Below are positions 1 through 64,000 of a stretch of 64,000 nucleotides of DNA, in pieces. Made by a program: the position numbers and the translations under genes. The notes under the pieces were generated by a model. It worked only from the letters and a program-made list of their open reading frames with translations, was not told the DNA's origin and did no database searches. The stretch is from Candidatus Omnitrophota bacterium (GTDB taxonomy: Bacteria; Omnitrophota; Gorgyraeia; Tantalellales; Tantalellaceae), in contig JBDRBG010000013.1 in the NCBI GenBank assembly GCA_043823005.1, forward strand, positions 25,233 to 89,232, read 5' to 3'. The number at the start of each line of letters is the position of its first letter. Positions within the stretch are counted from its first letter, which is position 1.

Positions 1-780
1 CAATCCCTTTCCCAGGGTAGGGTTTATTCGTACAGCAACCGGAATAGTAAGAGGTTTAAGGATTAAAGCAAAATATCGGTTTTTGGTCGCGACCCCTGTA
101 ATATATCCTGTTTTTTCCTGCGCCTGCTTTAAGGCTTTAACCTTCCAAACTTTTCCATCAATAAGCGCGTCTGCTTCTAAAAAACTCCTCCCAACAATTT
201 GCCCTGATTGTTCAAGAGAACAAGGGCCTATCATAGTATAATCGCTTCCAGTGCTATGAGAAGAAATGTTTTTAGTTTCTATAACAGCAGTTATAACTTC
301 CGCTTCTTTTTGAAAGTTATATGTTTTTGTTATTTCTATATTATTTTCTATTACTAGTTTATATTGTATAATATTATTGTTTAATATTAGTTCATATTTT
401 TTGTTGTCTAACCCTTTTGCTCTATTGCTTTTCAAGGAAAATAAGCCACTGGCGCTTTGCGTTAAATCCAACAAAACTAAGCTCTTATTGTTCTCTGTAT
501 ATTTTTTCAATAATATCTTTTTAAGTGCTCCGCCTCTATCAGAAAAAATAAAAGTATGCGTGTCTGTTTGAACCTCTGTCAAGTTTTCTTGAACAGACGG
601 AAAATCTTGCCGCTCTTCTGTCTCTGTTGTCTCAGCAAAAGATCCGGTCAACAGCTCTTGCTTATTACCTTCAACAGCGGCTATTGTCCCTACATCCACG
701 GGTTGAACTGGTTTCATTCTCTGAAAAACAACCAAAACCAATAACGATAACGCCATTGCGATTATTAATCTTTTTTCCAT
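1..780 (-). CDS. yidC: membrane protein insertase YidC, N-terminal 260 codons; 3' end lies beyond the window start
   Basis: Reverse-complement of 721-780 reads [20 protein letters not shown]. The open frame runs to the window edge with the codon boundary at position 1 and follows yidD in the conserved rpmH-rnpA-yidD-yidC order. It is absent from the ORF track because it has no in-window stop. Confidence 0.7.
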
Positions 781-1019
781 ATAACTTTTCCTCTATTATT
801 TTGTTTATTAGTAATAATGGGGTCATACCCGCCCGGGGAAAACGGATTGCATCTTAATATCCGCCAGAAAGCATAGATAGCTCCTCTAAACAATCCATAT
901 TGTTCGATTGCATTAACCGCATATTCTGAACATGACGGCAGAAACCTGCAACTCTTTTTAAAATAAGGGCTTATGTGTTTTTGGTAGCACCTTATCGCTT
1001 TAATAGTTATGTTTTTCAC
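765..1019 (-). CDS. yidD: membrane protein insertion efficiency factor YidD
   Basis: 84 aa with the [11 protein letters not shown]...[12 protein letters not shown] motif typical of YidD, located between rnpA and yidC. Confidence 0.85.
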
Positions 1020-1369
1020 ACTATCAACCCTTTTTTCTCAGTAAGATTTTTTAGTTCTTTTCTGATTTCTCGCGATAAAGCTGTTTTGGACAAACTTCTG
1101 GTGTTTTTTTCAAGCCTTACAATTATATCCGCTTCTTTATTAAAGGCTTGTCCGTGTTTACTAAAATACGCATATATAATCCGGCGCATATAGTTCCTGT
1201 CTACTGCTTTAGGGGCAAATTTTTTCGATATTATAATTCCGACCCTTATTAGAGCCGACTTTTTTTCTCCCGGTCGTATCCGGACAGAAACCAGTTCTTC
1301 GCTTTCTTTTCGGCTTGTCTTAAGGATATCCGCGAAATCCCTTGTCTTTAGCAAGTGTTTTACTTTCAC
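1016..1369 (-). CDS. rnpA: ribonuclease P protein component
   Basis: 117 aa basic protein ([23 protein letters not shown]) that follows rpmH. It has a GTG start overlapping the rpmH stop (GTGA). Confidence 0.85.
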
Positions 1370-1503
1370 GCGGATAAAACTTTCTGTCCTTTGCTTCTTT
1401 TTCTATTTAAAATCGCCTGTCCCCCCTTACTCTTACTGCGTACACGAAACCCGTGTTTTCTTTTTCTTTTTAAATTAGATTTTAGTTTTATATTTTTTTT
1501 CAC
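1366..1503 (-). CDS. rpmH: 50S ribosomal protein L34
   Basis: Hand-translated minus-strand ORF below the ORF-track size cutoff: [45 protein letters not shown]. It has a GTG start preceded by AAGGGG, and the KRKRxHGFR core matches L34. Confidence 0.8.
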
Positions 1504-1736
1504 CGTTATTCCCCTTTCTTGGTCCAAAAATAAGATTTCTGATTATATCATACTTATATATCAAGTCAAGGTAAATAACATCTCTATATCTCCCTGCTTT
1601 TTTACATCCCTGCTTTTTTATCTTTTTTTTTCTTTCCCGGCATTTTTTCTTGTTTTTAGCGTTTAAAAAAAACTTGCATTGTTTAATTTAAACATATATA
1701 ATGTGCTTATTGTTTTCTTTGTTTTTGTTCTCAGCC

Positions 1737-1745
1737 TGTGGATAA
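1737..1745 (-). promoter_or_regulatory. consensus DnaA box (TTATCCACA) upstream of dnaA, next to an AT-rich stretch at 1440-1700
   Basis: TGTGGATAA on the plus strand, the exact reverse complement of the DnaA box, in the rpmH-dnaA intergenic region. Confidence 0.6.
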
Positions 1746-1837
1746 CTTGTTGATATTTTGTTTTTTACCTGTGAAAAAGCCTTGTTTCCTGTTAATAACC
1801 TTTTCTCAAGCTTTTTCCTTATTTTTTAAAGACTTTT

Positions 1838-3244
1838 ATGGATATTATTTGGCAAAAATCTCTTTCCATCATAAAAACTCACATCAATGAACAAGTCTTT
1901 ACTGCTTGGTTTTTGTGTATTTCTCCGGCTTCGATGGATGAAGACTCCATAACATTAGGCGTTCCTAATAAATTCTTTGAAAACTGGATAAGAGAAAAAC
2001 ATATGGCCTTAATCTTATCCTCGGTTAAAGAAAGCGCTGGAAAACCGCTAAAAGTTAAATTTAAGATTGTAGAGATTCCTCAAGCTTTATCACCTCAAAA
2101 TTTTCTGGAACAGCCCGATTCTTCGCATATATCAACAATGAAAGAAAAAGAAGGAGCAGTAGGCTGGCTAAAGTCCGTCTTTTCCTCGACCCGGCAAGTC
2201 CCGGAAAGCCGCTACCAGGAAATCGGGCTAAACCCACAATATACCTTTGATAATTTTGTAATAGGACAAAGCAATCGTTTTGCTCACGCCGCGTCTTTGG
2301 CTGTCTGTGAAAATCTCTCAAAAGTATACAATCCTCTTTTTCTTTACGGCGGTGTGGGTCTGGGGAAAACCCACTTAATGCACGCGATAGGCCACGAATC
2401 TCTTAAAAAATATCCTAGAGCTAAAATTTTATATATTTCCAGCGAAGAATTTACTAACCAGCTTATACACGCTATCAGAACAAGAACTACTCAAAAATTC
2501 AGATCCATGTATCGAAACGTAGATGTTCTTCTTATAGATGACATCCAGTTTATCGCGGGAAAAGATTCTACACAGGAAGAATTTTTTCATACTTTTAATT
2601 CTTTGCATGATTCTCATAAACAGATTGTTTTGTGCAGCGACCGCTCTCCTCAAAAAATAAACGGATTGGAAGAGCGCCTGGTATCAAGATTTGCGTGGGG
2701 GTTGATCGCGGACATACAATTGCCGGACTTTGAAACACGAATGGCAATTTTAGAAAAGAAAAGTGAAAACGCGGCCGTTAAAGTAACTAACGAAGTTCTT
2801 TGTTTTTTAGCGGAACACATAAAAACCAATATCCGTGAAATGGAAGGAGCCCTTATCCGTGTAGTAGCTTATTCCAAACTTACAGGACAAGCCATGTCTC
2901 CCGGATTAGCCAGAGAAGTTCTTGGCGAAATGATATCCGCTGAAAAAAAAAGAATAACAATTTCTAATATACAAAAGACTGTTGCTGACTTTCACGGAAT
3001 AAATGAATCTGATATGAAAACTAAAAAAAGAACACGGGCGCTTGCGTACCCCCGGCAGATAGCTATGTACCTTGCCAGGGATTTAACTCCCCATTCTTTA
3101 CCGGATATAGGCACTTTTTTCGGGGGCAGAGACCACACAACGGTTCTGCATGCTTGTGATAAAATTGAAACAGAAATGAAAAATAAAAAAGAAACTCTGG
3201 CTGTAGTAAAAAACCTTACGTCTTTACTGAAAAACGGAAAATAA
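1838..3244 (+). CDS. dnaA: chromosomal replication initiator DnaA
   Basis: 468 aa with the AAA+ Walker A motif GVGLGKTHLMHAIGHE and the C-terminal DNA-binding domain. Confidence 0.95.
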   Translation: MDIIWQKSLSIIKTHINEQVFTAWFLCISPASMDEDSITLGVPNKFFENWIREKHMALILSSVKESAGKPLKVKFKIVEIPQALSPQNFLEQPDSSHISTMKEKEGAVGWLKSVFSSTRQVPESRYQEIGLNPQYTFDNFVIGQSNRFAHAASLAVCENLSKVYNPLFLYGGVGLGKTHLMHAIGHESLKKYPRAKILYISSEEFTNQLIHAIRTRTTQKFRSMYRNVDVLLIDDIQFIAGKDSTQEEFFHTFNSLHDSHKQIVLCSDRSPQKINGLEERLVSRFAWGLIADIQLPDFETRMAILEKKSENAAVKVTNEVLCFLAEHIKTNIREMEGALIRVVAYSKLTGQAMSPGLAREVLGEMISAEKKRITISNIQKTVADFHGINESDMKTKKRTRALAYPRQIAMYLARDLTPHSLPDIGTFFGGRDHTTVLHACDKIETEMKNKKETLAVVKNLTSLLKNGK

Positions 3245-3250
3245 ATAACC

Positions 3251-3363
3251 TGTGGATATACTCCAATTTATCAACAAACTATCCACAAGGGAACGGATAT
3301 TTCATCCACAGGTTATCCTTGGTGGAAAGCTTTACAGCACAACGAGTTCCGCTGTTATCCACA
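3251..3363 (+). promoter_or_regulatory. cluster of four DnaA boxes in the dnaA-dnaN spacer (probable oriC part)
   Basis: TGTGGATAT at 3251-3259, CTATCCACA at 3279-3287, TCATCCACA at 3302-3310 and a perfect TTATCCACA at 3355-3363. Confidence 0.65.
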
Positions 3364-3446
3364 GGTTTTCAGTAGCTTACTATTAAGACTACGGCTATTT
3401 TTTAAAAAAGATAACAACGGTAACAGTAATAAAACGAGGAGGCTTC

Positions 3447-4550
3447 ATGAATTTAAATGTATCTAAAGAATCTCTTATAGAAGGTATTCAAATTGTTCAA
3501 AACGCGGTTTCTTTGAAAAGTAGTCTTCCTATTTTAAGTAATGTTTTAATCGATGTTACTGGCGGGACAATGAAAATGACAGCTACTGATTTAGATATAG
3601 GAATTTCCGCGACAATATCAGTAGAATGTGAACAAGAAGGATCGATCACTGTTCCTGCCCGGAAATTTTTTGATATAATAAGAGCTTTGCCTGATGGAAG
3701 CGAGATCGCTATTACTTTAAAAAAGAACAATTTTGTCAGCATAAAAAGCGGGAAATCCGCCTTTAAAATAATAGGTTTACCTAAAGAAGAATTTCCTCAG
3801 CTGCCTCTATTTAAAAATAAAGACAGTATAACTATAAATCAAAAAAAATTAAAGGAGATGCTAACTCTTACTGATTTTGCTGTAAGTAAAGATGATACAA
3901 GGTACATACTAAACGGCCTTTTATTTAATATTAAAGAAGATAAAATAAGGCTTGTAGCAACAGACGGAAGAAGACTAGCCGCCATAGACCGAACGCTGAC
4001 AACTAAAACCTTAACCGAAAAAAAGGCTATAATTCCAACGAAAGCGCTTGTTGAAGTAAAGCGGATGCTGAAAGACGAAGGAGACATTAAAATAGAGTTC
4101 AGTGAGAACCAGGTTCTTTTTGATTTTTCGAATAGTTTTATCATATCAAGAATGATAGAAGGAGAATATCCTAATTATCAAAATGTAATTCCGGAAAAGA
4201 CACAGCAGGAAATCAGAGTTTCAAGAGAAGCGTTTTTATCAGCAACAAAAAGGGCCAGCATTTTTACCGATCAGGATTCTATGGCTATAAAACTGGATAT
4301 AAAAAAGAAAAAAATGACAATATCCAAAAACACCCCTTATTTGGGAGAAGCTAAAGAGGAAATAGATATAGAGTATACGGGAACAGAGGATATTGAAATA
4401 GGATTTAATCCTAAATATCTTATAGATGTTTTAAAATGTCTGGACGGGGAAGAAGTGGCTTTAGAAGTAACGTCTCCTAATAAGCCCGGAGTTATACGCT
4501 GGGGAGATGAATATACTTATGTTATATTGCCGATGCAGTTGACAACGTAA
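3447..4550 (+). CDS. dnaN: DNA polymerase III beta sliding clamp
   Basis: 367 aa preceded by an AGGAGG ribosome-binding site and located after dnaA. It has a three-domain clamp-like sequence. Confidence 0.93.
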   Translation: MNLNVSKESLIEGIQIVQNAVSLKSSLPILSNVLIDVTGGTMKMTATDLDIGISATISVECEQEGSITVPARKFFDIIRALPDGSEIAITLKKNNFVSIKSGKSAFKIIGLPKEEFPQLPLFKNKDSITINQKKLKEMLTLTDFAVSKDDTRYILNGLLFNIKEDKIRLVATDGRRLAAIDRTLTTKTLTEKKAIIPTKALVEVKRMLKDEGDIKIEFSENQVLFDFSNSFIISRMIEGEYPNYQNVIPEKTQQEIRVSREAFLSATKRASIFTDQDSMAIKLDIKKKKMTISKNTPYLGEAKEEIDIEYTGTEDIEIGFNPKYLIDVLKCLDGEEVALEVTSPNKPGVIRWGDEYTYVILPMQLTT

Positions 4551-4599
4551 CGTTGGTAGGGGAGGGGCATGCCCCTCCCTAAAAAGGATAAAGAAAAAA

Positions 4600-7418
<2,819 letters not shown>

Positions 7419-7446
7419 AAAGGAAAGAAGAAGAGAAAGGATCGAA

Positions 7447-9915
7447 ATGTATACGCGTAACGAAAAAATAGTACCTATTCACATAGAAGAGGAGATGAAA
7501 GATTCCTATATAAATTATGCGATGAGCGTAATTGTAGGAAGGGCCTTACCTGATGTCCGCGATGGATTAAAACCGGTGCACAGAAGAATTCTCTATGCGA
7601 TGAAAGATATGGGGATAGTTTATAATAAACCCTTTAAAAAAAGCGCCAGGATCGTGGGAGAAGTTCTTGGGAAATATCATCCGCACGGGGATTCCGCGGT
7701 ATATGACGCGCTGGTAAGAATGGTACAGGACTTTTCTCTCAGGTATCCGCTGATTAACGGACAGGGAAATTTTGGATCCATAGACGGCGATCCTCCGGCA
7801 GCTATGAGGTATACAGAGGCCAGAACACAGCAGATAACAGAATGGCTTTTAAAGGATCTGGAAAAAGAGACAGTGGGTTTTAAAGCGAACTTTGACGGAT
7901 CGCTTAAAGAACCGGAAATATTACCGGCAGTTCTGCCGAATCTTTTGATTAACGGATCCAGCGGGATCGCCGTAGGAATGGCTACGAATATACCGCCGCA
8001 TAATTTAAGAGAGATAGTCGACGCTGTCTGTTACCTTATAGATAATCCGGAGTGCAAAGTAAATGATTTAATCAAAATAGTGACAGGTCCTGATTTCCCA
8101 ACAGGAGCCCTTATCTGCGGACGGGAACCAATAAGACAAGCGTATAGAACGGGAAGAGGCGCTTTAAAAATGCACGCGAAAGCGCATGTAGAACAAAAAA
8201 AACAGGGCAGAGAAAGCCTTGTGATAACGGAGATACCTTATCAGGTGAACAAGACAAGACTGATAACCGCTATAGTCGATCTGGTGAAAAACAAAAAAGC
8301 GGAAGGAATCGTGGATATCAGGGACGAATCGGATCGGGACGGAATGCGCATTGTCGTGGATATAAAAAGAGGGGTGAACGCGGAGGTTATCTTGAACCAG
8401 CTCTATAAACACACGCAGATGCGGGAGACTTTTGGGGTAATAATGCTGGCAATCGTTGATGGTCAACCCAGGGTTCTTAACCTTAAAGAAACTTTGGAGC
8501 TTTTTATAAAACACAGAAAAGAAATAATAACAAAAAGAACCAAATTCGATCTTAGACGGGCGGAAGAAAGGGCGCACATTCTTGAAGGATTGAAAATAGC
8601 GATAAAAAATTTGGATGAAATAATAAAAGTAATAAGGACATCCAAAGATCCGGAAACAGCAAAACAAAAACTTATGGAGAAATTTATACTGACAGAAAGA
8701 CAAGCGCTGGCAATACTGGCTATGAGGCTTCAACAGCTTACAAATCTTGAAACAGAAAAAATAGAAAAAGAATATCTGGAACTTCTTAAAACTATTGAAA
8801 GGTTACAAGGAATTTTATCCAGCGGAAAAAAAGTAATGGATATCATAAAAGAAGAGTCTTTGGAAATAAAAGAAAAATTCGGAGACGCAAGAAGGACAGA
8901 AATAACAACAGACGAGGAAGACATAGAGATGGAGGACCTTATAGCCGAAGAAGATATGGTAATAACCCTGAGTCACGCCGGTTATATCAAGAGGTTTCCT
9001 GTAAGCTCTTACAAGAGACAGAGAAGGGGAGGCAAAGGAGTCACAGGAGCAGAAACAAAAGAGGAAGATTTTATAGAGCACTTGTTTGTCGCGTCAACGC
9101 ATGATTATATGCTTATTTTTACAAGCGACGGCAAAGTGCACTGGATAAAGGTGCATGAATTGCCTCAGGCAGGGCGAAGAACAAAGGGACGTCCTATTAT
9201 AAACCTTTTGGGAATATCCAGCGGAGAAAGCATAACATCTGTTGTTCCTGTCAGAGAGTTTACAGAAGGACAATTTGTTGTTATGGCTACGGAAGATGGG
9301 AAAATAAAGAAAACGCCGCTCACAGCTTTCCGAAATCCCCGACAAGGCGGGATTATCGCCATAACTCTTGGCAAAGGAGATAAACTTATAGGATCTGTTC
9401 TTTCCAGCGGCGAGGATGAGATATGTTTGGCAACATCCGACGGAAAAGCTATCCGGTTTAAGGAAAAAGGGATAAGAGCCATGGGAAGAAGCGCTCAGGG
9501 TGTTAAGGGAATATCTCTGGGGAAAAAAGACAGAGTTATAGGGATGGTAAGAGTGGATTTGGAAGGAAACCTTTTATCTATAACGGAAAAAGGCCTTGGG
9601 AAAAGAACATCTTTTGAAGAATATCGATTGCAGGCAAGAGGCGGGAGCGGCGTAATAAACATGAAAATAGTGGAGAAAAACGGAAAAGTTGTAAGTGTCA
9701 AAGCCGTAAAAGACGAACACGAAATCATGCTTATTTCAACACAAGGTATGGTTGTAAGAGTCGCGGTTAACGGAATAAGCAAAATCGGAAGGAGTACCCA
9801 GGGCGTAAGGGTTATTAACCTGAAACCCGGGGATAAAATAACCTCTGTGGCGTATGTTGTCTCAAAAACCGAAGAAGAAGAGGAAGAAACTGTCGCGGGA
9901 GAAGAAGAATCATAA
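7447..9915 (+). CDS. gyrA: DNA gyrase subunit A
   Basis: The track ORF starts at 7408, but the conserved N-terminus [29 protein letters not shown] begins at the ATG at 7447 and is preceded by AAAGGA. It has the active-site region and an acidic C-terminal tail. Confidence 0.93.
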
Positions 9916-9924
9916 AAAAAAGTG

Positions 9925-9953
9925 TTGCAAAGAAGGGGGCTATTGTGTAGAAT
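9925..9953 (+). promoter_or_regulatory. candidate sigma70-type promoter for tRNA-Glu
   Basis: TTGCAA, a 17-nt spacer, then TAGAAT, located 75 nt upstream of the tRNA. Confidence 0.4.
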
Positions 9954-10028
9954 AGCTTTTCTTGTGATGCTTTAAACTGAAAGACAGTGGTTTAGTGTAT
10001 CAGAAAAAAGAAAGCTTACAGACTTTGC

Positions 10029-10106
10029 GTCCCCATCGTCTAGCCCGGTCTAGGACACCAGATTTTCATTCTGGCGACAGGGGTTCGAATCCCCTTGGGG
10101 ATACCA
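10029..10106 (+). tRNA. tRNA-Glu (anticodon TTC)
   Basis: Cloverleaf closely resembling E. coli tRNA-Glu (GTCCCC...GGGGTTCGAATCCCC...CCA). The anticodon loop is TTTTCAT and CCA is encoded. Confidence 0.85.
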
Positions 10107-10263
10107 ATATTTCACAAAAGGCCTTTTCCGAAATTTATAAGGGAAGGCCTTTTTGTGTAGAGGGAGAGTGAAAAGCAGCGGCAAGCGTTATTTGGTAGAC
10201 ATTTGACGGTTAGCTGTTTGATAGTAAACGGTCAACGAACTAACGGTTAACCGTCAACTAAAA

Positions 10264-10302
10264 CCGTCTTTGCGAGGGAGCAAGAGCGCCCGCGGCAATC
10301 TA
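10264..10302 (+). repeat. family-1 intergenic repeat (CGTCTTTGCGAGG..GCGGCAATCT)
   Basis: CCGTCTTTGCGAGGGAGCAAGAGCGCCCGCGGCAATCT, preceded by the ACGGTTAACCGT palindrome module. Confidence 0.85.
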
Positions 10303-10364
10303 AAGAAGGGTATAGTCCGGGAGCATATGATATACTACATACGGAAAATACAAAAGAGGTAAAT

Positions 10365-10901
10365 ATGGACATAGAACAGTTATGGGAAAAAGCCCAGGAA
10401 AGAACAGAAGTTATAAGAGGCAGAGTTAAATCTCTCCCGACGTTTATGATTACAAAAGTGCCATATATATTTTTAACAGAATCCGTTATTAACGAAGGAC
10501 ATACAGTGATCAGACAAGGAAAGGTAATTGTGGATAAACCCTTGATCTTTCTGCCGGAAGATCTGCCGCAATTTGAAGGTTTTGATTTTGAGGAAAATTT
10601 CGATTTAGAACAAGGCGCGGTACAGATGTTTTTTCTTATGCGGGGGATACGATTTCCTTCTTTGAAATATAATCATTGTTTAGAGAAACTGGATTTAGAA
10701 GAATTATCTTTAACTAAGAGCATTGAAAAATATAAAAACCAGCTGGAAAGAAAAGAGAACACAACAACAGCGCTTATTATAGGACCGGAAGACTGTTGGC
10801 AGTTTTCCGTGCTTATTTATATGGCCGCTTTAGTGGGGCGATGCGCAAAGACAGATATAATAAACTTTATGGATAAGTTTCGAAACAACAGAGGAAGATA
10901 A
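10365..10901 (+). CDS. hypothetical protein
   Basis: 178-aa ORF immediately upstream of glmS with no recognisable motif. Confidence 0.4.
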   Translation: MDIEQLWEKAQERTEVIRGRVKSLPTFMITKVPYIFLTESVINEGHTVIRQGKVIVDKPLIFLPEDLPQFEGFDFEENFDLEQGAVQMFFLMRGIRFPSLKYNHCLEKLDLEELSLTKSIEKYKNQLERKENTTTALIIGPEDCWQFSVLIYMAALVGRCAKTDIINFMDKFRNNRGR

Positions 10902-10908
10902 CAGAAAA

Positions 10909-12765
10909 ATGTGCGGAATTATAGGATATACAGGAAACCGGGAAGCGGTACAAGTTTTGATGGAAGGATTAAGCCGTCTGGAATACCGCGGGTATGATTC
11001 GGCCGGAGTAGCTGTTCTGGAGGACGGGGAACTCTATCTTCGCAAGAAAAAGGGAAAACTCGCGGTATTGGCCGATGAGCTCAACCGGAATCCGCTTACC
11101 GGAGATACAGGGATAGGCCATACCCGGTGGGCAACGCATGGAGTGCCTAATGATGTAAACGCGCATCCGCATGCGGATAATAGATGTGATATCGCGGTTG
11201 TGCATAACGGAATAATTGAAAATTATCAGGAAATAAAAGAAGAACTTCAACGCAAAGGGTATGTTTTTTCTTCGGATACAGACAGCGAAGTAATCGCGCA
11301 TCTTGTGGCGGATAATTATAGAGGAGACCTCAGAATCGCATTAAAAACAGCGCTTGAAAAACTAAAAGGGTCTTTTGCTATCGGCGCGGTGCATAAAAAA
11401 GAAGCCGGGAGGATTGTGGGTGCTAGAAGGGATAGTCCGTTGATCCTGGGAATCGGGGAAAACGAGCATTTTATCGCAAGCGATATTCCCGCAGTTTTGG
11501 AATACACAAAAAACGTTATATATATAGAAAATAATGAAATGGTAGATTTGCATCCGGACAGATATGAGCTTTATGATATAAAGGGAGAAGAGATAAAGAG
11601 GAGTTCTACTTTTATTAAATGGGACATTTCTCAGGCAGAAAAAAAAGGGTATAAACATTTTATGCTTAAAGAAATTTTTGAACAACCAAAGGTATTAAAA
11701 AATATTTTCAAAGAACGGGTAAAAGCGGGAAAAGTAGAATTCGAAGAACTTGAAATACAGGAAGAAGATTTTAGAAATATTACGAACATAGCGATTGTTG
11801 CCTGCGGAACAGCTTATCACGCGGGACTTACAGCCAAGTATATTCTGGAAAAATACAGCAGGATACCCGTTTGGGTAGACACATCAAGTGAATTCAGATA
11901 CAGGGATCCGATTGTGAACGCGAAGAGCCTGGTTATAGTGATATCTCAATCAGGAGAAACCGCGGATACGCTGGCGGCATTAAGAGAGGCAAAAATACGG
12001 GGAGCCAAAGTTCTGGCAGTGTGCAATGTTCTGGGCAGTTCGATATCCAGAGAAGCAAACGGAGTTATTTATACGCACGCGGGACCCGAGATAGCGGTTG
12101 CTTCTACAAAAGCGTATACAGCCCAGCTGGCGATATTATATCTTTTCGCGTATTATCTCGCGAATATACAAAATAAAAAAGATCGATTTGAGCCGGAATT
12201 TTTAACCGAGATACAAAAAATTCCGGATATGACAGAAGAACTATTAAATGATTATTGCGGAGAAGATAATCAGATCGCAGAGTACGCGGCAAAATTTCAT
12301 GAATATTATCTTGCAAGAAACAATAAGAGCTGTTTTCTTTATCTCGGCAGGAACATTAACTATCCAAACGCTTTAGAAGGAGCTTTAAAACTGAAAGAAA
12401 TTTCTTATATCAGCGCAGAAGGATATCCCGCAGGAGAGATGAAGCACGGGCCCATAGCGTTGATTGACGAGAACCCATGGGTTGTGTGTATCGCTCCTCG
12501 ATCCGAGACGCACGAGAAGATGTTGTCTAATATGCAGGAAATAAAAGCAAGAGGCGGGATAGTTATTGCTATAGTGACAAAAGGGGAAAAAGGGATGAAA
12601 GAAAAAGGAGCGAATTATGTGATAAACATACCGTCGGTCCCGGAATTTTTTTCCCCGCTTTTTGTTGTGCTTCCGCTTCAGCTGTTGGCATACTATGTAG
12701 CGGCGGAGTTTGGATATGATATAGATCAGCCAAGGAATCTCGCGAAATCAGTTACTGTGGAATAA
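10909..12765 (+). CDS. glmS: glutamine--fructose-6-phosphate aminotransferase
   Basis: 618 aa with the N-terminal MCGIIGY Ntn-amidotransferase domain and two SIS domains. Confidence 0.95.
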   Translation: MCGIIGYTGNREAVQVLMEGLSRLEYRGYDSAGVAVLEDGELYLRKKKGKLAVLADELNRNPLTGDTGIGHTRWATHGVPNDVNAHPHADNRCDIAVVHNGIIENYQEIKEELQRKGYVFSSDTDSEVIAHLVADNYRGDLRIALKTALEKLKGSFAIGAVHKKEAGRIVGARRDSPLILGIGENEHFIASDIPAVLEYTKNVIYIENNEMVDLHPDRYELYDIKGEEIKRSSTFIKWDISQAEKKGYKHFMLKEIFEQPKVLKNIFKERVKAGKVEFEELEIQEEDFRNITNIAIVACGTAYHAGLTAKYILEKYSRIPVWVDTSSEFRYRDPIVNAKSLVIVISQSGETADTLAALREAKIRGAKVLAVCNVLGSSISREANGVIYTHAGPEIAVASTKAYTAQLAILYLFAYYLANIQNKKDRFEPEFLTEIQKIPDMTEELLNDYCGEDNQIAEYAAKFHEYYLARNNKSCFLYLGRNINYPNALEGALKLKEISYISAEGYPAGEMKHGPIALIDENPWVVCIAPRSETHEKMLSNMQEIKARGGIVIAIVTKGEKGMKEKGANYVINIPSVPEFFSPLFVVLPLQLLAYYVAAEFGYDIDQPRNLAKSVTVE

Positions 12766-12828
12766 GAAACAACGCGGGGCTTGACCCTGACAAGCGGCTG
12801 GGATATAATAAGCTTTTTAAAATTAATG

Positions 12829-12906
12829 GGGCGATTAGCTCAGCTGGTTTAGAGCGCTACCCTTACAAGGTAGATGTCGTAGGTTCGACTCCTACATCGC
12901 CCACCA
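12829..12906 (+). tRNA. tRNA-Val (anticodon TAC)
   Basis: GGGCGATTAGCTCAGCTGG...CTTACAA anticodon loop...GGTTCGACTCC...ATCGCCCACCA. Confidence 0.85.
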
Positions 12907-12977
12907 GCATTTTCGGCTATGCCAAAAGCCTTGCGCGGAAAAACACTAGAAGGGTAGAGAGGGAGAGCGACCCATAA

Positions 12978-13048
12978 CGTCTTTGCGATGGAGTGAAGGG
13001 GAGCGCGGTCCGCCAGAGGCGGATCCGCCTTTGGCGGACACTCTCGCA
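12978..13048 (+). repeat. family-1 repeat, long form, with GGCGGATCCGCC hairpin module
   Basis: CGTCTTTGCGATGGAG...CGCGGTCCGCCAGAGGCGGATCCGCCTTTGGCGGACA. Confidence 0.8.
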
Positions 13049-13167
13049 GTAAAAGGAAAAAGCTCTTTTAAAAAAGACCAAGCATTTTTCCGGAAACCTT
13101 TTTTTGTGAAGAACTAATAAATTTGACGAAAAAAGGTTTCTGTGCTATAAATAAAAACACATTTTTA

Positions 13168-13244
13168 GGGGTGGTAGTTCAGTTGGCTAGAACGTCGGAC
13201 TGTCGATCCGAAGGTCGCGGGTTCAAGCCCCGTCCGCCCCGCCA
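13168..13244 (+). tRNA. tRNA-Asp (anticodon GTC)
   Basis: GGGGTGGTAGTTCAGTTGG...CTGTCGA anticodon loop...GGGTTCAAGCCCC...CCGCCCCGCCA. Confidence 0.85.
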
Positions 13245-13248
13245 TAAA

Positions 13249-13286
13249 AATAAGGCAGCTTTTTAAAAAGCTGCCTTATTTTTTCA
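13249..13286 (+). terminator. rho-independent terminator after tRNA-Asp
   Basis: Perfect 9-10 bp stem TAAGGCAGC/GCTGCCTTA followed by a T-run. Confidence 0.7.
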
Positions 13287-13365
13287 GAGAGAGAAACAAT
13301 TCAAAGGACTGTTTCGAAATACCCTAAAAGTGTCATGTGTCAAAAGCCAACTTTTGTCTTTGCGA

Positions 13366-13418
13366 GGGAGCGAAGCGACCGCGGCCCTCCTTAGGCGGAT
13401 CCGCCTTTGGCGGACAAT
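13366..13418 (+). repeat. family-1 repeat, long form
   Basis: GTCTTTGCGAGGGAGCGAAGCGACCGCGGCCCTCCTTAGGCGGATCCGCCTTTGGCGGACA. Confidence 0.85.
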
Positions 13419-13675
13419 CCAATAAAAATATAGTTTACCCACAAAATTTATATTTTTATTGCTATTCGAGATTGCTTCGCCCGTTTCATGGGCTCGCAAA
13501 CACATTTTAACTCAGTCCCCTTATTTTCCCCAGTTACTTTTAAGTACACCCTAACAAATTACAATTTTACCCTTTGATTAAATGTTGTTCTTACAGTATA
13601 ATATATTTTAATTAAACCGAAAAAGAAAAAAGTTGCCGGATACCAAGAAAAATAAAATATAAAGAAGGGAGGCGT

Positions 13676-14038
13676 ATGGGAAAAATAATAAGCGGGGCAC
13701 AATATGTGCTAATCCTTTTTATGGTTTTCGCGCTTGTCGGTTGCGGAGTACCCAAAAGTGAACATGAAGTGCTTGAAAAAAAATACGAGCAAGTACAGAC
13801 AGAGATAGAAGCTTTTAACGAACAGGCTAAACAGGTTCAAACTAACAATGACGCGTTAAAAAAGAACGTCGAGGAGCTTAAGACGCAAGTGGCACAGCTT
13901 ACGATGGGGAATAGAAATTTAAAGAGTCAATACGAAAAGGCTTTAAAAGCAAATCAGGAGCTTGAGGCGAAAGCGGCAAATGAAACAGCCAAAAGAATAG
14001 AAGCCGGGAAAAGAACGGCAGATGAGTTAGCGGAATAA
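13676..14038 (+). CDS. coiled-coil lipoprotein, hypothetical
   Basis: Signal peptide plus lipobox (ALVGCG), followed by a Q/K/E-rich heptad region. Confidence 0.5.
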   Translation: MGKIISGAQYVLILFMVFALVGCGVPKSEHEVLEKKYEQVQTEIEAFNEQAKQVQTNNDALKKNVEELKTQVAQLTMGNRNLKSQYEKALKANQELEAKAANETAKRIEAGKRTADELAE

Positions 14039-14067
14039 TTTATTGATAACGGTCTAAATATATACCA

Positions 14068-14106
14068 ACAAAAAAGGAGAAGGCAAACAAAGGCTTCTCC
14101 TTTTTT
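14068..14106. terminator. bidirectional hairpin terminator between convergent genes
   Basis: AAGGAGAAG/CTTCTCCTT stem flanked by an A-run and a T-run. Confidence 0.6.
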
Positions 14107-14398
14107 ATTGGTTAAAAAGTTGATTTTGCAGGATCTTTTGTCCTGTCGGAGTTTTAATCAAAGCAGCGGTTACTGTACTTCCGGAATCGATTAGTTTACC
14201 GGCAAGGTTTCCTGTAACCGCGATAGTCGTACCCGCGGCGTCCGCTATTTTTCCGACAGAAGACGCGATCGCGCCCGTAGTTTTAAGCGCGTGTTTTGGA
14301 ATGTCCAGGATAGCGCAGCCGGACAGGAAAGAACAAAGAATGGAAAAGACTAAAAAACGCATAACATTAAGTATACCGAAAAAAACAGACCAAAACAA
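14105..14398 (-). CDS. small lipoprotein, hypothetical
   Basis: Signal peptide plus LSGCA lipobox, followed by a Gly/Ala/Thr-rich mature part. Confidence 0.45.
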   Translation of the reverse strand: MFWSVFFGILNVMRFLVFSILCSFLSGCAILDIPKHALKTTGAIASSVGKIADAAGTTIAVTGNLAGKLIDSGSTVTAALIKTPTGQKILQNQLFNQ

Positions 14399-14504
14399 AC
14401 GATAGACTACTATTAAAGAATAAAATTATTGTTTGTAACCTTGAAAAAGACAGGGTTACATGATAAGCTTTTGCCTGTGCAGACGCGCAAAAAAGGAGGG
14501 ATAA

Positions 14505-15548
14505 ATGAAAATAGGTATAATGGCTGCTTGGAATACAACAAGCGGTGTGGCCATGCACGCGGAGCCCATTGGCAAAGCCCTTAGGGCAATGGGACATAAA
14601 GTTACGGTGTTTTCTTTTGACAGGAACGACCATCACGGAGAAGGGATAACAGCGCACGATGAAAACTATGTTATACGGTGTTTTGGTACAAGAACGCACA
14701 CCAATCTATTAGATCCCCGGCCGTTTATTAACGCGGATTTTGATGTGCTGATGGTAGAAGACCTGGGAATGCTTCCTGTCGACAAACTGGCGAATATATT
14801 CCCTATTTTAAAAAAGAAAGCAAAAATAATTCATGTTGTTCACGAAAATAGACTTACCGAACATTCCTGGTTTTACAAACTGGATTGGGATAAAGTGGTT
14901 TATTTTGACCATCGCCAGGATTTTTTAAAAAAAGTCTATCCGGATGCTGTATATATTCCGTTCCCGTGTTTTCCTCTGCGAAGAGGAAACAAAGAAGCCG
15001 CGAGAAAAAAGCTAAAACTTCCTCTGGACAAAAAAATAATCTGTTCTTTTGAGCACAGAGGATATCATTCTTATTATAGGGATCTTCCTCCTGAGCTCAA
15101 GAAAAAAGCAGTATTATTGTATCTTATTACGCCTGATTATGAAATGCTGGAAGCTTTGACCCCGACCAGCTGGAGGATTATAAAAAAGAAAGCAACGTTA
15201 TCAACAAAAGAACTGGACAGTTATTTGTTTGCGTCGGATGTTATGATTCTTCATAAATTTCAGAGCCGGTTTCACGCAGTGGTATCTTCAACTGTTTTCC
15301 AGGCGCTGGGCACAGGTTGTCCTATTTTCGTTCCGCAACAATCCGATTTTTTCCATAGTTGGAAAGATGAAGTTGTTCATTACAGGGACAGTACGGCGCT
15401 TAATAAAAAACTGGAAGAATTACTTAAAGATGAAAACAAAAGAAAACGGCTAACATACGCGGCAGACAAATATGTTGTGGAACATTCACCCGAAAAAATA
15501 GCAAAACAATTTGTGGATTTATTCGAAAGCATATTAAAGAAGAAATAA
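14505..15548 (+). CDS. putative glycosyltransferase (GT-B / GT4-like)
   Basis: 347 aa with an N-terminus MKIGIMAAWNTTSGVAMH and a C-terminal half resembling GT4 folds. The assignment is from general resemblance only. Confidence 0.4.
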   Translation: MKIGIMAAWNTTSGVAMHAEPIGKALRAMGHKVTVFSFDRNDHHGEGITAHDENYVIRCFGTRTHTNLLDPRPFINADFDVLMVEDLGMLPVDKLANIFPILKKKAKIIHVVHENRLTEHSWFYKLDWDKVVYFDHRQDFLKKVYPDAVYIPFPCFPLRRGNKEAARKKLKLPLDKKIICSFEHRGYHSYYRDLPPELKKKAVLLYLITPDYEMLEALTPTSWRIIKKKATLSTKELDSYLFASDVMILHKFQSRFHAVVSSTVFQALGTGCPIFVPQQSDFFHSWKDEVVHYRDSTALNKKLEELLKDENKRKRLTYAADKYVVEHSPEKIAKQFVDLFESILKKK

Positions 15549-15587
15549 AACACAAAAGAACCGGTTAGTTGACAGGAGAGCCTTTTT

Positions 15588-15649
15588 TGCCTTTGAGAGC
15601 GACCCCCGGGAGAGCGGTCCTCCTGAGGCGGATCCGCCTTTGGCGGACA
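15588..15649 (+). repeat. family-1 repeat, degenerate long form
   Basis: TTGCCTTTGAGAGCGACCC..GAGCGGTCCTCCTGAGGCGGATCCGCCTTTGGCGGACA. Confidence 0.6.
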
Positions 15650-15673
15650 AGCTCATAAAGAAGGGGAAAAAAA

Positions 15674-16312
15674 ATGAGCGGACTTATAGCTAAAGAATTA
15701 AAAAAGCATATCCCGTTTACTGCGTTCGGAGCGCTGACAGGAATAGTTTTGATGGCGATTTTTTATAATCTTTCATATAGTGTCGCGTACAAGGCGTTTT
15801 ATTTTCTTCATCCACTGCATGTTGTTTTAAGCGCGATGGTTACAGCGGCTATGTATAAAAACTATAAATGCGCGAATGATAAAAAAAAACGTAATATTGT
15901 AACTTTACTGATTGTCGGTTTTGTCGGGTCTATCGGGATAGCAACTCTTAGTGACTCTATTCTTCCGTATCTGGGAGAAAGACTGTTAAACATGGAACAT
16001 GCGGAGCCTCATGTGGGGTTTATTGAAAAATGGAACATAATATTTCCGTTAGCCGGGTTAGGAATAGCCATAGCCTATATATATCCAAAAACACAGTTTC
16101 CTCACGCGGGACATGTTCTTATAAGTACATGGGCATCTCTTTTTCATATACTGATGGCTAACACGAGACCTTTAAGTTTTTTTGTTTCTTTAGGAATATT
16201 TTTGTTTTTGTTTCTTGCGGTATGGGTTCCGTGCTGTATAAGTGATATTGTTTTTCCCCTTCTTTTTGTGGGGAACAAAGAAACGACAAAAGCAAAGGGA
16301 ACAGATCTTTAA
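15674..16312 (+). CDS. integral membrane protein, hypothetical
   Basis: 212 aa with several hydrophobic helices. Confidence 0.45.
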   Translation: MSGLIAKELKKHIPFTAFGALTGIVLMAIFYNLSYSVAYKAFYFLHPLHVVLSAMVTAAMYKNYKCANDKKKRNIVTLLIVGFVGSIGIATLSDSILPYLGERLLNMEHAEPHVGFIEKWNIIFPLAGLGIAIAYIYPKTQFPHAGHVLISTWASLFHILMANTRPLSFFVSLGIFLFLFLAVWVPCCISDIVFPLLFVGNKETTKAKGTDL

Positions 16313-16333
16313 TCCCTTACAGAATGTTATACT

Positions 16334-16729
16334 ATGAAAGAAGAACGAAAAAATCCTCGTTATAAAGCGGCATATTTTCTGGAAATGGAAACCGGAAAGA
16401 AGAACATCGCGCTTGAGCTTATAGATTTAAGCAAATGCGGGATATCGTTTTTATCTCCCCAAAAACTCCGAAAAGGAACAAATCTCAGGGTAAGGATCTT
16501 TTTTAAAACAAAAAAGGTCAGTTTAGACGCGAAAGTGATAACCGCGGAAACTTCTGATAAAAACAAAACTCTTATAGGAGCAGAACTGCTTAGTGTCCCG
16601 GAAGAATTCAAAACCATTCTTGATAAAGAAATAGACGAAATCCAGAAACTTCAGATAAAACTAAACGTTCGAAGACAAGACCCAGTTTCTTTTAAACAAG
16701 CTTCCGCAGAATATTTAAATAATGAATAG
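16334..16729 (+). CDS. PilZ-domain protein (c-di-GMP binding)
   Basis: Contains RKNPR (RxxxR) and DLSKCGISF (DxSxxG) motifs. Confidence 0.6.
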   Translation: MKEERKNPRYKAAYFLEMETGKKNIALELIDLSKCGISFLSPQKLRKGTNLRVRIFFKTKKVSLDAKVITAETSDKNKTLIGAELLSVPEEFKTILDKEIDEIQKLQIKLNVRRQDPVSFKQASAEYLNNE

Positions 16730-16826
16730 TGTTTGGTGAACAGTGAATGGTGTCTTGTCCTGACATAGCTTGGAGGAGGAATGCAAAATAGCGGTTGGTG
16801 AATAGGAAAAAGGGAAAACATCCCAT

Positions 16827-16869
16827 CCGTCTTTGCGAGGCACGAGGCAAACGAGTGCCGCGGCAATCT
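16827..16869 (+). repeat. family-1 repeat
   Basis: CGTCTTTGCGAGGCACGAGGCAAACGAGTGCCGCGGCAATCTC. Confidence 0.85.
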
Positions 16870-17009
16870 CGAAAGAAACAGACATAAACACTCAATCTTT
16901 AAGCCCTTAAGATTTTCGGACAGCTCTTGCCGTAGATTAAATAGGGATGTACACTTGGGAAAATGAATTTGTAAAGTAAAAGCTATTCAATAAACACAAA
17001 AAGGGGGCC

Positions 17010-17606
17010 ATGATGAATAAAATATTTGCGGGTTTAATGGTATTAATTTTTATTTTTTCGATTTTACCGGATATTTCATACGCTCAGTCAGATTCAGGGG
17101 TACAACAGATAAAACAGGAGATAGAAAACCATAAAGCCGCTATACACAGGTTGAGAAACAAAATCGCCGAGATAAAAGGCGCTCCGCCTATTAGGGAATA
17201 CCAGGGGTCAGATGAAGGCGAATCTTACGCGGAAGAATATTACGATGAATCTGGTGATGAATATGCGGGCGACGAAAACACAACAACAGGAGAAGGATAT
17301 GAAGGCCGTCGTATGGGAGAACATAAAGTTCCCCCTCCTGGAATGAGAAAATATAAAGGCGCGGTTTCTCTGGACTTAAAACATAAACAGGGTATGCGGG
17401 ATAAAAAACTTATGTCAGGGGAAAGAAAAGGTTCTGTTGAAGTCCAGGGAAAAAGAGGAGGCCGTCCGGGAGGCCCCAAAGGGAAAGGCCCGGCTGGGAA
17501 GGGAAAAGGTTCTGGTGGATTTAAAGCTAAGCGGCTTGTAGGAAAACCAGGCGGTGGCGGAAATCGTCCGGTTGGCGGCGGCAGTTCCAGAGGCGGGCGA
17601 AGGTAA
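17010..17606 (+). CDS. secreted Gly/Lys-rich low-complexity protein, hypothetical
   Basis: Signal peptide followed by GKGxxG and GGG repeats. Confidence 0.45.
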   Translation: MMNKIFAGLMVLIFIFSILPDISYAQSDSGVQQIKQEIENHKAAIHRLRNKIAEIKGAPPIREYQGSDEGESYAEEYYDESGDEYAGDENTTTGEGYEGRRMGEHKVPPPGMRKYKGAVSLDLKHKQGMRDKKLMSGERKGSVEVQGKRGGRPGGPKGKGPAGKGKGSGGFKAKRLVGKPGGGGNRPVGGGSSRGGRR

Positions 17607-18030
17607 AACGATTTATACAAGATATTAAGATAGCAAAAAAGAGGCTCTTGGAAAATTTATTTTTCAGAGTCTCTTTTTTTGTCTGCGCTAGACAGAAACA
17701 AAAAAAGAACGCGGCAAATAATTAACAATACAAAAGTTATTTTTAATGATTGATAAAAAACGAGATTTTTGGAAAATAAAGGTAGCTTTGATTAAGTTAA
17801 CCAAGAGTTTTGAATAAATTTAGTGATACATCCTAGAGAGGAATACATCAAAGACGTTCTTCACAGTTTTTCATTCCACGCATTTTCAGAACGAACATTT
17901 ATATATCACAAAAATAACACGATCTAGACATGCAGTTTGTTTTTTTAACAGCTTTATTGCTTCCAGGGACAACAACTACGAAGAAGCTATTTTGCAGGAT
18001 TCGTTAAATAATTACTTTTAAGGAGGCAAT

Positions 18031-21000
18031 GTGTTTAAAAAAGTATTGGTTCTGGTGGTAAGTTTTTTATTAATCAGTCAAAACATTCCGTGTTTTTCTT
18101 CTCCCATTTCGGCTCACTCTCAGCAAAACGTACAAATAACGACATTGTTTAATTTAGCTGATCAGGAAGACGCCTATACGGTGGCTTTAGCAAAATATTT
18201 TTTTGTTTTTTTAGATAAATTAGATACAACATTACAGGGAGCCGATTTTAAGAATGTTGAAAAATTAATTAAGGCGCGGGTCGAACAATTCCAAGACGGA
18301 GCAAAAACCCTCATTAAACACGAGAGAGAGACAAAAAAAGGAATTGTTGAAAAAAATTTGCCAATGATTAAGGTTGATGAAAGCGCAGGCGAACTGTTAG
18401 TTATTATGTCTGATTATATCGTTAGGTATTATAACCCAAAAACATCTAAGAAAGATCAAATTTTAGGAGAAGAGACATTCAAAGAATATTCTTATAAGGT
18501 TAGCGAAGAAGACGATATTAATGGTCGATTGAGAAAACAAATACTCCAAAGAGGGAAAGAACCAGTTTTGGTAAAGTTGCTAATGGAAATGCAAGACAAA
18601 AAAGAGCGGGATGTAACAATAGACGAAATAGCTCAGTTATTGTTATCCCGCAACGAACAAGAATATGTTCTAAGCCTGATGCTTTATATCTTAAATGCTA
18701 TAGAAGAAGTAGGCGAAGATTTTGTGGATGATAAGGTAAATAGGATTTATGAGCAGGCAGACAATATAATAAAGACTGTGGAAAAAAAACTTTTAGATAC
18801 AAAAGATATCAAAAAAAAGATAAAAAACGAATCGAATATAAGAGAAATGTACAGGCATAATTATCCGTTTATTCGCAGGAAAGCCGATGTGGATGGAAAC
18901 TTAAATGAAATAGTGATACATGTTGGAGAGTATGCTTTGCGGTATTATAATGGACAGACAGCGTACGCGAAATATGAGCTTGAAGATCCTGAAGATTCGA
19001 AAAACGCGGAACCGGTCTTTTATTCAGCTGTACAAGAAGGTCCAGTTGATGGGGCTCTACGGGTGCAATTGTTGAAAGTCGAAGACGACGCTGATGCTTC
19101 TCCGGCAGAAACTCCAATAATCTCTGCGGTAAACGCGAGAAACGAACAAAACAAAAGTAATTATCCTTCAGATATAAAACGAGAAGATCCGTATCTGTTT
19201 TTCAGGTTAAGAGAGTTAAGAATGCCTATATATTCGCAGAAAGATGATACTTATTATGTCTGGGATAACGACAGCGTGGAAAAAGTAGTCAAGATGCGGC
19301 ATGATATGGGCGATAACGACGAGAAACTGCCCCCAGTTATTCAGATTGATGAAATGGGTAATGTGAAAGATAGAGTAAAAGAAGAGACTCCGTTATATGA
19401 TATTAATTTCAGAGCAGACCGGCAAAAACAATGGGTCGGGGTAATCCTGGAGAAATCTTTGACCCCGTTTAAGGTAGCGTATCAAATACTTAAAGCAGTT
19501 CTTGTTGTGACCACACAATATTTGCCGATAGTGAACAGCGAAAACGTAATTTTGGAAAAAACAAAAGTGGAAAACGGACTTGTCGAAGTCCTGACCAGAG
19601 AAGGTATTTATGTCAAATATGTATTTGACGCTGAAAAAGGAAAATTTATTCCCGCGTTTAGAGGCGGGCAGGAAGAGCCTTTTGATAAGGAACTGGAAGA
19701 CCTGGAATTTGGATCGATTTCAATGCCTGTTTTAATGACAGAAGAACAATGCAACAAACACGATCCTGCTGTAAAAATGAGGTTAAAAGATAAATATATC
19801 GGCTGGTTTTATGGCGATGTTCCAAAAGGATTAAAGCAGATACCGAATAAAGAATACAGAAAATATCCCGGATTAAGTATGTTTGTTTTAGCCAGAGCAA
19901 CCGCGACAAAAATAAGAGAAGCCAAAGAAGGTACGTTTGGTCTTACTAATCTTGACGGCCCGGATTTAATAGGCCATGTCGCAGGAAAAGACGTCGAGAA
20001 AATAACAGATCTTTTTGTTGAAACCGAAGAAGGCAAATTTGAATTAAAACAAGGGAACGGTTGGGATTGTGTTCTGGAGTGTCTTAAAATAGCTGACGCC
20101 GGACTTAATCTTATGATGAAAGAAGTAGAGGATAAAGAAGGAGTTTTTATTCTTGTTGGAGACCATGGGTCTGTGGATGATATGCGTTTTCCAAATCATT
20201 CGGCTAATGATGTTCCGATATTTATAATAGATTATGAGAATGAAGATATAAAACTTGTAAAATCTACAGGGAGTCAAAAGGATACGCAAGCAGATGTAGC
20301 TGTAACGATCCTTCATGTTTTAGGTATTGATAAACCGACGGAAATGACAGGAAAAAGTCTTTTGCCGGAAGATTATAAAGGAAGAAAAGACAGGATAGTA
20401 TGGCAGGTTATCTTAGACGGGTTCGGGCATACAGACCTTGATCCAGAGCAAAACGCTTTTCTCCGGGCAAGGGAAAAAGGCATAACGCCTACGATCAAAA
20501 AATTATATGACATGAAAAATTATGTGCTTCTTAAAGCCGCGGGGATGTATGCCGGACTGCGCGGGGGATGGGTGGAAGAAATATATGAAATGAATCAACA
20601 AGCAAAAAAAGAAGGAGGGGTTCAGTATGACCCTCTGAAAAGAAAAGCAATGATAACTCAACTGGAAAGCACACAAGACAATTATTGGAAAAAAATAAAA
20701 ATAGTGAATTATGATTATCGGGATATTCCGCAGGCACAGCTGTTGTGTTCTTATGAAAACGGGTTGGACATTCTTAAAAGGTCCAGTTTACTGCAGGATA
20801 AGATGTTTCTGGTTAATTATGACCAGGAGCACTTTATGACAAAAGATATTCCGGACAGAACCGTCGAGGTAGTTTGTCTTGATCTCAGACAAATAGGGTC
20901 AACTGAATATAATACATGGACGCTTGGTGCCGGACGTATAGTTGAACAATCTATAAGGCGTATAGATAAAAGATGGCTTAATGGCACAATGCTTAAGAGT

Positions 21001-22224
21001 AAAGCTCTCCAAAATTTCACAAAACACGCAAAACAAGAAGGCTATGCTCATATAGTCGGCATATTGCAGGAAGCAGGCGTACATGCGTCCGCAAGACAGT
21101 TATATTGGTTAATAGAACATTTAAAAAGGAACGGGGTGAATAGATTTGTATTAGATCTGGCGACTGACGGTAGAGATGAAGGGGGCAGGGACTCTTTGAT
21201 CAGGATAAAAGAACTTAGAGCCGCTTTAAAATTTTATGGCATACAGGATAAAGATTATGTCTTAAATTTGCGGGGCAGGGAGATCTGTTTTGACAGGGCA
21301 AAGAACTGGAACTTAACAGAAGCATGGATAAATGAACTTGTCTGGGGAAGTAGAATAGATAAAAGCATCGGCGCCGGATATATAACGAAAGAACTGATTT
21401 TAAATAGCTATGAAAAGGGGAAAGAACTCTGGGAAAAAATGATTGAAAAACGCTGGTTAGTAAAGGTTAATGACGAAGAAGCTAAAATACAGGACAAGGA
21501 ATGGAGGGAGGACGGAGATTTCGGAGGAGGACTTGATGAATACAAAAACTCTATAGAAGGTATTTTAAAACAGTCCAGATTCAAAAAACTGCTGGATAAC
21601 GAAGGGATCGTTGCGAATATCCTGCGTAATGCTTTCAGCGCATTGAACGAGAACCAAGAAAAACAAATATTGGCTTTTGATCTGGAGCTTGGGAATAAAA
21701 AAGCAGGCAGGTTGATAAAACAGCTTGTACAAGCTATTGAAGAAATGAAACAAGACAATATATTAAATAAGATCCTGAAAAACATAGAGATAATCAAAGT
21801 CAATGGAGCGGAGTTAGGTAACAGACTGGATATTTTGACTAAGAGCGAAACGGGCATAAAAAAAGAGAACATTATCATTATAGCGAAAAAGACAAATAAA
21901 AACTATTTTACGGGATATGATAGCGTCTCGACAATAGCGTATATAGATGATTCGGAACTATCGAAAGAAGACCTTCTTCCATTACCCGAAATAACGCTTT
22001 TTGCAATAGCAAAGCATCTGGGGTGGAGTGCGGATAAATTAGAGCATCTATATGCGTGCATTTTAAATGCAGAAAGTGTTAACAGCTTAGCTGAATTTAC
22101 TGAAAAATTCGGAAAAGACAAAACTTCCTTTATTGTAAAGATTATCCCTAAAGCCGTTAGGTTTGATATGCAGGAATTAAAGGAAGTTGTAGATCAAATG
22201 GTCAGGATATTAAAATACGCTTAA
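18031..22224 (+). CDS. large secreted protein with an embedded iPGM-like / alkaline-phosphatase-superfamily metalloenzyme domain
   Basis: 1397 aa with a signal peptide. The segment from about 19870 to 20400 has NLDGPDLIGHVAG, LVGDHGS and KPTEMTGKSLL, matching iPGM C-terminal motifs (PDMVGH, ADHG, PAEMTGKSL). Confidence 0.7.
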   Translation: MFKKVLVLVVSFLLISQNIPCFSSPISAHSQQNVQITTLFNLADQEDAYTVALAKYFFVFLDKLDTTLQGADFKNVEKLIKARVEQFQDGAKTLIKHERETKKGIVEKNLPMIKVDESAGELLVIMSDYIVRYYNPKTSKKDQILGEETFKEYSYKVSEEDDINGRLRKQILQRGKEPVLVKLLMEMQDKKERDVTIDEIAQLLLSRNEQEYVLSLMLYILNAIEEVGEDFVDDKVNRIYEQADNIIKTVEKKLLDTKDIKKKIKNESNIREMYRHNYPFIRRKADVDGNLNEIVIHVGEYALRYYNGQTAYAKYELEDPEDSKNAEPVFYSAVQEGPVDGALRVQLLKVEDDADASPAETPIISAVNARNEQNKSNYPSDIKREDPYLFFRLRELRMPIYSQKDDTYYVWDNDSVEKVVKMRHDMGDNDEKLPPVIQIDEMGNVKDRVKEETPLYDINFRADRQKQWVGVILEKSLTPFKVAYQILKAVLVVTTQYLPIVNSENVILEKTKVENGLVEVLTREGIYVKYVFDAEKGKFIPAFRGGQEEPFDKELEDLEFGSISMPVLMTEEQCNKHDPAVKMRLKDKYIGWFYGDVPKGLKQIPNKEYRKYPGLSMFVLARATATKIREAKEGTFGLTNLDGPDLIGHVAGKDVEKITDLFVETEEGKFELKQGNGWDCVLECLKIADAGLNLMMKEVEDKEGVFILVGDHGSVDDMRFPNHSANDVPIFIIDYENEDIKLVKSTGSQKDTQADVAVTILHVLGIDKPTEMTGKSLLPEDYKGRKDRIVWQVILDGFGHTDLDPEQNAFLRAREKGITPTIKKLYDMKNYVLLKAAGMYAGLRGGWVEEIYEMNQQAKKEGGVQYDPLKRKAMITQLESTQDNYWKKIKIVNYDYRDIPQAQLLCSYENGLDILKRSSLLQDKMFLVNYDQEHFMTKDIPDRTVEVVCLDLRQIGSTEYNTWTLGAGRIVEQSIRRIDKRWLNGTMLKSKALQNFTKHAKQEGYAHIVGILQEAGVHASARQLYWLIEHLKRNGVNRFVLDLATDGRDEGGRDSLIRIKELRAALKFYGIQDKDYVLNLRGREICFDRAKNWNLTEAWINELVWGSRIDKSIGAGYITKELILNSYEKGKELWEKMIEKRWLVKVNDEEAKIQDKEWREDGDFGGGLDEYKNSIEGILKQSRFKKLLDNEGIVANILRNAFSALNENQEKQILAFDLELGNKKAGRLIKQLVQAIEEMKQDNILNKILKNIEIIKVNGAELGNRLDILTKSETGIKKENIIIIAKKTNKNYFTGYDSVSTIAYIDDSELSKEDLLPLPEITLFAIAKHLGWSADKLEHLYACILNAESVNSLAEFTEKFGKDKTSFIVKIIPKAVRFDMQELKEVVDQMVRILKYA

Positions 22225-22321
22225 AAAATTAGAGGGAAAGTCATTTTTATTGACTTCATGATAAATGTGTGATAATTTATTGACCACGTAAAACACTATA
22301 TAGAAATACTATAAATAACGT

Positions 22322-22397
22322 GCCACGGTAGCTCAGTCGGTAGAGCAGGGGACTGAAAATCCCTGTGTCGGCGGTTCAATTCCGTCCCGTGGCACCA
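22322..22397 (+). tRNA. tRNA-Phe (anticodon GAA)
   Basis: GCCACGGTAGCTCAGTCGGTAGAGCAGGGGACTGAAAATCCC...GGTTCAATTCC...CCGTGGCACCA. Confidence 0.85.
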
Positions 22398-22400
22398 TTA

Positions 22401-22430
22401 AAAAAGGCTTTCTTAGGAAAGCCTTTTTTA
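22401..22430 (+). terminator. rho-independent terminator after tRNA-Phe
   Basis: AAAGGCTTTC/GAAAGCCTTT stem followed by a T-run. Confidence 0.7.
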
Positions 22431-22570
22431 ATGGTTAGTGTTATTTGCTGAGACATAAAAGTCTACTCGGAGCAAATAACACATGCTTTTGTCCGCATTA
22501 TTCACCTGTATCGTTCTAAAAAAGTTGACACTTTTTCTGTCGGAGCCGTCTCCTGACGGCGAACCTAATT

Positions 22571-22611
22571 CGTCTTTGCGAGGAGGAGCGTAGTGACGAC
22601 GCGGCAATCTC
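22571..22611 (+). repeat. family-1 repeat
   Basis: CGTCTTTGCGAGGAGGAGCGTAGTGACGACGCGGCAATCTC, preceded by the GAGCCGTCTCCTGACGGCGAACC module. Confidence 0.85.
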
Positions 22612-22874
22612 TTGTTTTTCAGGACAAGACACCATTTACCAAAGTTGGCTTAATTGTTCGTCTACAATGCAGAATGTAGGAAGAAAAAGGCTTCTTGCTA
22701 GAAGCTTTTTGTGGGATAGTGTTATTTTCTGCTTTACAAGTATGGATTTAGTATGCATTTAGGACTACAAATAAGAGCAAGTATGTAGTATAATAATGCC
22801 GCAAATGACCGGAGATGCTGCGTACAGGTTGTAACAAAAAACAAGTTAAAGAAAATTTGATATAAGGAGGGGAC

Positions 22875-23243
22875 ATGGCAAAAAAACGTATTCTGGTTAT
22901 TGATGATGAAAAAGGTTTTACAGAGCTTGTAGAAGAGGTTCTTTTGGATGCTGGTAAATATGAGGTTAGAATAGTTAATAGCGCTCATCATGCAGTGGCT
23001 GCTGCAAAGGAGTTCTTTCCGCAGTTAATCCTGCTGGATCTTATGATGCCGGAAATGGACGGAGCAGATGTGGCTGAAAAGATTAAGAAAGATGAGAGCA
23101 TTAAAGATATTCCAATTGTCTTTTTAACTGCTATGGTAACTTCAGAAGAAACAGAGATTGGAACCATAGGCGGGCATAAGTTCTTGGCAAAGCCTGTGGG
23201 GATCAGAGAATTGATGAGCTGTGTTGAGCAAAATATACGATAG
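22875..23243 (+). CDS. stand-alone response-regulator receiver (CheY-like)
   Basis: ILVIDDE...LILLDLMMPEMDG...KP receiver motifs with no output domain. Confidence 0.8.
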   Translation: MAKKRILVIDDEKGFTELVEEVLLDAGKYEVRIVNSAHHAVAAAKEFFPQLILLDLMMPEMDGADVAEKIKKDESIKDIPIVFLTAMVTSEETEIGTIGGHKFLAKPVGIRELMSCVEQNIR

Positions 23244-23445
23244 TTTTCCACTAAAATAACATAAGTTCTTTTCTTTTATAGAGAAGTATCTTAAGACTTA
23301 CCTTTTAGCCTCCTAAAAAATAACGCAAAATTAACACTTTAGCAACTGAAAATTAACCCTTTAATGGTATATTTAAGGCATAAAAAAGGGAGAGATGTTT
23401 CTCGTAAATAGTGCCTTGGGAATACAGACAACAAGGAGGGATTTC

Positions 23446-23832
23446 ATGGCAAAGGCTAAGATAAAAAAAATACTAATTGTTGATGATGAAAAAGATTTCA
23501 CGGAATTAGTAAAAACAGTTTTGGAAGAAACCGGCAAGTATATAGTGGAAACAGTGAATCATGGACAGCTTGCTCTTAGTGCGGCAAAAAATTTTAAACC
23601 GCATTTGATTTTGTTAGATCTTATGCTTCCGGATCTTGAGGGAGCTGTTGTTGCTGAACAATTAGGGGACGAAGGAAGCGGAGTCCAGGCAACGCCTGTT
23701 ATTTTTTTGACTGGGATGATAACTGTGGATGAAGAAAAAGAACGTGAGGGGAGTATCGGGGGGCGCAAGTTTTTAGCTAAGCCCGTAGGAATCAGGGAGC
23801 TTATAGAGTGTGTTGAACAAAATGTTTTGTAG
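23446..23832 (+). CDS. stand-alone response-regulator receiver, paralog of 22875-23243
   Basis: The ATG at 23446 follows AGGAGG, whereas the track ORF starts at 23395. It shares the C-terminal motif GGxKFLAKPVGIRELxxCVEQN with the upstream paralog. Confidence 0.8.
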   Translation: MAKAKIKKILIVDDEKDFTELVKTVLEETGKYIVETVNHGQLALSAAKNFKPHLILLDLMLPDLEGAVVAEQLGDEGSGVQATPVIFLTGMITVDEEKEREGSIGGRKFLAKPVGIRELIECVEQNVL

Positions 23833-23873
23833 GTAAATAGGGACGTCACCCGCCAGGGAGACGTCCCTATTTA
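23833..23873 (+). repeat. GACGTC-centred hairpin element (family 2), copy 1
   Basis: GTAAATAGGGACGTC-ACCCGCCAGGGA-GACGTCCCTATTTAC. The stop codon of the upstream gene lies in the left arm. Confidence 0.8.
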
Positions 23874-23947
23874 CATTAAGCTATTCTCCTGGTAAACTAG
23901 GAAAATATGCAGGCAAGTAATAATAGTTTCAAGCCAGAGATGTATTC

Positions 23948-24343
23948 ATGCTCAACAATTTGAACAAAAGAAAAGTTTTTGTTACGACACTTTACACAAG
24001 CATTTTTTTCTTGCTTGGAGTGTCTTTTTTGTTTGGGTCTTTTTTCTCTGGGATTTTAATGTTTTCATTGATAACAAGTCTTAAAATGCGACATCAGCAC
24101 AAAAACACAGCAGCAATCATTCTTTTAGTTCTATCCATACTATTTTTAGCATATCCCGGAACATTTATGACAGGAGAAACAGAGGATTTGTTCGCTGTAA
24201 AAATAATGCCGGTTATTTATCAAGAGCACTATCTAAAAGGAGAGGTCAGACAAATAAAAGGAAACATTGTTTTTTGTAAGCATGAAAAAATACCTTTTGC
24301 GCCTAAATGGGCGCTAGTCTTTTGTTTTAGCGGTAGTAAATAG
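23948..24343 (+). CDS. small membrane protein, hypothetical
   Basis: 131 aa with two or three TM segments. It lies between two identical hairpin elements. Confidence 0.4.
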   Translation: MLNNLNKRKVFVTTLYTSIFFLLGVSFLFGSFFSGILMFSLITSLKMRHQHKNTAAIILLVLSILFLAYPGTFMTGETEDLFAVKIMPVIYQEHYLKGEVRQIKGNIVFCKHEKIPFAPKWALVFCFSGSK

Positions 24344-24377
24344 GGACGTCACCCGCCAGGGAGACGTCCCTATTTAC
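24336..24377 (+). repeat. GACGTC-centred hairpin element (family 2), copy 2, identical to copy 1
   Basis: 42-nt identity with 23833-23873, including the embedded TAG stop. Confidence 0.8.
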
Positions 24378-24442
24378 CTACCCTATTTAATTCGTCCTTG
24401 AAAAAAAGGGCATTTAATTATACAATTTATCGGAAGGCCGGG

Positions 24443-24518
24443 GCCCGCGTAGCTCAGTTGGTAGAGCAAAGCATTCGTAATGCTTAGGTCGGTGGTTCGA
24501 CTCCACTCGCGGGCTCCA
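24443..24518 (+). tRNA. tRNA-Thr (anticodon CGT)
   Basis: GCCCGCGTAGCTCAGTTGGTAGAGCAAAGCATTCGTAATGCTT...GGTTCGACTCC...CGCGGGCTCCA. Confidence 0.85.
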
Positions 24519-24559
24519 TCTTTTTTATAGGCAGATAAAAACTATTTTTCATAAAAAAT

Positions 24560-25819
24560 ATGGTACGTTTTAGGGAAGTTCTGTTTAAAAGGAATTTTTT
24601 TGCTTTATGGTGCGGCCAGATAATTTCTGAATTCGGAGATAGATTAAACCAGATGGCTTTAATATCACTGGTTTATTCTAAAAATCCGGGATCTGCGATA
24701 GCTCTGGCAAAACTCCTGTTTTTTATTGTTATTCCTGTCTTTGTAGTTGGTCCTATTGCCGGTGTTTATGTTGATAGGTGGGACAGAAAAACCGTGATGA
24801 TAAATTCGGATATATTACGGGGCCTTTTTGTTCTTGCCATACCTTTATTTGTGTATTTGAACATGATGCCTGTAGTATATATTCTGGTATTTCTTATCTT
24901 TTCTGCTACAAGATTTTTCATTCCTTCTAAAATGGCGCTTATTCCGGCTATTGTTTCACAGGATAAGCTTGTAGTTGCTAATTCACTTTCGAATACGACC
25001 AGGATGATAGCTACTATTCTTGGTTTTGCGGCCGCAGGGTTTATTGTTAAATGGATAGGGTATATGTGGGGTTTTTATCTAGACAGCATAAGTTATTTTT
25101 TATCGGCCGGAATGATCGCGATTATTGCTCCCATAAGAAGAATAAAGAACGTAAAAGAAGATATCCTTTTGACAAGAAGTGTTATTAAAAAAGCAATTAG
25201 AAGGAATCTTTGGGTTGAAATAGCCGAGGGATTCGGCTATATGTTCGCCAGAAATAAGATGAAGATAGTAACAGCTACGTTTTTTCTTTTGATGGCAGGA
25301 GTTGGTTCGATTTTTTGTATCATAATAGTTTTTATCCAGGAATCTTTTGGGTCAATAACAGAGGCGCTTGGAAGTTTTGGAGTTTTTCTTGGCGCAGGGC
25401 TTTTTTTGGGGACGGTTTTGTTTGGTAAATTCGGACAAAAAGCGAATAAGGTTCAAACAATATTTTTAGGGTTTACTTTATGTGGTGTTGGAATAAGTTG
25501 TTTTGCGGTTTATGCTAACAATACACCTATTTTTATTCTGGGAGGAACTCTTATACTTTTAATAGGAACGGTTGCGGCTCCTATCTTGACATGCAGTAAT
25601 ACGTTGATACATATGCTGATTCCGGATCAAGTACGAGGGCGGATTTTTAGTTCAATGGAAGCGGTTATTCATCTTGCGTTTCTTTTTTTCATGGCATTAA
25701 CAGCATATCTTTCCAAATATTTATCTAATTTTGTGATTTTACTGGCTAGCGGGATATTTTTTATGCTATGCGGGCTAATCGGACAAATATGGGTTCGTTT
25801 GGATAAAAATATTGCTTGA
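24560..25819 (+). CDS. MFS transporter
   Basis: 419 aa with about 12 TM segments and an N-terminus characteristic of the MFS_1 family. Confidence 0.75.
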   Translation: MVRFREVLFKRNFFALWCGQIISEFGDRLNQMALISLVYSKNPGSAIALAKLLFFIVIPVFVVGPIAGVYVDRWDRKTVMINSDILRGLFVLAIPLFVYLNMMPVVYILVFLIFSATRFFIPSKMALIPAIVSQDKLVVANSLSNTTRMIATILGFAAAGFIVKWIGYMWGFYLDSISYFLSAGMIAIIAPIRRIKNVKEDILLTRSVIKKAIRRNLWVEIAEGFGYMFARNKMKIVTATFFLLMAGVGSIFCIIIVFIQESFGSITEALGSFGVFLGAGLFLGTVLFGKFGQKANKVQTIFLGFTLCGVGISCFAVYANNTPIFILGGTLILLIGTVAAPILTCSNTLIHMLIPDQVRGRIFSSMEAVIHLAFLFFMALTAYLSKYLSNFVILLASGIFFMLCGLIGQIWVRLDKNIA

Positions 25820-26085
25820 AAAGTTACGATCAAAGGGGCTTATTTGTTTGTGCAGGATAACGGAGCCCAGCAAAGGGGATAAAAACTGCATTTAGAACAA
25901 CAGATATTTTCACGATTTTGCTCTCCTCGATGCCATTTAGTTTCACATGTCCAGTAACTTTGGCATTTTTCACAGCAAATAAGTTTTTTCTTCTTTTTTT
26001 GGGACATAGGGCATTCTCCTCTACATGGTATTTGAAAGCAGTAACATAATTATATAATGAAAAAGTTTTTATTTCAATACCAATC

Positions 26086-26120
26086 TGAGGGACGTCACCC
26101 GACAGGGAGACGTCCCTATG
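26086..26120 (+). repeat. GACGTC-centred hairpin element (family 2), diverged copy 3, fused to a family-1 repeat
   Basis: GAGGGACGTCACCCGACAGGGAGACGTCCCTATG is immediately followed by CGTCTTTGCGAGG...GCGGCAATCT. Confidence 0.7.
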
Positions 26121-26124
26121 TATA

Positions 26125-26160
26125 CGTCTTTGCGAGGGAGCACAGCGACCGCGGCAATCT
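26125..26160 (+). repeat. family-1 repeat
   Basis: CGTCTTTGCGAGGGAGCACAGCGACCGCGGCAATCT. Confidence 0.85.
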
Positions 26161-26238
26161 TAATAATAATATGGTTTCCCCCTTTAGTGGTTCGCAAAAA
26201 CGTTATGACACAATCTGATGACAAGGACGTGCCTCATA

Positions 26239-26266
26239 TTGACAAAAAAGACTCAATATGTATAAT
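26239..26266 (+). promoter_or_regulatory. candidate sigma70 promoter of the rnf operon
   Basis: TTGACA, a 16-nt spacer, then TATAAT, located 42 nt upstream of the rnfC start. Confidence 0.5.
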
Positions 26267-26307
26267 GTAAGCTTATCTTTGTTTTCTAAATTCCAATTAA
26301 TAAAAAC

Positions 26308-27642
26308 ATGAAAAAATTTATGACTTTTACCTTTAAAGGAGGGATACACCCTTCTTATAAAAAAGAAATAAGCCTAAAAGAGTCTTTTAAACAGGTTGTT
26401 CTTCCCGATAAAATAGAAGTACCGATATCCCAGCATATTGGAAAACCGGCTGACCCTATTGTTAAAAAAGGGGATCTTGTAGAAGAAGGCAGTATTATTG
26501 CTGATTCCAACGCTTTTATTTCGTCCTGTATTCATTCTTCTGTAAGCGGGAAAGTTCTTGATATAAAGAAAGCTTTTCATCCCAGTTTGGGGCCGACACT
26601 ATCCATTTTCATAGAGAGAGACAAAAGCAAGGCGCCAAAGGAATATCCCAAGATAGAAGAACAATGTTGTTCAGCTCAAGAGATTATACAAAAGGTTCGG
26701 GACGCGGGAATCGTGGGTATGGGAGGAGCGGCTTTTCCGACTCATGTAAAATTAAGTGTTCCGGAAGGAAAGAAAATCGACACCTTGATCATTAACGGAG
26801 CGGAATGCGAGCCTTATCTTACATGTGACCATGTGATGATGTTAAACAAGACACAGGAAATATTAGAAGGGATAGGCCTTATTTTTCGGGTATTACAGCC
26901 GAAAAAAACCTATATAGCTATTGAAAATAACAAACAAAATGTGTTGGATGCTTTTCACTGTGGACTAAAAACAGCAGAATCGCTAAAAGGTGCAGAGGTA
27001 GAGATTATTGCGCTTGAAACAAAGTATCCTCAAGGAGGGGAAAAACAGCTTATTAGCGCTATTTCCGGCAAAGAAGTTCCGCCCGGAAAACTGCCTTTAG
27101 ATATAGGGTTTCTTGTGCAGAATATAGGAACAATATATGCCATATATGAAGCCGTTTATTTTAATAAGCCTCTTCTGCAAAGAATGGTTACGATTTCAGG
27201 GGATTGTGTGGAAAATCCGGGTAACTATATTGTAAAGATAGGAACAACTGTTACGGATTTAATAGAACTATGCGGGATCAAGTTTAAAAAGAACCCCAAA
27301 AAAGTTATTATAGGAGGACCTATGATGGGGTTTTCCCAGCCCGGGACAGATGCGGCTGTTCTTAAAAATACTTCGGGCATACTTTTTTTGTCTGAAGAGA
27401 CTGCTCCTGATTTTGAAGAAGGGCAATGTATAAGGTGCGCGAAATGTGTAGATGTATGTCCTGTAAGATTATCTCCTACGGATATTATGAGAAGCGCGAA
27501 AAAGAATTTATGGGACAAAACAGAAGAAGCCTACGTTACAGATTGTATGGAATGCGGGAGTTGTACATATGTTTGTCCCGCAAGGATTCCTCTTGTTCAA
27601 TATATAAAAGAAGCCAAAAGAATAATCGCAAAGAAAAAGTAA
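26308..27642 (+). CDS. rnfC: Rnf electron-transport complex subunit C
   Basis: 444 aa with two 4Fe-4S motifs (CIRCAKCVDVCP, CMECGSCTYVCP) and the INGAECEPYLTCD motif. Confidence 0.85.
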   Translation: MKKFMTFTFKGGIHPSYKKEISLKESFKQVVLPDKIEVPISQHIGKPADPIVKKGDLVEEGSIIADSNAFISSCIHSSVSGKVLDIKKAFHPSLGPTLSIFIERDKSKAPKEYPKIEEQCCSAQEIIQKVRDAGIVGMGGAAFPTHVKLSVPEGKKIDTLIINGAECEPYLTCDHVMMLNKTQEILEGIGLIFRVLQPKKTYIAIENNKQNVLDAFHCGLKTAESLKGAEVEIIALETKYPQGGEKQLISAISGKEVPPGKLPLDIGFLVQNIGTIYAIYEAVYFNKPLLQRMVTISGDCVENPGNYIVKIGTTVTDLIELCGIKFKKNPKKVIIGGPMMGFSQPGTDAAVLKNTSGILFLSEETAPDFEEGQCIRCAKCVDVCPVRLSPTDIMRSAKKNLWDKTEEAYVTDCMECGSCTYVCPARIPLVQYIKEAKRIIAKKK

Positions 27643-27646
27643 AGAG

Positions 27647-28591
27647 ATGAATAAACTTACTATAAATAGTTCACCCCATGTTTCTGCTCCGCTAGATACT
27701 CAGGGCATCATGAAAGGCGTTATAACAGCGCTTATTCCTGCCATGATTGCGGGTATATATTTTTTCAGATGGCAGGCAGTAAGCGTTATTATCGCAACAG
27801 TCGCGGGAAGTGTTGCCGCGGAATATCTGCTTCAGAAGCTTAGAAAGAAAAAAGTGCAAATAAAGGATTTTAGCGCAATTCTTACCGGCCTTCTTTTGGC
27901 ATTGGTTTTGCCTCCTGCAATTCCTCTTTGGATGGCTTTTTTTGGCGGAGTTTTCGCTATAAGTTTGGGTAAAGAAATATTCGGGGGATTGGGTAACAAC
28001 ATTTTTAATCCGGCGCTTCTTAGCCGGGCGTTTCTTATGGCGTCGTTTCCGGTTGTTCTGACAACATGGACCGCGCCTGTCGCTATAGATGCCGCGACTA
28101 TGGCGACACCGCTTGCTCTGGTAAAATTTGATCATATAATTACTCCATATTCAGATCTTTTTCTGGGTAATGTAGGAGGGTGTTTGGGAGAGACATCTTC
28201 CGCGGCATTGCTTTTAGGCGCGATATATCTTTTGTGGAAGAAAATAATTGATTACAGGATACCGTTAGCATATATAGGAACAGTAGTTGTTATTGCCGCG
28301 ATTACGCATATAATAAACCCGAAAGTTTTTGCGGGGCCTGTATTTCACGTGTTGGCAGGAGGCCTTTTAATCGGCGCGGTATTTATGGCGACAGATCCGG
28401 TAACCTCTCCGGTAACGCTTAAAGGAAGATGGATTTTTGGAATAGGATGCGGCTTTATTGCGATGGTTATACGTTTATGGGGAGGGTTGCCGGAAGGAGT
28501 GATGTATTCCATTTTATTGATGAACGCGTTGACTCCGCTTATTAATCGGGCGACAAAGCGGAAAAGGTTTGGAATAACGGGGGGGAAATAA
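27647..28591 (+). CDS. rnfD: Rnf complex subunit D
   Basis: 314 aa polytopic NqrB/RnfD-family protein. Confidence 0.85.
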   Translation: MNKLTINSSPHVSAPLDTQGIMKGVITALIPAMIAGIYFFRWQAVSVIIATVAGSVAAEYLLQKLRKKKVQIKDFSAILTGLLLALVLPPAIPLWMAFFGGVFAISLGKEIFGGLGNNIFNPALLSRAFLMASFPVVLTTWTAPVAIDAATMATPLALVKFDHIITPYSDLFLGNVGGCLGETSSAALLLGAIYLLWKKIIDYRIPLAYIGTVVVIAAITHIINPKVFAGPVFHVLAGGLLIGAVFMATDPVTSPVTLKGRWIFGIGCGFIAMVIRLWGGLPEGVMYSILLMNALTPLINRATKRKRFGITGGK

Positions 28592-28596
28592 AGATC

Positions 28597-29163
28597 GTGA
28601 AAAATTTTTTACAAAACAATGTTACAAAAATGATAGTTGCTCTGGCTGTGGTCGGAGCTGTTTCAGGTCTTAGTCTGGTTTTTGTTTATAAGTACGCGAT
28701 GCCCAAAATTAAAATAAACATAAATAAAGAAATGGACAAAGCAATAAAGAGTATTTTTCCGGGGACGGATAAAACGGAGAAAATAGAGGGTCAGCAAGAT
28801 GTTTTTAAGGTCAGAGATAAGAAAGGGATTTTATTGGGATATGCTTTTGTTGCAGAGGGAAACGGATACCAGGGGATAATAAAAATAATAGTTGGTGTGG
28901 ATGAAAAGATTATAAAAACCAAAGGGATGGAAGTTCTTGAGTCTCAAGAAACACCCGGGCTCGGAGCTGAAATCGCGAACGGAAAATTTAAAGATCAGTT
29001 TAAGGGGTTGTCTATTGTCCAGGCAATAGAGTATGTTAAGAACCAGAACCCGCAAAAACCTTATGAAATAGAAGCCATAACAGGCGCTACAATTTCATCA
29101 AGGGCAGTTGTAAATATAATCAACAAGAAACTAGCGGAAATACGCGAGGCGTTGCGTAAATAA
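28597..29163 (+). CDS. rnfG: Rnf complex subunit G (FMN-binding)
   Basis: 188 aa with an N-terminal TM segment and the EAITGATISSRAV FMN-binding motif. Confidence 0.8.
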   Translation: MKNFLQNNVTKMIVALAVVGAVSGLSLVFVYKYAMPKIKININKEMDKAIKSIFPGTDKTEKIEGQQDVFKVRDKKGILLGYAFVAEGNGYQGIIKIIVGVDEKIIKTKGMEVLESQETPGLGAEIANGKFKDQFKGLSIVQAIEYVKNQNPQKPYEIEAITGATISSRAVVNIINKKLAEIREALRK

Positions 29164-29176
29164 GGAAAAACAGGTC

Positions 29177-29797
29177 ATGATAAAAGATTTTGTAAAAGGA
29201 TTATGGCGGGAAAATCCGGTGTTCGTTCAGGTCTTAGGAATGTGTCCGACCCTGGCGGTTACGACAAAAGCGCTGTTTGGACTTTCTATGGGCATGGCGA
29301 CTACATTTGTGGTTGTTTCTTCCAGCATAGTGGTATCTGTTATAAGAAAATTTGTCCCCGAGCAGGTCAGAATTCCGATGTTTACGGTTATAATCGCCAC
29401 TTTTGTAACGCTAGCGGATTATTTCTTAAAAGCTAATTTTTTTCAGATAAGCAAGGCGTTAGGGCCTTATATTCCATTGATAGTGGTCAATTGTCTTATT
29501 TTGGGCAGAGCAGAAGCCTTTGCTTCTAAGCAAGGGCCAGTAAGAGCGTTTTTTGACGCTTTAGGTATGGGGATCGGGTTTACTTTAGCTTTAATTGTTT
29601 TAGGCTCAATAAGAGAGATTTTAGGAGCAGGAACTATTTTTGAAGCGCGTATAATGGGACAGGGCTTTACGAATTGGATTGTTATGGTTCTTCCTGCCGG
29701 AGCGTTTATAACGCTGGGGCTTCTGGTTGGTGTGTTTAATGTTATTGATGAGAAAAAAAAGAGTAAACAAAAAAAGTTTAGGGTAAACGAAAAATGA
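29177..29797 (+). CDS. rnfE: Rnf complex subunit E
   Basis: 206 aa RnfA/RnfE-family protein (GMCPTLAVTT). Confidence 0.85.
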   Translation: MIKDFVKGLWRENPVFVQVLGMCPTLAVTTKALFGLSMGMATTFVVVSSSIVVSVIRKFVPEQVRIPMFTVIIATFVTLADYFLKANFFQISKALGPYIPLIVVNCLILGRAEAFASKQGPVRAFFDALGMGIGFTLALIVLGSIREILGAGTIFEARIMGQGFTNWIVMVLPAGAFITLGLLVGVFNVIDEKKKSKQKKFRVNEK

Positions 29798-30375
29798 AAC
29801 AACTTATATTGGTTTTTATCGCGGCAAGCATAACCAACAATTTTGTGTTAACATATTTTTTAGGAATATGCCCTTTTATTGGAGTTTCTAATAAGATAGA
29901 CAGCGCGATCGGTCTTGGCATGGCCACTACTTTTGTTATGACCATGGCCGCGACAGTTACGTGGCTTATTTATCATTATATTCTGGTGCCGTTTAATGTC
30001 GCATTTTTGCAGTATGTTACTTTTATTATAGTCATAGCTAGTTTTGTGCAATTTGTGGAGATGTTTATAAAAAAAGTATCGCCCGCTTTGTATAAAGCTT
30101 TAGGCATATTTTTGCCGCTTATAACTACTAATTGCGCGATACTCGGACTTACTTTATTTATGGTTCTGAGGAATTATGCTTTTTTGGAGTCCGTTATTTT
30201 TGGACTCGGCGCGGGAGTGGGCTTTACTATAGCGCTGGTGATAATGGCTGGTATCAGAGAGGATCTTGTTTTTTCTGAAATACCCAAACCATTACAAGGA
30301 GCAGGCATAACTTTGATAATAGCCGGAATGCTTGCTTTAGCGTTTATGGGTTTTGGCGGAATCATAGGCGGATAG
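29794..30375 (+). CDS. rnfA: Rnf complex subunit A
   Basis: 193 aa RnfA-family protein (LGICPFIGVS). Its stop overlaps the rnfE start. Confidence 0.85.
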   Translation: MKQLILVFIAASITNNFVLTYFLGICPFIGVSNKIDSAIGLGMATTFVMTMAATVTWLIYHYILVPFNVAFLQYVTFIIVIASFVQFVEMFIKKVSPALYKALGIFLPLITTNCAILGLTLFMVLRNYAFLESVIFGLGAGVGFTIALVIMAGIREDLVFSEIPKPLQGAGITLIIAGMLALAFMGFGGIIGG

Positions 30376-30443
30376 CACAAAAAGAGTCGTTGGTCGTTAG
30401 TTGTTAGTAAGAGCCGCCTCAGTGGGCCGACGGCGAAACCTTT

Positions 30444-30483
30444 CCGTCTTTGCGAGGAGGTCGCAGGCCGACGCGGCAATTTC
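30444..30483 (+). repeat. family-1 repeat
   Basis: CGTCTTTGCGAGGAGGTCGCAGGCCGACGCGGCAATTTCTC. Confidence 0.85.
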
Positions 30484-30488
30484 TCCGC

Positions 30489-30525
30489 TGTCTTTGCGAG
30501 GGAGCAAGAGCGACCGCGGCAATCT
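30489..30525 (+). repeat. family-1 repeat in tandem with the preceding copy
   Basis: GTCTTTGCGAGGGAGCAAGAGCGACCGCGGCAATCTC. Confidence 0.85.
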
Positions 30526-30564
30526 CTTTGGTGAATAGCGTCTTGTCTTGAAAGTACAGAGAAG

Positions 30565-30675
30565 AAAGAGCTGGAATGCGCGGCTGGAAGGGCAAACATT
30601 CCGTGCTCAAACAGTCCTCGGATGATCTCTTGATCATCCTGCGGAACTGTGCGCGGAATGCTTGCCCTTCCAGCT
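30565..30675. repeat. ~110-bp nested imperfect palindrome inside the rnfA-rnfB repeat block
   Basis: The outer arms AGCTGGAA...TTCCAGCT include 21-nt arms GCTGGAAGGGCAAACATTCCG / CGGAATGCTTGCCCTTCCAGC. The inner palindrome is GGATGATCTCTTGATCATCC. Confidence 0.6.
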
Positions 30676-30685
30676 GAAAAGATTC

Positions 30686-30720
30686 CGTCTTTGCGAGGAG
30701 CGAAGGGGAGCGCGGCAGTT
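30686..30720 (+). repeat. family-1 repeat, variant 3' end
   Basis: CGTCTTTGCGAGGAGCGAAGGGGAGCGCGGCAGTT. Confidence 0.75.
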
Positions 30721-30821
30721 TATTCAGTGAATAGTGGTGAGTGAATGGTGAATAGTTGCAGGAGCCGTCTCTTCGCCATAATAAGCGGATCCGCCTCAGT
30801 GGGCCAGCGGCGAACCCCTTC

Positions 30822-30863
30822 CGTCATTGCGAGGAGGCGCGGAGCGGCGACGCGGCAATATCG
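30822..30863 (+). repeat. family-1 repeat (GTCATTGCGAGG variant)
   Basis: CGTCATTGCGAGGAGGCGCGGAGCGGCGACGCGGCAATATCG. Confidence 0.8.
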
Positions 30864-30966
30864 ATAAAAGCAAAAAGGAAAAAGACAGAAACATATAAAT
30901 TTAAGATATGTAGTTTCTGAGGGCGAATAAGAAAATAGTTTAAAAAAGTAACAACAGAACAAAATA

Positions 30967-31773
30967 ATGGATAATTTGATTTTGGCATCAGTACTAAGCA
31001 TGACGGGATTGGCAATAATATTTGCCGCTGTTTTGGCTTTCGCGGATAAAAAATTAAGGGTTGAAGAAGACCCAAGAGTAGATAAGATCAATCATCTTTT
31101 ACCGGGGCTCAATTGCGGGGCCTGTGGATTTTTAAGCTGTCATGATTTTGCCGAACACATAGTGTTTGAAAACGCGGATCCGGGAAAATGCAGGGTTTTG
31201 GATGCGGAAACCAGAGAAGAACTGTTTAAACTTATAGGCCGGGAAGGGGCAAACCTTTATCCTAAAATTCCGGTTATTCATTGCGCGGCCGGATCAGAAA
31301 ATAAAAAAATAATGGCAGACTATAAGGGTATTAAAACGTGTTTAGCCGCGGATCTTATTTTTGGAGGCGGGATGCAGTGTGAATACGGCTGTATGGGGCT
31401 GGGCGATTGTGTAAGAGAATGTCCGTTTGACGCGTTAACGATGAAAGACGGCCTTCCTCTGGTGGATCAGGAAAAATGTACGGGCTGCGGTAAATGCGAA
31501 AAGGCGTGTCCCCGGAATATAATCAAGATCGAAGAAAAAAAACATAAAAAACTTTTTTACGTGGCATGCAGTTCTCATGATAATGCCTTAAGGGTTAGAC
31601 AGGTATGCGGAGTCGGCTGTATTGCTTGCGGGATCTGTGAGAAATTATCTCCGGAAGGATTTTTTAAAGTTACAGAAAACCTTTCGTACGCGGATTATTC
31701 GAAACAGGATAAACAGGAAGAAGTTGAAATCCTTAGTATGAAATGCCCGACTAAGGTTATAAAGAATATGTAA
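30967..31773 (+). CDS. rnfB: Rnf complex subunit B
   Basis: 268 aa with the N-terminal LPGLNCGACGFLSCHDFAEHI Fe-S motif plus CxxCxxCxxxCP ferredoxin motifs. It is separated from rnfA by a 590-bp repeat block. Confidence 0.8.
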   Translation: MDNLILASVLSMTGLAIIFAAVLAFADKKLRVEEDPRVDKINHLLPGLNCGACGFLSCHDFAEHIVFENADPGKCRVLDAETREELFKLIGREGANLYPKIPVIHCAAGSENKKIMADYKGIKTCLAADLIFGGGMQCEYGCMGLGDCVRECPFDALTMKDGLPLVDQEKCTGCGKCEKACPRNIIKIEEKKHKKLFYVACSSHDNALRVRQVCGVGCIACGICEKLSPEGFFKVTENLSYADYSKQDKQEEVEILSMKCPTKVIKNM

Positions 31774-31791
31774 CACAGTGGGGACACGTCG

Positions 31792-31865
31792 GAAAGGGAC
31801 ACACTTCACTGACAGAATATATATGAAGTGTGTCCCTTTCAGTCATGTCCCCGAATTTTATTTTT
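31792..31865 (+). terminator. strong hairpin with T-rich tail after rnfB
   Basis: Perfect 17-bp stem GAAAGGGACACACTTCA / TGAAGTGTGTCCCTTTC with a 15-nt loop, followed by TTTTATTTTTATTT. Confidence 0.6.
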
Positions 31866-31897
31866 ATTTGTCATTGCGAAAACACAAGGATAAAAAC

Positions 31898-32503
31898 ATG
31901 AACATAGCAGTTTTTGCCTCAGGGAAAGGAACCAATTTGCAGTCGCTTATTGACGCGGAAAAAAGCGCGAATTTGGCAGAAGGACACATACGTTTAGTTA
32001 TAAGTGACAAAAAAGACGCTTATGCGCTTATTCGTGCCGCAAAAGCTGAAATAAATACTTTTGTTCTTGAAAGCAAAGAATGTTCTTCCCGGGAGGAATA
32101 CGAGAAGAAATTAATGATAAGATTGAAAAAAGAAAACATAGATCTAATTGTGCTTGCCGGTTTTATGCGTATTCTTAGCGCGGATTTTGTTGAAGCATAT
32201 AAGGGGAGGATTATAAATATACACCCGGCTCTATTGCCCAGTTTTAAGGGGATGCATGGAATAAAAGATGCTTTTGATTATGGAGTAAAAATTACCGGAG
32301 TAACTGTTCATTTCGTGGACAAAGAAATCGATGAAGGCCCAATAATATTGCAGAAAAGTATTTTAGTCGAAGACCATGATAACCTGGAAACTTTGGAAGA
32401 AAAAGTTCATAAAGAGGAACATGTTTTATATCCTTTAGTTGTTAAATTGTTTGTTGAGGGCAGACTTAAAATAGAAGGAAGGAAAGTGCGAATCGCGGAA
32501 TAA
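31898..32503 (+). CDS. purN: phosphoribosylglycinamide formyltransferase
   Basis: MNIAVFASGKGTNLQSLIDA matches the PurN N-terminus. The track ORF start at 31778 would run through the hairpin, so the ATG at 31898 is preferred. Confidence 0.8.
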   Translation: MNIAVFASGKGTNLQSLIDAEKSANLAEGHIRLVISDKKDAYALIRAAKAEINTFVLESKECSSREEYEKKLMIRLKKENIDLIVLAGFMRILSADFVEAYKGRIINIHPALLPSFKGMHGIKDAFDYGVKITGVTVHFVDKEIDEGPIILQKSILVEDHDNLETLEEKVHKEEHVLYPLVVKLFVEGRLKIEGRKVRIAE

Positions 32504-32559
32504 TATTAACGCATCAGTTTTTATCGAAAGAATAAATCTGGAGAGTCTGATGTTTTTAA

Positions 32560-34118
<1,559 letters not shown>

Positions 34119-34149
34119 CGGTGACTAACGGTTAACCGTCAACCAAAGT

Positions 34150-34186
34150 CGTCTTTGCGAGGGAGCGAAGCGACCGCGGCAATCTC
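34150..34186 (+). repeat. family-1 repeat
   Basis: CGTCTTTGCGAGGGAGCGAAGCGACCGCGGCAATCTC, preceded by the ACGGTTAACCGTCAAC module. Confidence 0.85.
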
Positions 34187-34201
34187 AATAAAAAAATAAA
34201 T

Positions 34202-35170
34202 CTATCTATTATATTTTTTTAAAAATCGTTGAACTTGAAACAAATTATGAAGGTTTTCAGTAGCGCCTGTACCTCCGCAGATAAGAGCGGATACTGCTGA
34301 AGCAAAAACAAGGTCTTCTTTGGTGATATCAAGAGGACCTTGTTTTTTTTGAACGCAGTATCTGAAAAGGAGTCCCGCAGTAAAACCATCTCCCGCGCCG
34401 ATAGTATCTACAAGAGGAATCTTAAAAGCCGGACAGAATATTCTCTTTTTGTTTTTATAAAAAAAAGACCCTTTTCCTCCAAGAGTTATAACGACTTTTT
34501 GGGGAAGTTTTTTTAAAGCAGAAGAAAGAGTTTTAGAGGAAGTAATCCCAAGGGCGTCTTGTTCGCTGAGTTTTAAGAGATCAACATACCGGAGAAGCTT
34601 TTTTATCCGGATACGGGCCATTTTTTTGTTTTTGATTCTGTTTTCGCGCCAGTTAGGGTCATAGGAGATAAGAATATTCTTTTTCTTTGCCTGTTGCATC
34701 AAAGAGAGAGTGTTCTCAAAGGTAAAATTATTATAAGAAAAAGCAGAAGCAGTATGGAATGCTTTGATATTGTTGAAAATAGATGATGGAATTTCTTTTT
34801 TTGAAAAAGCAGTAATTTTGCCTTGTGTTTTATAGAAGATATACGAAGAATCTCCTTTTTTATTAATTTTGGCAATAGCTAAACCGGGTTTTATATTTTT
34901 ATTATAAACAATATTTTTTGTGTTAAGTTTTTCTTTTAACATGATGTGACAAAGATTTTTGGAAAGAAAATCAGTGCCTGTTTTTGCTAAAAGAGAAACA
35001 CGAAGGCCCAATCGGGATAAAAGAATAGCTGTATTAAAGACAGACCCGCCCGGCCGGGCGGAAAAGTCCAGGGTTGGTTCTTGTTTTTTGCCTTTTGATA
35101 TAAGGTCAAAAGCTATGTTTCCACAGCAAAGTATCATGTCGGTATTATAGCACAAGTTGTGGTGCGCCAA
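34202..35170 (-). CDS. PfkB-family carbohydrate kinase (fructokinase/ribokinase-like)
   Basis: Has the DTIGAGDGFTAGLL anion-hole motif and an N-terminal GG motif. The true start may be the internal ATG at about 35137 (MILCCGN). Confidence 0.7.
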   Translation of the reverse strand: MAHHNLCYNTDMILCCGNIAFDLISKGKKQEPTLDFSARPGGSVFNTAILLSRLGLRVSLLAKTGTDFLSKNLCHIMLKEKLNTKNIVYNKNIKPGLAIAKINKKGDSSYIFYKTQGKITAFSKKEIPSSIFNNIKAFHTASAFSYNNFTFENTLSLMQQAKKKNILISYDPNWRENRIKNKKMARIRIKKLLRYVDLLKLSEQDALGITSSKTLSSALKKLPQKVVITLGGKGSFFYKNKKRIFCPAFKIPLVDTIGAGDGFTAGLLFRYCVQKKQGPLDITKEDLVFASAVSALICGGTGATENLHNLFQVQRFLKKYNR

Positions 35171-35261
35171 ACAAAAAATTAGTTCAGAGGGACACCCCAG
35201 GGATTGAAATTGGGACAGGTCTGGGATTAATTTCAGAACCGTCCCTGATTTCCGCTCTTCT

Positions 35262-35337
35262 GTCTTTGCGAGGGAGCAAGTGTGATTGCGTCAATTCTCC
35301 GTCTTCGCGAGGAGCGTGAGCGACGCGGCAAACTCGG
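35262..35337 (+). repeat. two tandem family-1 repeats, the first degenerate
   Basis: GTCTTTGCGAGGGAGCAAGTGTGATTGCGTCAATTCTC followed by CGTCTTCGCGAGGAGCGTGAGCGACGCGGCAAACTCGG. Confidence 0.75.
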
Positions 35338-35686
35338 ATAGAAATAGAATAAAAAGAAAAAATAAACCACAGAGAGCACAGAGGCACAGAGGGGGAAATA
35401 AGGCGCCTTTGGCGCCGTTCACGGGTCAAGGGTGAAGGGAAAGCGCTTCATCCGTCATTGGAGGAGTGTAGATATTAGGGACGGTTCTGAATTTGAACCT
35501 ACACCTGTCCCAAAATTAATCCCACACCTGTCCCCTAACCGTCGAAAGTTGGGTTTTGAATGGCTCTGTGACTCAGAGGCTCTGTGGTGAAAAATCTGGA
35601 AATCGGTCTTTAAAAAAGTGAATCGTCGTTAGTGAATGGTGAATAGTGAGATTGCCGCGGTCGCTCGTGCTCCCTCGCAAAGACAG
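35338..35686 (+). repeat. upstream flank block of the giant gene: modules Y (CACAGAG-rich), Z and X (CTCTGTGACTCAGAG-containing), then an inverted family-1 copy
   Basis: Shares long stretches with 50840-51072, for example ...AGAAATAGAATAAA..AGAAAAAA..CAGAGAGCACAGAG.CACAGAGGGGG and TTGGGTTTTGAAT.GCTCTGTGACTCAGAG.CTCTGTGG.GAAAAATCTGGAAATCGGTCTTTAAAAAAG. Confidence 0.75.
35648..35686 (-). repeat. family-1 repeat, inverted orientation
   Basis: GAGATTGCCGCGGTCGCTCGTGCTCCCTCGCAAAGACAG. Confidence 0.85.
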
Positions 35687-35707
35687 AAAAGGAGGAATGA
35701 CCCATTT

Positions 35708-35750
35708 CGTCATTGCGAACCCTGAGCCAAGCGAAGGGTGCGGCAATCTC
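35708..35750 (+). repeat. family-1 repeat, diverged
   Basis: CGTCATTGCGAACCCTGAGCCAAGCGAAGGGTGCGGCAATCTC. Confidence 0.7.
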
Positions 35751-35820
35751 TAGAAAAAGTAAAAAAAAGACAGGGCTGGGAGTGGATTCAACCTGTTTTC
35801 AATCTTCAGGAAAGCTTTCA

Positions 35821-35850
35821 TTAGACTAACTAGCTTTTCCGTGATATAAT
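35821..35850 (+). promoter_or_regulatory. candidate promoter of the giant gene
   Basis: TTAGAC, an 18-nt spacer, then TATAAT, located 75 nt upstream of the ATG at 35926. Confidence 0.35.
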
Positions 35851-35925
35851 GCACGAAATATTTTTGCAAATAATGCATATATATTAGAAAATGTTAATAA
35901 TCAATACGAATAATATAACGAAACA

Positions 35926-38900
35926 ATGATACGACATCAAACAAAATACAAATTCTGGATAAAAAGTATCACAATAGCTGTTTTATGTTTGTTTGTGGTA
36001 AATGATTTTGTGTTCGCGATTAATACTATTAAGGAACGAATGCCAAAATATACATTAGCGCCTGTTTCGCGGCTTAGCCCTATGGTGACAATCACAGGAA
36101 CAGGCAAGGACTTGTCTATTGTCGAAGAATTTTCTGACATATCTAATTTAGCCGAAGAATTTAAAAAAGACATTAGTTTTTCTTATATAACGCAGTTAAT
36201 CTCCCAGGTATTAACTGATTATGGCGTTAAAATTACTGCTCAAGGATTAATAAAACTTATCAGTCAGGATCTTGCTCATATTGATTTTAAAAAATACAGA
36301 TTTGACGGATTGTATCAGGATGAAGAGGTTTTTTATCTTCCCTGTTGTCTAAGCTGTATGGGAAAAGAATGGGAAAACAAGATTTACCTCAGGTATTATC
36401 CTAAAAAATATAAACCCCAAGGATCTTTTGATGAATATAAAGTTTTAAAAACGATTGATCTGAAAAGCGAAGAAATTATTTGTGAAGTATGTTGTTTGAA
36501 AAAAGATAATCCTGAGATATTGCAGAAGTTTGTTCTTGAAAACCCGCAGAAAAAACCCGAAGACAAGAAAAACGACATGATAGATACGCGTCCTGTTAAA
36601 GCTAACCTTCTTCACGAACTATACGTCGAACATGACATGGCAGTTAAAGAGATTATAAATCTTGAAAACAAACTATTAACAGCTGTATATGGCGGAGCAG
36701 GAGCAGATATATCGAATTTTTTATTGTCTACTAACGCGCAAAAAGGATATTTTATTTCACAATATAAAAACTTTTGGTCAGAACTATCAGCACAAGACCT
36801 GAAAGAATGTTTCGAGTCTCTCAGTGCAGAAGCATATATAAAAAAATATTGCAGTAAATGGTACTCTAAAAGTAAATATCATGATGGTTATGGAACTGCC
36901 GCGTTTATCTGGACTAATTGGCAGATAATAGCAGCGCTGGCTTTAGAGCTAAAAGCAATAGGAGTTGATCTAAGCACAGTTAAAGTGATCAAAGAAAAAG
37001 GATGTCCTGCAATACAATTTAAATGGAATTATTCCGGGGCAGAAGAAAAAGAATATAAAATAATTTTTGTAAATGCGGATATAACACGTCCTGAAGAATA
37101 TCAAGACATATTAAAGGACGAGAAAATAGACATTTATTATCAGCGCGCAGGGCTTGAAATCGCAAAAAATTATAAGAAGAAAACGAAAAGTTTTATTAAT
37201 TTTATTAACCAATGCATGAGAAAAGATGGATATTATGTTACAGATGATAATATCTGGTCTTCATTTTGGTTTATAAAGGCTAAGACTCCGCCTTTTCCAG
37301 TGAAAGCTAAAGAAATAAAAACCCCCAGAATTATAGACATGGACAAAAAGGTCCTAAAATTACGGAAGTGGTGTTTTCTGGCAGCAGATAATATTAAGGC
37401 TTATGGAGTTTGCGTAAATATCAGAAAAAAGCTTGATACGGAAAACGAACAAGATATTAATAATAATATCGATCAGCGCCTAGTTAAAGCCGGTCTTCTC
37501 CACGAACTATATGTCGAACATGATATGGCGGTTAAGGAAATAGTCAACCCGGACAATAAACCCTTAACAGTAGTATATGGCGGAGCAGGAGCTGATATAT
37601 CAAATTTTCTTTTGTCTACAAACGCTATAAAAGCTTTTTTTGTGGATAAAGTAGAAATTGATATTGAAAGAATACAAAAGCTTAAATATGAAAGCTGGGA
37701 CAAGCTAGAGCAACTTATAGAACAGGTTAAAACAGAAGAAGGAGAATCTTACAGGGCGTATAAAGAACGGTTTGGGTATGGGATTACTTGGGGAGAAACA
37801 GAAGAAGAAAAAAAGGATCTGGAACTTCTTATTCTTTTTGAATTAAAAGCCATAGGAGTTAATAAAAACTCGATCAGGATCAGAAACAATAAAGGCTTTC
37901 CGGAGATCAAGTTCAAGTGGACTTATTTAAATGGTGTTCAAAAACAATATTCGATTACATTTATTAATACTGCTATTGATGAACCGGAAAAATACCCAAA
38001 ATTATTACAAGATGTCTTAAAGAAAAAAATAGATATTTATTATCAGAGAGCAGGTAATTATATTGCTTCTAATTATGAAAAATTCCTTCCTTTGATAGCA
38101 TCAAAATTAAAAGCGGGAGGATTTTTAATTACAGATGACTTTTTGCCTATTGGGACCAGCGGATCTTTTTTGAAAAAACTCGTACAAAAGCATTTAAAAG
38201 ATATGTATATAGCTAATCCAGATTTGCTTTTGGCAGATAAAGAGCGGTCAATTTTTACTCAAAAAGATGAAATGAAAAATGACAGGATAAAACAAGCGGA
38301 GAGAAAAATCATAGAAGATAGACAACGTTATGTAAAGGATAGCAGCGGCAATTTTTCCCACTATGGCTGGGATGTTCATTTGCGCCAAAAAATAAGGTCT
38401 GTGAATACTGTCAAACCGCCTCCGGGGACGCCTGCTACGTTATTAAAATATATGTATGATAACAAAATATTTAAGGATAACGCGAAAACAGCTATGGATA
38501 TGGCAGGGCAAAGAGGCGGCAAAGATAGCCTTTCTACAATATATTATGAACTAAACGTTTTAAGAAGAGTTGGTTTAGCGATAAAATCCGGGACAAGGTA
38601 TTATTTGCGGGAGGAGGCCATAGAGATGCTTCCGGAGACAATAATAAATGAAAACCCTGAATTAAATATTGCTTACCCTTCGGAACAAGAGAAAACCAGG
38701 ATGAAAGAGCGGCTCAAAACCGGGTTTTCTCCAAAGACAAAAATTGATTTTTTGCGAAACCAGGGTTTTATCGGGCCGAAAGATATTATGAACGAATTTG
38801 GCAGGAAAAGAAAAAAAGGAGAACAGCAGTTTTTATGGGACGATGTGACGGATCCTGCAAAACTTTTTATGATAAATAAACTTGCCGGAAGTTTTGGGAT

Positions 38901-41900
38901 ACAGCCGGGAGAATTAACCGTGGGCCATTTCATGAAGAATAGGGAAGTTTTTAACGGCAAAAACATTCGAAGTCTTATTAACTGGTTTGATGCAAAATCC
39001 GGATGTAACGGCAGTTATAAGGAAGCATTAAAAAAACTGAAACAATATTTTAAAATACAAGATTTAATAGACAGGCAAATTCAAACAAGTGAACTTTTGC
39101 GTTTAATAAGACAAGGAAGAGCAAAAGAGGGAATAAATATATGGGAAAGAAGCATAAAATCGGCAAAATTATTTGTTCTTCAAATAGTTTCCGCAAAGAG
39201 AAGAAAGAAGATAGAACAGTTAAATGTTTATGATATTAGGGGCGGATTAGCCTGTTTTAAAGGCAACGGTGTTTCAGGGATCATCGATTGGGCGATGCGG
39301 AAGTTTTACTGCAAAAACAGCAGTGGAGTAGGAGTTCACCGTTTGAAAAAGTATTTAGGCAAACAAGACAAGGTTCCTCCGCATCCGGTATTATGTTTAT
39401 TTTGTACGGATTGGGAAGAGGCGATTAAGTCCGGAGTATTGTCATGCAAGACGTTAGCCGAAGAAGTAAGAGCCGTAGATTTAAAGGTAAGAGAATCTTT
39501 TAACGGAGAGGATGAACCGCATTATAATGCCGAATATTTTTCAACTGTAAGAATATTAGAAAAAAAAGATTTTATATTGCCTGTTTTAAAACAATGGAGT
39601 GGAGCCAAAAACAAGATTGGGATTGAAAGCCTTATGCGGATATATTGCCGGCAAATAAGGCCCATATTATATGGGCTCGATGAAAAGAAAAAATCAGGTT
39701 GTGATAGTATTGATGTTCCATCCCGGAATCTTGTTTCGGAAAAGCCGGTTCCTGATAAGCAAGAAAACAAAATAATTTTTAGAGGAATCGGCAAAAATGA
39801 AGATATGGATTATACGAATCTTTTCAGGGATCTGGATGCGGAAACCAGGGCCTTAGGCTGGCCTTTAGCGCGCAGACAAAGATATTTAACCCTTTTAGCT
39901 TCTATTAATAGCCTTGAAAGTAGAATGAAAGAGCTGACAGAGCGGGAATTACAGGCAAAAACAAAGGAATTTAAGGCGAGATTAGATTTAGAAGAAACAC
40001 TTGACGATCTTTTACCCGAAGCTTTTGCTGTTGTCAGGGAAACCGCGCGGCGCGTAATAAACGAAAGGCCGCATGATATACAAATTCTGGCCGGTATAGC
40101 TATGCATGAAGCTAAAGGAATAGAAATGGATTCCAGCCAGGGCAAAACTTTGACCGCGATGATGCCGGCTTATTTAAATGCTTTGACAGAACGGGGAGTG
40201 CAAATACATACGACTAACAATTATTTAGCTAAAAGAGACGCCGATTATATCGGTCGGATTTTTGACTTTTTGGGCCTAACCAGCGGAGCTATTACTTCAA
40301 AAGGATCTTTTTTGTTTAAAAAAGAAGGTAATCCGCGGACAACAAGTAAAATAAGAAACCTTTGCGTATTACCGCACAAAAATCAGGAGGAAATCAGGGT
40401 TTCTAAAAGAAGGATATATAATACTGATGTTGTGTATGGTTGGGCGAGAGAAATAGTTTTTGATAAGCTTAAGGATGACCTGGCTGACGGAAGGGGCAAT
40501 CTGGTTCAAAGAAACCTTGCTCCGGAGCTTATTATTGTGGATGAAGCAGACAGCCTTTTAATTGATGAGAATAAAGACATGTTGGTTTTAGCCGCGCAAA
40601 ATAAGAACTTTTTTGAGAGAAGATTTTTTGAATTAATATATGACTTTTCCGGCCGTTATATTCCGAAAATAGATTACAGCGTCGATATATACGAAAGAAC
40701 AGTATCTTTAACAGGAACAGGGAAAGTTTTGATCGAAGAGCTGTTATTGGAATCTCCGGCGCTTAAAAAAATAGACAGAGAGTATCTTGTTCTATTAATG
40801 GAAAAAGCCCTGGAAATACAGTTTTACGCGAAGGATGAAGATTATACTGTATGTTCGGGGAAAAAAGTTGTTATTGTTGATAAGTATAGCGGCAGGTTAA
40901 AAGACGGAAATGTCTGGGAACATGGGGTACAGCAATTTATAGAAAAACAGGAAAAGACTGTTTTACATGAGATGATCTTTTCGGTGCATGAGATGACGTA
41001 TAAAAACTATTATGGGCATCAGGAGAAAATAGCTCCTATGAGCGCTACTCTTTTGAGCGAGGAAGAAGAAATATCAGCTAATTATGGAGTAGAAATAGTA
41101 AAGATGCCTTTGCGAGTAGAGTCAAGACGCGAAAATTTGTATCCTTTAGTTTTTTTAACAAAAGAAGAAAAAAGGGCCGCTATATGTAAAGATGTTCTAG
41201 CTATGCAAAAGAAAAGGCGTCCTGTTCTGATCGGGGTGTCAACTATCAGGGAAGCTGAGAATATAAAAAAAATATTGAATAAAGCGGGTATTTTTCCGGA
41301 AATTCTGGACGGTAGGAACGAAACGATTGAAAGCAGTATTATAGAACGAGCCGGACAGTGTTCGGGCGTAACTATAGTTACACCGGCCGGAGCAAGAGGA
41401 GTGCATATACGGCTTGGGCAAGGTGTTTCTGCGCGCGGCGGTTTGCATGCAATAGGAGGGGTTTTTTATGAGAACAAGAGAATGGAGGATCAATTTAATA
41501 AACGCGCGGCCAGAGGCGGAGACCCCGGAAGTTCAAGAAATTATATATCGTTAGATGAAGAGAATATACGGATTTTTGGAGGAGATGACAGAAAAAAACT
41601 AAAACAAGCCCTGAAAAACCTTGAACAATTGGGCCTTTCACAGGAAGAAGCGATTTTATCTTCTGAAGGCAGAGAAATAATAAGAAATATTCAACATTTG
41701 CTCGGCAGGATTCGTAAGCGGCAGGAAGATTACGTCAGGCGGTCAAGAGAACGATTTTTAAAATATGATGATATTATAGATCCTTTTAGGGAATGTTTTT
41801 TCTCTTTTCGCCGAAGCATTCTTGAACTTGAGGATGAGGGGGAAAGAAGAAAAACATTAAAACTGATTGATGATTTATGGATACGATGTCAATTGGATTT

Positions 41901-44900
41901 AAGCAGGTTAAAGGGCCGGGTAGATATAAAAAAATATGAAAAAATAGTAAATATGAAATTTGACAAAATAGCGGATTGTATTAAAAATAATTGTAAAATA
42001 ATTCCCGCCCCAAAACAAAATATTCCGGGCGGTGAAAATATCGAGCTGATGGAACAAATGGCTTTTAGTCCGGAAACACAAAACATATATATCCATAAAA
42101 ACTCGATTTTAATAAAAGAATATGAATTTATGTTCGAAGCAGGAGAAAAACAATTAAAAGAGCAGGTTCTCTTAATAAGCGATTTTATGGGCGGAAACAT
42201 CCCAAAGATCAACTTGATGGAACTCATCAAAAGAAAACAGGAAAGGATTGAAAAAGCGATAATAGCCAGGGCAATACTGCAGACTGAAAGCGACAGAGAG
42301 ACAGCAGAACTTTTGAATTGTGAAGAACGGTTTGGTTATAATAAAAGAAAACAATACGGATGGGACAGAAAGGAATGGCATAAAATAATAGAATATTCCG
42401 AGGGTGTACCGTATGTTCCGTTTTTGGGAATAGATCTAAAAAAAATATTAAAGGAAGTACGGGAAACGCTCGGACAGTATTTAGTTAAAGGGGCGCTTTT
42501 TTGGACAACCGGCGACAAAACAAAAGCCCTGGAAAAACTGGGAGTAAATATTGATACAGGAAAGGAGATAACGGAGTTATTGGCAAAATACAGGGGAGAT
42601 AAGCAATATGTCGCGCAAAAATTACATATAACAAAAAATCAACTGAATTTATGTCTTCAGGAAACAAAAGAAGTTTTAGGGTGGCTAGAAGATGTGTGCG
42701 CGTTGGAAGTGCCTGAAGAACCAAAAACCTGTGTATTTGAGGATATTCGGGGATATTCTTATCAAAATGATTTGAAATGCGGATTTATCCAATCAAAAAC
42801 AGGAAAAGCGCCTGAAGCACTGGGGAAAATACGCAAAGAACAAAGAGAAAAGCTTTCGCCGGTCAATATTCCGGATTCCGAAGATCTTGTAAATTATATT
42901 CAAACAAAAATAGATCTATTTCCTCAAAGCTTTTTGCAAACAAATTTACCTGAATGGATAACGATGCAGGTTTCTGTTTGCCGCAGAGAATTCAATGGAG
43001 CTCTTGAAAGGATCAAAAATAATAAAATATTTTCTTTCAAAGCCTTGATATATGACGATGAAGATTATGCTTTAGGATACGGGGATGAGGAAGAAATAGG
43101 GATAGCAGAAGAACTTTTAGGTTTAGAAAAACCTCTTTTAGCCGAATATCTTTTTCATGAAGCAATTTGTTTTAAGGTGGGACATAAAAAGGCAAGAGAA
43201 TTGCAGAGTTTTCTTTTCCCTGAAAACTATAGCACAACAGACGCCGGCATTCGAAAAAGTAAATTACAGGAAGAGCTTCGAGCCGTTATAAAGAAGAAGG
43301 TAGATTCAAAAGAGCCGGAATCAAAAAAAGAAGAAGCAGATGCTTTGGAAGAAAAGGGCATAGAACAAGAAGAAAAATTTACAGGAATACGATTTTTAAA
43401 AGACAGAATTCTTATAATAAAGAAAGATTTCAGGTTTTCATTACAGACTCCGCGCGTTAAAGACGCGTTATCTCGTATGCATAATTTTATGCGCAAAAAA
43501 CTTCCCTCTATTGACATGAATCAATTGATAAAAAAGATAAAGGAAGAAATAGAAAAACCATTAATTGCCGGAGCTTTTGTTCAAACAAAAGGAAAGAAAT
43601 GCCAGGCTATAGAATTACTTGATATGTATTCGGCAGAATTTCACAATAAATTTCAAAAGTACAATTTCTTGGATACTGAACTTTTGCGGGAATATGCTAA
43701 AAACGTTCCCGTAATCCCGGCTGAAGGAATAGAGTTAAAAAAAATAATCAAAGAGGCAGTTAATAAATTAGAGAAACATTTAATTGTCAGGACATTGAAG
43801 CAGACAAAGGGACATAGAAGCGAAACAGCTAAACGGTTAAAAGTTTCTCTGGCCGGATTGTGGTATAAAATAAATCAGCTTTTTGAAGAGAACGACGGCA
43901 TTTCTAAAGTTTCAACAGGGACTAAAAGGAGAGAGGATATGCCTGTGGATACAGAGCCGGCAATAGAGGTGTCAGACAGCCTTAGTGGCGATAAATTAGA
44001 AGCAGGTGGGCAGGTAGAGGATGTTGTTACATCAAAAAAGCCTGCTTGGGCCGGGTTCAAAGGGCTTTCGCTCAAAGAAATGGATGAAATAATAGCTATC
44101 ATAAATAGGAACGCACATCTAAAACAAGCCGCGGCTAAACTCGGAATGTCGCATTACAAGCTTGGAACAAAGATACAAGAAATAAGAGAGAGCGCTTTAG
44201 TCCGGGAAGATAAAAGGCGTATCGAGAGCCTGGACAGGGCTTTAGTATTTTTGCCGAGTTATACTAATAGGTTATTAAACGCGTTAAAAAAGACAAACGG
44301 GAATCAAACAATGGCAGCGCAAAGATTGGGACAGCAGCCCGCGTATATCAGTATGATGCTAAAAACAGCAAAAAAAGCCATTATTAACAAGGGCAACGGT
44401 TATTTGTTTGCGAAATATGATCAGTTGCCGGTTTCTAAGCGCGGAAAAGGAAGAAAGAAAAAAGAAGAAGGCATAATGCCGCATATCAATAAAGCTGAGG
44501 CAATAGTGGAAACAACAACTACAGAAGATAACATTCCGGAAGAAAAAATTGAACCAAAAACAATAGAAAATCTGAGAGATGCAGGAGAACTTCATAGCGA
44601 TACAGAAGAGACAAAAGATAGAGAAGCCGTAATTGATGCGGCGATAGAGGAAATAACAACTACAGAAGATAATAGTCTGAAAGAAAATATTGAACCAAAA
44701 ACTGATGTTCAAGAAACAGAAGAAATGCAAGAGACACAAACAATTGCAGAACCTGTTTTGCAGGAAGAAGAACAAGTTCAAGTAGAAGATATAGAACTGC
44801 CGGAAAATAAAGAAATCTTACAGAAAGTAAAAGACCTTGGATGGGATAACAAAACAATTGTGAGGTATTTGGGACAGCTGAACAGGATTAATGAATTAGA

Positions 44901-47900
44901 AAAAGACATACAAGCTTTGTCTGACAAAGAACTGGCGCTAAAAACGCAAGAGTTCAAATTAAAATTAAAAGACAAAACGACACTTGATGATATTTTACTC
45001 GAAGCTTTTGCTGTTGTCAGGGAAACTGCCTGGCGTGTAATCGGCAAAAAACCTTATGATGAACAAATATTAGCCGGGATCGCTATACACGAAGGCAAAG
45101 CAGTGGAAATGATATCAGGCGAAGGCAAGACTTTAGCCGCAATTATGCCCGCGTATTTAAATGCGTTAACGGAAAAAGGCGTACATATACATACAGTTAA
45201 TGATTATTTAGCTAAAAGAGACGCAAATCTTATGGGACAGGTGTTTGATTTTCTTGGATTACGGACAGGGGTCATTGTGCAGGGTAAATCATATTTATTT
45301 GATAAACAACTTAAGCGTACAAGAGAAGAAGATTTTAATTTTCTTAGACAATCCAACAGGGCTATCATGATGACCAAAAAAGACGCGTATGAGGCAGATA
45401 TCGTATACGGATATAACAGGGAACTGGCGTTTGATCATTTACGCGATAATTTAATACATAAAGCAACCGCGAGAGTGAACGGAAGATCTCCGGTGCTTAC
45501 AATTGTGGACGAAGGAGACAGCATCTTAATCGATGAAAATATAGAACCTTTAGTAATATCCATACCTAGGACAGATAATCTTTTAAAATATATATTTAGA
45601 GAGGTTTATAAGTTTTCCAAGAACTTGGTTTATGGAATAGACTACGAAATAAATAGTTTAGAAAAAATAGCTATTTTAACCGAAAAAGGGAAAGAACGGA
45701 TTAAAGACTATATAAAGGAGAATCAGTACTTAAGCAATATGGATATTTATTTATTAATTGATTTTACGGAAAACGCGATAGCAAGTGAACTGTATGTGAA
45801 AGATGTAGATTATGTGGTAGAAAAAAACAATGCCGGCGAACAAGAAATAGTTGCTTATGATGAAATTTCGGGAAAATTAAAATCTCAAAGTGTATGGGAA
45901 AAGGGATTACAGCAGTTTATTGAATTAAAAGAAGACTGCATTCTTACAGCTGTCTCACCTGTTGTAATAGCGATCTGTTATAAGAATTATTATTCTAAAA
46001 TGGAGAAGCTATCCGCGATGAGCGGAACCTTTGAATCCGTGGCCCAGGAAGCAAAGAAATATTACGGTTTAGAATTTTTGAAAATACCTATGCGTAATGA
46101 ATCTCAGAGAAAAGACTTGCCTGATATTATTGTAGCCACTGATAAAGAAAAGTGGACTCTGATAATAAATGATATTTGCGAAAAATACACAAAAGGACAG
46201 CCAGTTTATGTTGGGACGAGGAGCATAAAAGAAGCAAAGTGGCTGAAGGAACAAGTACAAAAGAAAGGGATTCATGCTAATGTTTTTGACGGACTGGATC
46301 CTCGCAATGAAGAAAGAATAATCGGGGATGCCGGCCGGCCCGGGGCTGTAACGATTACAACGCAAATAGGAGGAAGAGGCGTAGACATTGAAGTTCCGGG
46401 TGTTTCGGTGCGAAGAGGAGGGTTGTATGTGATAGGATCTGGTTTGTATAAAGATAAACGGGTAAAAGGCCAGTTGAGATTTCGGACAGGAAGAAACGGA
46501 CAGGTTGGGAGCACGGTATTTTATGTTTCTTTAGAGGAAGAAGATATTGTTTTGTTCGGAGAAGAAGAGCTCATTAACCTCAAGAAGGAAGTAGATTCTT
46601 TGACAAAAATGAGCAGAAAAGAAAGAACAGGGCGGGATGATGTCCGAAGGGATATTTTGAAAAAACAAATAAAACAGAGGGTGGAAACGATCCAAAAACA
46701 GATGCAAGAATATAGGTTTAATATGCGGGAATATGCAATTCAAATAGACGATAGACTAGATTATAAAAGACGATTTTTTTATTGTATGAAAAACATGAAT
46801 AGTCAACGGCATAATTCAGACAAGGGTTTGATAAGATTAAATAGTTTATGGGCATCTTATTTTAGTAATATATGGCCAACAAGAAACAGGATTTCAAAAG
46901 CAAAAAATATACAGGAAGACATTTTTGATAAAGGATTTCAACAAATGATTAGAAAAATAAAACAGGTCCCTTCTTTATATGAAGAACTATGGGATGTAAA
47001 TGTTCCTTCTGGTTTTTATGATTTATTAAAAGATATCAATCGGGAACAGAAAACTCAGGAAATAGGTATTTTTGAAAAAGGAGAGAGAGAGTTTGATTTA
47101 ATAAATAAAACGTGCGGATTTAAATTTAGTATCGGGCAAAGCGGTTATGGTAACACCGTCGAATTATTAAAAAATCGTATGCATGGGATAAAACTACGGG
47201 ATTTCATAACCGCGATAACTCAGGAAACTGAGAAGTTTTTAATATTAAAAGGTTTAGCAGAAACCGGCGGGAAGAAAGAATCGGTTGCAAAATTATTAAA
47301 AATGGGCATTAATACTTTAACTGATCGAATCCAAAAATATCACTTAGAAAAAAGTGAAAGTTTAAAGAAAAATATTAGAAATAACGCAGGCCTTTTGTTT
47401 GAAAATAAACATTTTTATCAAAGGGTTAAATCGATAGTTGAGGAATCTGAAAATTGTCTGATAATGTGTGTTTTAAGAGAACAGGATTTTGATGTAAAAA
47501 AAACAGCTAAAATATTAGATGTCAGTTTAGGGTATATCATTTTTAAAGTTTTAGAGATAAATGCAAAAATAGAGTTTAAAAAAAACCTTTATTGTGACAT
47601 GACAGAAAAGACAGAAGAAGAGAATGAGGAAATGCCTGTTGTGTCCGGTTCGTTTTCACAAAAAGACGTGGCGTATAAGATAGTTATCCAAAACAACGGA
47701 CTTAATATAGAGGGAAAAGATTTTAATATGACAATCTCAACGCCGCGAATAAAACAGTGTTTGCTTTCAATCGCAAATTTTGCAAAAGGGAGGGAAGCTC
47801 AAATAAATTTAATGGAAATAAAAGAGGAAATAGGGAATGAATTAATGAAGAGTATTTTTTGCAAAACTAAAGAGAACAACATGCATAGTTTTGATATTGC

Positions 47901-50718
47901 TCAATTAACGGAAGAAGAAGGAAATGAATTAAAAAGAAGAATAGAGATAGACGGCTTAAGTTCTTTGCAAGGGGCAAAAGAATACACAAGAAATGTGTTT
48001 GTGGTGTTTAAAGGGAAAATAGATCTTTTAGGGCGGAAAGAAGATATAACAACTGCTATAGAAAAATATGTGATTGTGCAAGCTCTTAAGATGGCGCAGG
48101 GTGAAAAAGAATTAGCGGCGCGAAAACTTCTTATTCCGGAAACTGTGCTGTATCCCAAAATAGAACAAATTATGACACCAGGGACTCTGGATAAAACAAC
48201 TGTTAGTATTGAATATGATTTTACGGATCCGGAATTATTTAAAGAAGCTAAGGAAAGAGAAAATTTAGCTATTGAAAGGCAGATCCGGGATTTTTCAAAA
48301 GGGGAAAAAGATACTATTGATTTAAACGAACTCAAGGGATTAATGAAAAGGGAAATAAATTTTGCAATGGTTTCCTGGGCATTGAAACAATCAGGAGGAA
48401 ACAAGGCTAAAGCGGCGGAATTATTAGGTGTTAGCAAAAGGACGTTGTGGAACAAAACAGAAGAGCAGAATCTGGGGTATGCGGATATACAGGAACTAGA
48501 CGCGGTAAGAGCCGTAGAGACATCTGATAAGACTATAACATTAATTGAAAGGGTGCGCAAAACTAACCAAAAACTGGAGGAATATTTGATGGTCCAGGCA
48601 TTAATATTGACAAAAGGAAACAAACAAGAGGCAGCACGTAAATTAGGGATTTCAAGACGTACTTTGTATGACTATTTAGAACGGAGTAACAAGAGAGAAG
48701 ACTATGCCCCAAAAAGCTTTTGCTGTATGAAACAAGATATCGAGTTAGACAAACTTCTAAAAGAGATTAGATGCTATTTTAGGGCGCGAGAACAAGAAGA
48801 ACTTTTAGTTGATTCTAATATGTTGAAAAAAGAATGGCTGAAGGAAGAAAAAATGGAAGAGAGTGTAGCTTTTTTCTTATCTTTTTTTTCTGAAGGAATG
48901 GTAGATATTGTTAATGAGATCAGACAATTTGAAATGAACGCAATAGAGAATATTGATTTGACAAAACTAATACAAAGAATAGCAAACGAAATAGAAGCGA
49001 TGATAATTTCTGAAATATTACATAAAACAAAAGGTCATAGAACTAAAACAGCAGAATTGTTAGAAGTGAGCAGAAGGACGCTTTATGAGAGGATGGAACA
49101 ATGCAAACTGCTTTATCCTGAAAGAACAGCACAATACGCGGAAAAAGCGAAATGGGGCAAAGATGTTCATGTTAAGTTAAAAGATGTGCGGGCAAAGATC
49201 GATGACAAAATGAAAGAATATTTAAGCAGAGTTGCTTTGTTGAAAACCAAAAGGAATCGCACAGCAGCGGCGTGTTGTCTAGGGATTTCCAAACGTACTT
49301 TATATGACTATTTAATTGAAATAAACAGTGCAAGAGGCGACAAAGAGTATTCATTAGCATTTGTTAAAGAATTCAAGAGTTTACCCGTACTGCTAGAAGA
49401 AATCTTACAATGTTTGACGAAACCTTGTTCGCTTGAAAAGAATATATTCCGGGAAGAAATGGATAGCCTTGTCGGCCATGCAAAACCAGAAAAAAAAGAC
49501 ATACTTACTATAGACGAAGCCTATCAATATGTTGCTAAAGCAACAGAAAATATTGATACGGACAAGTCAATGGCTATAACAGAAGAGATTTTAAAGTACC
49601 CAATAAACGATATTTTGGTTGTGGGCACAGGTTTGATCGGGATGTCGTTTTTATTGGCGCTTATGGATAAACAAGTGACTTTTGTGGATCCTTGCGTGGA
49701 CAAGGTCCGGGATATGGAGCGATGGGCTCAAGCAATAGAGCAACAGACAGGACAACCCCTAAACATACAATTTGTTTGCGCATCAATCGATGAAATTAAT
49801 GAACAAAAGTATGATCTTATTACTTTGATTGATTTTGAAGAAAACGCATTAGGTGTCGAATTTGACAAAGCATTATCAAAGGCTCGGGAAATTCTTCGCG
49901 AAAGAGCATATCTTGTAATAGATAGTAACTATAACGGAAAGGGAATAAAAGTTCTAGAGGATTATTTTAAGACCTGGCAAATGTCCGGTAACAATAAGTT
50001 TTATGAGGGGAGAATCTCTAAGTATGCAAAGAACCGGATTGTTTTAGTCGAAAATCCGGAGGTAGCAGAACCAGAGAAAGAGATATTTGAGCAAGAGCAA
50101 AACAGTGCAGGAAAAGATTTTTTTGATGAACTGATTATTCAAGCAATTAAGGCAAAGCGACGCAGAGAAAAAATATTGATAGCTATTGATATAAGCTGGA
50201 TCCCTGAGATGCATCAATCTTTTATGCAGGGGGTTTTAAATCAATTGGCGCGGATATACAGAAAAAAAGGCCTGGATAATGTTTTAATACATAGAAGGCC
50301 TGACGCGGAAAGGACGATAAAGATGATAAAAGACACAATTTTTTATGAAGATATTAAACTATCAAATGTTATAGCTGTTACAGGAAAAGAAACAATAGAA
50401 TCCGGATTTTTTAATGAAATAAGAAGCAGTGAAAATGAAAAAAAAGCGCTTTTACTCGGGATCAGCAATAAGGATTTGAACGGAGAAATTGATTTGGAGG
50501 ATATGGTCAATTATATCGGAATTTTAGAAATGCTTACAGGTGCTTTAAAATTAGTTTCTTGTAAAAAAGAACCGGAATCAATCGAAATTCCCGGTGTCGG
50601 AGAATTTAAAAGAATAACACCGCGTACCTGGGTAGTATTTCCCAAAGAACGCAGACTAGTTGAAGAAGTAAAAAAAGAATATAAAACCCAAAAAAAACAC
50701 ATAAAATCCGCCGCATAA
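35926..50718 (+). CDS. giant multidomain protein (4930 aa): TM N-terminus, tandem ~300-aa repeats, two SecA-like ATPase modules, multiple Fis/NtrC-type HTH modules and a C-terminal Rossmann-like domain
   Basis: Uninterrupted 14.8-kb ORF. SecA hallmarks occur twice ([10 protein letters not shown], GxGKTL, [9 protein letters not shown](R/K)GV(Q/H)IHT(T/V)N(N/D)YLAKRDA, IVDE(A/G)DS(L/I)LIDE, GGRGVDI/GARGVHI, GDPGSSR-like). There are 12 or more HTH units of the form ...TKGN(K/R)[18 protein letters not shown]. Confidence 0.8.
   Translation: [4930 protein letters not shown]
39880..41830 (+). other. SecA-like motor module 1 within the giant ORF (NBD1, NBD2, helical scaffold-like)
   Basis: [13 protein letters not shown]...[16 protein letters not shown]...[37 protein letters not shown]...[12 protein letters not shown]...[10 protein letters not shown]...[21 protein letters not shown]...[12 protein letters not shown]. 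Confidence 0.75.
44870..46790 (+). other. SecA-like motor module 2 within the giant ORF
   Basis: [17 protein letters not shown]...[16 protein letters not shown]...[37 protein letters not shown]...[12 protein letters not shown]...[11 protein letters not shown]...GGLYVIGSG...[27 protein letters not shown]. Confidence 0.75.
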
Positions 50719-50803
50719 ACCCCGGAAATGGGGACGGTTGTTGTATACGCTCAATAATTTGGTAACATTTTTTAAGGGGGCCTTACTGCTAACTTCGTTT
50801 GTC

Positions 50804-50839
50804 GTCATTGCGAGAAGCAAGAGCGACGCGGCAAACTCG
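50804..50839 (+). repeat. family-1 repeat
   Basis: CGTCATTGCGAGAAGCAAGAGCGACGCGGCAAACTCG. Confidence 0.8.
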
Positions 50840-51072
50840 AATGAAAATAGAATAAAGAAAAAAAATTAACCTCAGAGAGCACAGAGACACAGAGGGGGGA
50901 AACAAACTGAGGCGAGAAGAGGGAAAAAAGATATTGTTGGGTTTTGAATAGCTCTGTGACTCAGAGACTCTGTGGAGAAAAATCTGGAAATCGGTCTTTA
51001 AAAAAGCGAATAGTAGTTGGTGCATAGTGGAAAGAGATTGCCGCGGTCGCTCAAGCTCCCTCGCAAAGACGG
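50840..51072 (+). repeat. downstream flank block of the giant gene, homologous to 35338-35686
   Basis: Modules Y and X and an inverted family-1 copy occur in the same order as upstream. Confidence 0.75.
51034..51072 (-). repeat. family-1 repeat, inverted orientation
   Basis: GAGATTGCCGCGGTCGCTCAAGCTCCCTCGCAAAGACGG. Confidence 0.85.
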
Positions 51073-51171
51073 ATGAGGTTCGCTTTCGGACGTGTCCTGC
51101 GCCTGAGCAACGCGAATGGAACAGGGAGATGGCTCCGACTAACGACCCCCGACTAACGACTAACGTGCCGG

Positions 51172-51250
51172 AATGGGGACGTTTCTGAAACTAATCCCAG
51201 ACCCGTCCCAATTTCAATCCCACACCTGTCCCCTAACAGTTGATAGGCAG
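51172..51250 (+). repeat. module Z (AATCCCAGACCCGTCCCAATTTCAATCCCACACCTGTCCCCTAAC)
   Basis: Direct copy of 35463-35550 and inverted copy of 35190-35250. Confidence 0.7.
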
Positions 51251-51358
51251 TTTGTAGATGGTCCTGAAACTGATGCAGTAGATGTCCCTAATATAAAAAT
51301 CACTTGCGTTGTTTAGCGTTATTTGATAGAATCACAGCTTACAAGAATCACATTCTAT

Positions 51359-51433
51359 CGCGGGGTGGAGCAGAGGTAGCTCGTGAGGCTCATAACCTCA
51401 AGGTCGGAGGTTCGATTCCTTCCCCCGCAACCA
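51359..51433 (+). tRNA. initiator tRNA-fMet (anticodon CAT)
   Basis: CGCGGGGTGGAGCAG...GGCTCATAACC...GGTTCGATTCC...CCCCGCAACCA. The C1-A72 mismatch and three G-C pairs in the anticodon stem match bacterial initiator tRNA. Confidence 0.85.
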
Positions 51434-51437
51434 AAAA

Positions 51438-51482
51438 ATAAGGGATTTCAAATATATATTTTTGAAATCCCTTTATTTTTTA
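51438..51482 (+). terminator. rho-independent terminator after tRNA-fMet
   Basis: AGGGATTTCAAA/TTTGAAATCCCT stem followed by a T-run. Confidence 0.7.
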
Positions 51483-51626
51483 AACATTGATACAATAACT
51501 GTGTTAAAGCATATCTGCTTATTTCGATATAAATTGACAGAACTATATTATATATGATATAAAAAATACTCTAGCCAGAGAAGCATATCGCAAATTTTCT
51601 TATTAAAATGAAAGGGAGAAGCAAAG

Positions 51627-52922
51627 ATGATAGAAAGATATACCCGTCCGGAAATGGCAAAAATATGGACAGAAAAGAATAAATTCCAGAAAATGCTTGA
51701 TGTAGAGATCCTTGCGTGCGAGGCTTTTGCTAAAATGGGCATTATGCCTAAGGAAGCAGTCAAGATCATACGGGAAAAAGCGGATTTTGACGTAGAACGC
51801 ATAAAAGAGATTGAAAGTAAAACTAATCATGATGTTGTAGCTTTTATTAAAAATGTATCTGAAAATGTAGGGGAAGAAGCAAAATATCTGCATTATGGCC
51901 TAACTTCCAGTGATGTTTTGGATACAGGACTGTCGATCATGATGGTAGAAGCTATGGATATCCTTATACAAGGGGTCAAGGATCTGATGGGAGCTTTAAA
52001 AGAGAAGGCTCTTAAATATAAAAATACGCCTATGATGGGCCGGTCACATGGCGTACATGCTGAACCCATATCGTTTGGGCTTAAAATGGCGCTTTTTTAT
52101 AAAGAAATGGAACGTAATCTCAAAAGGCTTAATGAAGCCAGAGAGACTATTGCAGTCGGGAAAATATCCGGATCTGTAGGTACTTTTGCTAATGTGGATC
52201 CTTTTGTGGAAGAATATGTATGTAAAAAACTTGACTTAAAACCCGCAGGTGTATCTAGTCAGGTTTTGCAAAGGGACAGGCATGCTTATTATTTGAACGC
52301 GATTGCTATTGTAGGTACTACTCTTGAAAAAATAGCCATTGAAATACGCGGTCTTCAAAAAACAGAGATAAGTGAAGTGCAGGAATTTTTTGCCAAGGGG
52401 CAGACAGGATCTTCAAGTATGCCGCATAAGAAGAACCCTATAATCTGTGAGAGGATAACGGGATTGGCGCGTGTATTAAGAGCAAATGCTATTGCCGGCA
52501 TGGAAAATGTCGCGTTATGGCATGAACGAGATATCTCGCATTCTTCGGTAGAAAGAATAATTGTTCCGGATTCAACCATTCTTTTGGACTATATGCTGGA
52601 TAAAGCAACAAAACTAGTTTCATTGCTTGTTGTAAACGAAGAAAAGATGATGAAAAATATAGGAGCAACACACGGATTGATTTATTCTCAGCGGATGATG
52701 CTCGAACTAATAAAAAAAGGCGCTAACCGAATGCAGGCTTATGATATTATTCAGGGGACTGCTTTGGAATGTTATGAAACGGGCGCGGAATTTAAAGAAT
52801 TGGCGCTTACCAGTGAAATAATAAAACAGTATCTTTCAGAACAAGAAATACAAGAATGTTTTAGTCTGGAGTATCATTTAAGACATATGGATATGATCTA
52901 TAAAAAAATCGGAATAAAATAA
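51627..52922 (+). CDS. purB: adenylosuccinate lyase
   Basis: 431 aa with the MIERYTRPEM N-terminus and the fumarate-lyase signature SSSMPHKKNP. Confidence 0.93.
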   Translation: MIERYTRPEMAKIWTEKNKFQKMLDVEILACEAFAKMGIMPKEAVKIIREKADFDVERIKEIESKTNHDVVAFIKNVSENVGEEAKYLHYGLTSSDVLDTGLSIMMVEAMDILIQGVKDLMGALKEKALKYKNTPMMGRSHGVHAEPISFGLKMALFYKEMERNLKRLNEARETIAVGKISGSVGTFANVDPFVEEYVCKKLDLKPAGVSSQVLQRDRHAYYLNAIAIVGTTLEKIAIEIRGLQKTEISEVQEFFAKGQTGSSSMPHKKNPIICERITGLARVLRANAIAGMENVALWHERDISHSSVERIIVPDSTILLDYMLDKATKLVSLLVVNEEKMMKNIGATHGLIYSQRMMLELIKKGANRMQAYDIIQGTALECYETGAEFKELALTSEIIKQYLSEQEIQECFSLEYHLRHMDMIYKKIGIK

Positions 52923-52934
52923 AGGATATAGTAC

Positions 52935-53939
52935 ATGCCAAAAGATATTACATACAAAAAGGCCGGAGTTGATATTGATAAAGCTAATAAGCTTGTTAAA
53001 GATATGAAAAATTTGATTAGTTCTACTCGAATCAAAGGAAGTCTGGGGTCAATCGGAGGGTTTGGCGGGTTTTTTGATCCAAAAGCCCTGAAGATTAAAA
53101 ACCCGATTCTTGTTGCGGCTACTGACGGTGTTGGCACGAAATTAAAAATAGCTGAGATAGCAGATAAACATGACACTATAGGTATAGATCTGGTTGCTAT
53201 GTGTGTAAATGATATTCTTTGTTCAGCCGGCCGGCCGCTGTTTTTTCTGGATTATTTTGCTTCAGGTAAACTTAATGAGAAGACCTGGGTTGAAGTTATC
53301 AAAGGAATAGTCAAGGGGTGCAAAGACGCCGGATGTGTACTTTTGGGCGGAGAAACAGCAGAGATGCCCGGGATGTACAAAGGCGGAGAATATGATCTTG
53401 CGGGTTTTTCAGTAGGCATAGTTGATAAACGCAAAGTAATAGACGGCAAAAAGGTAAAAGCAGGAGATGTGATTCTGGGGGTGGCTTCAAGCGGTTTGCA
53501 TTCTAATGGATATTCTTTGGTACGCAAGATATTTAGTCCCGCTGAGATAAAAAAGCAATACAAAATCCTTCTTAAGCCTACGATTATTTATGTGAAACCT
53601 TTTTTAGAAATTAGCCAAAGGGTAACAATAAAAGCAGTTGCGCATATAACAGGAGGCGGGTTTTACGATAATATACCGAGATCTCTGCCAAAAGGGAAAA
53701 AAGCTGTTATTTATAAAGGCAGCTGGCAAATGCCCAGGGTATTTGATCTTATTAAAAGCAAAACGAAAATAAAAGAAGAAGAACTTTACAGGACCTTTAA
53801 TATGGGCATTGGCATGACCTGGGTGCTTTCAAAAAAAGACGCGGATAAAGCAAAAGAAATGCTTACCCGGAAATATAAAATTAAGAGTTGGATAATAGGA
53901 GAGATTATAAACGGAAAAGTTGGTGTAGCGATAAATTAG
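52935..53939 (+). CDS. purM: phosphoribosylformylglycinamidine cyclo-ligase (AIR synthase)
   Basis: Motifs ATDGVGTKLKIA and GGETAEMPGMY. Confidence 0.93.
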   Translation: MPKDITYKKAGVDIDKANKLVKDMKNLISSTRIKGSLGSIGGFGGFFDPKALKIKNPILVAATDGVGTKLKIAEIADKHDTIGIDLVAMCVNDILCSAGRPLFFLDYFASGKLNEKTWVEVIKGIVKGCKDAGCVLLGGETAEMPGMYKGGEYDLAGFSVGIVDKRKVIDGKKVKAGDVILGVASSGLHSNGYSLVRKIFSPAEIKKQYKILLKPTIIYVKPFLEISQRVTIKAVAHITGGGFYDNIPRSLPKGKKAVIYKGSWQMPRVFDLIKSKTKIKEEELYRTFNMGIGMTWVLSKKDADKAKEMLTRKYKIKSWIIGEIINGKVGVAIN

Positions 53940-53954
53940 ACGGAGGAAAGAATA

Positions 53955-55229
53955 GTGAATATTTTGGTTATAGGTTCAGGCGGCAGGGAACATGCCTTAT
54001 GCTGGAAATTAAAACAAAGTACTTTTACTGAATCAATATATTGCGCGCCCGGGAACGGCGGGACTTCTCAAGAAGCTGTTAATGTAGAGCTGGATGTTGC
54101 TCAGCATAAAAAAGTGACGGATTTTTGCAAAGAAAAAAACATTGATTTAGTAGTTGTAGGCCCTGAAGCGCCGCTGGCGCTTGGTATGGCAGATGATCTA
54201 GAAAGAGCGGGAATAAAGGTTTTTGGGCCGTCTTATGCCGGCGCAAGGATGGAATCCAGTAAGATTTTCGCGAAAGAGCTCATGGGAAGATATAACATTC
54301 CAACAGCCGCTTTTAGAATATTTGAGGATTTTAAACAGGCGGAGGAATATATTAATTCTAAAGGGGCGCCTATAGTGGTTAAAGCTTACGGGCTTGCCGC
54401 GGGCAAAGGCGTAATAATCGCGGAAACAATCGAAGATGCAGTTAAAGCCGCGGAAGATATGCTTGTGAAAAACCGGTTTGGTTCTGCCGGCCAAAAAATA
54501 ATAGTCGAAGAGTTTTTGACAGGAGAAGAAGCTTCTATTTTGATAATAACGGACGGTACAAATATTATACCTCTTGTTACCAGCCAGGATCACAAAAGGG
54601 TTTATGACGGAGACAAAGGGCCTAACACAGGAGGGATGGGAGCTTATTCACCGGCGCCTATTGTTAGCGAAGAACTTTTTGATGAAGTAATGGAAAAAAT
54701 AGCGCGTCCTACTATTGATAGCCTGCGGAATGAAGGGATCACGTATAAAGGAGTTCTGTATATCGGGTTAATGATAACGGATGCCGGGGTCAAGGTTCTT
54801 GAATATAACGTGCGTTTTGGCGATCCGGAAACTCAGGTAGTTGTTCCGCGTTTAAAATCAGATTTAGCGGAGCTTTTAATGCGAGCCGCAGAAGGAGACA
54901 TATCCGGGCTGGAACTTGAATGGGATAAAAAAGAATATGTATGTGTTGTATGCGCTTCAGCAGGATACCCGGGTGATTATGATAAAGGCAAACTGATCAC
55001 CGGACTGGACGAGGCCAGGAAACTGGGAGCCCTGGTGTTTCATGCCGGAACACAAGTAGAGGACAACGGAATTGTAACTTTCGGAGGACGGGTACTTAAT
55101 GTAGTCGGATGCGGAGAAGGAATACAGCAGGCAATAGAAAATACATATAAAGCTGTTAAACAAATAAATTTTGAAGGAATGCATTTTCGAAAAGATATCG
55201 GGCACAGGGCAGTTGCAAATAGTCGTTAG
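53955..55229 (+). CDS. purD: phosphoribosylamine--glycine ligase
   Basis: MNILVIGSGGREHALCWKL N-terminus and an ATP-grasp domain. The last codons (NSR plus stop) lie in the repeat module AGTCGTTAGTCGTT. Confidence 0.93.
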   Translation: MNILVIGSGGREHALCWKLKQSTFTESIYCAPGNGGTSQEAVNVELDVAQHKKVTDFCKEKNIDLVVVGPEAPLALGMADDLERAGIKVFGPSYAGARMESSKIFAKELMGRYNIPTAAFRIFEDFKQAEEYINSKGAPIVVKAYGLAAGKGVIIAETIEDAVKAAEDMLVKNRFGSAGQKIIVEEFLTGEEASILIITDGTNIIPLVTSQDHKRVYDGDKGPNTGGMGAYSPAPIVSEELFDEVMEKIARPTIDSLRNEGITYKGVLYIGLMITDAGVKVLEYNVRFGDPETQVVVPRLKSDLAELLMRAAEGDISGLELEWDKKEYVCVVCASAGYPGDYDKGKLITGLDEARKLGALVFHAGTQVEDNGIVTFGGRVLNVVGCGEGIQQAIENTYKAVKQINFEGMHFRKDIGHRAVANSR

Positions 55230-55278
55230 TCGTTGGTCGTTCGTTGTTAATAGCCCTCTCCCGACGGCGAACCTCACC

Positions 55279-55320
55279 CGTCATTGCGAGGAGGAACGAA
55301 GTGACGACGCGGCAATCTCG
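55279..55320 (+). repeat. family-1 repeat
   Basis: CGTCATTGCGAGGAGGAACGAAGTGACGACGCGGCAATCTCG, preceded by the AGTCGTTAGTCGTT and CCCTCTCCCGACGGCGAACC modules. Confidence 0.85.
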
Positions 55321-55360
55321 ATAAAAATCAAAAGAATACAATAAAAAAAGGAGATTTAAT

Positions 55361-55858
55361 ATGGCGGAGAAAACAATAGTAAGTATAGTTATGGGGAGCG
55401 ATTCGGATCTTCCTGTTATGAAAGAGGCAAGCAGTATGCTTAAAAAATTTGATATAACGCATGAAGTTAAGATCTTTTCCGCGCACAGGTCGCCTGATAT
55501 GACAGCTGAATTCGCGAAAACAGCGCGGCAGAGAGGAATAAAGATCATTATAGCAGGCGCAGGAGGGGCCGCTCATCTGGCAGGTATAATTGCCGCGCAT
55601 ACAACACTTCCTGTAATAGGCGTACCTATGGAAAGCAGATTAGATGGAATAGATTCGCTTCTGTCAACAGTACAAATGCCTGCAGGGGTTCCTGTTGCCA
55701 CGGTGTCTGTGGGCAAGCCCGGGGCGATAAATGCCGCGATATTATCCGCGGAGATTCTGGGAGTTCATGATAAAGATATTGAAAAAAAACTGGAAGAGCA
55801 CAAAAAAGAGCTTGTTCGTAAAATAGAAAATAAAAACAAGGAAATACAAAGCACTTGA
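55361..55858 (+). CDS. purE: N5-carboxyaminoimidazole ribonucleotide mutase
   Basis: Motifs [12 protein letters not shown]...AGGAAHL. Confidence 0.9.
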
Positions 55859-56337
55859 TGTTTGGAATAAATGATATGAAAAATATAAAGAAAATATTAT
55901 TTGTGTGCACGGGAAACAGCTGTCGCAGTATAATGGCAGAAGCATATTTAAAAGAACGGATTAAAGAGGAAAACCTTTTAATTGAAGTCAGGTCTGCCGG
56001 TACATCGGGAATGGACGGATCTTTGCCTACAAGAGAGACGCTTAGCGTACTCAAAGAAGACGGAATCGTTGTGGAAGGATATGAATCCAAAATGCTGACA
56101 GAAGATTTTGTCAAATGGGCGGATCTGATTTTAGTTATGGAACCCCGACATCAAGAAAGGATTCAGGATATTCTGCCCGGTTGCGGTGAAAAAGTTCATG
56201 GCCTGGCTGAATTTGATAAAGAAGCGCGGGAAAGAATAGTATACGATCCCATAGGCGGGACTCTTGATTTTTACAGAAAGACTTTTGAACGGATAAAAAG
56301 TGCAATCGAGGAGTTGATATTATGGCTAAAACAATAG
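55855..56337 (+). CDS. low-molecular-weight protein phosphatase (LMW-PTP / ArsC-like family)
   Basis: CTGNSCRS P-loop (CX5R(S/T)) near the N-terminus. An alternative start lies at the ATG at 55876. Confidence 0.8.
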
Positions 56338-56777
56338 TGATAGCGGCTGATCACGGCGGGTTCGCGCTTAAAGAAAAGGTCAAAAAAATTTTAAAGAAAA
56401 GCAGGTATAAGCTGGAAGATAAAGGTACTTTTTCTCCGGAATCATGCGATTATCCGGAATATGGATTTAATGCCGGCCGAATGGTTTCTCAGGGGAAAGC
56501 GTATCGAGCTATAATAATATGCAAGAGCGGTATTGGTATGGCAGTTGTAGCAAACAAACTTCCGGGTGTACGCGCCGGAGTATGTACTTCGGTTGAAGAC
56601 GCAGTTTCTTCTCGACAGCATAATGATACTAATGTGCTGGTTCTTGCGGCAAATAAGACTTCAAAGGAAAAAGCGGAAGAAATCATCAAGGTTTGGCTAA
56701 GAACCAGAACTCTTGGCGGACGCCATAGCCGGCGCGTCAAACAGATCAAGGCTTTGGAGAAGAAGGTTTTTAAATAG
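56322..56777 (+). CDS. rpiB: ribose-5-phosphate isomerase B
   Basis: Motifs AADHGG...ICKSGIGMAVVANK of the LacAB_rpiB family. Confidence 0.85.
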   Translation: MAKTIVIAADHGGFALKEKVKKILKKSRYKLEDKGTFSPESCDYPEYGFNAGRMVSQGKAYRAIIICKSGIGMAVVANKLPGVRAGVCTSVEDAVSSRQHNDTNVLVLAANKTSKEKAEEIIKVWLRTRTLGGRHSRRVKQIKALEKKVFK

Positions 56778-56829
56778 TGAGTAGTTATTAGTGAATGGTG
56801 AATAGTGTTTTGTCCTAAAAATAGACAAA

Positions 56830-56876
56830 GGGAGATTGCCGTGCTACTCGCTAGGCTTGCGGCTCGCAATGACAAA
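56830..56876 (-). repeat. family-1 repeat, inverted and diverged
   Basis: GAGATTGCCGTGCTACTCGCTAGGCTTGCGGCTCGCAATGACAAAAG. Confidence 0.7.
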
Positions 56877-56887
56877 AGCTTGTTCGT

Positions 56888-56926
56888 TAGTGCGAAGGCC
56901 GAGGCAAACGAGGTCTGCGGCAATCT
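56888..56926 (+). repeat. family-1 repeat with a degenerate 5' end
   Basis: GTGCGAAGGCCGAGGCAAACGAGGTCTGCGGCAATCTC. Confidence 0.7.
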
Positions 56927-57018
56927 CAAAAAAGTGGCAACCTTTTTAGAGTGATACAGAATTAACTAAAACAATCAACGAATTTAACGGCATACGATAC
57001 GATAACGAAAGGAAAGAA

Positions 57019-58281
57019 ATGAGACATTTAAAGAACACGGATCCTGAAATATTTCAGACAATACTTGATGAAACTAAAAGACAGAATCAAGGCATAGAAC
57101 TCATAGCAAGTGAAAATTTTACCAGCCGGGCGGTTATGGACGCGGCAGCATCTTCTATGACCAATAAATACGCTGAAGGTTATCCGCACGCGCGTTATTA
57201 TGGAGGATGCGAATTTGTGGATAAAGCAGAGGATATAGCCATACAACGGGCGAAAAAACTTTTCGGCGCTGAACATGTTAATGTACAGCCTCATTCAGGG
57301 TCACAGGCTAATATGGCGATTTATTTTGCCATGCTGAACATAGGCGATACAGTTATGGCTATGGATCTTGCGTGCGGAGGCCACCTGACACACGGACACA
57401 AAAAGAACTTTTCAGGCAAATATTTTAATATGGTTTTTTACGGTGTAAACAAAGATACTGAAAAACTGGATTTTAATGAGATAAGACAAAAAGCCTTGGA
57501 ACATAAACCAAAAATGATCATAGCCGGCGCTTCCGCGTACCCCCGTACCATAGATTTTAATAAGTTCAGAGAAATCTGTGACGAAATAGGGGCTATCTTA
57601 ATGGTGGATATGGCACACATAGCAGGGTTAGTCGCGGTCGGTCTGCATCCCAATCCTGTGCTTGTCGCAGAGTTTGTGACAACTACTACGCATAAGACTT
57701 TAAGGGGGCCCAGAGCCGGAATGATTCTGTGCAGAGAAGAATATGCTAAAAAAATAAATTCTGAAATATTTCCCGGCATTCAGGGAGGCCCTCTTATGCA
57801 TATTATCGCGGCTAAAGCTGTCGCCTTAAAAGAAGCGCTGGAACCTGATTTTAAAAAATATCAGGAAAGGATCATAAAAAACGCGGGATGTCTTGCGCAG
57901 GAACTGACAAAACATGGATACAGAATCGTTTCCGGCGGTACGGATAATCATCTGATGCTGGTGGACCTTTCGAATAAAGGGATAACAGGGAAAGAAGCGG
58001 AAATCTGTTTGGATAAAGCAGGCATTACCGTGAATAAGAACCTGATTCCTTTTGACGAAAAAAGTCCGTTTATTACCAGCGGGATTAGATTGGGAACTCC
58101 TGCGGTAACAACAAGAGGTATGAATGAAAAAGAAATGATAAAAATAGCGGAGTTGATTGATAAAGCGTTATCTCTACGGGAGGACGAAACCAAACTTAAT
58201 GGCATGCGAAAAGAAGTTCGGGACTTTTTAACGGATTTTCCGTTATATAAAGAACTGATAAATGATATGGAAAATTTATAA
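57019..58281 (+). CDS. glyA: serine hydroxymethyltransferase
   Basis: Motifs HLTHGH...[13 protein letters not shown]. Confidence 0.95.
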
Positions 58282-58297
58282 GAGGATCGAGCAAACA

Positions 58298-58804
58298 ATG
58301 AAACAGGAGAATTTGGGAATAAACAAAGAAATAATTTCAGGGAGCCGGGATAGGAACATAAAACGGCCTTCCTGGGATGAATACTTTTTAAGTATATCAA
58401 AACTGGTTGCTACCCGTTCAACGTGTATGAGGCGACAGGTAGGCGCGGTTGTCGTTAAAAACAAACAGATACTTGCTACAGGATATAACGGAGCGCCTTC
58501 AGGCATAAGACATTGTGACGCTGTAGGGTGTATTAGGCAGGAACTTAATGTGCCTTCGGGAGAGCGGCACGAACTTTGCCGTGCTCTTCATGCGGAACAG
58601 AACGCGTTTTTACAGGCCGCCCGGCATGGTGTGAATTTAGACGGCGCTTCATTATATGTTACGACACAACCGTGCAGTATATGCGCTAAGATGATAATAA
58701 ATGCCGGGATAAAGAAGGTCATAATGCAGGGGGCATATCCCGATGAATTAGCTCTTCAGTATTTGCAAGAGGCAAATATTGAGATGAAGGTGGTAAAGCC
58801 GTGA
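58298..58804 (+). CDS. dCMP / cytidine-deoxycytidylate deaminase
   Basis: HAEQNA...PCSICAKMI zinc-binding motifs. The ATG at 58298 follows AGAGGA, whereas the track start at 58262 overlaps glyA. Confidence 0.8.
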
Positions 58805-59250
58805 GATGTCCATATTGCAGCAGTATAGAGGATAAGGTTATAGATTCCCGCATGAGCGGCGAGGGGGTCAGTATCCGCAGGAGGAGAGAATGTCTGAAAT
58901 GCGGGAAAAGGTTTACGACATATGAGTATGTTGAAAAAGCTATTTTAATGGTGATAAAGAGAAACGGGACAAGAAAAAAATTTGACAGAGAACGAATAAA
59001 AGAAGGTATAGTTAAAGCATGCGAAAAACGGCCCGTTAGTATGGATAAGATAGACAAGATAGTAGAGGACATAGAAAGGGAAATTCAGAAAAAAGCGGAC
59101 ACAGAAATAAAATCAACAGTAATCGGCAATATGGTTATGAAAGAACTATATGATCTTGACGAAGTCGCGTATGTCCGTTTCGCCTCGGTGTACAGACGGT
59201 TTAAAGATGTTTCTTATTTTATGAAAGAACTCAAAAAGTTTCTGGAATAG
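58801..59250 (+). CDS. nrdR: transcriptional repressor NrdR
   Basis: [17 protein letters not shown]...[12 protein letters not shown] zinc ribbon plus an ATP-cone domain. Confidence 0.9.
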
Positions 59251-59340
59251 ATCTTTTGATCTTTTTTCTTTTTATTGAGAGGGCATTGACATTCTCTAGG
59301 CTCGCGTCTCATGATCAGGCTATGTCGCAATTCAGATTTC

Positions 59341-59378
59341 GTCTTTGCGAGGGAGCAAGAGCGACCGCGGCAATCTCC
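59341..59378 (+). repeat. family-1 repeat
   Basis: CGTCTTTGCGAGGGAGCAAGAGCGACCGCGGCAATCTC. Confidence 0.85.
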
Positions 59379-59506
59379 ATAATAATATAATTTACCTGCA
59401 AAATTTATATTTTTATTGCTACATGAAAGTGCTTTACGCCAGAGTCGGATCCGCATATTACGGCAGAGAGAGGGCTCCTACTAACGATTCTGCCACCATT
59501 CACTAT

Positions 59507-60952
59507 TTATATTTTATCCAACGGTGTTTTTAAAATCAATTGCGTAGCATTTTCTTTTATCCAGACATCCATGGCAGCGGCTTGTTTTCTTATAAGAAGA
59601 TTCTGTTCGATTGTTTTTTTTTGATCCTCAAAAGCTGTCTCGTCTGCCGGGATTATTTCCTCTATGCGGGCAAGAAGAATACCTTTCTTAATGTTTATCG
59701 GACGAAGCATTTTGCCTTGACCTGTTTTTAAGGCCGCGGATACGAATCTTTCAGCCGGGCCGATATTTTCTATATAACCATCAATGGTTACACTAGAGGA
59801 AACAGCCACGGTTTGTCCGATTTCACGAGCCTTATTTTCAAGAGAAGACGATGAGGATGTTATCTCTTCGTAAAAAGAGTTTGCTTTTTGCTCCGCAAGG
59901 GAGAGACTTTTTCGTTCTTCAAGTTTTTTTTCTATTTCTCCGCGCACTTGAGTAAAAGTCTTATACTTGCGGGGAATGTTTTTGATTTTTCGAAGAATAT
60001 ACACGGACCCGGTATCTCCGGGCGAGAACAGAGGGTCGCTAATAGCGCCTTCTTGCAGAGTAAAAGCCTCTTTGTGAAAATTTTCAAAAAAAGGCACGTC
60101 CGGAATTACCTCGTTTTGAGCGAATGCCGCAGGATTTTTATAATTCAGGTTAGATTGCCGCGAAATATTTTTAAACTGCAGCGGAGACTTTTTTATTCGC
60201 GTTAGAATATTTTTTAACTGTGATGTTTGGGAATTATTCGCATAAGGAAATTCTATGTATTCAATCTCTGCTTTTTCGGGTTCAAAAAAAATATCTTTGT
60301 TCGCGGTATAATAGTTCATGGATTCATCTTCGGATACTGAAGCCTGCGCGGAAAAAAGATCTTTATCTATTAAAAGATATGAAAATTTTACTTTATCATT
60401 ATGCTGTTTGTAATAATCACGCAGTTCCGTTTCTGAGACAGCAATGTTTTTAAGTATACTGCCGCGTAATATTTGGACTGCCAGATTTTGACGAACCAAT
60501 TCTTCGAAATGACGGGGATCCGTTCCGATCGTATTTCGAAGGATATACTGATAGGTTCTTTTATCAAAACTTCCGTTGCGCAGAAAAAGCGGATGCTGAG
60601 AAAGAAAGGCGAGCACATCATTGTTGTTAATACGGATTTTTTTGTCCCGGGATTTGTTAAGCAGAATAAGCCGTTCCCATGCCATATAATTTAACATTGA
60701 TCTGTTCTGAAAAATCTGGTTTAGCGCGTTAAAATTCCCATAATAGGAAAAAAGTATTTGTACTTTTACTCCCAGCCTGCTTTCTTCAATGTCATCCGTA
60801 TAGACCTTATGTTTTCCTATTTGTCCCACAAGCTGGGGACGGTTTTGCAGGCTTCCGACTCCCCATAGGATAAAAGCCGGGATTATTAAAATAAGTATCG
60901 CGGTCATGATGCGTTTAGCAAATTTTTTGCTTCTAAGTATATGAAGTACCAT
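59507..60952 (-). CDS. PpiD/SurA-family periplasmic chaperone with parvulin-like PPIase
   Basis: 481 aa with an N-terminal TM anchor MVLHILRSKK...ILILIIPAFILWGVGSL resembling the PpiD N-terminus. Confidence 0.65.
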   Translation of the reverse strand: MVLHILRSKKFAKRIMTAILILIIPAFILWGVGSLQNRPQLVGQIGKHKVYTDDIEESRLGVKVQILFSYYGNFNALNQIFQNRSMLNYMAWERLILLNKSRDKKIRINNNDVLAFLSQHPLFLRNGSFDKRTYQYILRNTIGTDPRHFEELVRQNLAVQILRGSILKNIAVSETELRDYYKQHNDKVKFSYLLIDKDLFSAQASVSEDESMNYYTANKDIFFEPEKAEIEYIEFPYANNSQTSQLKNILTRIKKSPLQFKNISRQSNLNYKNPAAFAQNEVIPDVPFFENFHKEAFTLQEGAISDPLFSPGDTGSVYILRKIKNIPRKYKTFTQVRGEIEKKLEERKSLSLAEQKANSFYEEITSSSSSLENKAREIGQTVAVSSSVTIDGYIENIGPAERFVSAALKTGQGKMLRPINIKKGILLARIEEIIPADETAFEDQKKTIEQNLLIRKQAAAMDVWIKENATQLILKTPLDKI

Positions 60953-61225
60953 TATTTGATCCTTTCTTATTTTTTAAACAATGTACTAAAAGCTTATTAT
61001 AAGACAAACTGCCTATTGTAAACAAGAGGATAATTAATAACAGTTCTCAGTTAAGGCGGCGGTCGTTTGTAGGAGCCCTTTTTCCGTCGTAATATGTGAA
61101 TCCGCCTTTGGAGGACCGCATCGTCTCTTTCCGCCTGAGGCGGACCCGTCCTTTGGCGGGCGTTCCTTCTCGCAAAAACAAAAAAGATCTATTCCTCCAT
61201 TAGGCTGTGGTGCAATTTAAACTCT

Positions 61226-61262
61226 GTCTTTGCGAGGGAGCAAAGCGACCGCGGCAATCTCC
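61226..61262 (+). repeat. family-1 repeat
   Basis: GTCTTTGCGAGGGAGCAAAGCGACCGCGGCAATCTCC. Upstream (61060-61175) has GGCGGA/TCCGCC-type modules. Confidence 0.85.
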
Positions 61263-61382
61263 TTTACAAGAAGAGTATAGACTAATTGTACCCGAGATAT
61301 TATTTTTATTCTTGCTTGCTGTATATGGGCTGTGTTAAATTAAAGCATGGGAACATGACTGAAAGTAAAGAAAGGTGAAAAC

Positions 61383-61598
61383 ATGACAATTCCGGGATAT
61401 ATAGATTATAAAAGAAGAGAGTATTGTAAAGATGTAAGCTGTCCGGTACAAATAGATCTTGATAGTCAGGAACAGGGTTCAGATAAATATGAAGAAATAA
61501 GACAAATATGTAAAGCAGGATGTAAATATACAACATATCAGTTTCATCATTGGCTGATAGAAAAAGGGTACTTGATTGTTAAACAAGGAGGAATATAA
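61383..61598 (+). CDS. small Cys-rich hypothetical protein
   Basis: 71 aa preceded by AAAGGTGA, with CxxC and CxxxC pairs. It ends 1 nt before the aldolase start. Confidence 0.3.
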   Translation: MTIPGYIDYKRREYCKDVSCPVQIDLDSQEQGSDKYEEIRQICKAGCKYTTYQFHHWLIEKGYLIVKQGGI

Positions 61599-61599
61599 A

Positions 61600-62394
61600 A
61601 TGGATTGGGGAATGAAAAATCGTTTGAGCAATCTTTTCCAGGCAGACGGACATTGTTTCTTTTTGCCTATAGATCATGGTTATTTTCAAGGGCCTACACA
61701 TTGTTTGGAAAAACCCGGAGAGACTATAGCTCCGCTTCTTAAATATTGTGACGCGCTTTTTGTTACACGGGGCGTATTACGTTCGTGTGTGGAACCGGGC
61801 ATCGAAAAACCCATTATATTAAGGGTTTCCGGAGGCACCAGTGTTGTGGGAAAGGATCTGGCAAATGAGATTTTGACGACTTCTATAGAAGAAATCCTCA
61901 GGCTTAATGTGTCAGCTGTCGGAGTTTCGGTGTTTATCGGAAGCGATTATGAAAAAGAAACATTACGCAATCTCGCGGATCTTGTAAATAAATGTGAAGG
62001 GTACGGTATTCCTGTAATGGCTGTGACTGCGGTAGGAAAAGAGATGGTAAAACGAGAAGCAAGATATCTCGCGTTATGCTGCCGTATTGCCGCGGAATTA
62101 GGCGCAAAAGTGGTAAAAACCTATTGGTGCGCGAAAGATTTTGATAAAGTTATAAAAGGATGTCCGGTACCGGTAGTTATGGCTGGAGGGCCTAAATGTG
62201 AAACAGCGCTTGAAGTTCTGGAATTTGTTTATGACGGTATGCAGAAAGGTTCTGTCGGCATAAACCTGGGAAGAAATGTATGGCAGAACGCTCATCCTGT
62301 TGCTATGGCAAAATCTTTATACGCGGTTATTCATGAAAAAGCTACGCCAAAAGAAGCGTATGAAATATTTAATGAAGAGATCAATAGTCGTTAG
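61600..62394 (+). CDS. class I aldolase of the DhnA/FbaB (DeoC-like) family
   Basis: The ATG at 61600 is preceded by AGGAGG. The family assignment is by general resemblance and I did not locate the Schiff-base lysine. The last codons (NSR plus stop) are provided by the AGTCGTTAGTCGTT repeat module. Confidence 0.65.
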   Translation: MDWGMKNRLSNLFQADGHCFFLPIDHGYFQGPTHCLEKPGETIAPLLKYCDALFVTRGVLRSCVEPGIEKPIILRVSGGTSVVGKDLANEILTTSIEEILRLNVSAVGVSVFIGSDYEKETLRNLADLVNKCEGYGIPVMAVTAVGKEMVKREARYLALCCRIAAELGAKVVKTYWCAKDFDKVIKGCPVPVVMAGGPKCETALEVLEFVYDGMQKGSVGINLGRNVWQNAHPVAMAKSLYAVIHEKATPKEAYEIFNEEINSR

Positions 62395-62483
62395 TCGTTC
62401 GTCGTTAGTAGGAGCCCTCTCCTGAGGGCGAACAGAATGAAGGGAAAAGAGAAAAGGAAAAAGTTGGGGAGAGAATTTTTTTC

Positions 62484-62526
62484 CTCTTTGCGAGGCCTGA
62501 GGCAGACGAAGGCCGCGGCAATCTCG
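62484..62526 (+). repeat. family-1 repeat
   Basis: CCTCTTTGCGAGGCCTGAGGCAGACGAAGGCCGCGGCAATCTCG. Confidence 0.8.
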
Positions 62527-62544
62527 ACATAGGAGCAAAATTAT

Positions 62545-63561
62545 ATGAAAGTAGGCGTATACTACAACAACAACGATGTCCGAGTAGAAGAACGTTCTAT
62601 TCCCAAAATAGGGCCGGATGAAGTATTGGTAAAAGTCATTGCCAGCGGTATTTGCGGAAGCGATGTAATGGAATGGTACCGCATAAAAAAAGCTCCTTTA
62701 GTATTAGGACATGAAATATCCGGAGAAATAGCTGAAATAGGAGAAAATGTAGATAGATATAAAATAGGGGACAGGGTATTTGTTGCGCATCATGTGCCGT
62801 GTAATACTTGCCATTACTGCTTGAAGGATGAACAGACTGTTTGCGATACTTTACTTTCTACCAATTATGATCCCGGAGGATTTGCAGAATACATTAGAGT
62901 GCCAGAGATCAATGTGGATCGGGGGATATTTTTGCTTCCCGAAGAATTAACGCATGAACACGGTGTTTTTGCCGAACCGCTTGCTTGTGTCGTACGCGGA
63001 CAAAGAAAAGCAGGAGTAAGACCGGGGCAGAGTGTTCTTATTCTGGGCAGCGGGATGTCAGGATTATTGCATCTTTTATTGGCCCGGGCGCAAGGAGCGG
63101 GCCGGATTATGATGACTGATATAGATGAATTTCGCCTGAAAAAAGCTCAAGAGTTGGGAGCAGACGCTGTTATCAACGCTAAAAGCGATATTCCCGGCCA
63201 GGTAATGGCGCTTAATAGCAGGCTTGCGGATATAGTTATTGTATGTACAAGCGCGTTAACTGCGTTTAATCAGGCAATAAATTCTGTAGATCGAGGCGGA
63301 ATTATTTTATTGTTTGCTCCGTTAGACCCGGATAAATATCTCTCTCTTCCGCTTTTTAATGTTTGGCGTAATGGAACAAAACTAATACCTTCATACGGAA
63401 ACAGCCCTCCGGATGCTGAAGAAGCCATAGAATTAATGCGTTCAAAAAAAGTTTCCATAGACAAACTGATAACCCATAAACTTAAATTAGACGATATAGC
63501 ACAGGGTTTTAATCTTGTCAGCCAGGCCAAAGAATCCATTAAAGTTATTATCTACCCCTGA
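62545..63561 (+). CDS. zinc-dependent alcohol dehydrogenase (MDR family, threonine/sorbitol dehydrogenase-like)
   Basis: Motifs GICGSDV...GHEISGEIAEIG...GSGMSG. Confidence 0.8.
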   Translation: MKVGVYYNNNDVRVEERSIPKIGPDEVLVKVIASGICGSDVMEWYRIKKAPLVLGHEISGEIAEIGENVDRYKIGDRVFVAHHVPCNTCHYCLKDEQTVCDTLLSTNYDPGGFAEYIRVPEINVDRGIFLLPEELTHEHGVFAEPLACVVRGQRKAGVRPGQSVLILGSGMSGLLHLLLARAQGAGRIMMTDIDEFRLKKAQELGADAVINAKSDIPGQVMALNSRLADIVIVCTSALTAFNQAINSVDRGGIILLFAPLDPDKYLSLPLFNVWRNGTKLIPSYGNSPPDAEEAIELMRSKKVSIDKLITHKLKLDDIAQGFNLVSQAKESIKVIIYP

Positions 63562-63567
63562 CGTGTT

Positions 63568-63711
63568 ATAAATGGGGACGAGTGTACGCGCTCAACAATT
63601 AAGTAACAGTTCTTAAGGGGGTACTTCCTGCTAACTTCGTCTGTCGTCATTGCTGGAGCATGAGCGACGCGGCAAACTGGGTGGGAAGTAAATGGTGACG
63701 TCCCCATTTAT
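63568..63711. mobile_element. MITE-like 144-bp element with perfect 13-bp terminal inverted repeats
   Basis: ATAAATGGGGACG at 63568-63580 and CGTCCCCATTTAT at 63699-63711. The interior carries a family-1 repeat copy and is homologous to 50725-50840. Confidence 0.6.
63644..63680 (+). repeat. family-1 repeat inside the MITE-like element
   Basis: CGTCATTGCTGGAGCATGAGCGACGCGGCAAACTGG. Confidence 0.75.
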
Positions 63712-63728
63712 CTAATTTAAACAAAAAA

Positions 63729-63935
63729 ATGTGGTATAATATAACTATGAAAATGGCAAGAAATAAAACTAAACTAATTAAGATGTCTAAAAAGGACAAT
63801 CCTTTTGTTGCCGATTCGCCACAACAATGTATTAGTTTTATGTGGGAACTCACGGCTGAATTGTGGTCATTGCAAGGATCAGAATATGTTAAACGAAGAT
63901 TACAAAGAAATATTACAAATCTTATTAAACAATAA
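63729..63935 (+). CDS. small hypothetical ORF, possibly paired with a downstream truncated ORF
   Basis: 68-aa ORF. A following ORF opens at 63937 (KFLIVGAYAMGAQGYPRATG...) and is cut by the window end. Confidence 0.25.
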   Translation: MWYNITMKMARNKTKLIKMSKKDNPFVADSPQQCISFMWELTAELWSLQGSEYVKRRLQRNITNLIKQ

Positions 63936-64000
63936 GGTAAAATTCCTTATTGTCGGTGCGTACGCGATGGGCGCGCAAGGCTATCCTCGCGCAACTGGAG

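Follow-up and report, generated by a model that had tools for sequence, protein, structure and literature searches.

A giant Omnitrophota gene at a conserved locus is flanked by spacers that carry collinear copies of a composite foldback repeat

The integrative elements known as tRNA-associated islands carry att direct repeats on either side. Bacterial MITEs and modular repeats include Correia, BOX, RUP and Nezha. Bacterial repeats of the latter kind have been reviewed (PMC3184786), and the REP doublets and BIMEs of enterobacteria as well as the REPINs of Pseudomonas have been described (PMC3116915, PMC2817692, PMC3333891). It has been reported that CGTC-tagged REPs form dimers of opposite orientation, separated by conserved spacers with complementary ends, and that they have no dedicated transposase; each has a stem of 8-9 bp, a loop of 4-5 nt and a 3-nt tail (Di Nocera et al. 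2013, PMC3733652, Table 1). The locus analysed here, around a giant gene of an Omnitrophota genome, shares some features with each of these systems and differs from each in others.

The whole stretch of DNA that was analysed, called the window, is 64 kb long. The giant gene (35926..50718, + strand) encodes a protein of 4,930 aa identical to NCBI protein P0121, in which two SecA-like motor regions and five Fis-type HTH_8 domains were found by Pfam, together with an N-terminal anchor domain and a conserved C-terminal domain. Compared with the SecA-like giant proteins of Omnitrophota (West-Roberts et al. 2023, 10.1101/2023.11.21.568195), the likeness lies in the SecA_DEAD and preprotein-binding domains, with the rest of SecA missing, and in the N-terminal membrane anchor. 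However, the proteins described there have at least 30,000 aa, and the five Fis-type HTH domains set the window protein apart. The left neighbour is a divergent pfkB-family sugar kinase gene (34202..35137, - strand; Pfam PfkB E = 3e-39), whose 311-aa product is 100% identical to NCBI protein P0001. A sigma-70-type promoter of the giant gene was predicted downstream of the repeat block at 35822..35850 (+ strand; TAGACT, 17 nt, TGaTATAAT), with 10/12 matches in the consensus scan and an extended -10. On the right, the initiator-type tRNA-Met(CAT) gene that had been proposed to follow the giant gene was confirmed at 51359..51433 (+ strand) by ARAGORN and Rfam (62.8 bits); its sequence shows the C1:A72 mismatch typical of bacterial initiators and, in the anticodon stem, two of the three G-C pairs.

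The arrangement, with a large gene beside a tRNA gene and direct repeats on both sides, is reminiscent of a tRNA-associated island. However, no integrase, recombinase or transposase was found in the window by Pfam (giant protein and other ORFs of at least 150 aa), and the tRNA 3' end is not the source of the repeats. The composition of the giant gene is native: its GC of 0.361 and GC3 of 0.317, versus 0.397 +/- 0.027 and 0.350 +/- 0.031 for 26 other genes, are within about 1.3 SD, and the sign of its GC skew is the same. Moreover, gene, promoter and tRNA are syntenic in distant relatives that are free of the repeats.

Each of the two spacers flanking the giant gene contains one copy of a composite foldback unit. 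The upstream copy (35300..35686, + strand; 387 bp, -71.5 kcal/mol, z = -5.4) consists of a family-1 variant arm (35300-35335), an A-rich stretch with module Y (35336-35398, Y itself at 35370-35395), an insert of 149 nt that contains a GC hairpin (35402-35416) and a direct copy of module Z (35467-35547), module X (35548-35618, its annotated pattern at 35549-35618), a GTGAATnGTG module (35619-35647) and an inverted family-1 arm (35648-35686). The downstream copy (50803..51072, + strand; 270 bp, hairpin of -39.2 kcal/mol, z = -3.05) consists of a family-1 variant arm (50803-50838), the A-rich stretch with Y (50839-50901, Y itself at 50873-50898), a 34-nt spacer (50902-50935), X (50936-51006, its annotated pattern at 50937-51006), a GTGnATAGTG module (51007-51033) and an inverted family-1 arm (51034-51072). 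When one arm is reverse-complemented, the two arms of a unit are identical at 32/39 positions upstream and 31/39 downstream. Because the Y and X ends of its spacer are complementary, the unit is predicted to fold as a long hairpin, in which arm pairs with arm in both copies and, in the upstream one, Y pairs with X.

Alignment of the two blocks gave two collinear segments, 35300-35398 with 50803-50901 (99 nt ungapped, 86%) and 35548-35684 with 50936-51070 (137 nt, 89%, one 2-nt indel). The first crosses the junctions between family-1 variant, A-rich stretch and Y without a break, and the second those between X, the GTGAAT module and the inverted family-1 copy. The offsets between the block copies are 15,388-15,503 bp, and the longest identical run is 30 nt. 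In shuffled sequences the chance expectation was 0.00 for each module pattern, and a sensitive nhmmer scan of the window detected Y and the X core nowhere else. When 29 spacers were compared pairwise (406 pairs), 279-287 nt were common to the two flanks of the giant gene, versus 90-100 nt for the next-best pair. The two unit copies are about 11% diverged, whereas dispersed family-1 copies are only 3-8% apart; the duplication is therefore not recent.

The modules listed in the initial annotation were found where it had placed them, on both sides of the giant ORF. Its claim that the two sides share one mosaic in the same order was borne out for Y, X and the inverted family-1 copy, which are collinear at 86-89%, but not for Z, which lies between Y and X upstream and after the inverted family-1 copy downstream. 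The upstream direct Z is a clean insertion of 70-71 nt between GATATT and GTTGGG. The downstream direct copy (51167..51245, + strand) begins with GGGACGTTTCTGA, and an inverted copy at the far left (35189..35254, - strand; nhmmer E = 1e-13), with the end motif GGGACGGTTCTGA, contains units of about 24 nt (AATCCCAsACCyGTCCC); these three, two direct and one inverted, are the Z copies of the window, and all lie at the giant-gene flanks. The downstream block does not abut the tRNA-fMet gene as had been described, about 110 nt without a repeat module lying in between. That the shared modules might be only ubiquitous family-1 background had also been considered; since extended collinearity was found instead, the descriptive part of that annotation stands. 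The direct family-1 variant that opens the shared unit had not been singled out there. Both blocks are bounded by inverted family-1 arms because the unit opens with this variant.

Family-1 is present in 22-23 copies in the 64-kb window, all intergenic and distributed over 16 spacers. Direct cores outnumber inverted ones by 19 to 3 among the 22 cores; of these three inverted copies, two form the right arms of the composite units. The aligned copies start with CGTC (14/23) or TGTC (the remainder), and the interior between the conserved ends has 12-22 nt. Single units of the main subtype fold no better than shuffles (z about 0), and the RNAalifold consensus stem comprises five invariant pairs without covariation; a better stem is formed by the D3 subtype (z = -1.6).

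By analogy, the composite unit resembles a REP doublet, a BIME or a MITE. As with REPs, BIMEs and REPINs, family-1 is short, abundant and strictly intergenic (X and Y are known from two copies), its inverted pairs can be folded into a single long hairpin, it forms mosaics with other short motifs, and it has a strong strand bias relative to transcription and a lineage-specific abundance. Unlike them, family-1 is weakly palindromic and, with its 5-pair stem, falls short of a stable hairpin, the arms are separated by 195-310 nt rather than <100 nt, and there are two doublets only, most copies being singletons in one orientation. Nor was a RAYT (Y1 transposase) gene found in the 64-kb window by Pfam among ORFs of at least 150 aa. 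A RAYT-like gene was considered between two identical 42-nt palindromes (23.8 and 24.3 kb) and rejected, as Pfam pointed to a small membrane-like ORF only.

The likeness to the CGTC-tagged REPs lies in the CGTC with which most family-1 copies open, followed by (A/T)TTGC ... GCAA and a short tail, and in the Y/X-ended spacer, which matches the complementary-ended spacers of that class (PMC3733652). However, the family-1 interior of 12-22 nt and the weak stem differ from the geometry of those REPs, and the source phylum is absent from the phyla in that paper. With MITEs the unit shares its size (270-390 bp here, against a criterion of about 100-600 bp), terminal inverted repeats of about 36 nt (the family-1 arms), the foldback, the intergenic position, nested insertions and the modular build. 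It differs from them in having no visible target-site duplication, either upstream (...ATTCTC before and AAAAGG... after the unit) or downstream (...GTTTGT before and ATGAGG... after), and no identified cognate transposase. With two copies known, neither of which has a target-site duplication, mobility of the composite unit is putative.

The corresponding locus was compared in Omnitrophota relatives, the closest found having a pfkB identity of <=62%; since even the nearest relatives are distant, very recent events in the source lineage are invisible to this comparison. A homologous gene occupies the matching locus in five distant relatives (pfkB 47-58% identical), namely L002 (3,704 aa), L003 (6,375), L004 (4,712), L009 (735) and L011 (6,685). 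The conserved order is rnf (rnfCDGEAB), purN, eno, divIC, pfkB(-) and the gene (+), followed, where the sampled locus reaches so far, by tRNA-Met and purBMDE (purB-purM-purD-purE); position and orientation of pfkB are kept in the loci of seven relatives. The N-terminus is 34-39% identical to that of the window gene over about 500 aa in L002, L003 and L009, and in L004 and L011 over the first 120-170 aa or so only and weakly (28%; L011 25.6% over 117 aa). The C-terminus is common to L002, L003, L004 and L009 (about 30% over some 140-240 aa), the four relatives compared, the 3' end of the L011 gene being outside the sampled locus. A promoter of about 35 nt with the motif GATTTTTATTGACTTAACTAGCTTTTT..TGnTATAAT is almost unchanged across six genomes, repeat-free relatives among them. 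A tRNA-Met gene near-identical to that of the window follows the homologue in L002, L004 and L009; in L003 the contig stops short of this point, and the comparison does not extend to the 3' side in L011. The interval from pfkB to purB is plastic, with tRNA-Met flipped in L002 and L009 and extra genes in L004. In L007 the gene is absent and a near-identical tRNA-Met gene is at the matching locus, separated from pfkB by about 2.8 kb of unrelated genes without repeats.

No copy of family-1, X or Y was found in about 200 kb of the relatives' loci. The upstream spacer is short and repeat-free in L003, L004 and L009, and the downstream spacer is repeat-free in L004 and L009. Spacers swollen by repeats occur throughout the window of the source genome, and the relatives are without them. 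For example, the spacer between rnfA and rnfB has 591 bp versus 27 in L002, and those of purD/purE, rpiB/glyA and nrdR/surA have 131, 241 and 256 bp versus -4, 31 and 4 bp in relatives. The spacer between pfkB and the giant gene has 788 bp (233-280 in relatives) and that between the giant gene and the tRNA 640 bp (84-227 in relatives); these two are the longest repeat-filled spacers in the window, and without their repeat blocks they would measure 213 and 122 bp, the size seen in the relatives.

These comparisons bear on the interpretation offered in the initial annotation. Its suggestion that the layout is a footprint of insertion or recombinational gain of the giant gene is refuted by the five distant relatives, in which a homologous gene stands at the same locus between unrelated flanks, and the gene-less L007 does not show the predicted arrangement of pfkB beside tRNA-fMet with a single block. 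The other suggestion, a hotspot where modules accumulate, comes nearer and is incomplete, as the composite unit appears to have been copied whole, contiguous across its junctions and with family-1 in its rare inverted orientation in both copies.

The giant gene is probably an old, vertically inherited resident, and the repeats are later colonists of its spacers, copied as a whole unit. The repeats would not be insertion scars, because the gene has been at this locus since before these lineages diverged. For the copying mechanism and the order of events, we infer the following. The giant gene would have resided for long in the locus formed by pfkB, tRNA-fMet and purB, and small structured intergenic repeats would have proliferated later in the source lineage, giving rise to many swollen spacers. 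Most likely the composite unit was copied whole between the two spacers, which might have occurred by transposition of a non-autonomous foldback element or, alternatively, by short-range recombination or gene conversion between neighbouring spacers. Module sharing tended to be higher for adjacent than for random spacer pairs (P = 0.0012; P = 0.055 without the giant-gene pair), and the latter value argues little for module bracketing as a general trait of neighbouring spacers. The landing sites may have been the only dispensable DNA nearby, upstream between the divergent promoters of pfkB and the giant gene and downstream between the giant-gene stop codon and the tRNA promoter. The upstream unit would then have gained its nested Z, and separate landings of Z would account for the copies at the far left and in the spacer downstream. 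Given such a spread of small repeats, the 15.5 kb direct repeat would be a by-product and not a mark left when the gene arrived.

Direct repeats on either side of a gene can thus stem from small foldback repeats that spread into what little free DNA lies nearby, and the attractive but wrong inference of a giant Omnitrophota gene as mobile cargo is removed. At this locus the promoter of the gene and, in most cases, both protein ends are conserved, and the interior varies from next to nothing (735 aa for the whole protein) up to about 6,000 aa; this provides a tractable entry to how giant genes grow. This pattern of conserved locus and variable interior was not found in the accessible part of the West-Roberts report (10.1101/2023.11.21.568195). 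Two observations fit the preferred reading less well. Confinement of X, Y and Z to the giant-gene flanks, a spacer pair about three times more alike than any other, is not predicted by neutral random dispersal, which leaves room for selection or for purely local copying. In addition, the Z-like foldback at the same position between stop codon and tRNA-Met in the distant L002 counts against it.

It is conceivable, though unlikely, that the Y-X foldback and the Z arrays are functional boundary elements selected at both ends of a 15 kb transcription unit. They could be protein-binding or supercoil-insulating sites, by analogy with the BIMEs of E. coli, which bind gyrase and IHF; or the downstream copy could be a terminator or an RNA-stabilising hairpin and the upstream copy a promoter-upstream element. 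In line with this reading, X, Y and Z occur only in these two spacers within 64 kb, and the pair is by far the most alike among the 406. No canonical intrinsic terminator was found from the giant-gene stop codon to the tRNA, and the downstream hairpin could therefore serve as one. The Z-like foldback of L002 (215 nt, z = -9.3) lies in the corresponding spacer between stop codon and tRNA-Met, and all three Z copies of the window, as read from the sequence, appear to face a downstream promoter. However, the homologues in L003, L004 and L009 do with short, repeat-free upstream spacers, and those in L004 and L009 with repeat-free downstream spacers as well. The upstream unit precedes the conserved promoter and is in no predicted transcript. 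Having the same sense and not being complementary, the two copies cannot pair with each other. Furthermore, the Y/X stem is not backed by any compensatory change from one copy to the other, a comparison by eye of n=2 without statistical power. The L002 element lies 3' of both convergent genes, a position that does not fit a promoter-upstream role for Z, and this role was rejected.

Paired boundary elements acting as topological or nucleoid-protein insulators, or as substrates by which the giant gene is lost reversibly through recombination in the population, are considered quite unlikely. If true, this reading would explain the flank-only X, Y and Z, the unmatched likeness of the spacer pair and the Z-like foldback of L002.

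It is improbable that the flanks are a pure hotspot, in which the two long spacers independently picked up one module after another and arrived at the same order by coincidence. The flanks are indeed the two longest repeat-filled spacers, family-1, GTGAATnGTG, D3, D7 and W are truly dispersed modules in the window, and Z behaves independently, being placed differently in the two blocks and cleanly nested in one of them. Nevertheless, the 99-nt and 137-nt alignments are contiguous over module junctions, order and orientation are equal in both blocks, including the inverted family-1 arm (an orientation seen in 3/22 cores), and X and Y are nowhere else in the window.

Highly improbable, and in its insertion version already contradicted, is the proposal that the giant gene was inserted by tRNA-fMet, or gained and lost via direct repeats of about 250 bp, with the repeats as att-like scars: the 99-nt and 137-nt direct repeats (86-89%) that bracket the gene, the adjoining tRNA gene, an identical run close to the minimum for RecA-dependent recombination, the plastic pfkB-purB interval (gene absent in L007, 735 aa in L009) and the mobile-element-rich flanks noted in a 2026 preprint at some Omnitrophota giant-gene loci (10.64898/2026.06.07.730766) speak for it, but in five repeat-free distant relatives the locus and the promoter of the gene are the same, the N-terminus is common to all five (weakly in L011) and the C-terminus to the four sampled, the upstream block lies outside the conserved promoter, no integrase was found in the window, the repeats lie on the 5' side of the tRNA and are free of tRNA sequence, the gene composition is native, the repeat copies are 11% diverged, and the gene-less L007 has no block at the junction.

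Neither flanking spacer matched plasmid or phage records or contained an Rfam family, and no protein homologue was found for a 78-aa ORF that spans the downstream unit. In the DNA collections searched, none of which includes the source MAG, an X 20-mer gave chance matches only, in GTDB representative genomes (Fictibacillus) and in JGI metagenome contigs (two matches without extended similarity), and an X 25-mer had no match in IMG/VR. A Z 17-mer gave six single matches, about the estimated chance number. The uncharacterised repeat families documented here, namely the CGTC-headed family-1, Y/X, the GGGAC-ended Z and W, come from a phylum known almost solely from MAGs, and such repeats affect assembly, gene calling and possibly transcription. 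Outside the composite unit, the upstream spacer also contains a direct family-1 copy with a degenerate 3' half (35259..35297, + strand) and a family-1-like repeat of the D3 subtype (35694..35763, + strand) with an ACCCT...AGGGT stem, of which there are four copies in the window. In the downstream spacer, inverted copies of other dispersed modules lie at 51073..51165 (+ strand), with partners at 30427-30457 and 62385-62422. The module W at 50723..50802 (+ strand) opens with AAATGGGGACG, and a second W (aligned over 91 nt, 86%) is located at 63567-63644, directly after an alcohol-dehydrogenase gene.

The giant gene (35926-50718, + strand) encodes 4,930 aa and is placed between pfkB and a tRNA-Met. 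The window is part of a 90,132-bp contig of a Candidatus Omnitrophota MAG. It starts in the replication origin region, where dnaA (1838-3244), dnaN, gyrB and gyrA lie at 1.8-9.9 kb and the GC skew turns positive, and nearly all of its genes are carried by the + strand. The order further on is rnfCDGEAB, purN, eno, divIC, pfkB (-), giant gene (+) and tRNA-Met, followed by purB, purM, purD, purE, LMW phosphatase and rpiB, and then by glyA, dCMP deaminase, nrdR and surA (-). Both pfkB and the giant gene encode proteins that have a 100% identical NCBI counterpart (P0001 and P0121, respectively), and the tRNA (51359-51433, +) is a tRNA-Met(CAT) with the initiator-type C1:A72 mismatch. A candidate extended -10 box of pfkB (TGcTATAAT; 35135-35152, - strand) ends 6 nt before the NCBI ATG, and this predicted position suggests that the pfkB mRNA may be leaderless or near-leaderless.

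All repeat modules reported by the initial annotation in the two spacers flanking the giant gene were found in their places: Y (35370-35395, 50873-50898), X (35549-35618, 50937-51006), an inverted copy of the dispersed repeat family-1 (35648-35686, 51034-51072), and Z as two direct copies (~35467-35547, 51167-51245) and one inverted copy (35189-35254). Zero matches to the module patterns were expected by chance (shuffled sequence), and a sensitive nhmmer scan of the window found no Y or X core elsewhere in it. The collinear homology of the two flanks consists of two gap-poor segments, one of 99 nt (86%) and one of 137 nt (89%, one 2-nt indel). When 29 spacers were compared all against all, the two flanking spacers had 279-287 nt in common, versus 90-100 nt for the runner-up among 406 pairs. 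The similarity is thus genuine and far exceeds the family-1 background to which the initial annotation had allowed it might be reduced. Its description of the repeats is correct and statistically solid, with some amendments. The shared order holds for Y, X and the inverted family-1 copy and not for Z, the shared unit already starts with a direct family-1 variant, and the downstream block, said to abut the tRNA, does have it to its right, at a distance of ~110 module-free nt.

The two blocks each consist of one composite unit (upstream 35300-35686, downstream 50803-51072), in which a direct family-1 variant, an A-rich stretch, Y, a variable loop, X, a GTGAATnGTG module and an inverted family-1 copy follow one another. 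The family-1 arms are identical at 31-32/39 positions after reverse-complementing one arm, and the CTCTGTG...CTCTGTGG parts of X are the complement of Y (CCACAGAG...CACAGAG). In single-stranded form, each unit is predicted to fold into one long hairpin, with the arms paired and Y paired with X (fold z = -5.4 for the 387-bp upstream unit and -3.05 for the 270-bp downstream unit). The upstream unit is longer because of extra DNA in its loop, part of which is Z, a clean 70-71 nt insertion between GATATT and GTTGGG. Since the alignment is contiguous across the module junctions and a rare orientation is shared (family-1 cores in the window are 19 direct versus 3 inverted, and the right arms of the two units are two of these three), the unit was copied whole and not assembled twice. 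The two copies differ by ~11%, versus 3-8% among dispersed family-1 copies; therefore the duplication is not recent, or each copy was derived from other masters elsewhere in the genome.

It had been proposed that these repeats could be the footprint of an insertion, or of gain and loss, of the giant gene as a cassette. The pfkB or giant-gene neighbourhoods of seven other Omnitrophota populations, whose pfkB is 47-62% identical to that of the window, were compared. In five of the seven, the gene lies divergent from pfkB within the same rnf-purN-eno-divIC ... purBMDE frame, with products of 3,704 aa in neighbourhood L002 (8001-19115), 6,375 aa in L003 (8001-27128), 4,712 aa in L004 (8001-22139), 6,685 aa in L011/L012 (L011 1-9766, -) and 735 aa in L009/L010 of Ca. 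Makaraimicrobium (L009 7578-9785, -). The N-terminus of the window protein is common to L002, L003 and L009 (34-39% identity, ~500 aa), and the match is limited to the first ~120-170 aa in L004 and L011 (28% and 25.6%). The C-terminus is common to L002, L003, L004 and L009 (~30%, ~140-240 aa); L011 was left out here because its 3' end is beyond the locus fetched. A near-invariant promoter of about 35 nt, GATTTTTATTGACTTAACTAGCTTTTT..TGnTATAAT, lies upstream of all six genes (alignment A3; window 35822-35850, L002 7873-7905, L004 about 7917-7950), and in the window it is downstream of the repeat block. Such conservation is unusually strong for non-coding DNA, given that pfkB is only 47-58% identical in these genomes. 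The right neighbour of the gene is tRNA-Met in L002, L004 and L009, the loci that extend far enough; the L003 contig ends earlier, and the sampled part of L011 stops short of this point.

Family-1, X and Y are all absent from the ~200 kb of loci compared in the relatives. The L007 population is without the gene, and the initial annotation had suggested that such a relative might have pfkB next to tRNA-Met with a single block; a peptidase, an AAA_14/DUF4143 ATPase and small ORFs lie between the two in L007, and the block is absent from this interval. The GC and GC3 of the giant gene are ordinary for the genome, and no recombinase was found in the window. The cassette reading is refuted by an outcome that the initial annotation had itself named as refuting, the same gene with unrelated flanks in related genomes. 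The spacer sizes were also compared. The pfkB/giant gene spacer is 788 bp in the window and 233-280 bp in L004 and L002, and the giant gene/tRNA-Met spacer is 640 bp and 84-227 bp, respectively. Since the 213 and 122 bp remaining after subtraction of the blocks match the size in relatives, the blocks are net insertions into normal spacers. The upstream block lies between divergent promoters, and the downstream one follows the stop codon and precedes the region of the tRNA promoter, the pfkB and tRNA promoter positions being predicted by reading of the sequence.

The pfkB-purB interval is structurally plastic within otherwise rigid synteny. An initiator-type tRNA-Met is always present at this locus (L004 22224-22298, +; L007 7119-7193; L002 19343-19417, -; L009 7333-7407); in the window and L004 it runs in the direction of the giant gene, in L002 and L009 it runs against it, and in L007 it keeps its direction relative to pfkB and purB. 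In L004, the tRNA is separated from purB by two additional genes and a stretch of N. Directly upstream of purB in L007 (about 6560-6960, - strand as fetched) there are three tandem ~120-nt structured-looking units, ...GGTCCCGCCGCCTGGGATTTGGGG...CCCCAAGCGGCATGGAC..., which matched no Rfam family at E <= 0.01.

We think that each of the two spacers probably received the composite foldback unit in one piece. The unit would have moved as a non-autonomous element or through short-range recombination with a neighbouring spacer, and the nested Z insertions would have followed. Whole-unit copying does not fully explain two facts: X, Y and Z occur within the 64 kb only in the two spacers flanking the giant gene, and a Z-like foldback occupies the same stop/tRNA-Met site in L002. 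The latter element (19116-19330) is a 215-nt near-perfect foldback (fold z = -9.3) between the giant-gene stop codon and the 3' end of the convergent tRNA-Met. It has the ends CAGGGACGTTTTTCA / TGAGAAACGTCCCTG and contains 24-nt AATCTCAGACCyGTCCCC units, and these units and its end motif GGGACGtTTCTcA match Z of the window, though the genomes are distant. Because of these two facts, a role of the repeats as functional boundary elements is kept as an improbable alternative. Occasional repeat-mediated deletion is a minor possibility; the longest identical run between the copies is 30 nt. Independent module-by-module accumulation in both spacers is unlikely because the alignments are contiguous.

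The nearest described kinds of repeats are REP doublets, BIMEs and REPINs, CGTC-tagged REPs and bacterial MITEs. CGTC REPs form opposite-orientation dimers with conserved spacers that have complementary ends, and lack a dedicated transposase (PMC3733652); these dimers are a close functional analogy to the composite units. Strict membership fails because the family-1 unit, unlike REPs, is barely palindromic and does not have the CGTC-REP geometry (8-9 bp stem, 4-5 nt loop). No target-site duplication was seen at the composite units, and no transposase in the window. The structure is a foldback repeat of REP/BIME/MITE-like type from a lineage rich in repeats, and it came to flank an old giant gene on either side by an accident of available space.

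The genome is invaded by small intergenic repeats. Family-1, of the form (C/T)GTC(T/A)TTGCGAGG, then 12-22 nt, then CGCGGCAATCTC, has 22-23 copies in the 64 kb, every one in a spacer, and occupies 16 of about 28 spacers. Spacer sizes in the window and L002 are 591 and 27 bp for rnfA/rnfB, 131 and -4 bp for purD/purE, 241 and 31 bp for rpiB/glyA, and 256 and 4 bp for nrdR/surA. Since several family-1 copies sit inside operons (rnfA/rnfB, purD/purE), they are predicted to be transcribed in a fixed orientation. The 22 cores (e.g. 10266, 30490, 59341) are biased 19:3 toward the + strand, which in this origin-proximal window is the leading strand and also carries the sense sequence of almost every gene. 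Other dispersed mosaic modules are W (at 50723 and 63567), the GTGAAT module (five copies), D3 and D7. Module W is present twice (50723-50802 and 63567-63644), each time followed by a family-1 variant that ends in GCGGCAAACT. With AAATGGGGACG / CGTCCCCATTT as inverted ends closing it, the 63.6-kb copy looks like a ~140-bp foldback element (63571-63712). GGGAC...GTCCC ends recur in Z, W, a hairpin at 31780-31852 and 42-nt perfect palindromes, GTAAATAGGGACGTCACCCGCCAGGGAGACGTCCCTATTTAC. Two of these palindromes, 100% identical (23833-23874 and 24336-24377; fold z = -9.3), enclose a 131-aa membrane-like ORF (23948-24343) where no transposase domain was found, and a third copy (79%) follows 1.7 kb onward at 26082-26123. 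Matches did not exceed chance level when DNA k-mers were searched for in GTDB representatives, JGI metagenomes and IMG/VR, and neither plasmid and phage BLAST nor a protein search with an ORF spanning the composite unit gave anything beyond chance.

A more interesting by-product than the repeats is the gene itself, which at its conserved locus behaves like an expandable scaffold. The promoter is constant and both protein ends are usually kept (N ~500 aa, C ~200 aa), while the interior ranges from nearly nothing to ~6,000 residues, giving total lengths of 735, 3,704, 4,712, 4,930, 6,375 and 6,685 aa. The 735-aa Makaraimicrobium protein is essentially the N- and C-terminal ends joined. The interior contains SecA (x2) and HTH_8 (x5) in the window protein and sigma-70 r2, pentapeptide and PrmA in L003, and no domain was recognised in that of L002. 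When residues 1-502 were searched against a library, N-terminus-anchored relatives of 680, 735, 940, 1,035, 1,780 and 6,375 aa were found, and some 350 representative proteins, 250-7,864 aa long, contained the module at residues 215-445. The two SecA-like motor regions of the giant protein are separate, with a 300-nt DNA repeat (72%) at 39957 and 44940, and the five HTH_8 domains, of Fis type, lie near the C-terminus; a secretion motor together with DNA-binding modules is an odd combination.

Follow-up and report, generated by a model that had tools for sequence, protein, structure and literature searches.

The window analysed here, a stretch of 64,000 nucleotides from a Candidatus Omnitrophota bacterium, contains one uninterrupted reading frame of 4930 amino acids at 35926..50718 (+), with an ATG start and its stop codon within the span. 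The translation holds no internal stop, which bears out the single giant ORF proposed in an earlier sequence-only reading of this DNA, and the product has a mass of 569 kDa and a pI of 8.6. It is identical to NCBI MFH1846136.1, an Omnitrophota MAG protein entitled 'MAG: helix-turn-helix domain-containing protein [Candidatus Omnitrophota bacterium]'. Because the GC content around the gene is 34–39%, a run of 4930 codons without a stop could not have arisen by chance. The neighbouring genes are housekeeping genes (Rnf, purN, eno, pfkB, purB/M/D), and the gene lies ∼34 kb from dnaA in the same orientation as replication, an arrangement seen at one locus only. No secretion, pilus or injection genes were found nearby, the locus has no type II secretion or sugar-import neighbours, and an Rfam scan of the window returned tRNAs only. 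A known defence system was rejected, as PADLOC matches occurred at the level of the HTH only. A phage or plasmid origin was likewise rejected on the basis of the chromosomal housekeeping setting beside dnaA.

There is little doubt that this is one real gene for an Omnitrophota 'long protein', built on a chassis common to other Omnitrophota long proteins (Table 1). With the same high confidence we assign to the chassis a Sec signal peptide of the cleavable type, an N-domain of ∼180 amino acids, divergent SAM-methyltransferase-fold domains and a conserved C-domain of ∼230 amino acids. The cargo is very probably a duplicated supermodule: each copy carries a wingless SecA-derived ATPase with Fis-like double-HTH modules behind it, and the two copies together have six such modules. 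In a Kyte-Doolittle scan of the whole protein, the signal-peptide-like segment was the sole strongly hydrophobic stretch besides one Rossmann strand, and no further transmembrane segment was found. By manual inspection, the same N-terminal layout, with small residues at −3 and −1, is present in the related ORF L002 (described below) and in the proteins P0002, P0003, P0011 and P0142. An alignment of five N-domain sequences was highly divergent.

The two A-domains have the features of a Rossmann-like methyltransferase fold. The G-G-x-G-x-D and D-x-YYQRA motifs are invariant or almost so, and the acidic residue of motif II is not conserved. The A-domain has no Pfam match, and a PDB profile search gave a weak match to NovP and nothing significant. 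Additionally, the putative methyltransferase-like domain preceding the C-domain scores below threshold in Pfam (Methyltransf_25, 19.7 bits; Methyltransf_12, 18.2 bits). The C-domain alignment returned nothing from Pfam or from a PDB profile search; proteins with this domain terminate in ...I(K/R/S)(T/S)AA or similar. Pfam detected no toxin, adhesin, cell-wall-degrading, attachment, carbohydrate, dockerin or peptidase domain. The signal peptide, the three methyltransferase-fold domains, the pairwise layout of the HTH units and the common chassis were all absent from the earlier reading.

Table 1. Features of the giant gene and its product, in window coordinates.
Feature	Residues (aa)	Position	Strand	Remarks
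Promoter-like site		35822..35850	+	TAGACT-17 nt-TATAAT with TG extension; pattern match only, from a consensus scan; ∼75 nt upstream of the ATG
Sec-type signal-peptide-like N-terminus	1–31	35926..36018	+	Positive n-region, 12-residue hydrophobic core SITIAVLCLFVV, c-region NDFVFA then I
N-domain	37–213	36034..36564	+	No Pfam match; common to the L002 ORF (53% identity), P0002, P0003 and P0011
A-domain copy 1	216–510	36571..37455	+	Divergent class I SAM-methyltransferase fold
A-domain copy 2	512–830	37459..38415	+	30–43% identity to copy 1, rising to 75% in a 64-aa core; profile match
Region 831–1300	831–1300	38416..39825	+	Weak internal repeat, weak P0002 match; Pfam at E≤1 gave noise only
SecA-derived module 1	1301–2045	39826..42060	+	NBD1, PPXD, NBD2 and three-helix scaffold remnant; Pfam; aligns to T. 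maritima SecA 3jux residues 12–673
Fis-like double-HTH module 1	2048–2220	42067..42585	+	Both recognition helices degenerate
∼100-aa module	2353–2452	42982..43281	+	Common to P0002, P0003, P0016 and P0018; BLASTP 33–40% identity
Fis-like double-HTH module 2	2482–2657	43369..43896	+	Pair used for structure prediction
Linker	2658–2950	43897..44775	+	Acidic stretch with a diverged 66-nt repeat; weaker HTH-like units near aa 2715–2760 and 2783–2804; HTH_1-like match
SecA-derived module 2	2951–3700	44776..47025	+	Pfam; aligns to 3jux residues 7–661
Fis-like double-HTH module 3	3708–3880	47047..47565	+	Self-built profile
Fis-like double-HTH module 4	3912–4087	47659..48186	+	First unit degenerate
Fis-like double-HTH module 5	4084–4259	48175..48702	+	Canonical recognition helices SKRTLW and SRRTLY; first unit aligns to Fis residues 43–93
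Fis-like double-HTH module 6	4296–4470	48811..49335	+	Canonical recognition helices SRRTLY and SKRTLY; aligns to P. aeruginosa Fis-like 6m10 residues 48–104; NCBIfam Fis PRK00430 match
Putative Rossmann / SAM-methyltransferase-like domain	∼4540–4700	49543..50025	+	Motif VVGTGLIG...VTFVD; kept in the L002 ORF
C-domain	4701–4930	50026..50715	+	Common to the L002 ORF, P0002, P0003 and P0011

The presence of two SecA DEAD-motor cores, claimed from the DNA, was confirmed by Pfam, with SecA_DEAD, P-loop_SecA and SecA_PP_bind matching in both modules and the quoted motifs in place. Across the whole protein the matches reached 3.5e-146 for SecA_DEAD (two stretches), 7.3e-67 for P-loop_SecA and 1.4e-25 for SecA_PP_bind (two stretches), and each module passes the SecA_PP_bind cut-off of 23.5 bits (52.0 and 46.9 bits). 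The motif set of the two copies comprises DEAD/DEGD and GARGVHI/GGRGVDI, together with GDPGSSR and NGQVGST. Module 1 carries partly degenerate motifs (SSQGKT, DEAD, SAT, ARGVHI and FNKRAARGG), of which Walker A and motif V are non-canonical. Those of module 2 are mostly intact (SGEGKT, DEGD, SGT, GGRGVDI and LRFRTGRNG), and the ATPase motifs SGEGKTL, VDEGD, M(S/T)GT, G(G/A)RG(V/T)D and R-x-(G/A)-R are kept in module 2, L002 and P0142.

The same reading had called both copies of the motor core complete. As SecA proteins the copies are incomplete: copy 1 has degraded motifs, and several parts of SecA are missing from both. In an alignment with 36 canonical SecAs, the helical wing domain is replaced by a gap of ∼65–110 columns in all four modules of the family. 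For the helical-scaffold start noted earlier, SecA_SW scores 18 bits against a cut-off of 26.7, a sub-threshold match that is due to the absent wing. The two-helix finger, examined against the canonical tip loop L-R-x-Y-G-Q-x-x-P-L-x-E-Y-K, retains its flanking helices in all four modules, with a loop 7–9 residues shorter and YGQ..PL lost. Additionally, the C-terminal linker with its zinc-binding SEC-C motif, present in most canonical SecA matches, is absent from all four (no PF02810 match). Lacking wing, finger tip and C-terminal tail, neither module 1 nor module 2 is, as judged from sequence, a complete translocase. Model scores have to be read with the duplication in mind: the NCBIfam equivalog PRK12904 reaches 916.7 bits against a cut-off of 814 by summing both modules (four stretches), and single modules score ∼330–395 bits against PDB SecAs (phmmer). 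Even with both modules summed, all SecA2 equivalog models tested fall below cut-off (TIGR03714, 822.7/930; TIGR04221, 581/725; NF012136, 540/1100; TIGR04397, 820/1085).

Pfam HTH_8 matched over seven stretches (4.7e-58; 193 bits against a gathering cut-off of 22). A profile built from the protein's own units resolved 12 strong HTH units in six pairs, plus weaker units, in agreement with the 'at least a dozen' counted by eye; the two HTH strings quoted at that time lie at aa 2615–2648 and 4220–4254. The SecA and HTH_8 observations are thus both confirmed. The units show the helix B-C-D fold. The canonical S(R/K)RTL(Y/W) recognition helix is present in four of the 12 units, partial in about two and lost in the rest, so that 6–8 of the 12 lack a basic recognition helix; in P0142, most HTH units are net basic. 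The structure of the module 2 pair, predicted without the L002-only sequence row, was a compact single Fis-like fold (pLDDT 92, pTM 0.85). Each HTH pair of the gene is predicted to fold as one compact Fis-like unit; a pseudo-dimer geometry, read from the pTM value only, is putative. No match to the Sigma54_activat AAA+ domain (PF00158) was obtained with the whole protein at E≤0.1 or with any segment at E≤1, and the NCBIfam NtrC-type matches span only the last 40–60 residues of those models. The identity of a sigma-54 activator was rejected for want of the AAA+ domain.

The core of signal peptide, wingless SecA and HTH_8 array occurs in three lineages. The second member is L002:720-7211, an ORF of 2163 amino acids in another Omnitrophota MAG, collinear with aa 1–213 and 2903–4930 of the giant protein at 43% identity; its SecA module is 58% identical to module 2. 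The third, P0142, has 1423 amino acids, with a signal-peptide-like N-terminus, one SecA module and eight detected HTH_8-type units. No neighbours are kept across the three loci, and the gene stands alone in three different contexts. A whole-protein homologue search gave 21 matches that share chassis domains only, and L002 was the single relative in a scan of genome contigs. No other such array was found in an exhaustive search of 1.84 billion proteins, nor was there a further SecA+HTH_8 protein among the best 120 matches to P0142. Metagenome contigs, searched with the post-SecA region and the N-domain, and viral contigs gave no relatives. We found no paper that pairs 'SecA' with 'HTH_8', and HTH and Fis go unmentioned in both papers on Omnitrophota giant proteins. 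The SecA-Fis-array combination, known from three lineages, is not described in the papers searched, so that the claim of an undescribed architecture stands for SecA joined to an HTH array. It does not extend to SecA-derived modules in Omnitrophota giants, which have already been published.

We tentatively favor a DNA-tethered SecA-type ATPase scaffold at the cytoplasmic face of the producer's inner membrane, a reading that we regard as plausible rather than probable. The steps of its mechanism are put forward with low confidence. The SecA-derived modules would act as ATP-driven polypeptide clamps and not as a general translocase, because they have lost the regions through which housekeeping SecA is coupled to the SecY channel. 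Module 2 looks catalytically competent, and module 1 may have a regulatory role or a weakened activity. Within one chain, the two units of each double-HTH module could pair as a Fis-like pseudo-dimer and so bind or bend DNA, as at least modules 5 and 6 should; several other units, having lost the basic recognition helix, are probably structural. The whole protein would then follow the logic of bacterial enhancer-binding proteins, which join an ATPase motor to HTH_8, except that its motor would be of the SecA type and not AAA+. The site of action is expected where ATP, SAM and DNA coexist, for which the inner membrane's cytoplasmic face seems most suitable. There the signal peptide may interact in cis with the SecA modules, at the Sec translocon or close to it, in keeping with the idea of self-handling put forward by West-Roberts et al. 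Export is equally compatible with the signal peptide. Since the peptide is conserved and no further transmembrane segment follows, export of the whole chain is predicted, and the ATPase, methyltransferase and DNA-binding domains would then lie outside the producer's cytoplasm. A location at the cytoplasmic face thus contradicts the sole localization signal. Other points against this reading are the 6–8 HTH units that have no basic recognition helix, the non-canonical Walker A and motif V of module 1, the lack of kept neighbours that could hint at partners, and the single assembly behind the two-SecA arrangement.

In a second explanation, possible though on the unlikely side, the signal peptide is cleaved, the whole 4900-aa chain is exported and its modules act inside a prey or host cell or on its lysate. 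Foreign DNA would become coated with, or compacted by, the poly-Fis array; the SecA modules would have as their targets nascent or secretory proteins of the prey or its SecYEG. A textbook signal-peptide layout in all three SecA-HTH lineages and in the chassis relatives, with no other transmembrane segment, argues for export. A 2026 Omnitrophota survey reads 'SP-only' long proteins, 9% of 916, as secreted (10.64898/2026.06.07.730766), and Omnitrophota giants have been tied to predation (bioRxiv 10.1101/2023.11.21.568195). Every recognizable domain needs ATP, SAM or DNA, none of which is available in the periplasm, so that the cytoplasm of another cell is the only sensible external place. However, the locus offers neither an export apparatus nor a detectable toxin, adhesin or wall-degrading domain, and the signal-peptide call comes from manual inspection only. 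We also know of no mechanism in Omnitrophota for delivering a 569-kDa protein into the cytoplasm of prey, which counts against this explanation. In its boldest form, which we consider unlikely, the conserved core would define a new class of exported effector that leaves by the Sec pathway and acts in the prey or host cytoplasm. There the poly-Fis array would seize the foreign nucleoid, and the SecA clamps and methyltransferase-fold domains would use the victim's ATP and SAM, for example against its nascent secretory proteins or translocon. If true, this would be the first case of a motor derived from SecA serving as a weapon instead of in housekeeping export, and would explain why signal peptides accompany cytoplasm-type enzymes in many Omnitrophota long proteins.

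We find it rather less probable that the protein is purely a device for its own export, as in the West-Roberts model, with SecA modules that only help to thread the long chain through SecYEG and HTH_8 units that are degenerate spacers or protein-protein scaffolds. SecA-like domains have been proposed to serve a giant's own export (bioRxiv 10.1101/2023.11.21.568195), the three lineages carry about one SecA module per 1400–2500 amino acids, and the many units without basic recognition helices would suit a spacer. However, the missing finger tip and wing are the parts that contact SecY, and a SecA module is unable to export itself. Additionally, the three lineages share only 33–58% identity in SecA and yet all have an HTH_8 array behind it, which argues for a selected functional coupling, and the full NtrC-type DNA-recognition motif is kept in four units.

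More doubtful still is a transcription regulator of secretion state or a nucleoid-membrane tether, in which the SecA module detects preproteins or attaches to the translocon, with the HTH array bound to chromosomal sites. Such a protein would tie gene expression, or the position of the nucleoid, to the membrane, as a one-component system or 'transertion anchor'. It would share the ATPase-plus-HTH_8 logic of enhancer-binding proteins, among which the sigma-54 activator P0146 has extra tandem HTH_8 units, and would need no partner genes, consistent with the isolated gene in each context. The proximity to dnaA and the co-orientation with replication also fit, although they come from one locus. 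Against it, 4930 amino acids, three methyltransferase-fold domains and a cleavable signal peptide are superfluous for a regulator, and no target sites were identified.

It is highly improbable that the gene is an artefact, whether a chimera of two long-protein genes, a secA duplicated by misassembly or a row of ordinary genes that sequencing errors have joined. In its favor, the sequence comes from a MAG, the two-SecA arrangement is known from a single assembly, and L002, the sole close relative, contains a single SecA module and matches just the two segments given above, which leaves a 2690-aa middle part unique to this assembly. However, the frame is unbroken across 14.8 kb, and GC and codon usage are uniform along it and match the neighboring housekeeping genes (codon usage correlation r of 0.80–0.94 between ORF segments and 0.80–0.92 against housekeeping genes). 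No near-identical internal DNA repeats able to mislead an assembler were found. As protein, the SecA copies are 35–56% identical, with an overall value of 38%; their DNA identity does not exceed 72%. A collapsed duplicate of one secA was rejected because the copies are too divergent. In a neighbor-joining tree SecA-1 branches outside the SecA-2/L002 pair, which fits an old duplication within the lineage.

Omnitrophota long and giant proteins are functionally blank, and just one clue has recurred to date, a divergent SecA-like domain with a presumed part in self-export. The giant gene and its two relatives present a SecA-derived motor stably coupled to Fis-type arrays and stripped of exactly the parts that touch SecY, a fusion that specialists in protein export and in nucleoid proteins would not expect. 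They also sharpen a paradox of the whole class, namely textbook signal peptides ahead of domains that require ATP, SAM or DNA. The final location of the protein would tell exported effectors from membrane-proximal cytoplasmic machines, and the smallest version, P0142, is experimentally tractable.

Omnitrophota giant proteins commonly carry SecA_DEAD and preprotein-binding domains that lack scaffold and wing, for which a role in self-export was proposed (West-Roberts 2023; bioRxiv 10.1101/2023.11.21.568195), and a PF07517 architecture cluster of 20 proteins has been described (10.64898/2026.06.07.730766). Similar to the West-Roberts giants, the present protein is from Omnitrophota and carries, in a very long chain, a SecA_DEAD and preprotein-binding domain that lacks the wing and has diverged from housekeeping SecA, together with methyltransferase domains and a signal peptide. 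Unlike those giants, it has 4930 rather than >30,000 amino acids, no transmembrane helices past the putative signal peptide where theirs are numerous, no carbohydrate, adhesion, dockerin or peptidase domains and no secretion-system neighbors. It also differs in its Fis-type HTH arrays and in retaining part of the scaffold (three helices).

With housekeeping SecA (T. maritima 3DIN/3JUX, B. subtilis 1M6N) the modules share NBD1, PPXD, NBD2 and the long scaffold helix over ∼650 residues, and the N-terminal helix region and most helicase motifs align. Identity is 33–42%, compared with 50–62% among canonical SecAs. Here, in contrast, two copies lie in one giant chain, the wing is deleted, the finger tip is 7–9 residues shorter, the 'DEARTPL' segment is not conserved and the C-terminal linker and zinc finger are absent. 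The wing domain touches SecY, and SecA2, with a reduced wing and no C-tail, serves special substrates (PMC7503281). Actinobacterial SecA2 (M. tuberculosis 4UAQ) and the secondary SecA_DEAD proteins of PVC bacteria (Kamneva et al. 2015, PMC4452313) resemble our modules in their reduced or absent wing and scaffold, in the missing C-tail and as divergent paralogues beside a presumed housekeeping SecA. However, those proteins are free-standing, ∼600–800 amino acids long and never fused to HTH_8; SecA2 still works with SecYEG, and the PVC proteins adjoin type I secretion-like genes.

The HTH units match the profile and the helix B-C-D fold of Fis and the NtrC C-terminal domain (HTH_8; PDB 1ETK, 6M10, 4L5E, 4FTH), and in every pair the leading unit also shows the N-terminal beta arm and helix A known from full-length Fis. 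Unlike in Fis and NtrC, whose domains pair as homodimers of separate chains, two units are here fused in one chain, six times over, many without a basic recognition helix and none with a sigma-54 AAA+ domain. The small tandem-HTH_8 proteins among P0144-P0151, and the sigma-54 activator P0146 with its extra HTH_8 copies, differ in length (100–850 amino acids), in lacking both SecA and a signal peptide, in having no more than four units, and in their weak matches (E 1e-7 to 1e-4). They likewise hold 2–4 HTH_8 units in one chain, and their best matches span one pair of the giant protein.

The giant ORF occupies one frame on the + strand in the ORF listing of the window (35926..50718; 4930 aa, ATG start), and its translation contains no internal stops, as the sequence-only reading had described. 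GC content across the region is 34-39%, and 4930 stop-free codons at this composition rule out a chance origin. The product is identical to NCBI MFH1846136.1, which sits on a 90-kb contig under the name 'MAG: helix-turn-helix domain-containing protein [Candidatus Omnitrophota bacterium]'. Across seven segments the ORF shows even codon usage (pairwise r 0.80-0.94), and eight housekeeping genes nearby have a similar usage (r 0.80-0.92). The earlier concern that the two SecA copies might be an artefact of one secA gene, collapsed or duplicated in assembly, is excluded by their divergence: SecA-1 and SecA-2 share 35-56% protein identity by segment (38% overall) and at most 72% DNA identity, and no internal direct repeat exceeds 78% identity over >100 nt. 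Additionally, SecA-1 branches outside the pair formed by SecA-2 and the module of a second Omnitrophota MAG (L002) in a neighbour-joining tree, which fits an old duplication and not a recent artefact. Residues 214-2902 (2690 aa: two A-domains, a region of unknown nature, SecA-1, HTH pairs 1-2 and linkers) are found in this assembly only. The evidence favours a real single gene, and an assembly artefact behind it is highly improbable.

Whole-protein Pfam searches matched SecA_DEAD (E = 3.5e-146, two stretches), P-loop_SecA (E = 7.3e-67), SecA_PP_bind (E = 1.4e-25, two stretches) and HTH_8 (E = 4.7e-58, seven stretches), with NCBIfam in agreement. SecA motors and HTH modules lie on one chain, as first proposed, and all of the motif strings quoted in that proposal are present. 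The module of ~100 aa between HTH pairs 1 and 2 shows 33-40% identity to segments of four other long proteins (P0002, P0003, P0016 and P0018). Immediately ahead of SecA module 2, a 66-nt unit occurs twice (window 44496-44702; 86% identical, 141 nt apart) and encodes the acidic linker motif (A/E)I(V/E)E(T/I)TTTEDN...E(K/N)IEPKT.

Features of the giant protein (aa) and of the window (nt), with the basis of assignment or a remark
Feature	Position	Strand	Basis or remark
Signal-peptide-like N-terminus	aa 1-31	+	N-terminal layout
N-domain	aa 37-213	+	no Pfam match
A-domain (divergent SAM-methyltransferase fold), two copies	aa 216-510, 512-830	+	
Region without assignment	aa 831-1300	+	
SecA module 1	aa 1301-2045	+	Pfam, alignment to SecA structure
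HTH pairs 1 and 2	aa 2048-2220, 2482-2657	+	tiled BLAST, self-built profile
Shared ~100-aa module containing ...LAEYLFHEAICFKVGHKKARELQ...	aa 2353-2452, window 42982-43281	+	no Pfam match
Weak HTH-like units and acidic linker	aa 2658-2950	+	
SecA module 2	aa 2951-3700	+	Pfam, alignment to SecA structure
HTH pairs 3 to 6	aa 3708-4470	+	self-built profile
Rossmann or methyltransferase-like region	aa about 4540-4700	+	sub-threshold match
Conserved C-domain	aa 4701-4930	+	common to relatives
dnaA	window 1838-3244		
dnaN	window 3447-4550		
gyrB	window 4962-7418		
gyrA	window 7408-9915		
Inverted repeat arms	window 35189-35261 / 35462-35534		73 nt, 74% complementary
Inverted repeat arms	window 35248-35295 / 35651-35698		48 nt, 79%

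Both SecA modules align to T. maritima SecA from residues about 7-12 to about 661-673, a span that takes in NBD1, PPXD, NBD2 and the long scaffold helix. We aligned four family modules (SecA-1, SecA-2, L002 and that of P0142, a metagenomic relative) with 36 canonical SecAs. Family modules are 33-42% identical to canonical SecAs, compared with 50-62% among the canonical proteins themselves, and thus lie on long branches outside the canonical cluster. SecA-2, L002 and P0142 keep Walker A, the DExD box, motif III, motif V and the motif VI arginines (SGEGKTL, VDEGD, M(S/T)GT, G(G/A)RG(V/T)D), and SecA-1 has partly degenerate versions (SSQGKT, ARGVHI, FNKRAARGG). All four modules have lost the helical wing domain. 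In the two-helix finger the flanking helices are kept, the tip loop is 7-9 residues shorter and the conserved YGQ..PL motif of the tip is missing; the C-terminal linker and zinc finger are also absent. The initial description of the copies as complete SecA motors therefore does not hold. The wing domain contacts SecY, and special substrates are handled by SecA2 proteins whose wing is reduced and which lack a C-tail (PMC7503281); the two-helix finger is implicated in pushing substrate through the channel in the passage of that article citing Erlandson et al. 2008. With the wing, finger tip and C-tail lost, the family modules are, judging from the alignment, not complete translocases but SecA-derived modules, predicted to act as ATPases and polypeptide clamps.

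A profile iterated on the giant protein itself counts 12 strong HTH units, in line with the dozen or more originally noticed. The units form six pairs, with about 73 aa from one unit start to the next, and in tiled BLAST the repeating element is a double unit some 170 aa long. The unit that opens a pair aligns both to residues 43-93 of Fis and to the P. aeruginosa Fis-like structure 6M10, and also matches the NCBIfam Fis model. Structure prediction for pair 2 (AlphaFold2, with an eight-row alignment of pairs) returned one compact unit (pLDDT 92.3, pTM 0.85) with three short strands, helices A (28-41), B (50-72), C (77-84) and D (88-97), then a short helix and a B'-C'-D' set. In crystal structures of full-length Fis the helices span A 27-42, B 50-70, C 74-81 and D 85-94, a secondary-structure spacing that the first half of the model matches. 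Based on the pTM, we infer that each pair may form a covalent, Fis-like pseudo-dimer. The canonical S(R/K)RTL(Y/W) recognition helix is found only in the four units of pairs 5 and 6; it is partial in about two units, and its basic character is lost in the remainder. DNA binding by every unit is not likely.

The second Omnitrophota MAG (JBDRNE010000040.1) encodes a complete 2163-aa relative (L002:720-7211), collinear with aa 1-213 plus aa 2903-4930 of the giant protein at 43% identity over about 2000 residues, and a third assembly holds P0022, a near-identical fragment. Together these indicate long-term conservation of a backbone ordered as signal peptide, N-domain, SecA, HTH pairs, methyltransferase-like domain and C-domain. 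An exhaustive phmmer search with aa 3700-4480 over 1.84 billion representative proteins gave only 18 matches at E <= 1e-3: the giant protein, P0022, P0142, some small proteins with tandem HTH_8 units, and a single sigma-54 activator carrying extra HTH_8 copies. P0142, a complete 1423-aa protein from an ENA metagenome on chromosomal-looking contigs, has a signal-peptide-like N-terminus (MVMFRKDYNLKIVTLLTAILFSVNNIAYG, followed by ID), a single wingless SecA module and, by the self-built profile, eight HTH_8 units. Thus, the core of signal peptide, wingless SecA and HTH_8 array recurs in three lineages, whose SecA modules are 33-58% identical. Gene neighbourhood differs in each, so the protein appears self-contained. 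Neither JGI metagenome contigs nor viral contigs, when scanned, yielded further relatives.

Twenty further long proteins (P0002-P0021; 2813-7647 aa) come from Omnitrophota and one Elusimicrobia MAG, and the A-domain, in one to four copies each, is the only part that all have in common with the giant ORF. Many begin with a signal-peptide-like stretch whose c-region is polar, for example (Q/N)D(V/F)xxA, and most terminate in a small residue (...AA, ...SA, ...A), a conserved ending that may serve in sorting or processing. Among the further domains of the twenty are phosphorylase, amylase, hexokinase, PPDK, sigma-70 regions, HEAT repeats and SNF2. On the downstream side of the 2163-aa relative (L002 7429-14089) lie a small HTH_17 and PilZ protein and a 2039-aa SNF2-family helicase protein that matches PADLOC ZorD, DpdE and DrmD models at helicase-domain level only; this neighbourhood is absent from the window. 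At the P0142 locus, an integrase-core (rve_3) gene encoded on the other strand (L003 14232-15371, -) overlaps the P0142 gene at its 3' end, which hints at a mobile element adjoining this compact family member.

The giant protein, L002, P0142 and the relatives P0002, P0003 and P0011 have one N-terminal layout: a positively charged start, a hydrophobic core of 12-13 residues, and a polar six-residue stretch closed by small residues at -3 and -1 (VFA, TSA, AYG, SYA, SYA and SQA). Read from sequence, such an arrangement is that of a textbook cleavable Sec signal peptide, and no further transmembrane segments are detectable in the giant protein. Proteins of this type, called 'SP-only' in a 2026 survey (10.64898/2026.06.07.730766) and making up 9% of its 916 long proteins, were read there as secreted, yet each domain that can be recognised in the giant protein needs ATP, SAM or DNA. 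A 1397-aa ORF at window 18031-22224 (+) with a signal-peptide-like N-terminus (VFKKVLVLVVSFLLISQNIPCFSS...) carries cofactor-independent phosphoglycerate mutase domains (iPGM_N, Metalloenzyme); it has no similarity to the giant ORF, and with it this genome has two cases of a cytoplasm-type enzyme behind a secretion-type leader. Such proteins either leave the cell and act in another one, or use the N-terminal signal to reach the membrane or translocon without being fully exported.

We tentatively favour, at somewhat less than even confidence, a model in which the SecA-derived modules would act as polypeptide clamps that are driven by ATP and no longer coupled to the canonical SecY-pushing mechanism, and the double-HTH modules as Fis-like DNA binders or benders. 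The protein would then be a DNA-tethered ATPase scaffold, with a logic analogous to that of enhancer-binding proteins (motor plus HTH_8). It would act at the cytoplasmic face of the producer's inner membrane, where its signal peptide and its SecA modules would meet the translocon. Domain identities, motif conservation, the deletions, the predicted folds and the conserved architecture are what the analysis shows; ATPase activity, the clamp role, DNA binding, the pseudo-dimer geometry and the location are inferred from them. An exported effector at work in prey seems unlikely. A pure self-export aid, with the HTH units as inert spacers, we consider improbable. Equally doubtful, or slightly more so, is a secretion-sensing regulator or nucleoid-membrane tether.

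The first 2 kb of the window have a negative GC skew and the other 62 kb a positive one, with nearly all window genes on the + strand. The replication origin probably lies at the window start or immediately ahead of it, and the position of dnaA-gyrA together with the skew turn places the giant gene ~34 kb from it on the leading strand, among housekeeping genes (Rnf, purN, eno, pfkB, purB/M/D, glyA). A promoter-like candidate site lies 75 nt 5' of the ATG. In the 755-bp intergenic region upstream there are imperfect inverted repeats, one nested with the other (window 35189-35698), and a 22-nt direct repeat ending in CACCTGTCCC; the inverted-repeat region, which has no Rfam match, may be what remains of a MITE-like element, or a regulatory element with structure. 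Downstream, 50719-51358 contains no ORF >=100 aa, and a tRNA-Met (CAT) gene follows 640 nt 3' of the ORF. Directly after it, in the same stretch (51359-51480), a hairpin with a 13-bp stem and T-runs on both strands, the first clear terminator downstream, looks like a bidirectional one.

Compared with known systems, the giant protein descends from SecA and would work like it, but does not qualify as a housekeeping translocase, since tests for the wing domain, the finger tip and the C-tail all came out negative. It is not a sigma-54 activator, since it has no AAA+ domain, and a known defence protein was rejected because PADLOC gave HTH-level matches only. The SecA-derived modules resemble the 'secondary SecA_DEAD domain proteins' of PVC bacteria (PMC4452313). 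The statement that no SecA-HTH architecture had been described stands in part: a full-text literature search found no paper with 'SecA' plus 'HTH_8', and neither Omnitrophota giant-protein paper (10.1101/2023.11.21.568195; 10.64898/2026.06.07.730766) mentions HTH, Fis or PF02954, but Omnitrophota long proteins with SecA-like domains were already published, and the giant protein belongs to that recently described population. It differs from those published in size and in lacking transmembrane helices, carbohydrate or adhesion domains and secretion-system neighbours of its gene. The main contrast is its Fis-type array.

Follow-up and report, generated by a model that had tools for sequence, protein, structure and literature searches.

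The question raised by the locus downstream of a Zn-dependent alcohol/threonine-type dehydrogenase (ADH) gene is whether 144 bp of DNA with perfect inverted ends are a mobile element. The first-pass annotation of the window (the whole stretch of 64,000 nucleotides analysed, from a Candidatus Omnitrophota bacterium) had described these 144 bp as a discrete MITE bounded by terminal inverted repeats (TIRs) and carrying a repeat of the family called family-1. The 144 bp are instead best read as a composite of three short intergenic repeat modules of mosaic origin and not as one cut-and-paste unit. As composite repeat DNA in an intergenic position past a gene, they are fairly ordinary and change little.

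The window begins at the chromosomal replication origin, with the order rnpA/yidC (minus strand), dnaA at 1838, DnaA boxes at 3245-3446, dnaN, gyrB at 4962 and gyrA. The ADH gene lies near the other end (62545-63561, plus strand, from the ORF list, with the Pfam domains ADH_N and ADH_zinc_N), and the element follows it directly, as claimed, starting 6 nt past the TGA stop (63559-63561). At 19 nt beyond the end of the element, an extended -10-like site, TGTGGTATAAT (63730-63740, plus strand), can be read from the sequence and precedes a small gene with its ATG at 63747. This site is uncalled in a consensus scan because its -35 is poor. With a stop codon upstream and the extended -10-like site downstream, the element thus occupies the interval from the end of one gene to the likely promoter of the next. 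The small gene starts ~7 nt past the extended -10 without a Shine-Dalgarno sequence and may be leaderless; an ORF from 63886 overlaps its end, and the pair, neither member of which has a Pfam match, resembles a toxin-antitoxin-style cassette. ADH homologues are widespread (best match 67% in a protein search of genome contigs). Those of other Omnitrophota are followed by unrelated sequence, so that there is no orthologous empty site for comparison.

The inverted ends are exactly where they had been described: ATAAATGGGGACG at 63568-63580 is, at 13/13 positions, the reverse complement of CGTCCCCATTTAT at 63699-63711. The arms enclose 118 nt, and complementarity ends at both their inner and outer edges. 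The left arm (plus strand) is the left half-site of a hairpin type referred to here as H-type, and also the exact 5' boundary of the block common with a second copy. It is followed by a segment specific to a module named unit A (63581-63640, plus strand), whose sole paralogue in the window is found by blastn and alignments at ~50737-50798, and by a family-1 repeat of subtype F1b (63641-63678, plus strand; …GAGCGACGCGGCAAACT), which is supported by alignments and by nhmmer (E = 3e-4) and confirms the family-1 unit reported inside the element. The homology with the second copy stops at this repeat. A 9-nt linker then leads to a 24-nt near-palindrome with no assigned strand (63688-63711), made of the halves GTAAATGGTGAC and GTCCCCATTTAT and complementary at 10/12 positions, the right half of which is the right arm. 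Since the right arm is half of a near-palindrome, the H motif is present three times in the 144-bp element and not twice. The element had also been called non-coding, rightly, as open frames over both copies are not conserved. Coding potential was rejected because on the plus strand a stop occurs in copy 1 where copy 2 is open, while on the minus strand the two frames lose their similarity after 16 aa. The junk ORF that covers the element on the minus strand (51 aa) retrieved no homologue when used as the query of a protein search.

A paralogue had been announced after the stop of a giant gene of 4930 aa, and it is present there on the plus strand, from 7 nt past the TAA (50725-50840; blastn, alignments and HMM). 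It consists of the left H arm (50725-50737), unit A and F1b (50799-50840). The interior of the element matches 50726-50837 with 82.3% identity over 113 nt by blastn and 79% column identity by MAFFT, so that the homology is real but slightly lower than the ~85% first given. The second copy keeps the left end, as had been noted, but the statement that it has no inverted right end does not hold as such: GAAATGGGGACGG at 50725-50737 is complementary at 12/13 positions to CCGTCCCAATTTC at 51203-51215 (minus strand), 465 nt apart, and the latter segment also pairs locally with 51171-51181 as a hairpin. Homology of the element with copy 2 begins exactly at the left arm and stops at the 3' end of F1b (…GGCAAACT), 20 nt short of the right arm.

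F1b is found a third time, together with a downstream block, at 35296-35398 (plus strand; 86% identity with 50803-50901, family D12), unit A being absent upstream. Three loci, 63562-63720 (locus i), 50719-50905 (locus ii) and 35240-35402 (locus iii), were aligned together. Loci i and ii have the left H arm, unit A and F1b in common, loci ii and iii have F1b and ~65 nt downstream in common (D12), and the F1b core GAGCGACGCGGCAAACT is common to all three at 17/17 positions. The module combinations are A+F1b+H-palindrome, A+F1b+X and F1'+F1b+X, respectively. One module associated with different left and right partners points to recombination or copying at dispersed repeats and not to the transposition of a fixed unit. 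Judged from these alignments, this argues that F1b is a junction between shuffled modules and that family-1 units look like recombination or junction points, not like the cargo of larger elements. The suggestion that family-1 units are generally mobilised as part of larger TIR elements becomes doubtful as well, since 2 of the 26 family-1 copies are linked to unit A.

The intergenic regions flanking the 4930-aa giant gene (35171-35925 and 50719-51358) are themselves paralogous mosaics. They contain blocks of 96-102 nt in the same order with 74-88% identity (D11, D12, D13, D15), along with one pair of 57 nt in inverted orientation (I2). Long direct repeats of repeat debris thus lie on either side of the giant gene.

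MITEs are defined by TIRs, extensive base-pairing and target-site duplications (TSDs) (PMC3049150). A true MITE at this locus would be a deletion derivative of a DDE-type IS moved in trans via its 13-bp TIRs, and copy 2 would have kept only the 5' portion, its right part having been exchanged through recombination at the family-1 unit inside. Such an origin is quite improbable, although the perfect 13-bp inverted ends, the length of 144 bp and the non-coding, intergenic and highly base-paired character of the element are all features described for MITEs (PMC3049150), and a second, partial copy is present. Indeed, TIRs (in one copy) and base-pairing are found, but the flanks CGTGTT and CTAATT show no TSD. 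The sole possible duplication is the 2-bp AT on each side if the TIR is taken as 11 bp; this AT can just as well be read as extending the palindrome, and at its place copy 2, whose left flank is CCCCGG, has GG. In the 64-kb window, a single two-ended copy exists, copy 2 having the left end and interior only, with homology that stops at F1b before the right arm is reached. No further copies were detected by blastn in the window or in ~1.2 Mb of other loci including 12 Omnitrophota contigs, the sole match against 80 loci being a palindrome-like one in the contig L068 of another Omnitrophota MAG. In viral contigs (IMG/VR), 0 matches were obtained with the unit-A 26-mer and with the right palindrome; a unit-A 20-mer has none there either and retrieves one unrelated high-GC match only from JGI metagenomes. 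The empty protein search with the junk ORF also counts against a MITE. No transposase domain was found among the window genes tested. Thus, the TSDs, additional copies and matching transposase by which the first-pass annotation had proposed to check its reading all failed to appear in the DNA examined. The bacterial MITEs Correia/NEMIS, RUP and ERIC resemble the element in being 100-160 bp long, TIR-bounded, non-coding and intergenic, with a strongly base-paired transcript, whereas they are present in tens to hundreds of two-ended copies with defined TSDs (e.g. TA), and some of them have a cognate IS; here, these features are not seen.

The arm motif also belongs to an independent family of hairpins, which bears against a MITE as well. 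With at most one mismatch, the motif AAATRGGGACG occurs at 14 sites in the 64-kb window, for 2.8 +/- 1.5 expected, a count reached in 0/100 shuffles. Ten of these 14 sites form five local hairpins, and two "orphans" coincide exactly with the points where the unit-A copies start at the 5' side. The window also holds 11 perfect inverted pairs with arms of 13 nt or more lying within 200 nt, whereas first-order Markov simulations predict 0.45. As 34% of the simulated windows hold at least one perfect 13-bp inverted pair within 200 nt, the 13-bp pair has only modest significance by itself, and what sets it apart from chance is the over-representation of the arm motif. The H doublets in the 64 kb amount to one long-range pair at 118 nt and one possible pair at 465 nt, besides the five tight hairpins, whose interiors range from 0 to 21 nt. 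Another perfect 13-bp inverted repeat, GCTGGAAGGGCAA, is located at 30583-30595 and 30662-30674 with a 66-nt spacer, in the rnfA-rnfB spacer amid four family-1 copies.

The clearest relatives of the arms are the D14 hairpins, to which the palindrome at 63688-63711 is related. The first of them (D14a; GTAAATAGGGACGTCACCCGCCAGGGAGACGTCCCTATTTAC; 23833-23874, plus strand) extends from the first base past the stop codon of a response-regulator gene and has a predicted folding energy of -31.8 kcal/mol (z = -8.5). The hairpin recurs unchanged at 24336-24377, with the stop codon TAG within its left arm, and a 79% copy at 26082-26123 adjoins a family-1 unit, with a perfect TTGACA-16-TATAAT promoter of the rnf operon downstream of it. 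D14 hairpins are positioned 0 and -8 nt from stop codons, and the element, D14b and D14c with its family-1 unit all have the end of a gene on one side and a promoter-like site on the other. The two identical 42-nt hairpins can be extended to 46-nt inverted repeats (GTAG…/…CTAC; 23829-23874 and 24336-24381) that bracket an ORF of 131 aa (23948-24343), with stop codons at or inside the hairpin arms. This ORF was considered as a RAYT/Y1 transposase and rejected, as it has no Y1_Tnp match.

Related hairpins are found in other Omnitrophota. The 18-mer TAAATAGGGACGTCACCC, which is the left half of the D14 hairpin of the window, recurs in L068 at 10991-11008, with a chance expectation of 9e-4. There its start falls within the stop codon of an ADH homologue (61% protein identity), RNAfold pairs GGGACG with CGTCCC ~60 nt downstream, and 10991-11014 is related to the palindrome of the element. 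The hairpin motif is common to distant Omnitrophota. A further Omnitrophota contig (L070) carries an A-tract/GGGGACG...CGTCCCC/T-tract hairpin, AAAAAAGGGGACGGTTC…GAACCGTCCCCTTTTTTT, with the textbook shape of a bidirectional terminator. The A/T-flanked GGGGACG/CGTCCCC is thus a recurrent stem base closing variable interiors, from 0 nt to ~60 nt in these examples and 118 nt in the element.

The sense-strand RNA of the element is predicted to fold at -54.3 kcal/mol (z = -3.7), the arms forming a 12-13-bp closing stem on a three-way junction. The antisense RNA gives z = -3.5 and the single-stranded DNA -24.4 kcal/mol (z = -3.3). The local palindrome 63688-63711 alone is weak, at -6.7 kcal/mol, and the long-range pairing of the arms would therefore win thermodynamically. 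A more specific role than termination or stabilisation, as a structured small RNA or as a cis-regulatory element of the 3'UTR, could be proposed from the stable structure predicted for the sense strand and from the orientation of both copies, which are co-directed with their upstream genes. However, the stability of unit A of copy 2 alone is unremarkable (z = -0.26), that copy does not keep the predicted substructures and compensatory changes between the two copies amount to 0 pairs. With Rfam 15, only tRNAs reach the gathering threshold and nothing stands above noise in 63500-63800 or 50680-51440, while the viral and JGI scans with the 20- and 26-mers and the junk-ORF search point to no relatives outside this genome. 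The unremarkable fold of copy 2, the lack of compensatory changes and the lack of an Rfam match together make a specific structured-RNA function highly unlikely.

With a probability of about one half, the locus is best explained as a gene-end H-type hairpin whose interior was expanded by a block of unit A and family-1, or as such a block placed beside an H palindrome, and which would probably act as a terminator-like or 3'-end-protecting RNA structure. The first module is a block of ~110 nt comprising an H-type half-site, unit A and the F1b family-1 hairpin, present twice on the sense strand and each time 7-8 nt past a stop codon; the second is the free-standing 24-nt H-type palindrome. The 13-bp "TIRs" correspond to the A/T-flanked GGGGACG/CGTCCCC stem base that, at other sites of this genome and in other Omnitrophota, closes gene-3'-end hairpins with variable interiors. 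When the ADH gene is transcribed, pairing of the arms would close a multibranch structure of 144 nt, with a U-rich stretch behind it, just ahead of the next promoter. Once closed, this structure may be terminator-like or 3'-end-protecting, as are REP/BIME and SPRITE repeats. The block could have spread via recombination or copying among dispersed repeats, with family-1 as a crossover or target point, or alternatively by insertion into a pre-existing gene-end hairpin.

For an intrinsic terminator, the position of the element is suitable, with the stop codon 6 nt upstream and the extended -10 at 19 nt downstream, and its stem base is G+C-rich with A/T flanks; the related D14a hairpin is partly called in a scan. 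An ordinary terminator hairpin had been named beforehand as an explanation that would displace the MITE. The arms do match a family of gene-3'-end hairpins, but the 118-nt loop is far larger than that of canonical intrinsic terminators. In addition, the element is uncalled in the consensus scan and its U-tract is short and interrupted (AUUUAUCUAAUUU). Since clean canonical terminators follow the tRNAs of this genome, H-type hairpins may have another role. The start of either unit-A copy falls within 8 nt of a stop codon, for which the chance is ~0.05 for a random intergenic position, a positional regularity that rests on a small number as there are only two copies.

The arrangement could also be a chance juxtaposition devoid of function, in which neutral repeat debris accumulated in a tolerant 3' spacer and an orphan half-site came to lie 105 nt upstream of a complete H palindrome. 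The frequency of 13-bp inverted pairs in simulated windows (34%) is in line with this, as is the crowding of the spacers with at least eight short repeat families. The two copies show no covariation, and relatives at 75% GyrB identity lack family-1, which suggests that the repeats are dispensable. Nevertheless, the arms are identical at 13/13 positions, in contrast to the left half of the palindrome beside them with its 10/12, the unit-A copies and the D14 hairpins all lie within 0-8 nt of stop codons and the fold of the whole element reaches z = -3.7, so that pure chance is considered unlikely.

Repeats of the REP type offer another comparison. REPINs consist of two inverted REPs with a variable spacer that keeps a hairpin, with spacings up to ~110 bp and A/T runs beside some doublets (PMC3337134). 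The element likewise has two inverted motif copies and a hairpin-forming spacer, an architecture that fits this description. It could accordingly be read as a REPIN-like doublet of two inverted REP-like H half-sites, which a Y1 (RAYT/IS200-like) transposase from elsewhere in the genome would move in single-stranded form, leaving no TSD. The absence of a TSD, the stable fold of the single-stranded DNA, the over-representation of the H motif and its intergenic location are consistent with this, and the head-to-head family-1 pairs at 35646-35752 and 56831-56929 are BIME-like. However, a single doublet with a 118-nt spacer exists in the 64-kb window, the remaining H pairs being tight hairpins and not doublets of palindromes. 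The block common to both copies has one arm only, and no Y1 transposase is found in the window, the D14-flanked ORF included. The doublet reading is accordingly held to be rather improbable.

More broadly, REP/BIME/REPIN sequences resemble the repeats of this window in being short, imperfectly palindromic intergenic units that are dense (26 family-1 copies in 64 kb) and sometimes head-to-head, that occur after genes and inside operons (rnfA-rnfB, purD-purE) and that form inverted pairs with hairpin spacers and no TSD. They differ in showing no sequence similarity and in their phylum, Proteobacteria instead of Omnitrophota, and the 64-kb window contains no RAYT. Whereas a REP is a conserved palindrome, family-1 consists of conserved boxes around a varying and covarying stem. 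The element, unlike a REPIN, pairs an orphan half-site with a palindrome and not two full REPs.

Two other known systems are, beside REP/BIME/REPIN, the closest functional analogues of the proposed gene-end hairpin. SPRITE is a terminator-like dispersed repeat with a long duplex followed by a U-rich tract; it is enriched near CDS 3' ends and co-option as a terminator has been suggested (PMC3049150). The H-type and D14 hairpins and the arms of the element match this duplex and U-rich tract near CDS 3' ends, but sequence and host are different, the duplex of the element encloses 118 nt and not a short loop, and its U-tract is short and interrupted. The BOX repeat of Streptococcus is a modular boxA-boxB(n)-boxC composite whose end modules pair (PMC3049150). 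The three-way alignment reveals the same kind of organisation, with separable modules in different combinations, and BOX also resembles the element in its intergenic location and long stem-loops with paired end modules and a variable interior. The modules are unrelated in sequence, however, the order is not fixed here as F1b has different partners at three loci, and the composite has a copy number of 1-2 in the DNA examined.

Family-1 itself is a REP-like hairpin repeat. An HMM built from 23 copies gives 26 matches in the 64-kb window (22 of them plus-strand, 4 minus-strand; e.g. at 10264, 16825, 30488, 35646, 59336 and 62479), i.e. a density of ~1 per 2.5 kb, and 26/26 are intergenic whereas intergenic DNA represents 13.6% of the window. 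Conserved boxes are found on the 5' side (GTCWTTGCGAGG) and on the 3' side (GCGGCAATCTC) of each unit. The inner stem, surrounded by a TTGC/GCAA helix that is invariant, varies in sequence while pairing is kept (e.g. GGCAC/GTGCC, ACCCT/AGGGT, GGCCT/AGGCC). Double changes affect 5/5 pairs of this stem, with a covariation of 0.191 versus 0.065 when shuffled (0/500) and at most 0.063 in slid controls. Copies also occur inside operons, in the rnfA-rnfB (30376-30966) and purD-purE (55230-55360) spacers. Family-1 thus behaves in a REP/BIME-like way. The closest relatives found (L082 and L084; GyrB 75-76%) have the same dnaA-dnaN-gyrB-gyrA-glmS synteny, and no family-1 copy was found in 22 kb of their syntenic origin region, against 26 in 64 kb here. 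The repeat expansion is thus specific to this lineage.

Family-1-like units (GTCATTGCGAG…GAAGCAATC) were observed in other phyla and contigs, at L079 3246-3542, at L041 5278 and 9839 and at L068 20885-20921. An Anaerolineae MAG has 7-8 tandem family-1-like units with a period of ~45 nt, one of them inverted, directly after an ADH homologue, while a Brocadiales MAG and another Omnitrophota MAG have single copies. A search of the open-access full-text literature for Omnitrophota intergenic repeats or for the family-1 core 11-mer found no description.

The H motif and family-1 might conceivably form an undescribed, cross-phylum REP-like class (Omnitrophota, Brocadiales, Anaerolineae) with conserved boxes and a variable, compensated stem, which would expand explosively in single lineages. 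The 144-bp element would then be a REPIN-like mobile doublet carrying family-1, moved without TSDs by a hairpin-recognising enzyme and targeting gene-end hairpins so that termination is preserved. This scenario is speculative and regarded as improbable. A spreading mechanism, if demonstrated, would extend the REP/RAYT picture beyond the well-studied Proteobacteria. The value of the locus lies in its context, namely dense family-1 in this genome, none in the 22 kb of its relatives and related motifs in other phyla. Such repeats also have practical consequences in uncultivated bacteria, as they give rise to spurious ORFs, interrupt assemblies and may influence how operons are expressed.

At least six more families of short spacer repeats occur in the window, with GGCGGATCCGCCTTTGGCGGAC, AGTGAATGGTGAATAGTG, TAGTCGTTAGTCGTT, AACGGTTAACCGTCAAC, CACAGAGGCACAGAGG and GGGACNGGTNTGGGATT as examples. 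The sites of these extra families are 12999-13061, 13375-13437, 15608-15670, 16713-16752, 30718-30757, 35609-35648, 55218-55244 and 62383-62409. The spacer before the rnf operon contains a Cys-rich ORF of 55 aa (CCEKC…CCSKC; 25840-26007, minus strand), which may encode an unannotated small zinc-ribbon protein and is preceded by a promoter-like TTGAAA-17-TATAAT at 26077-26049.
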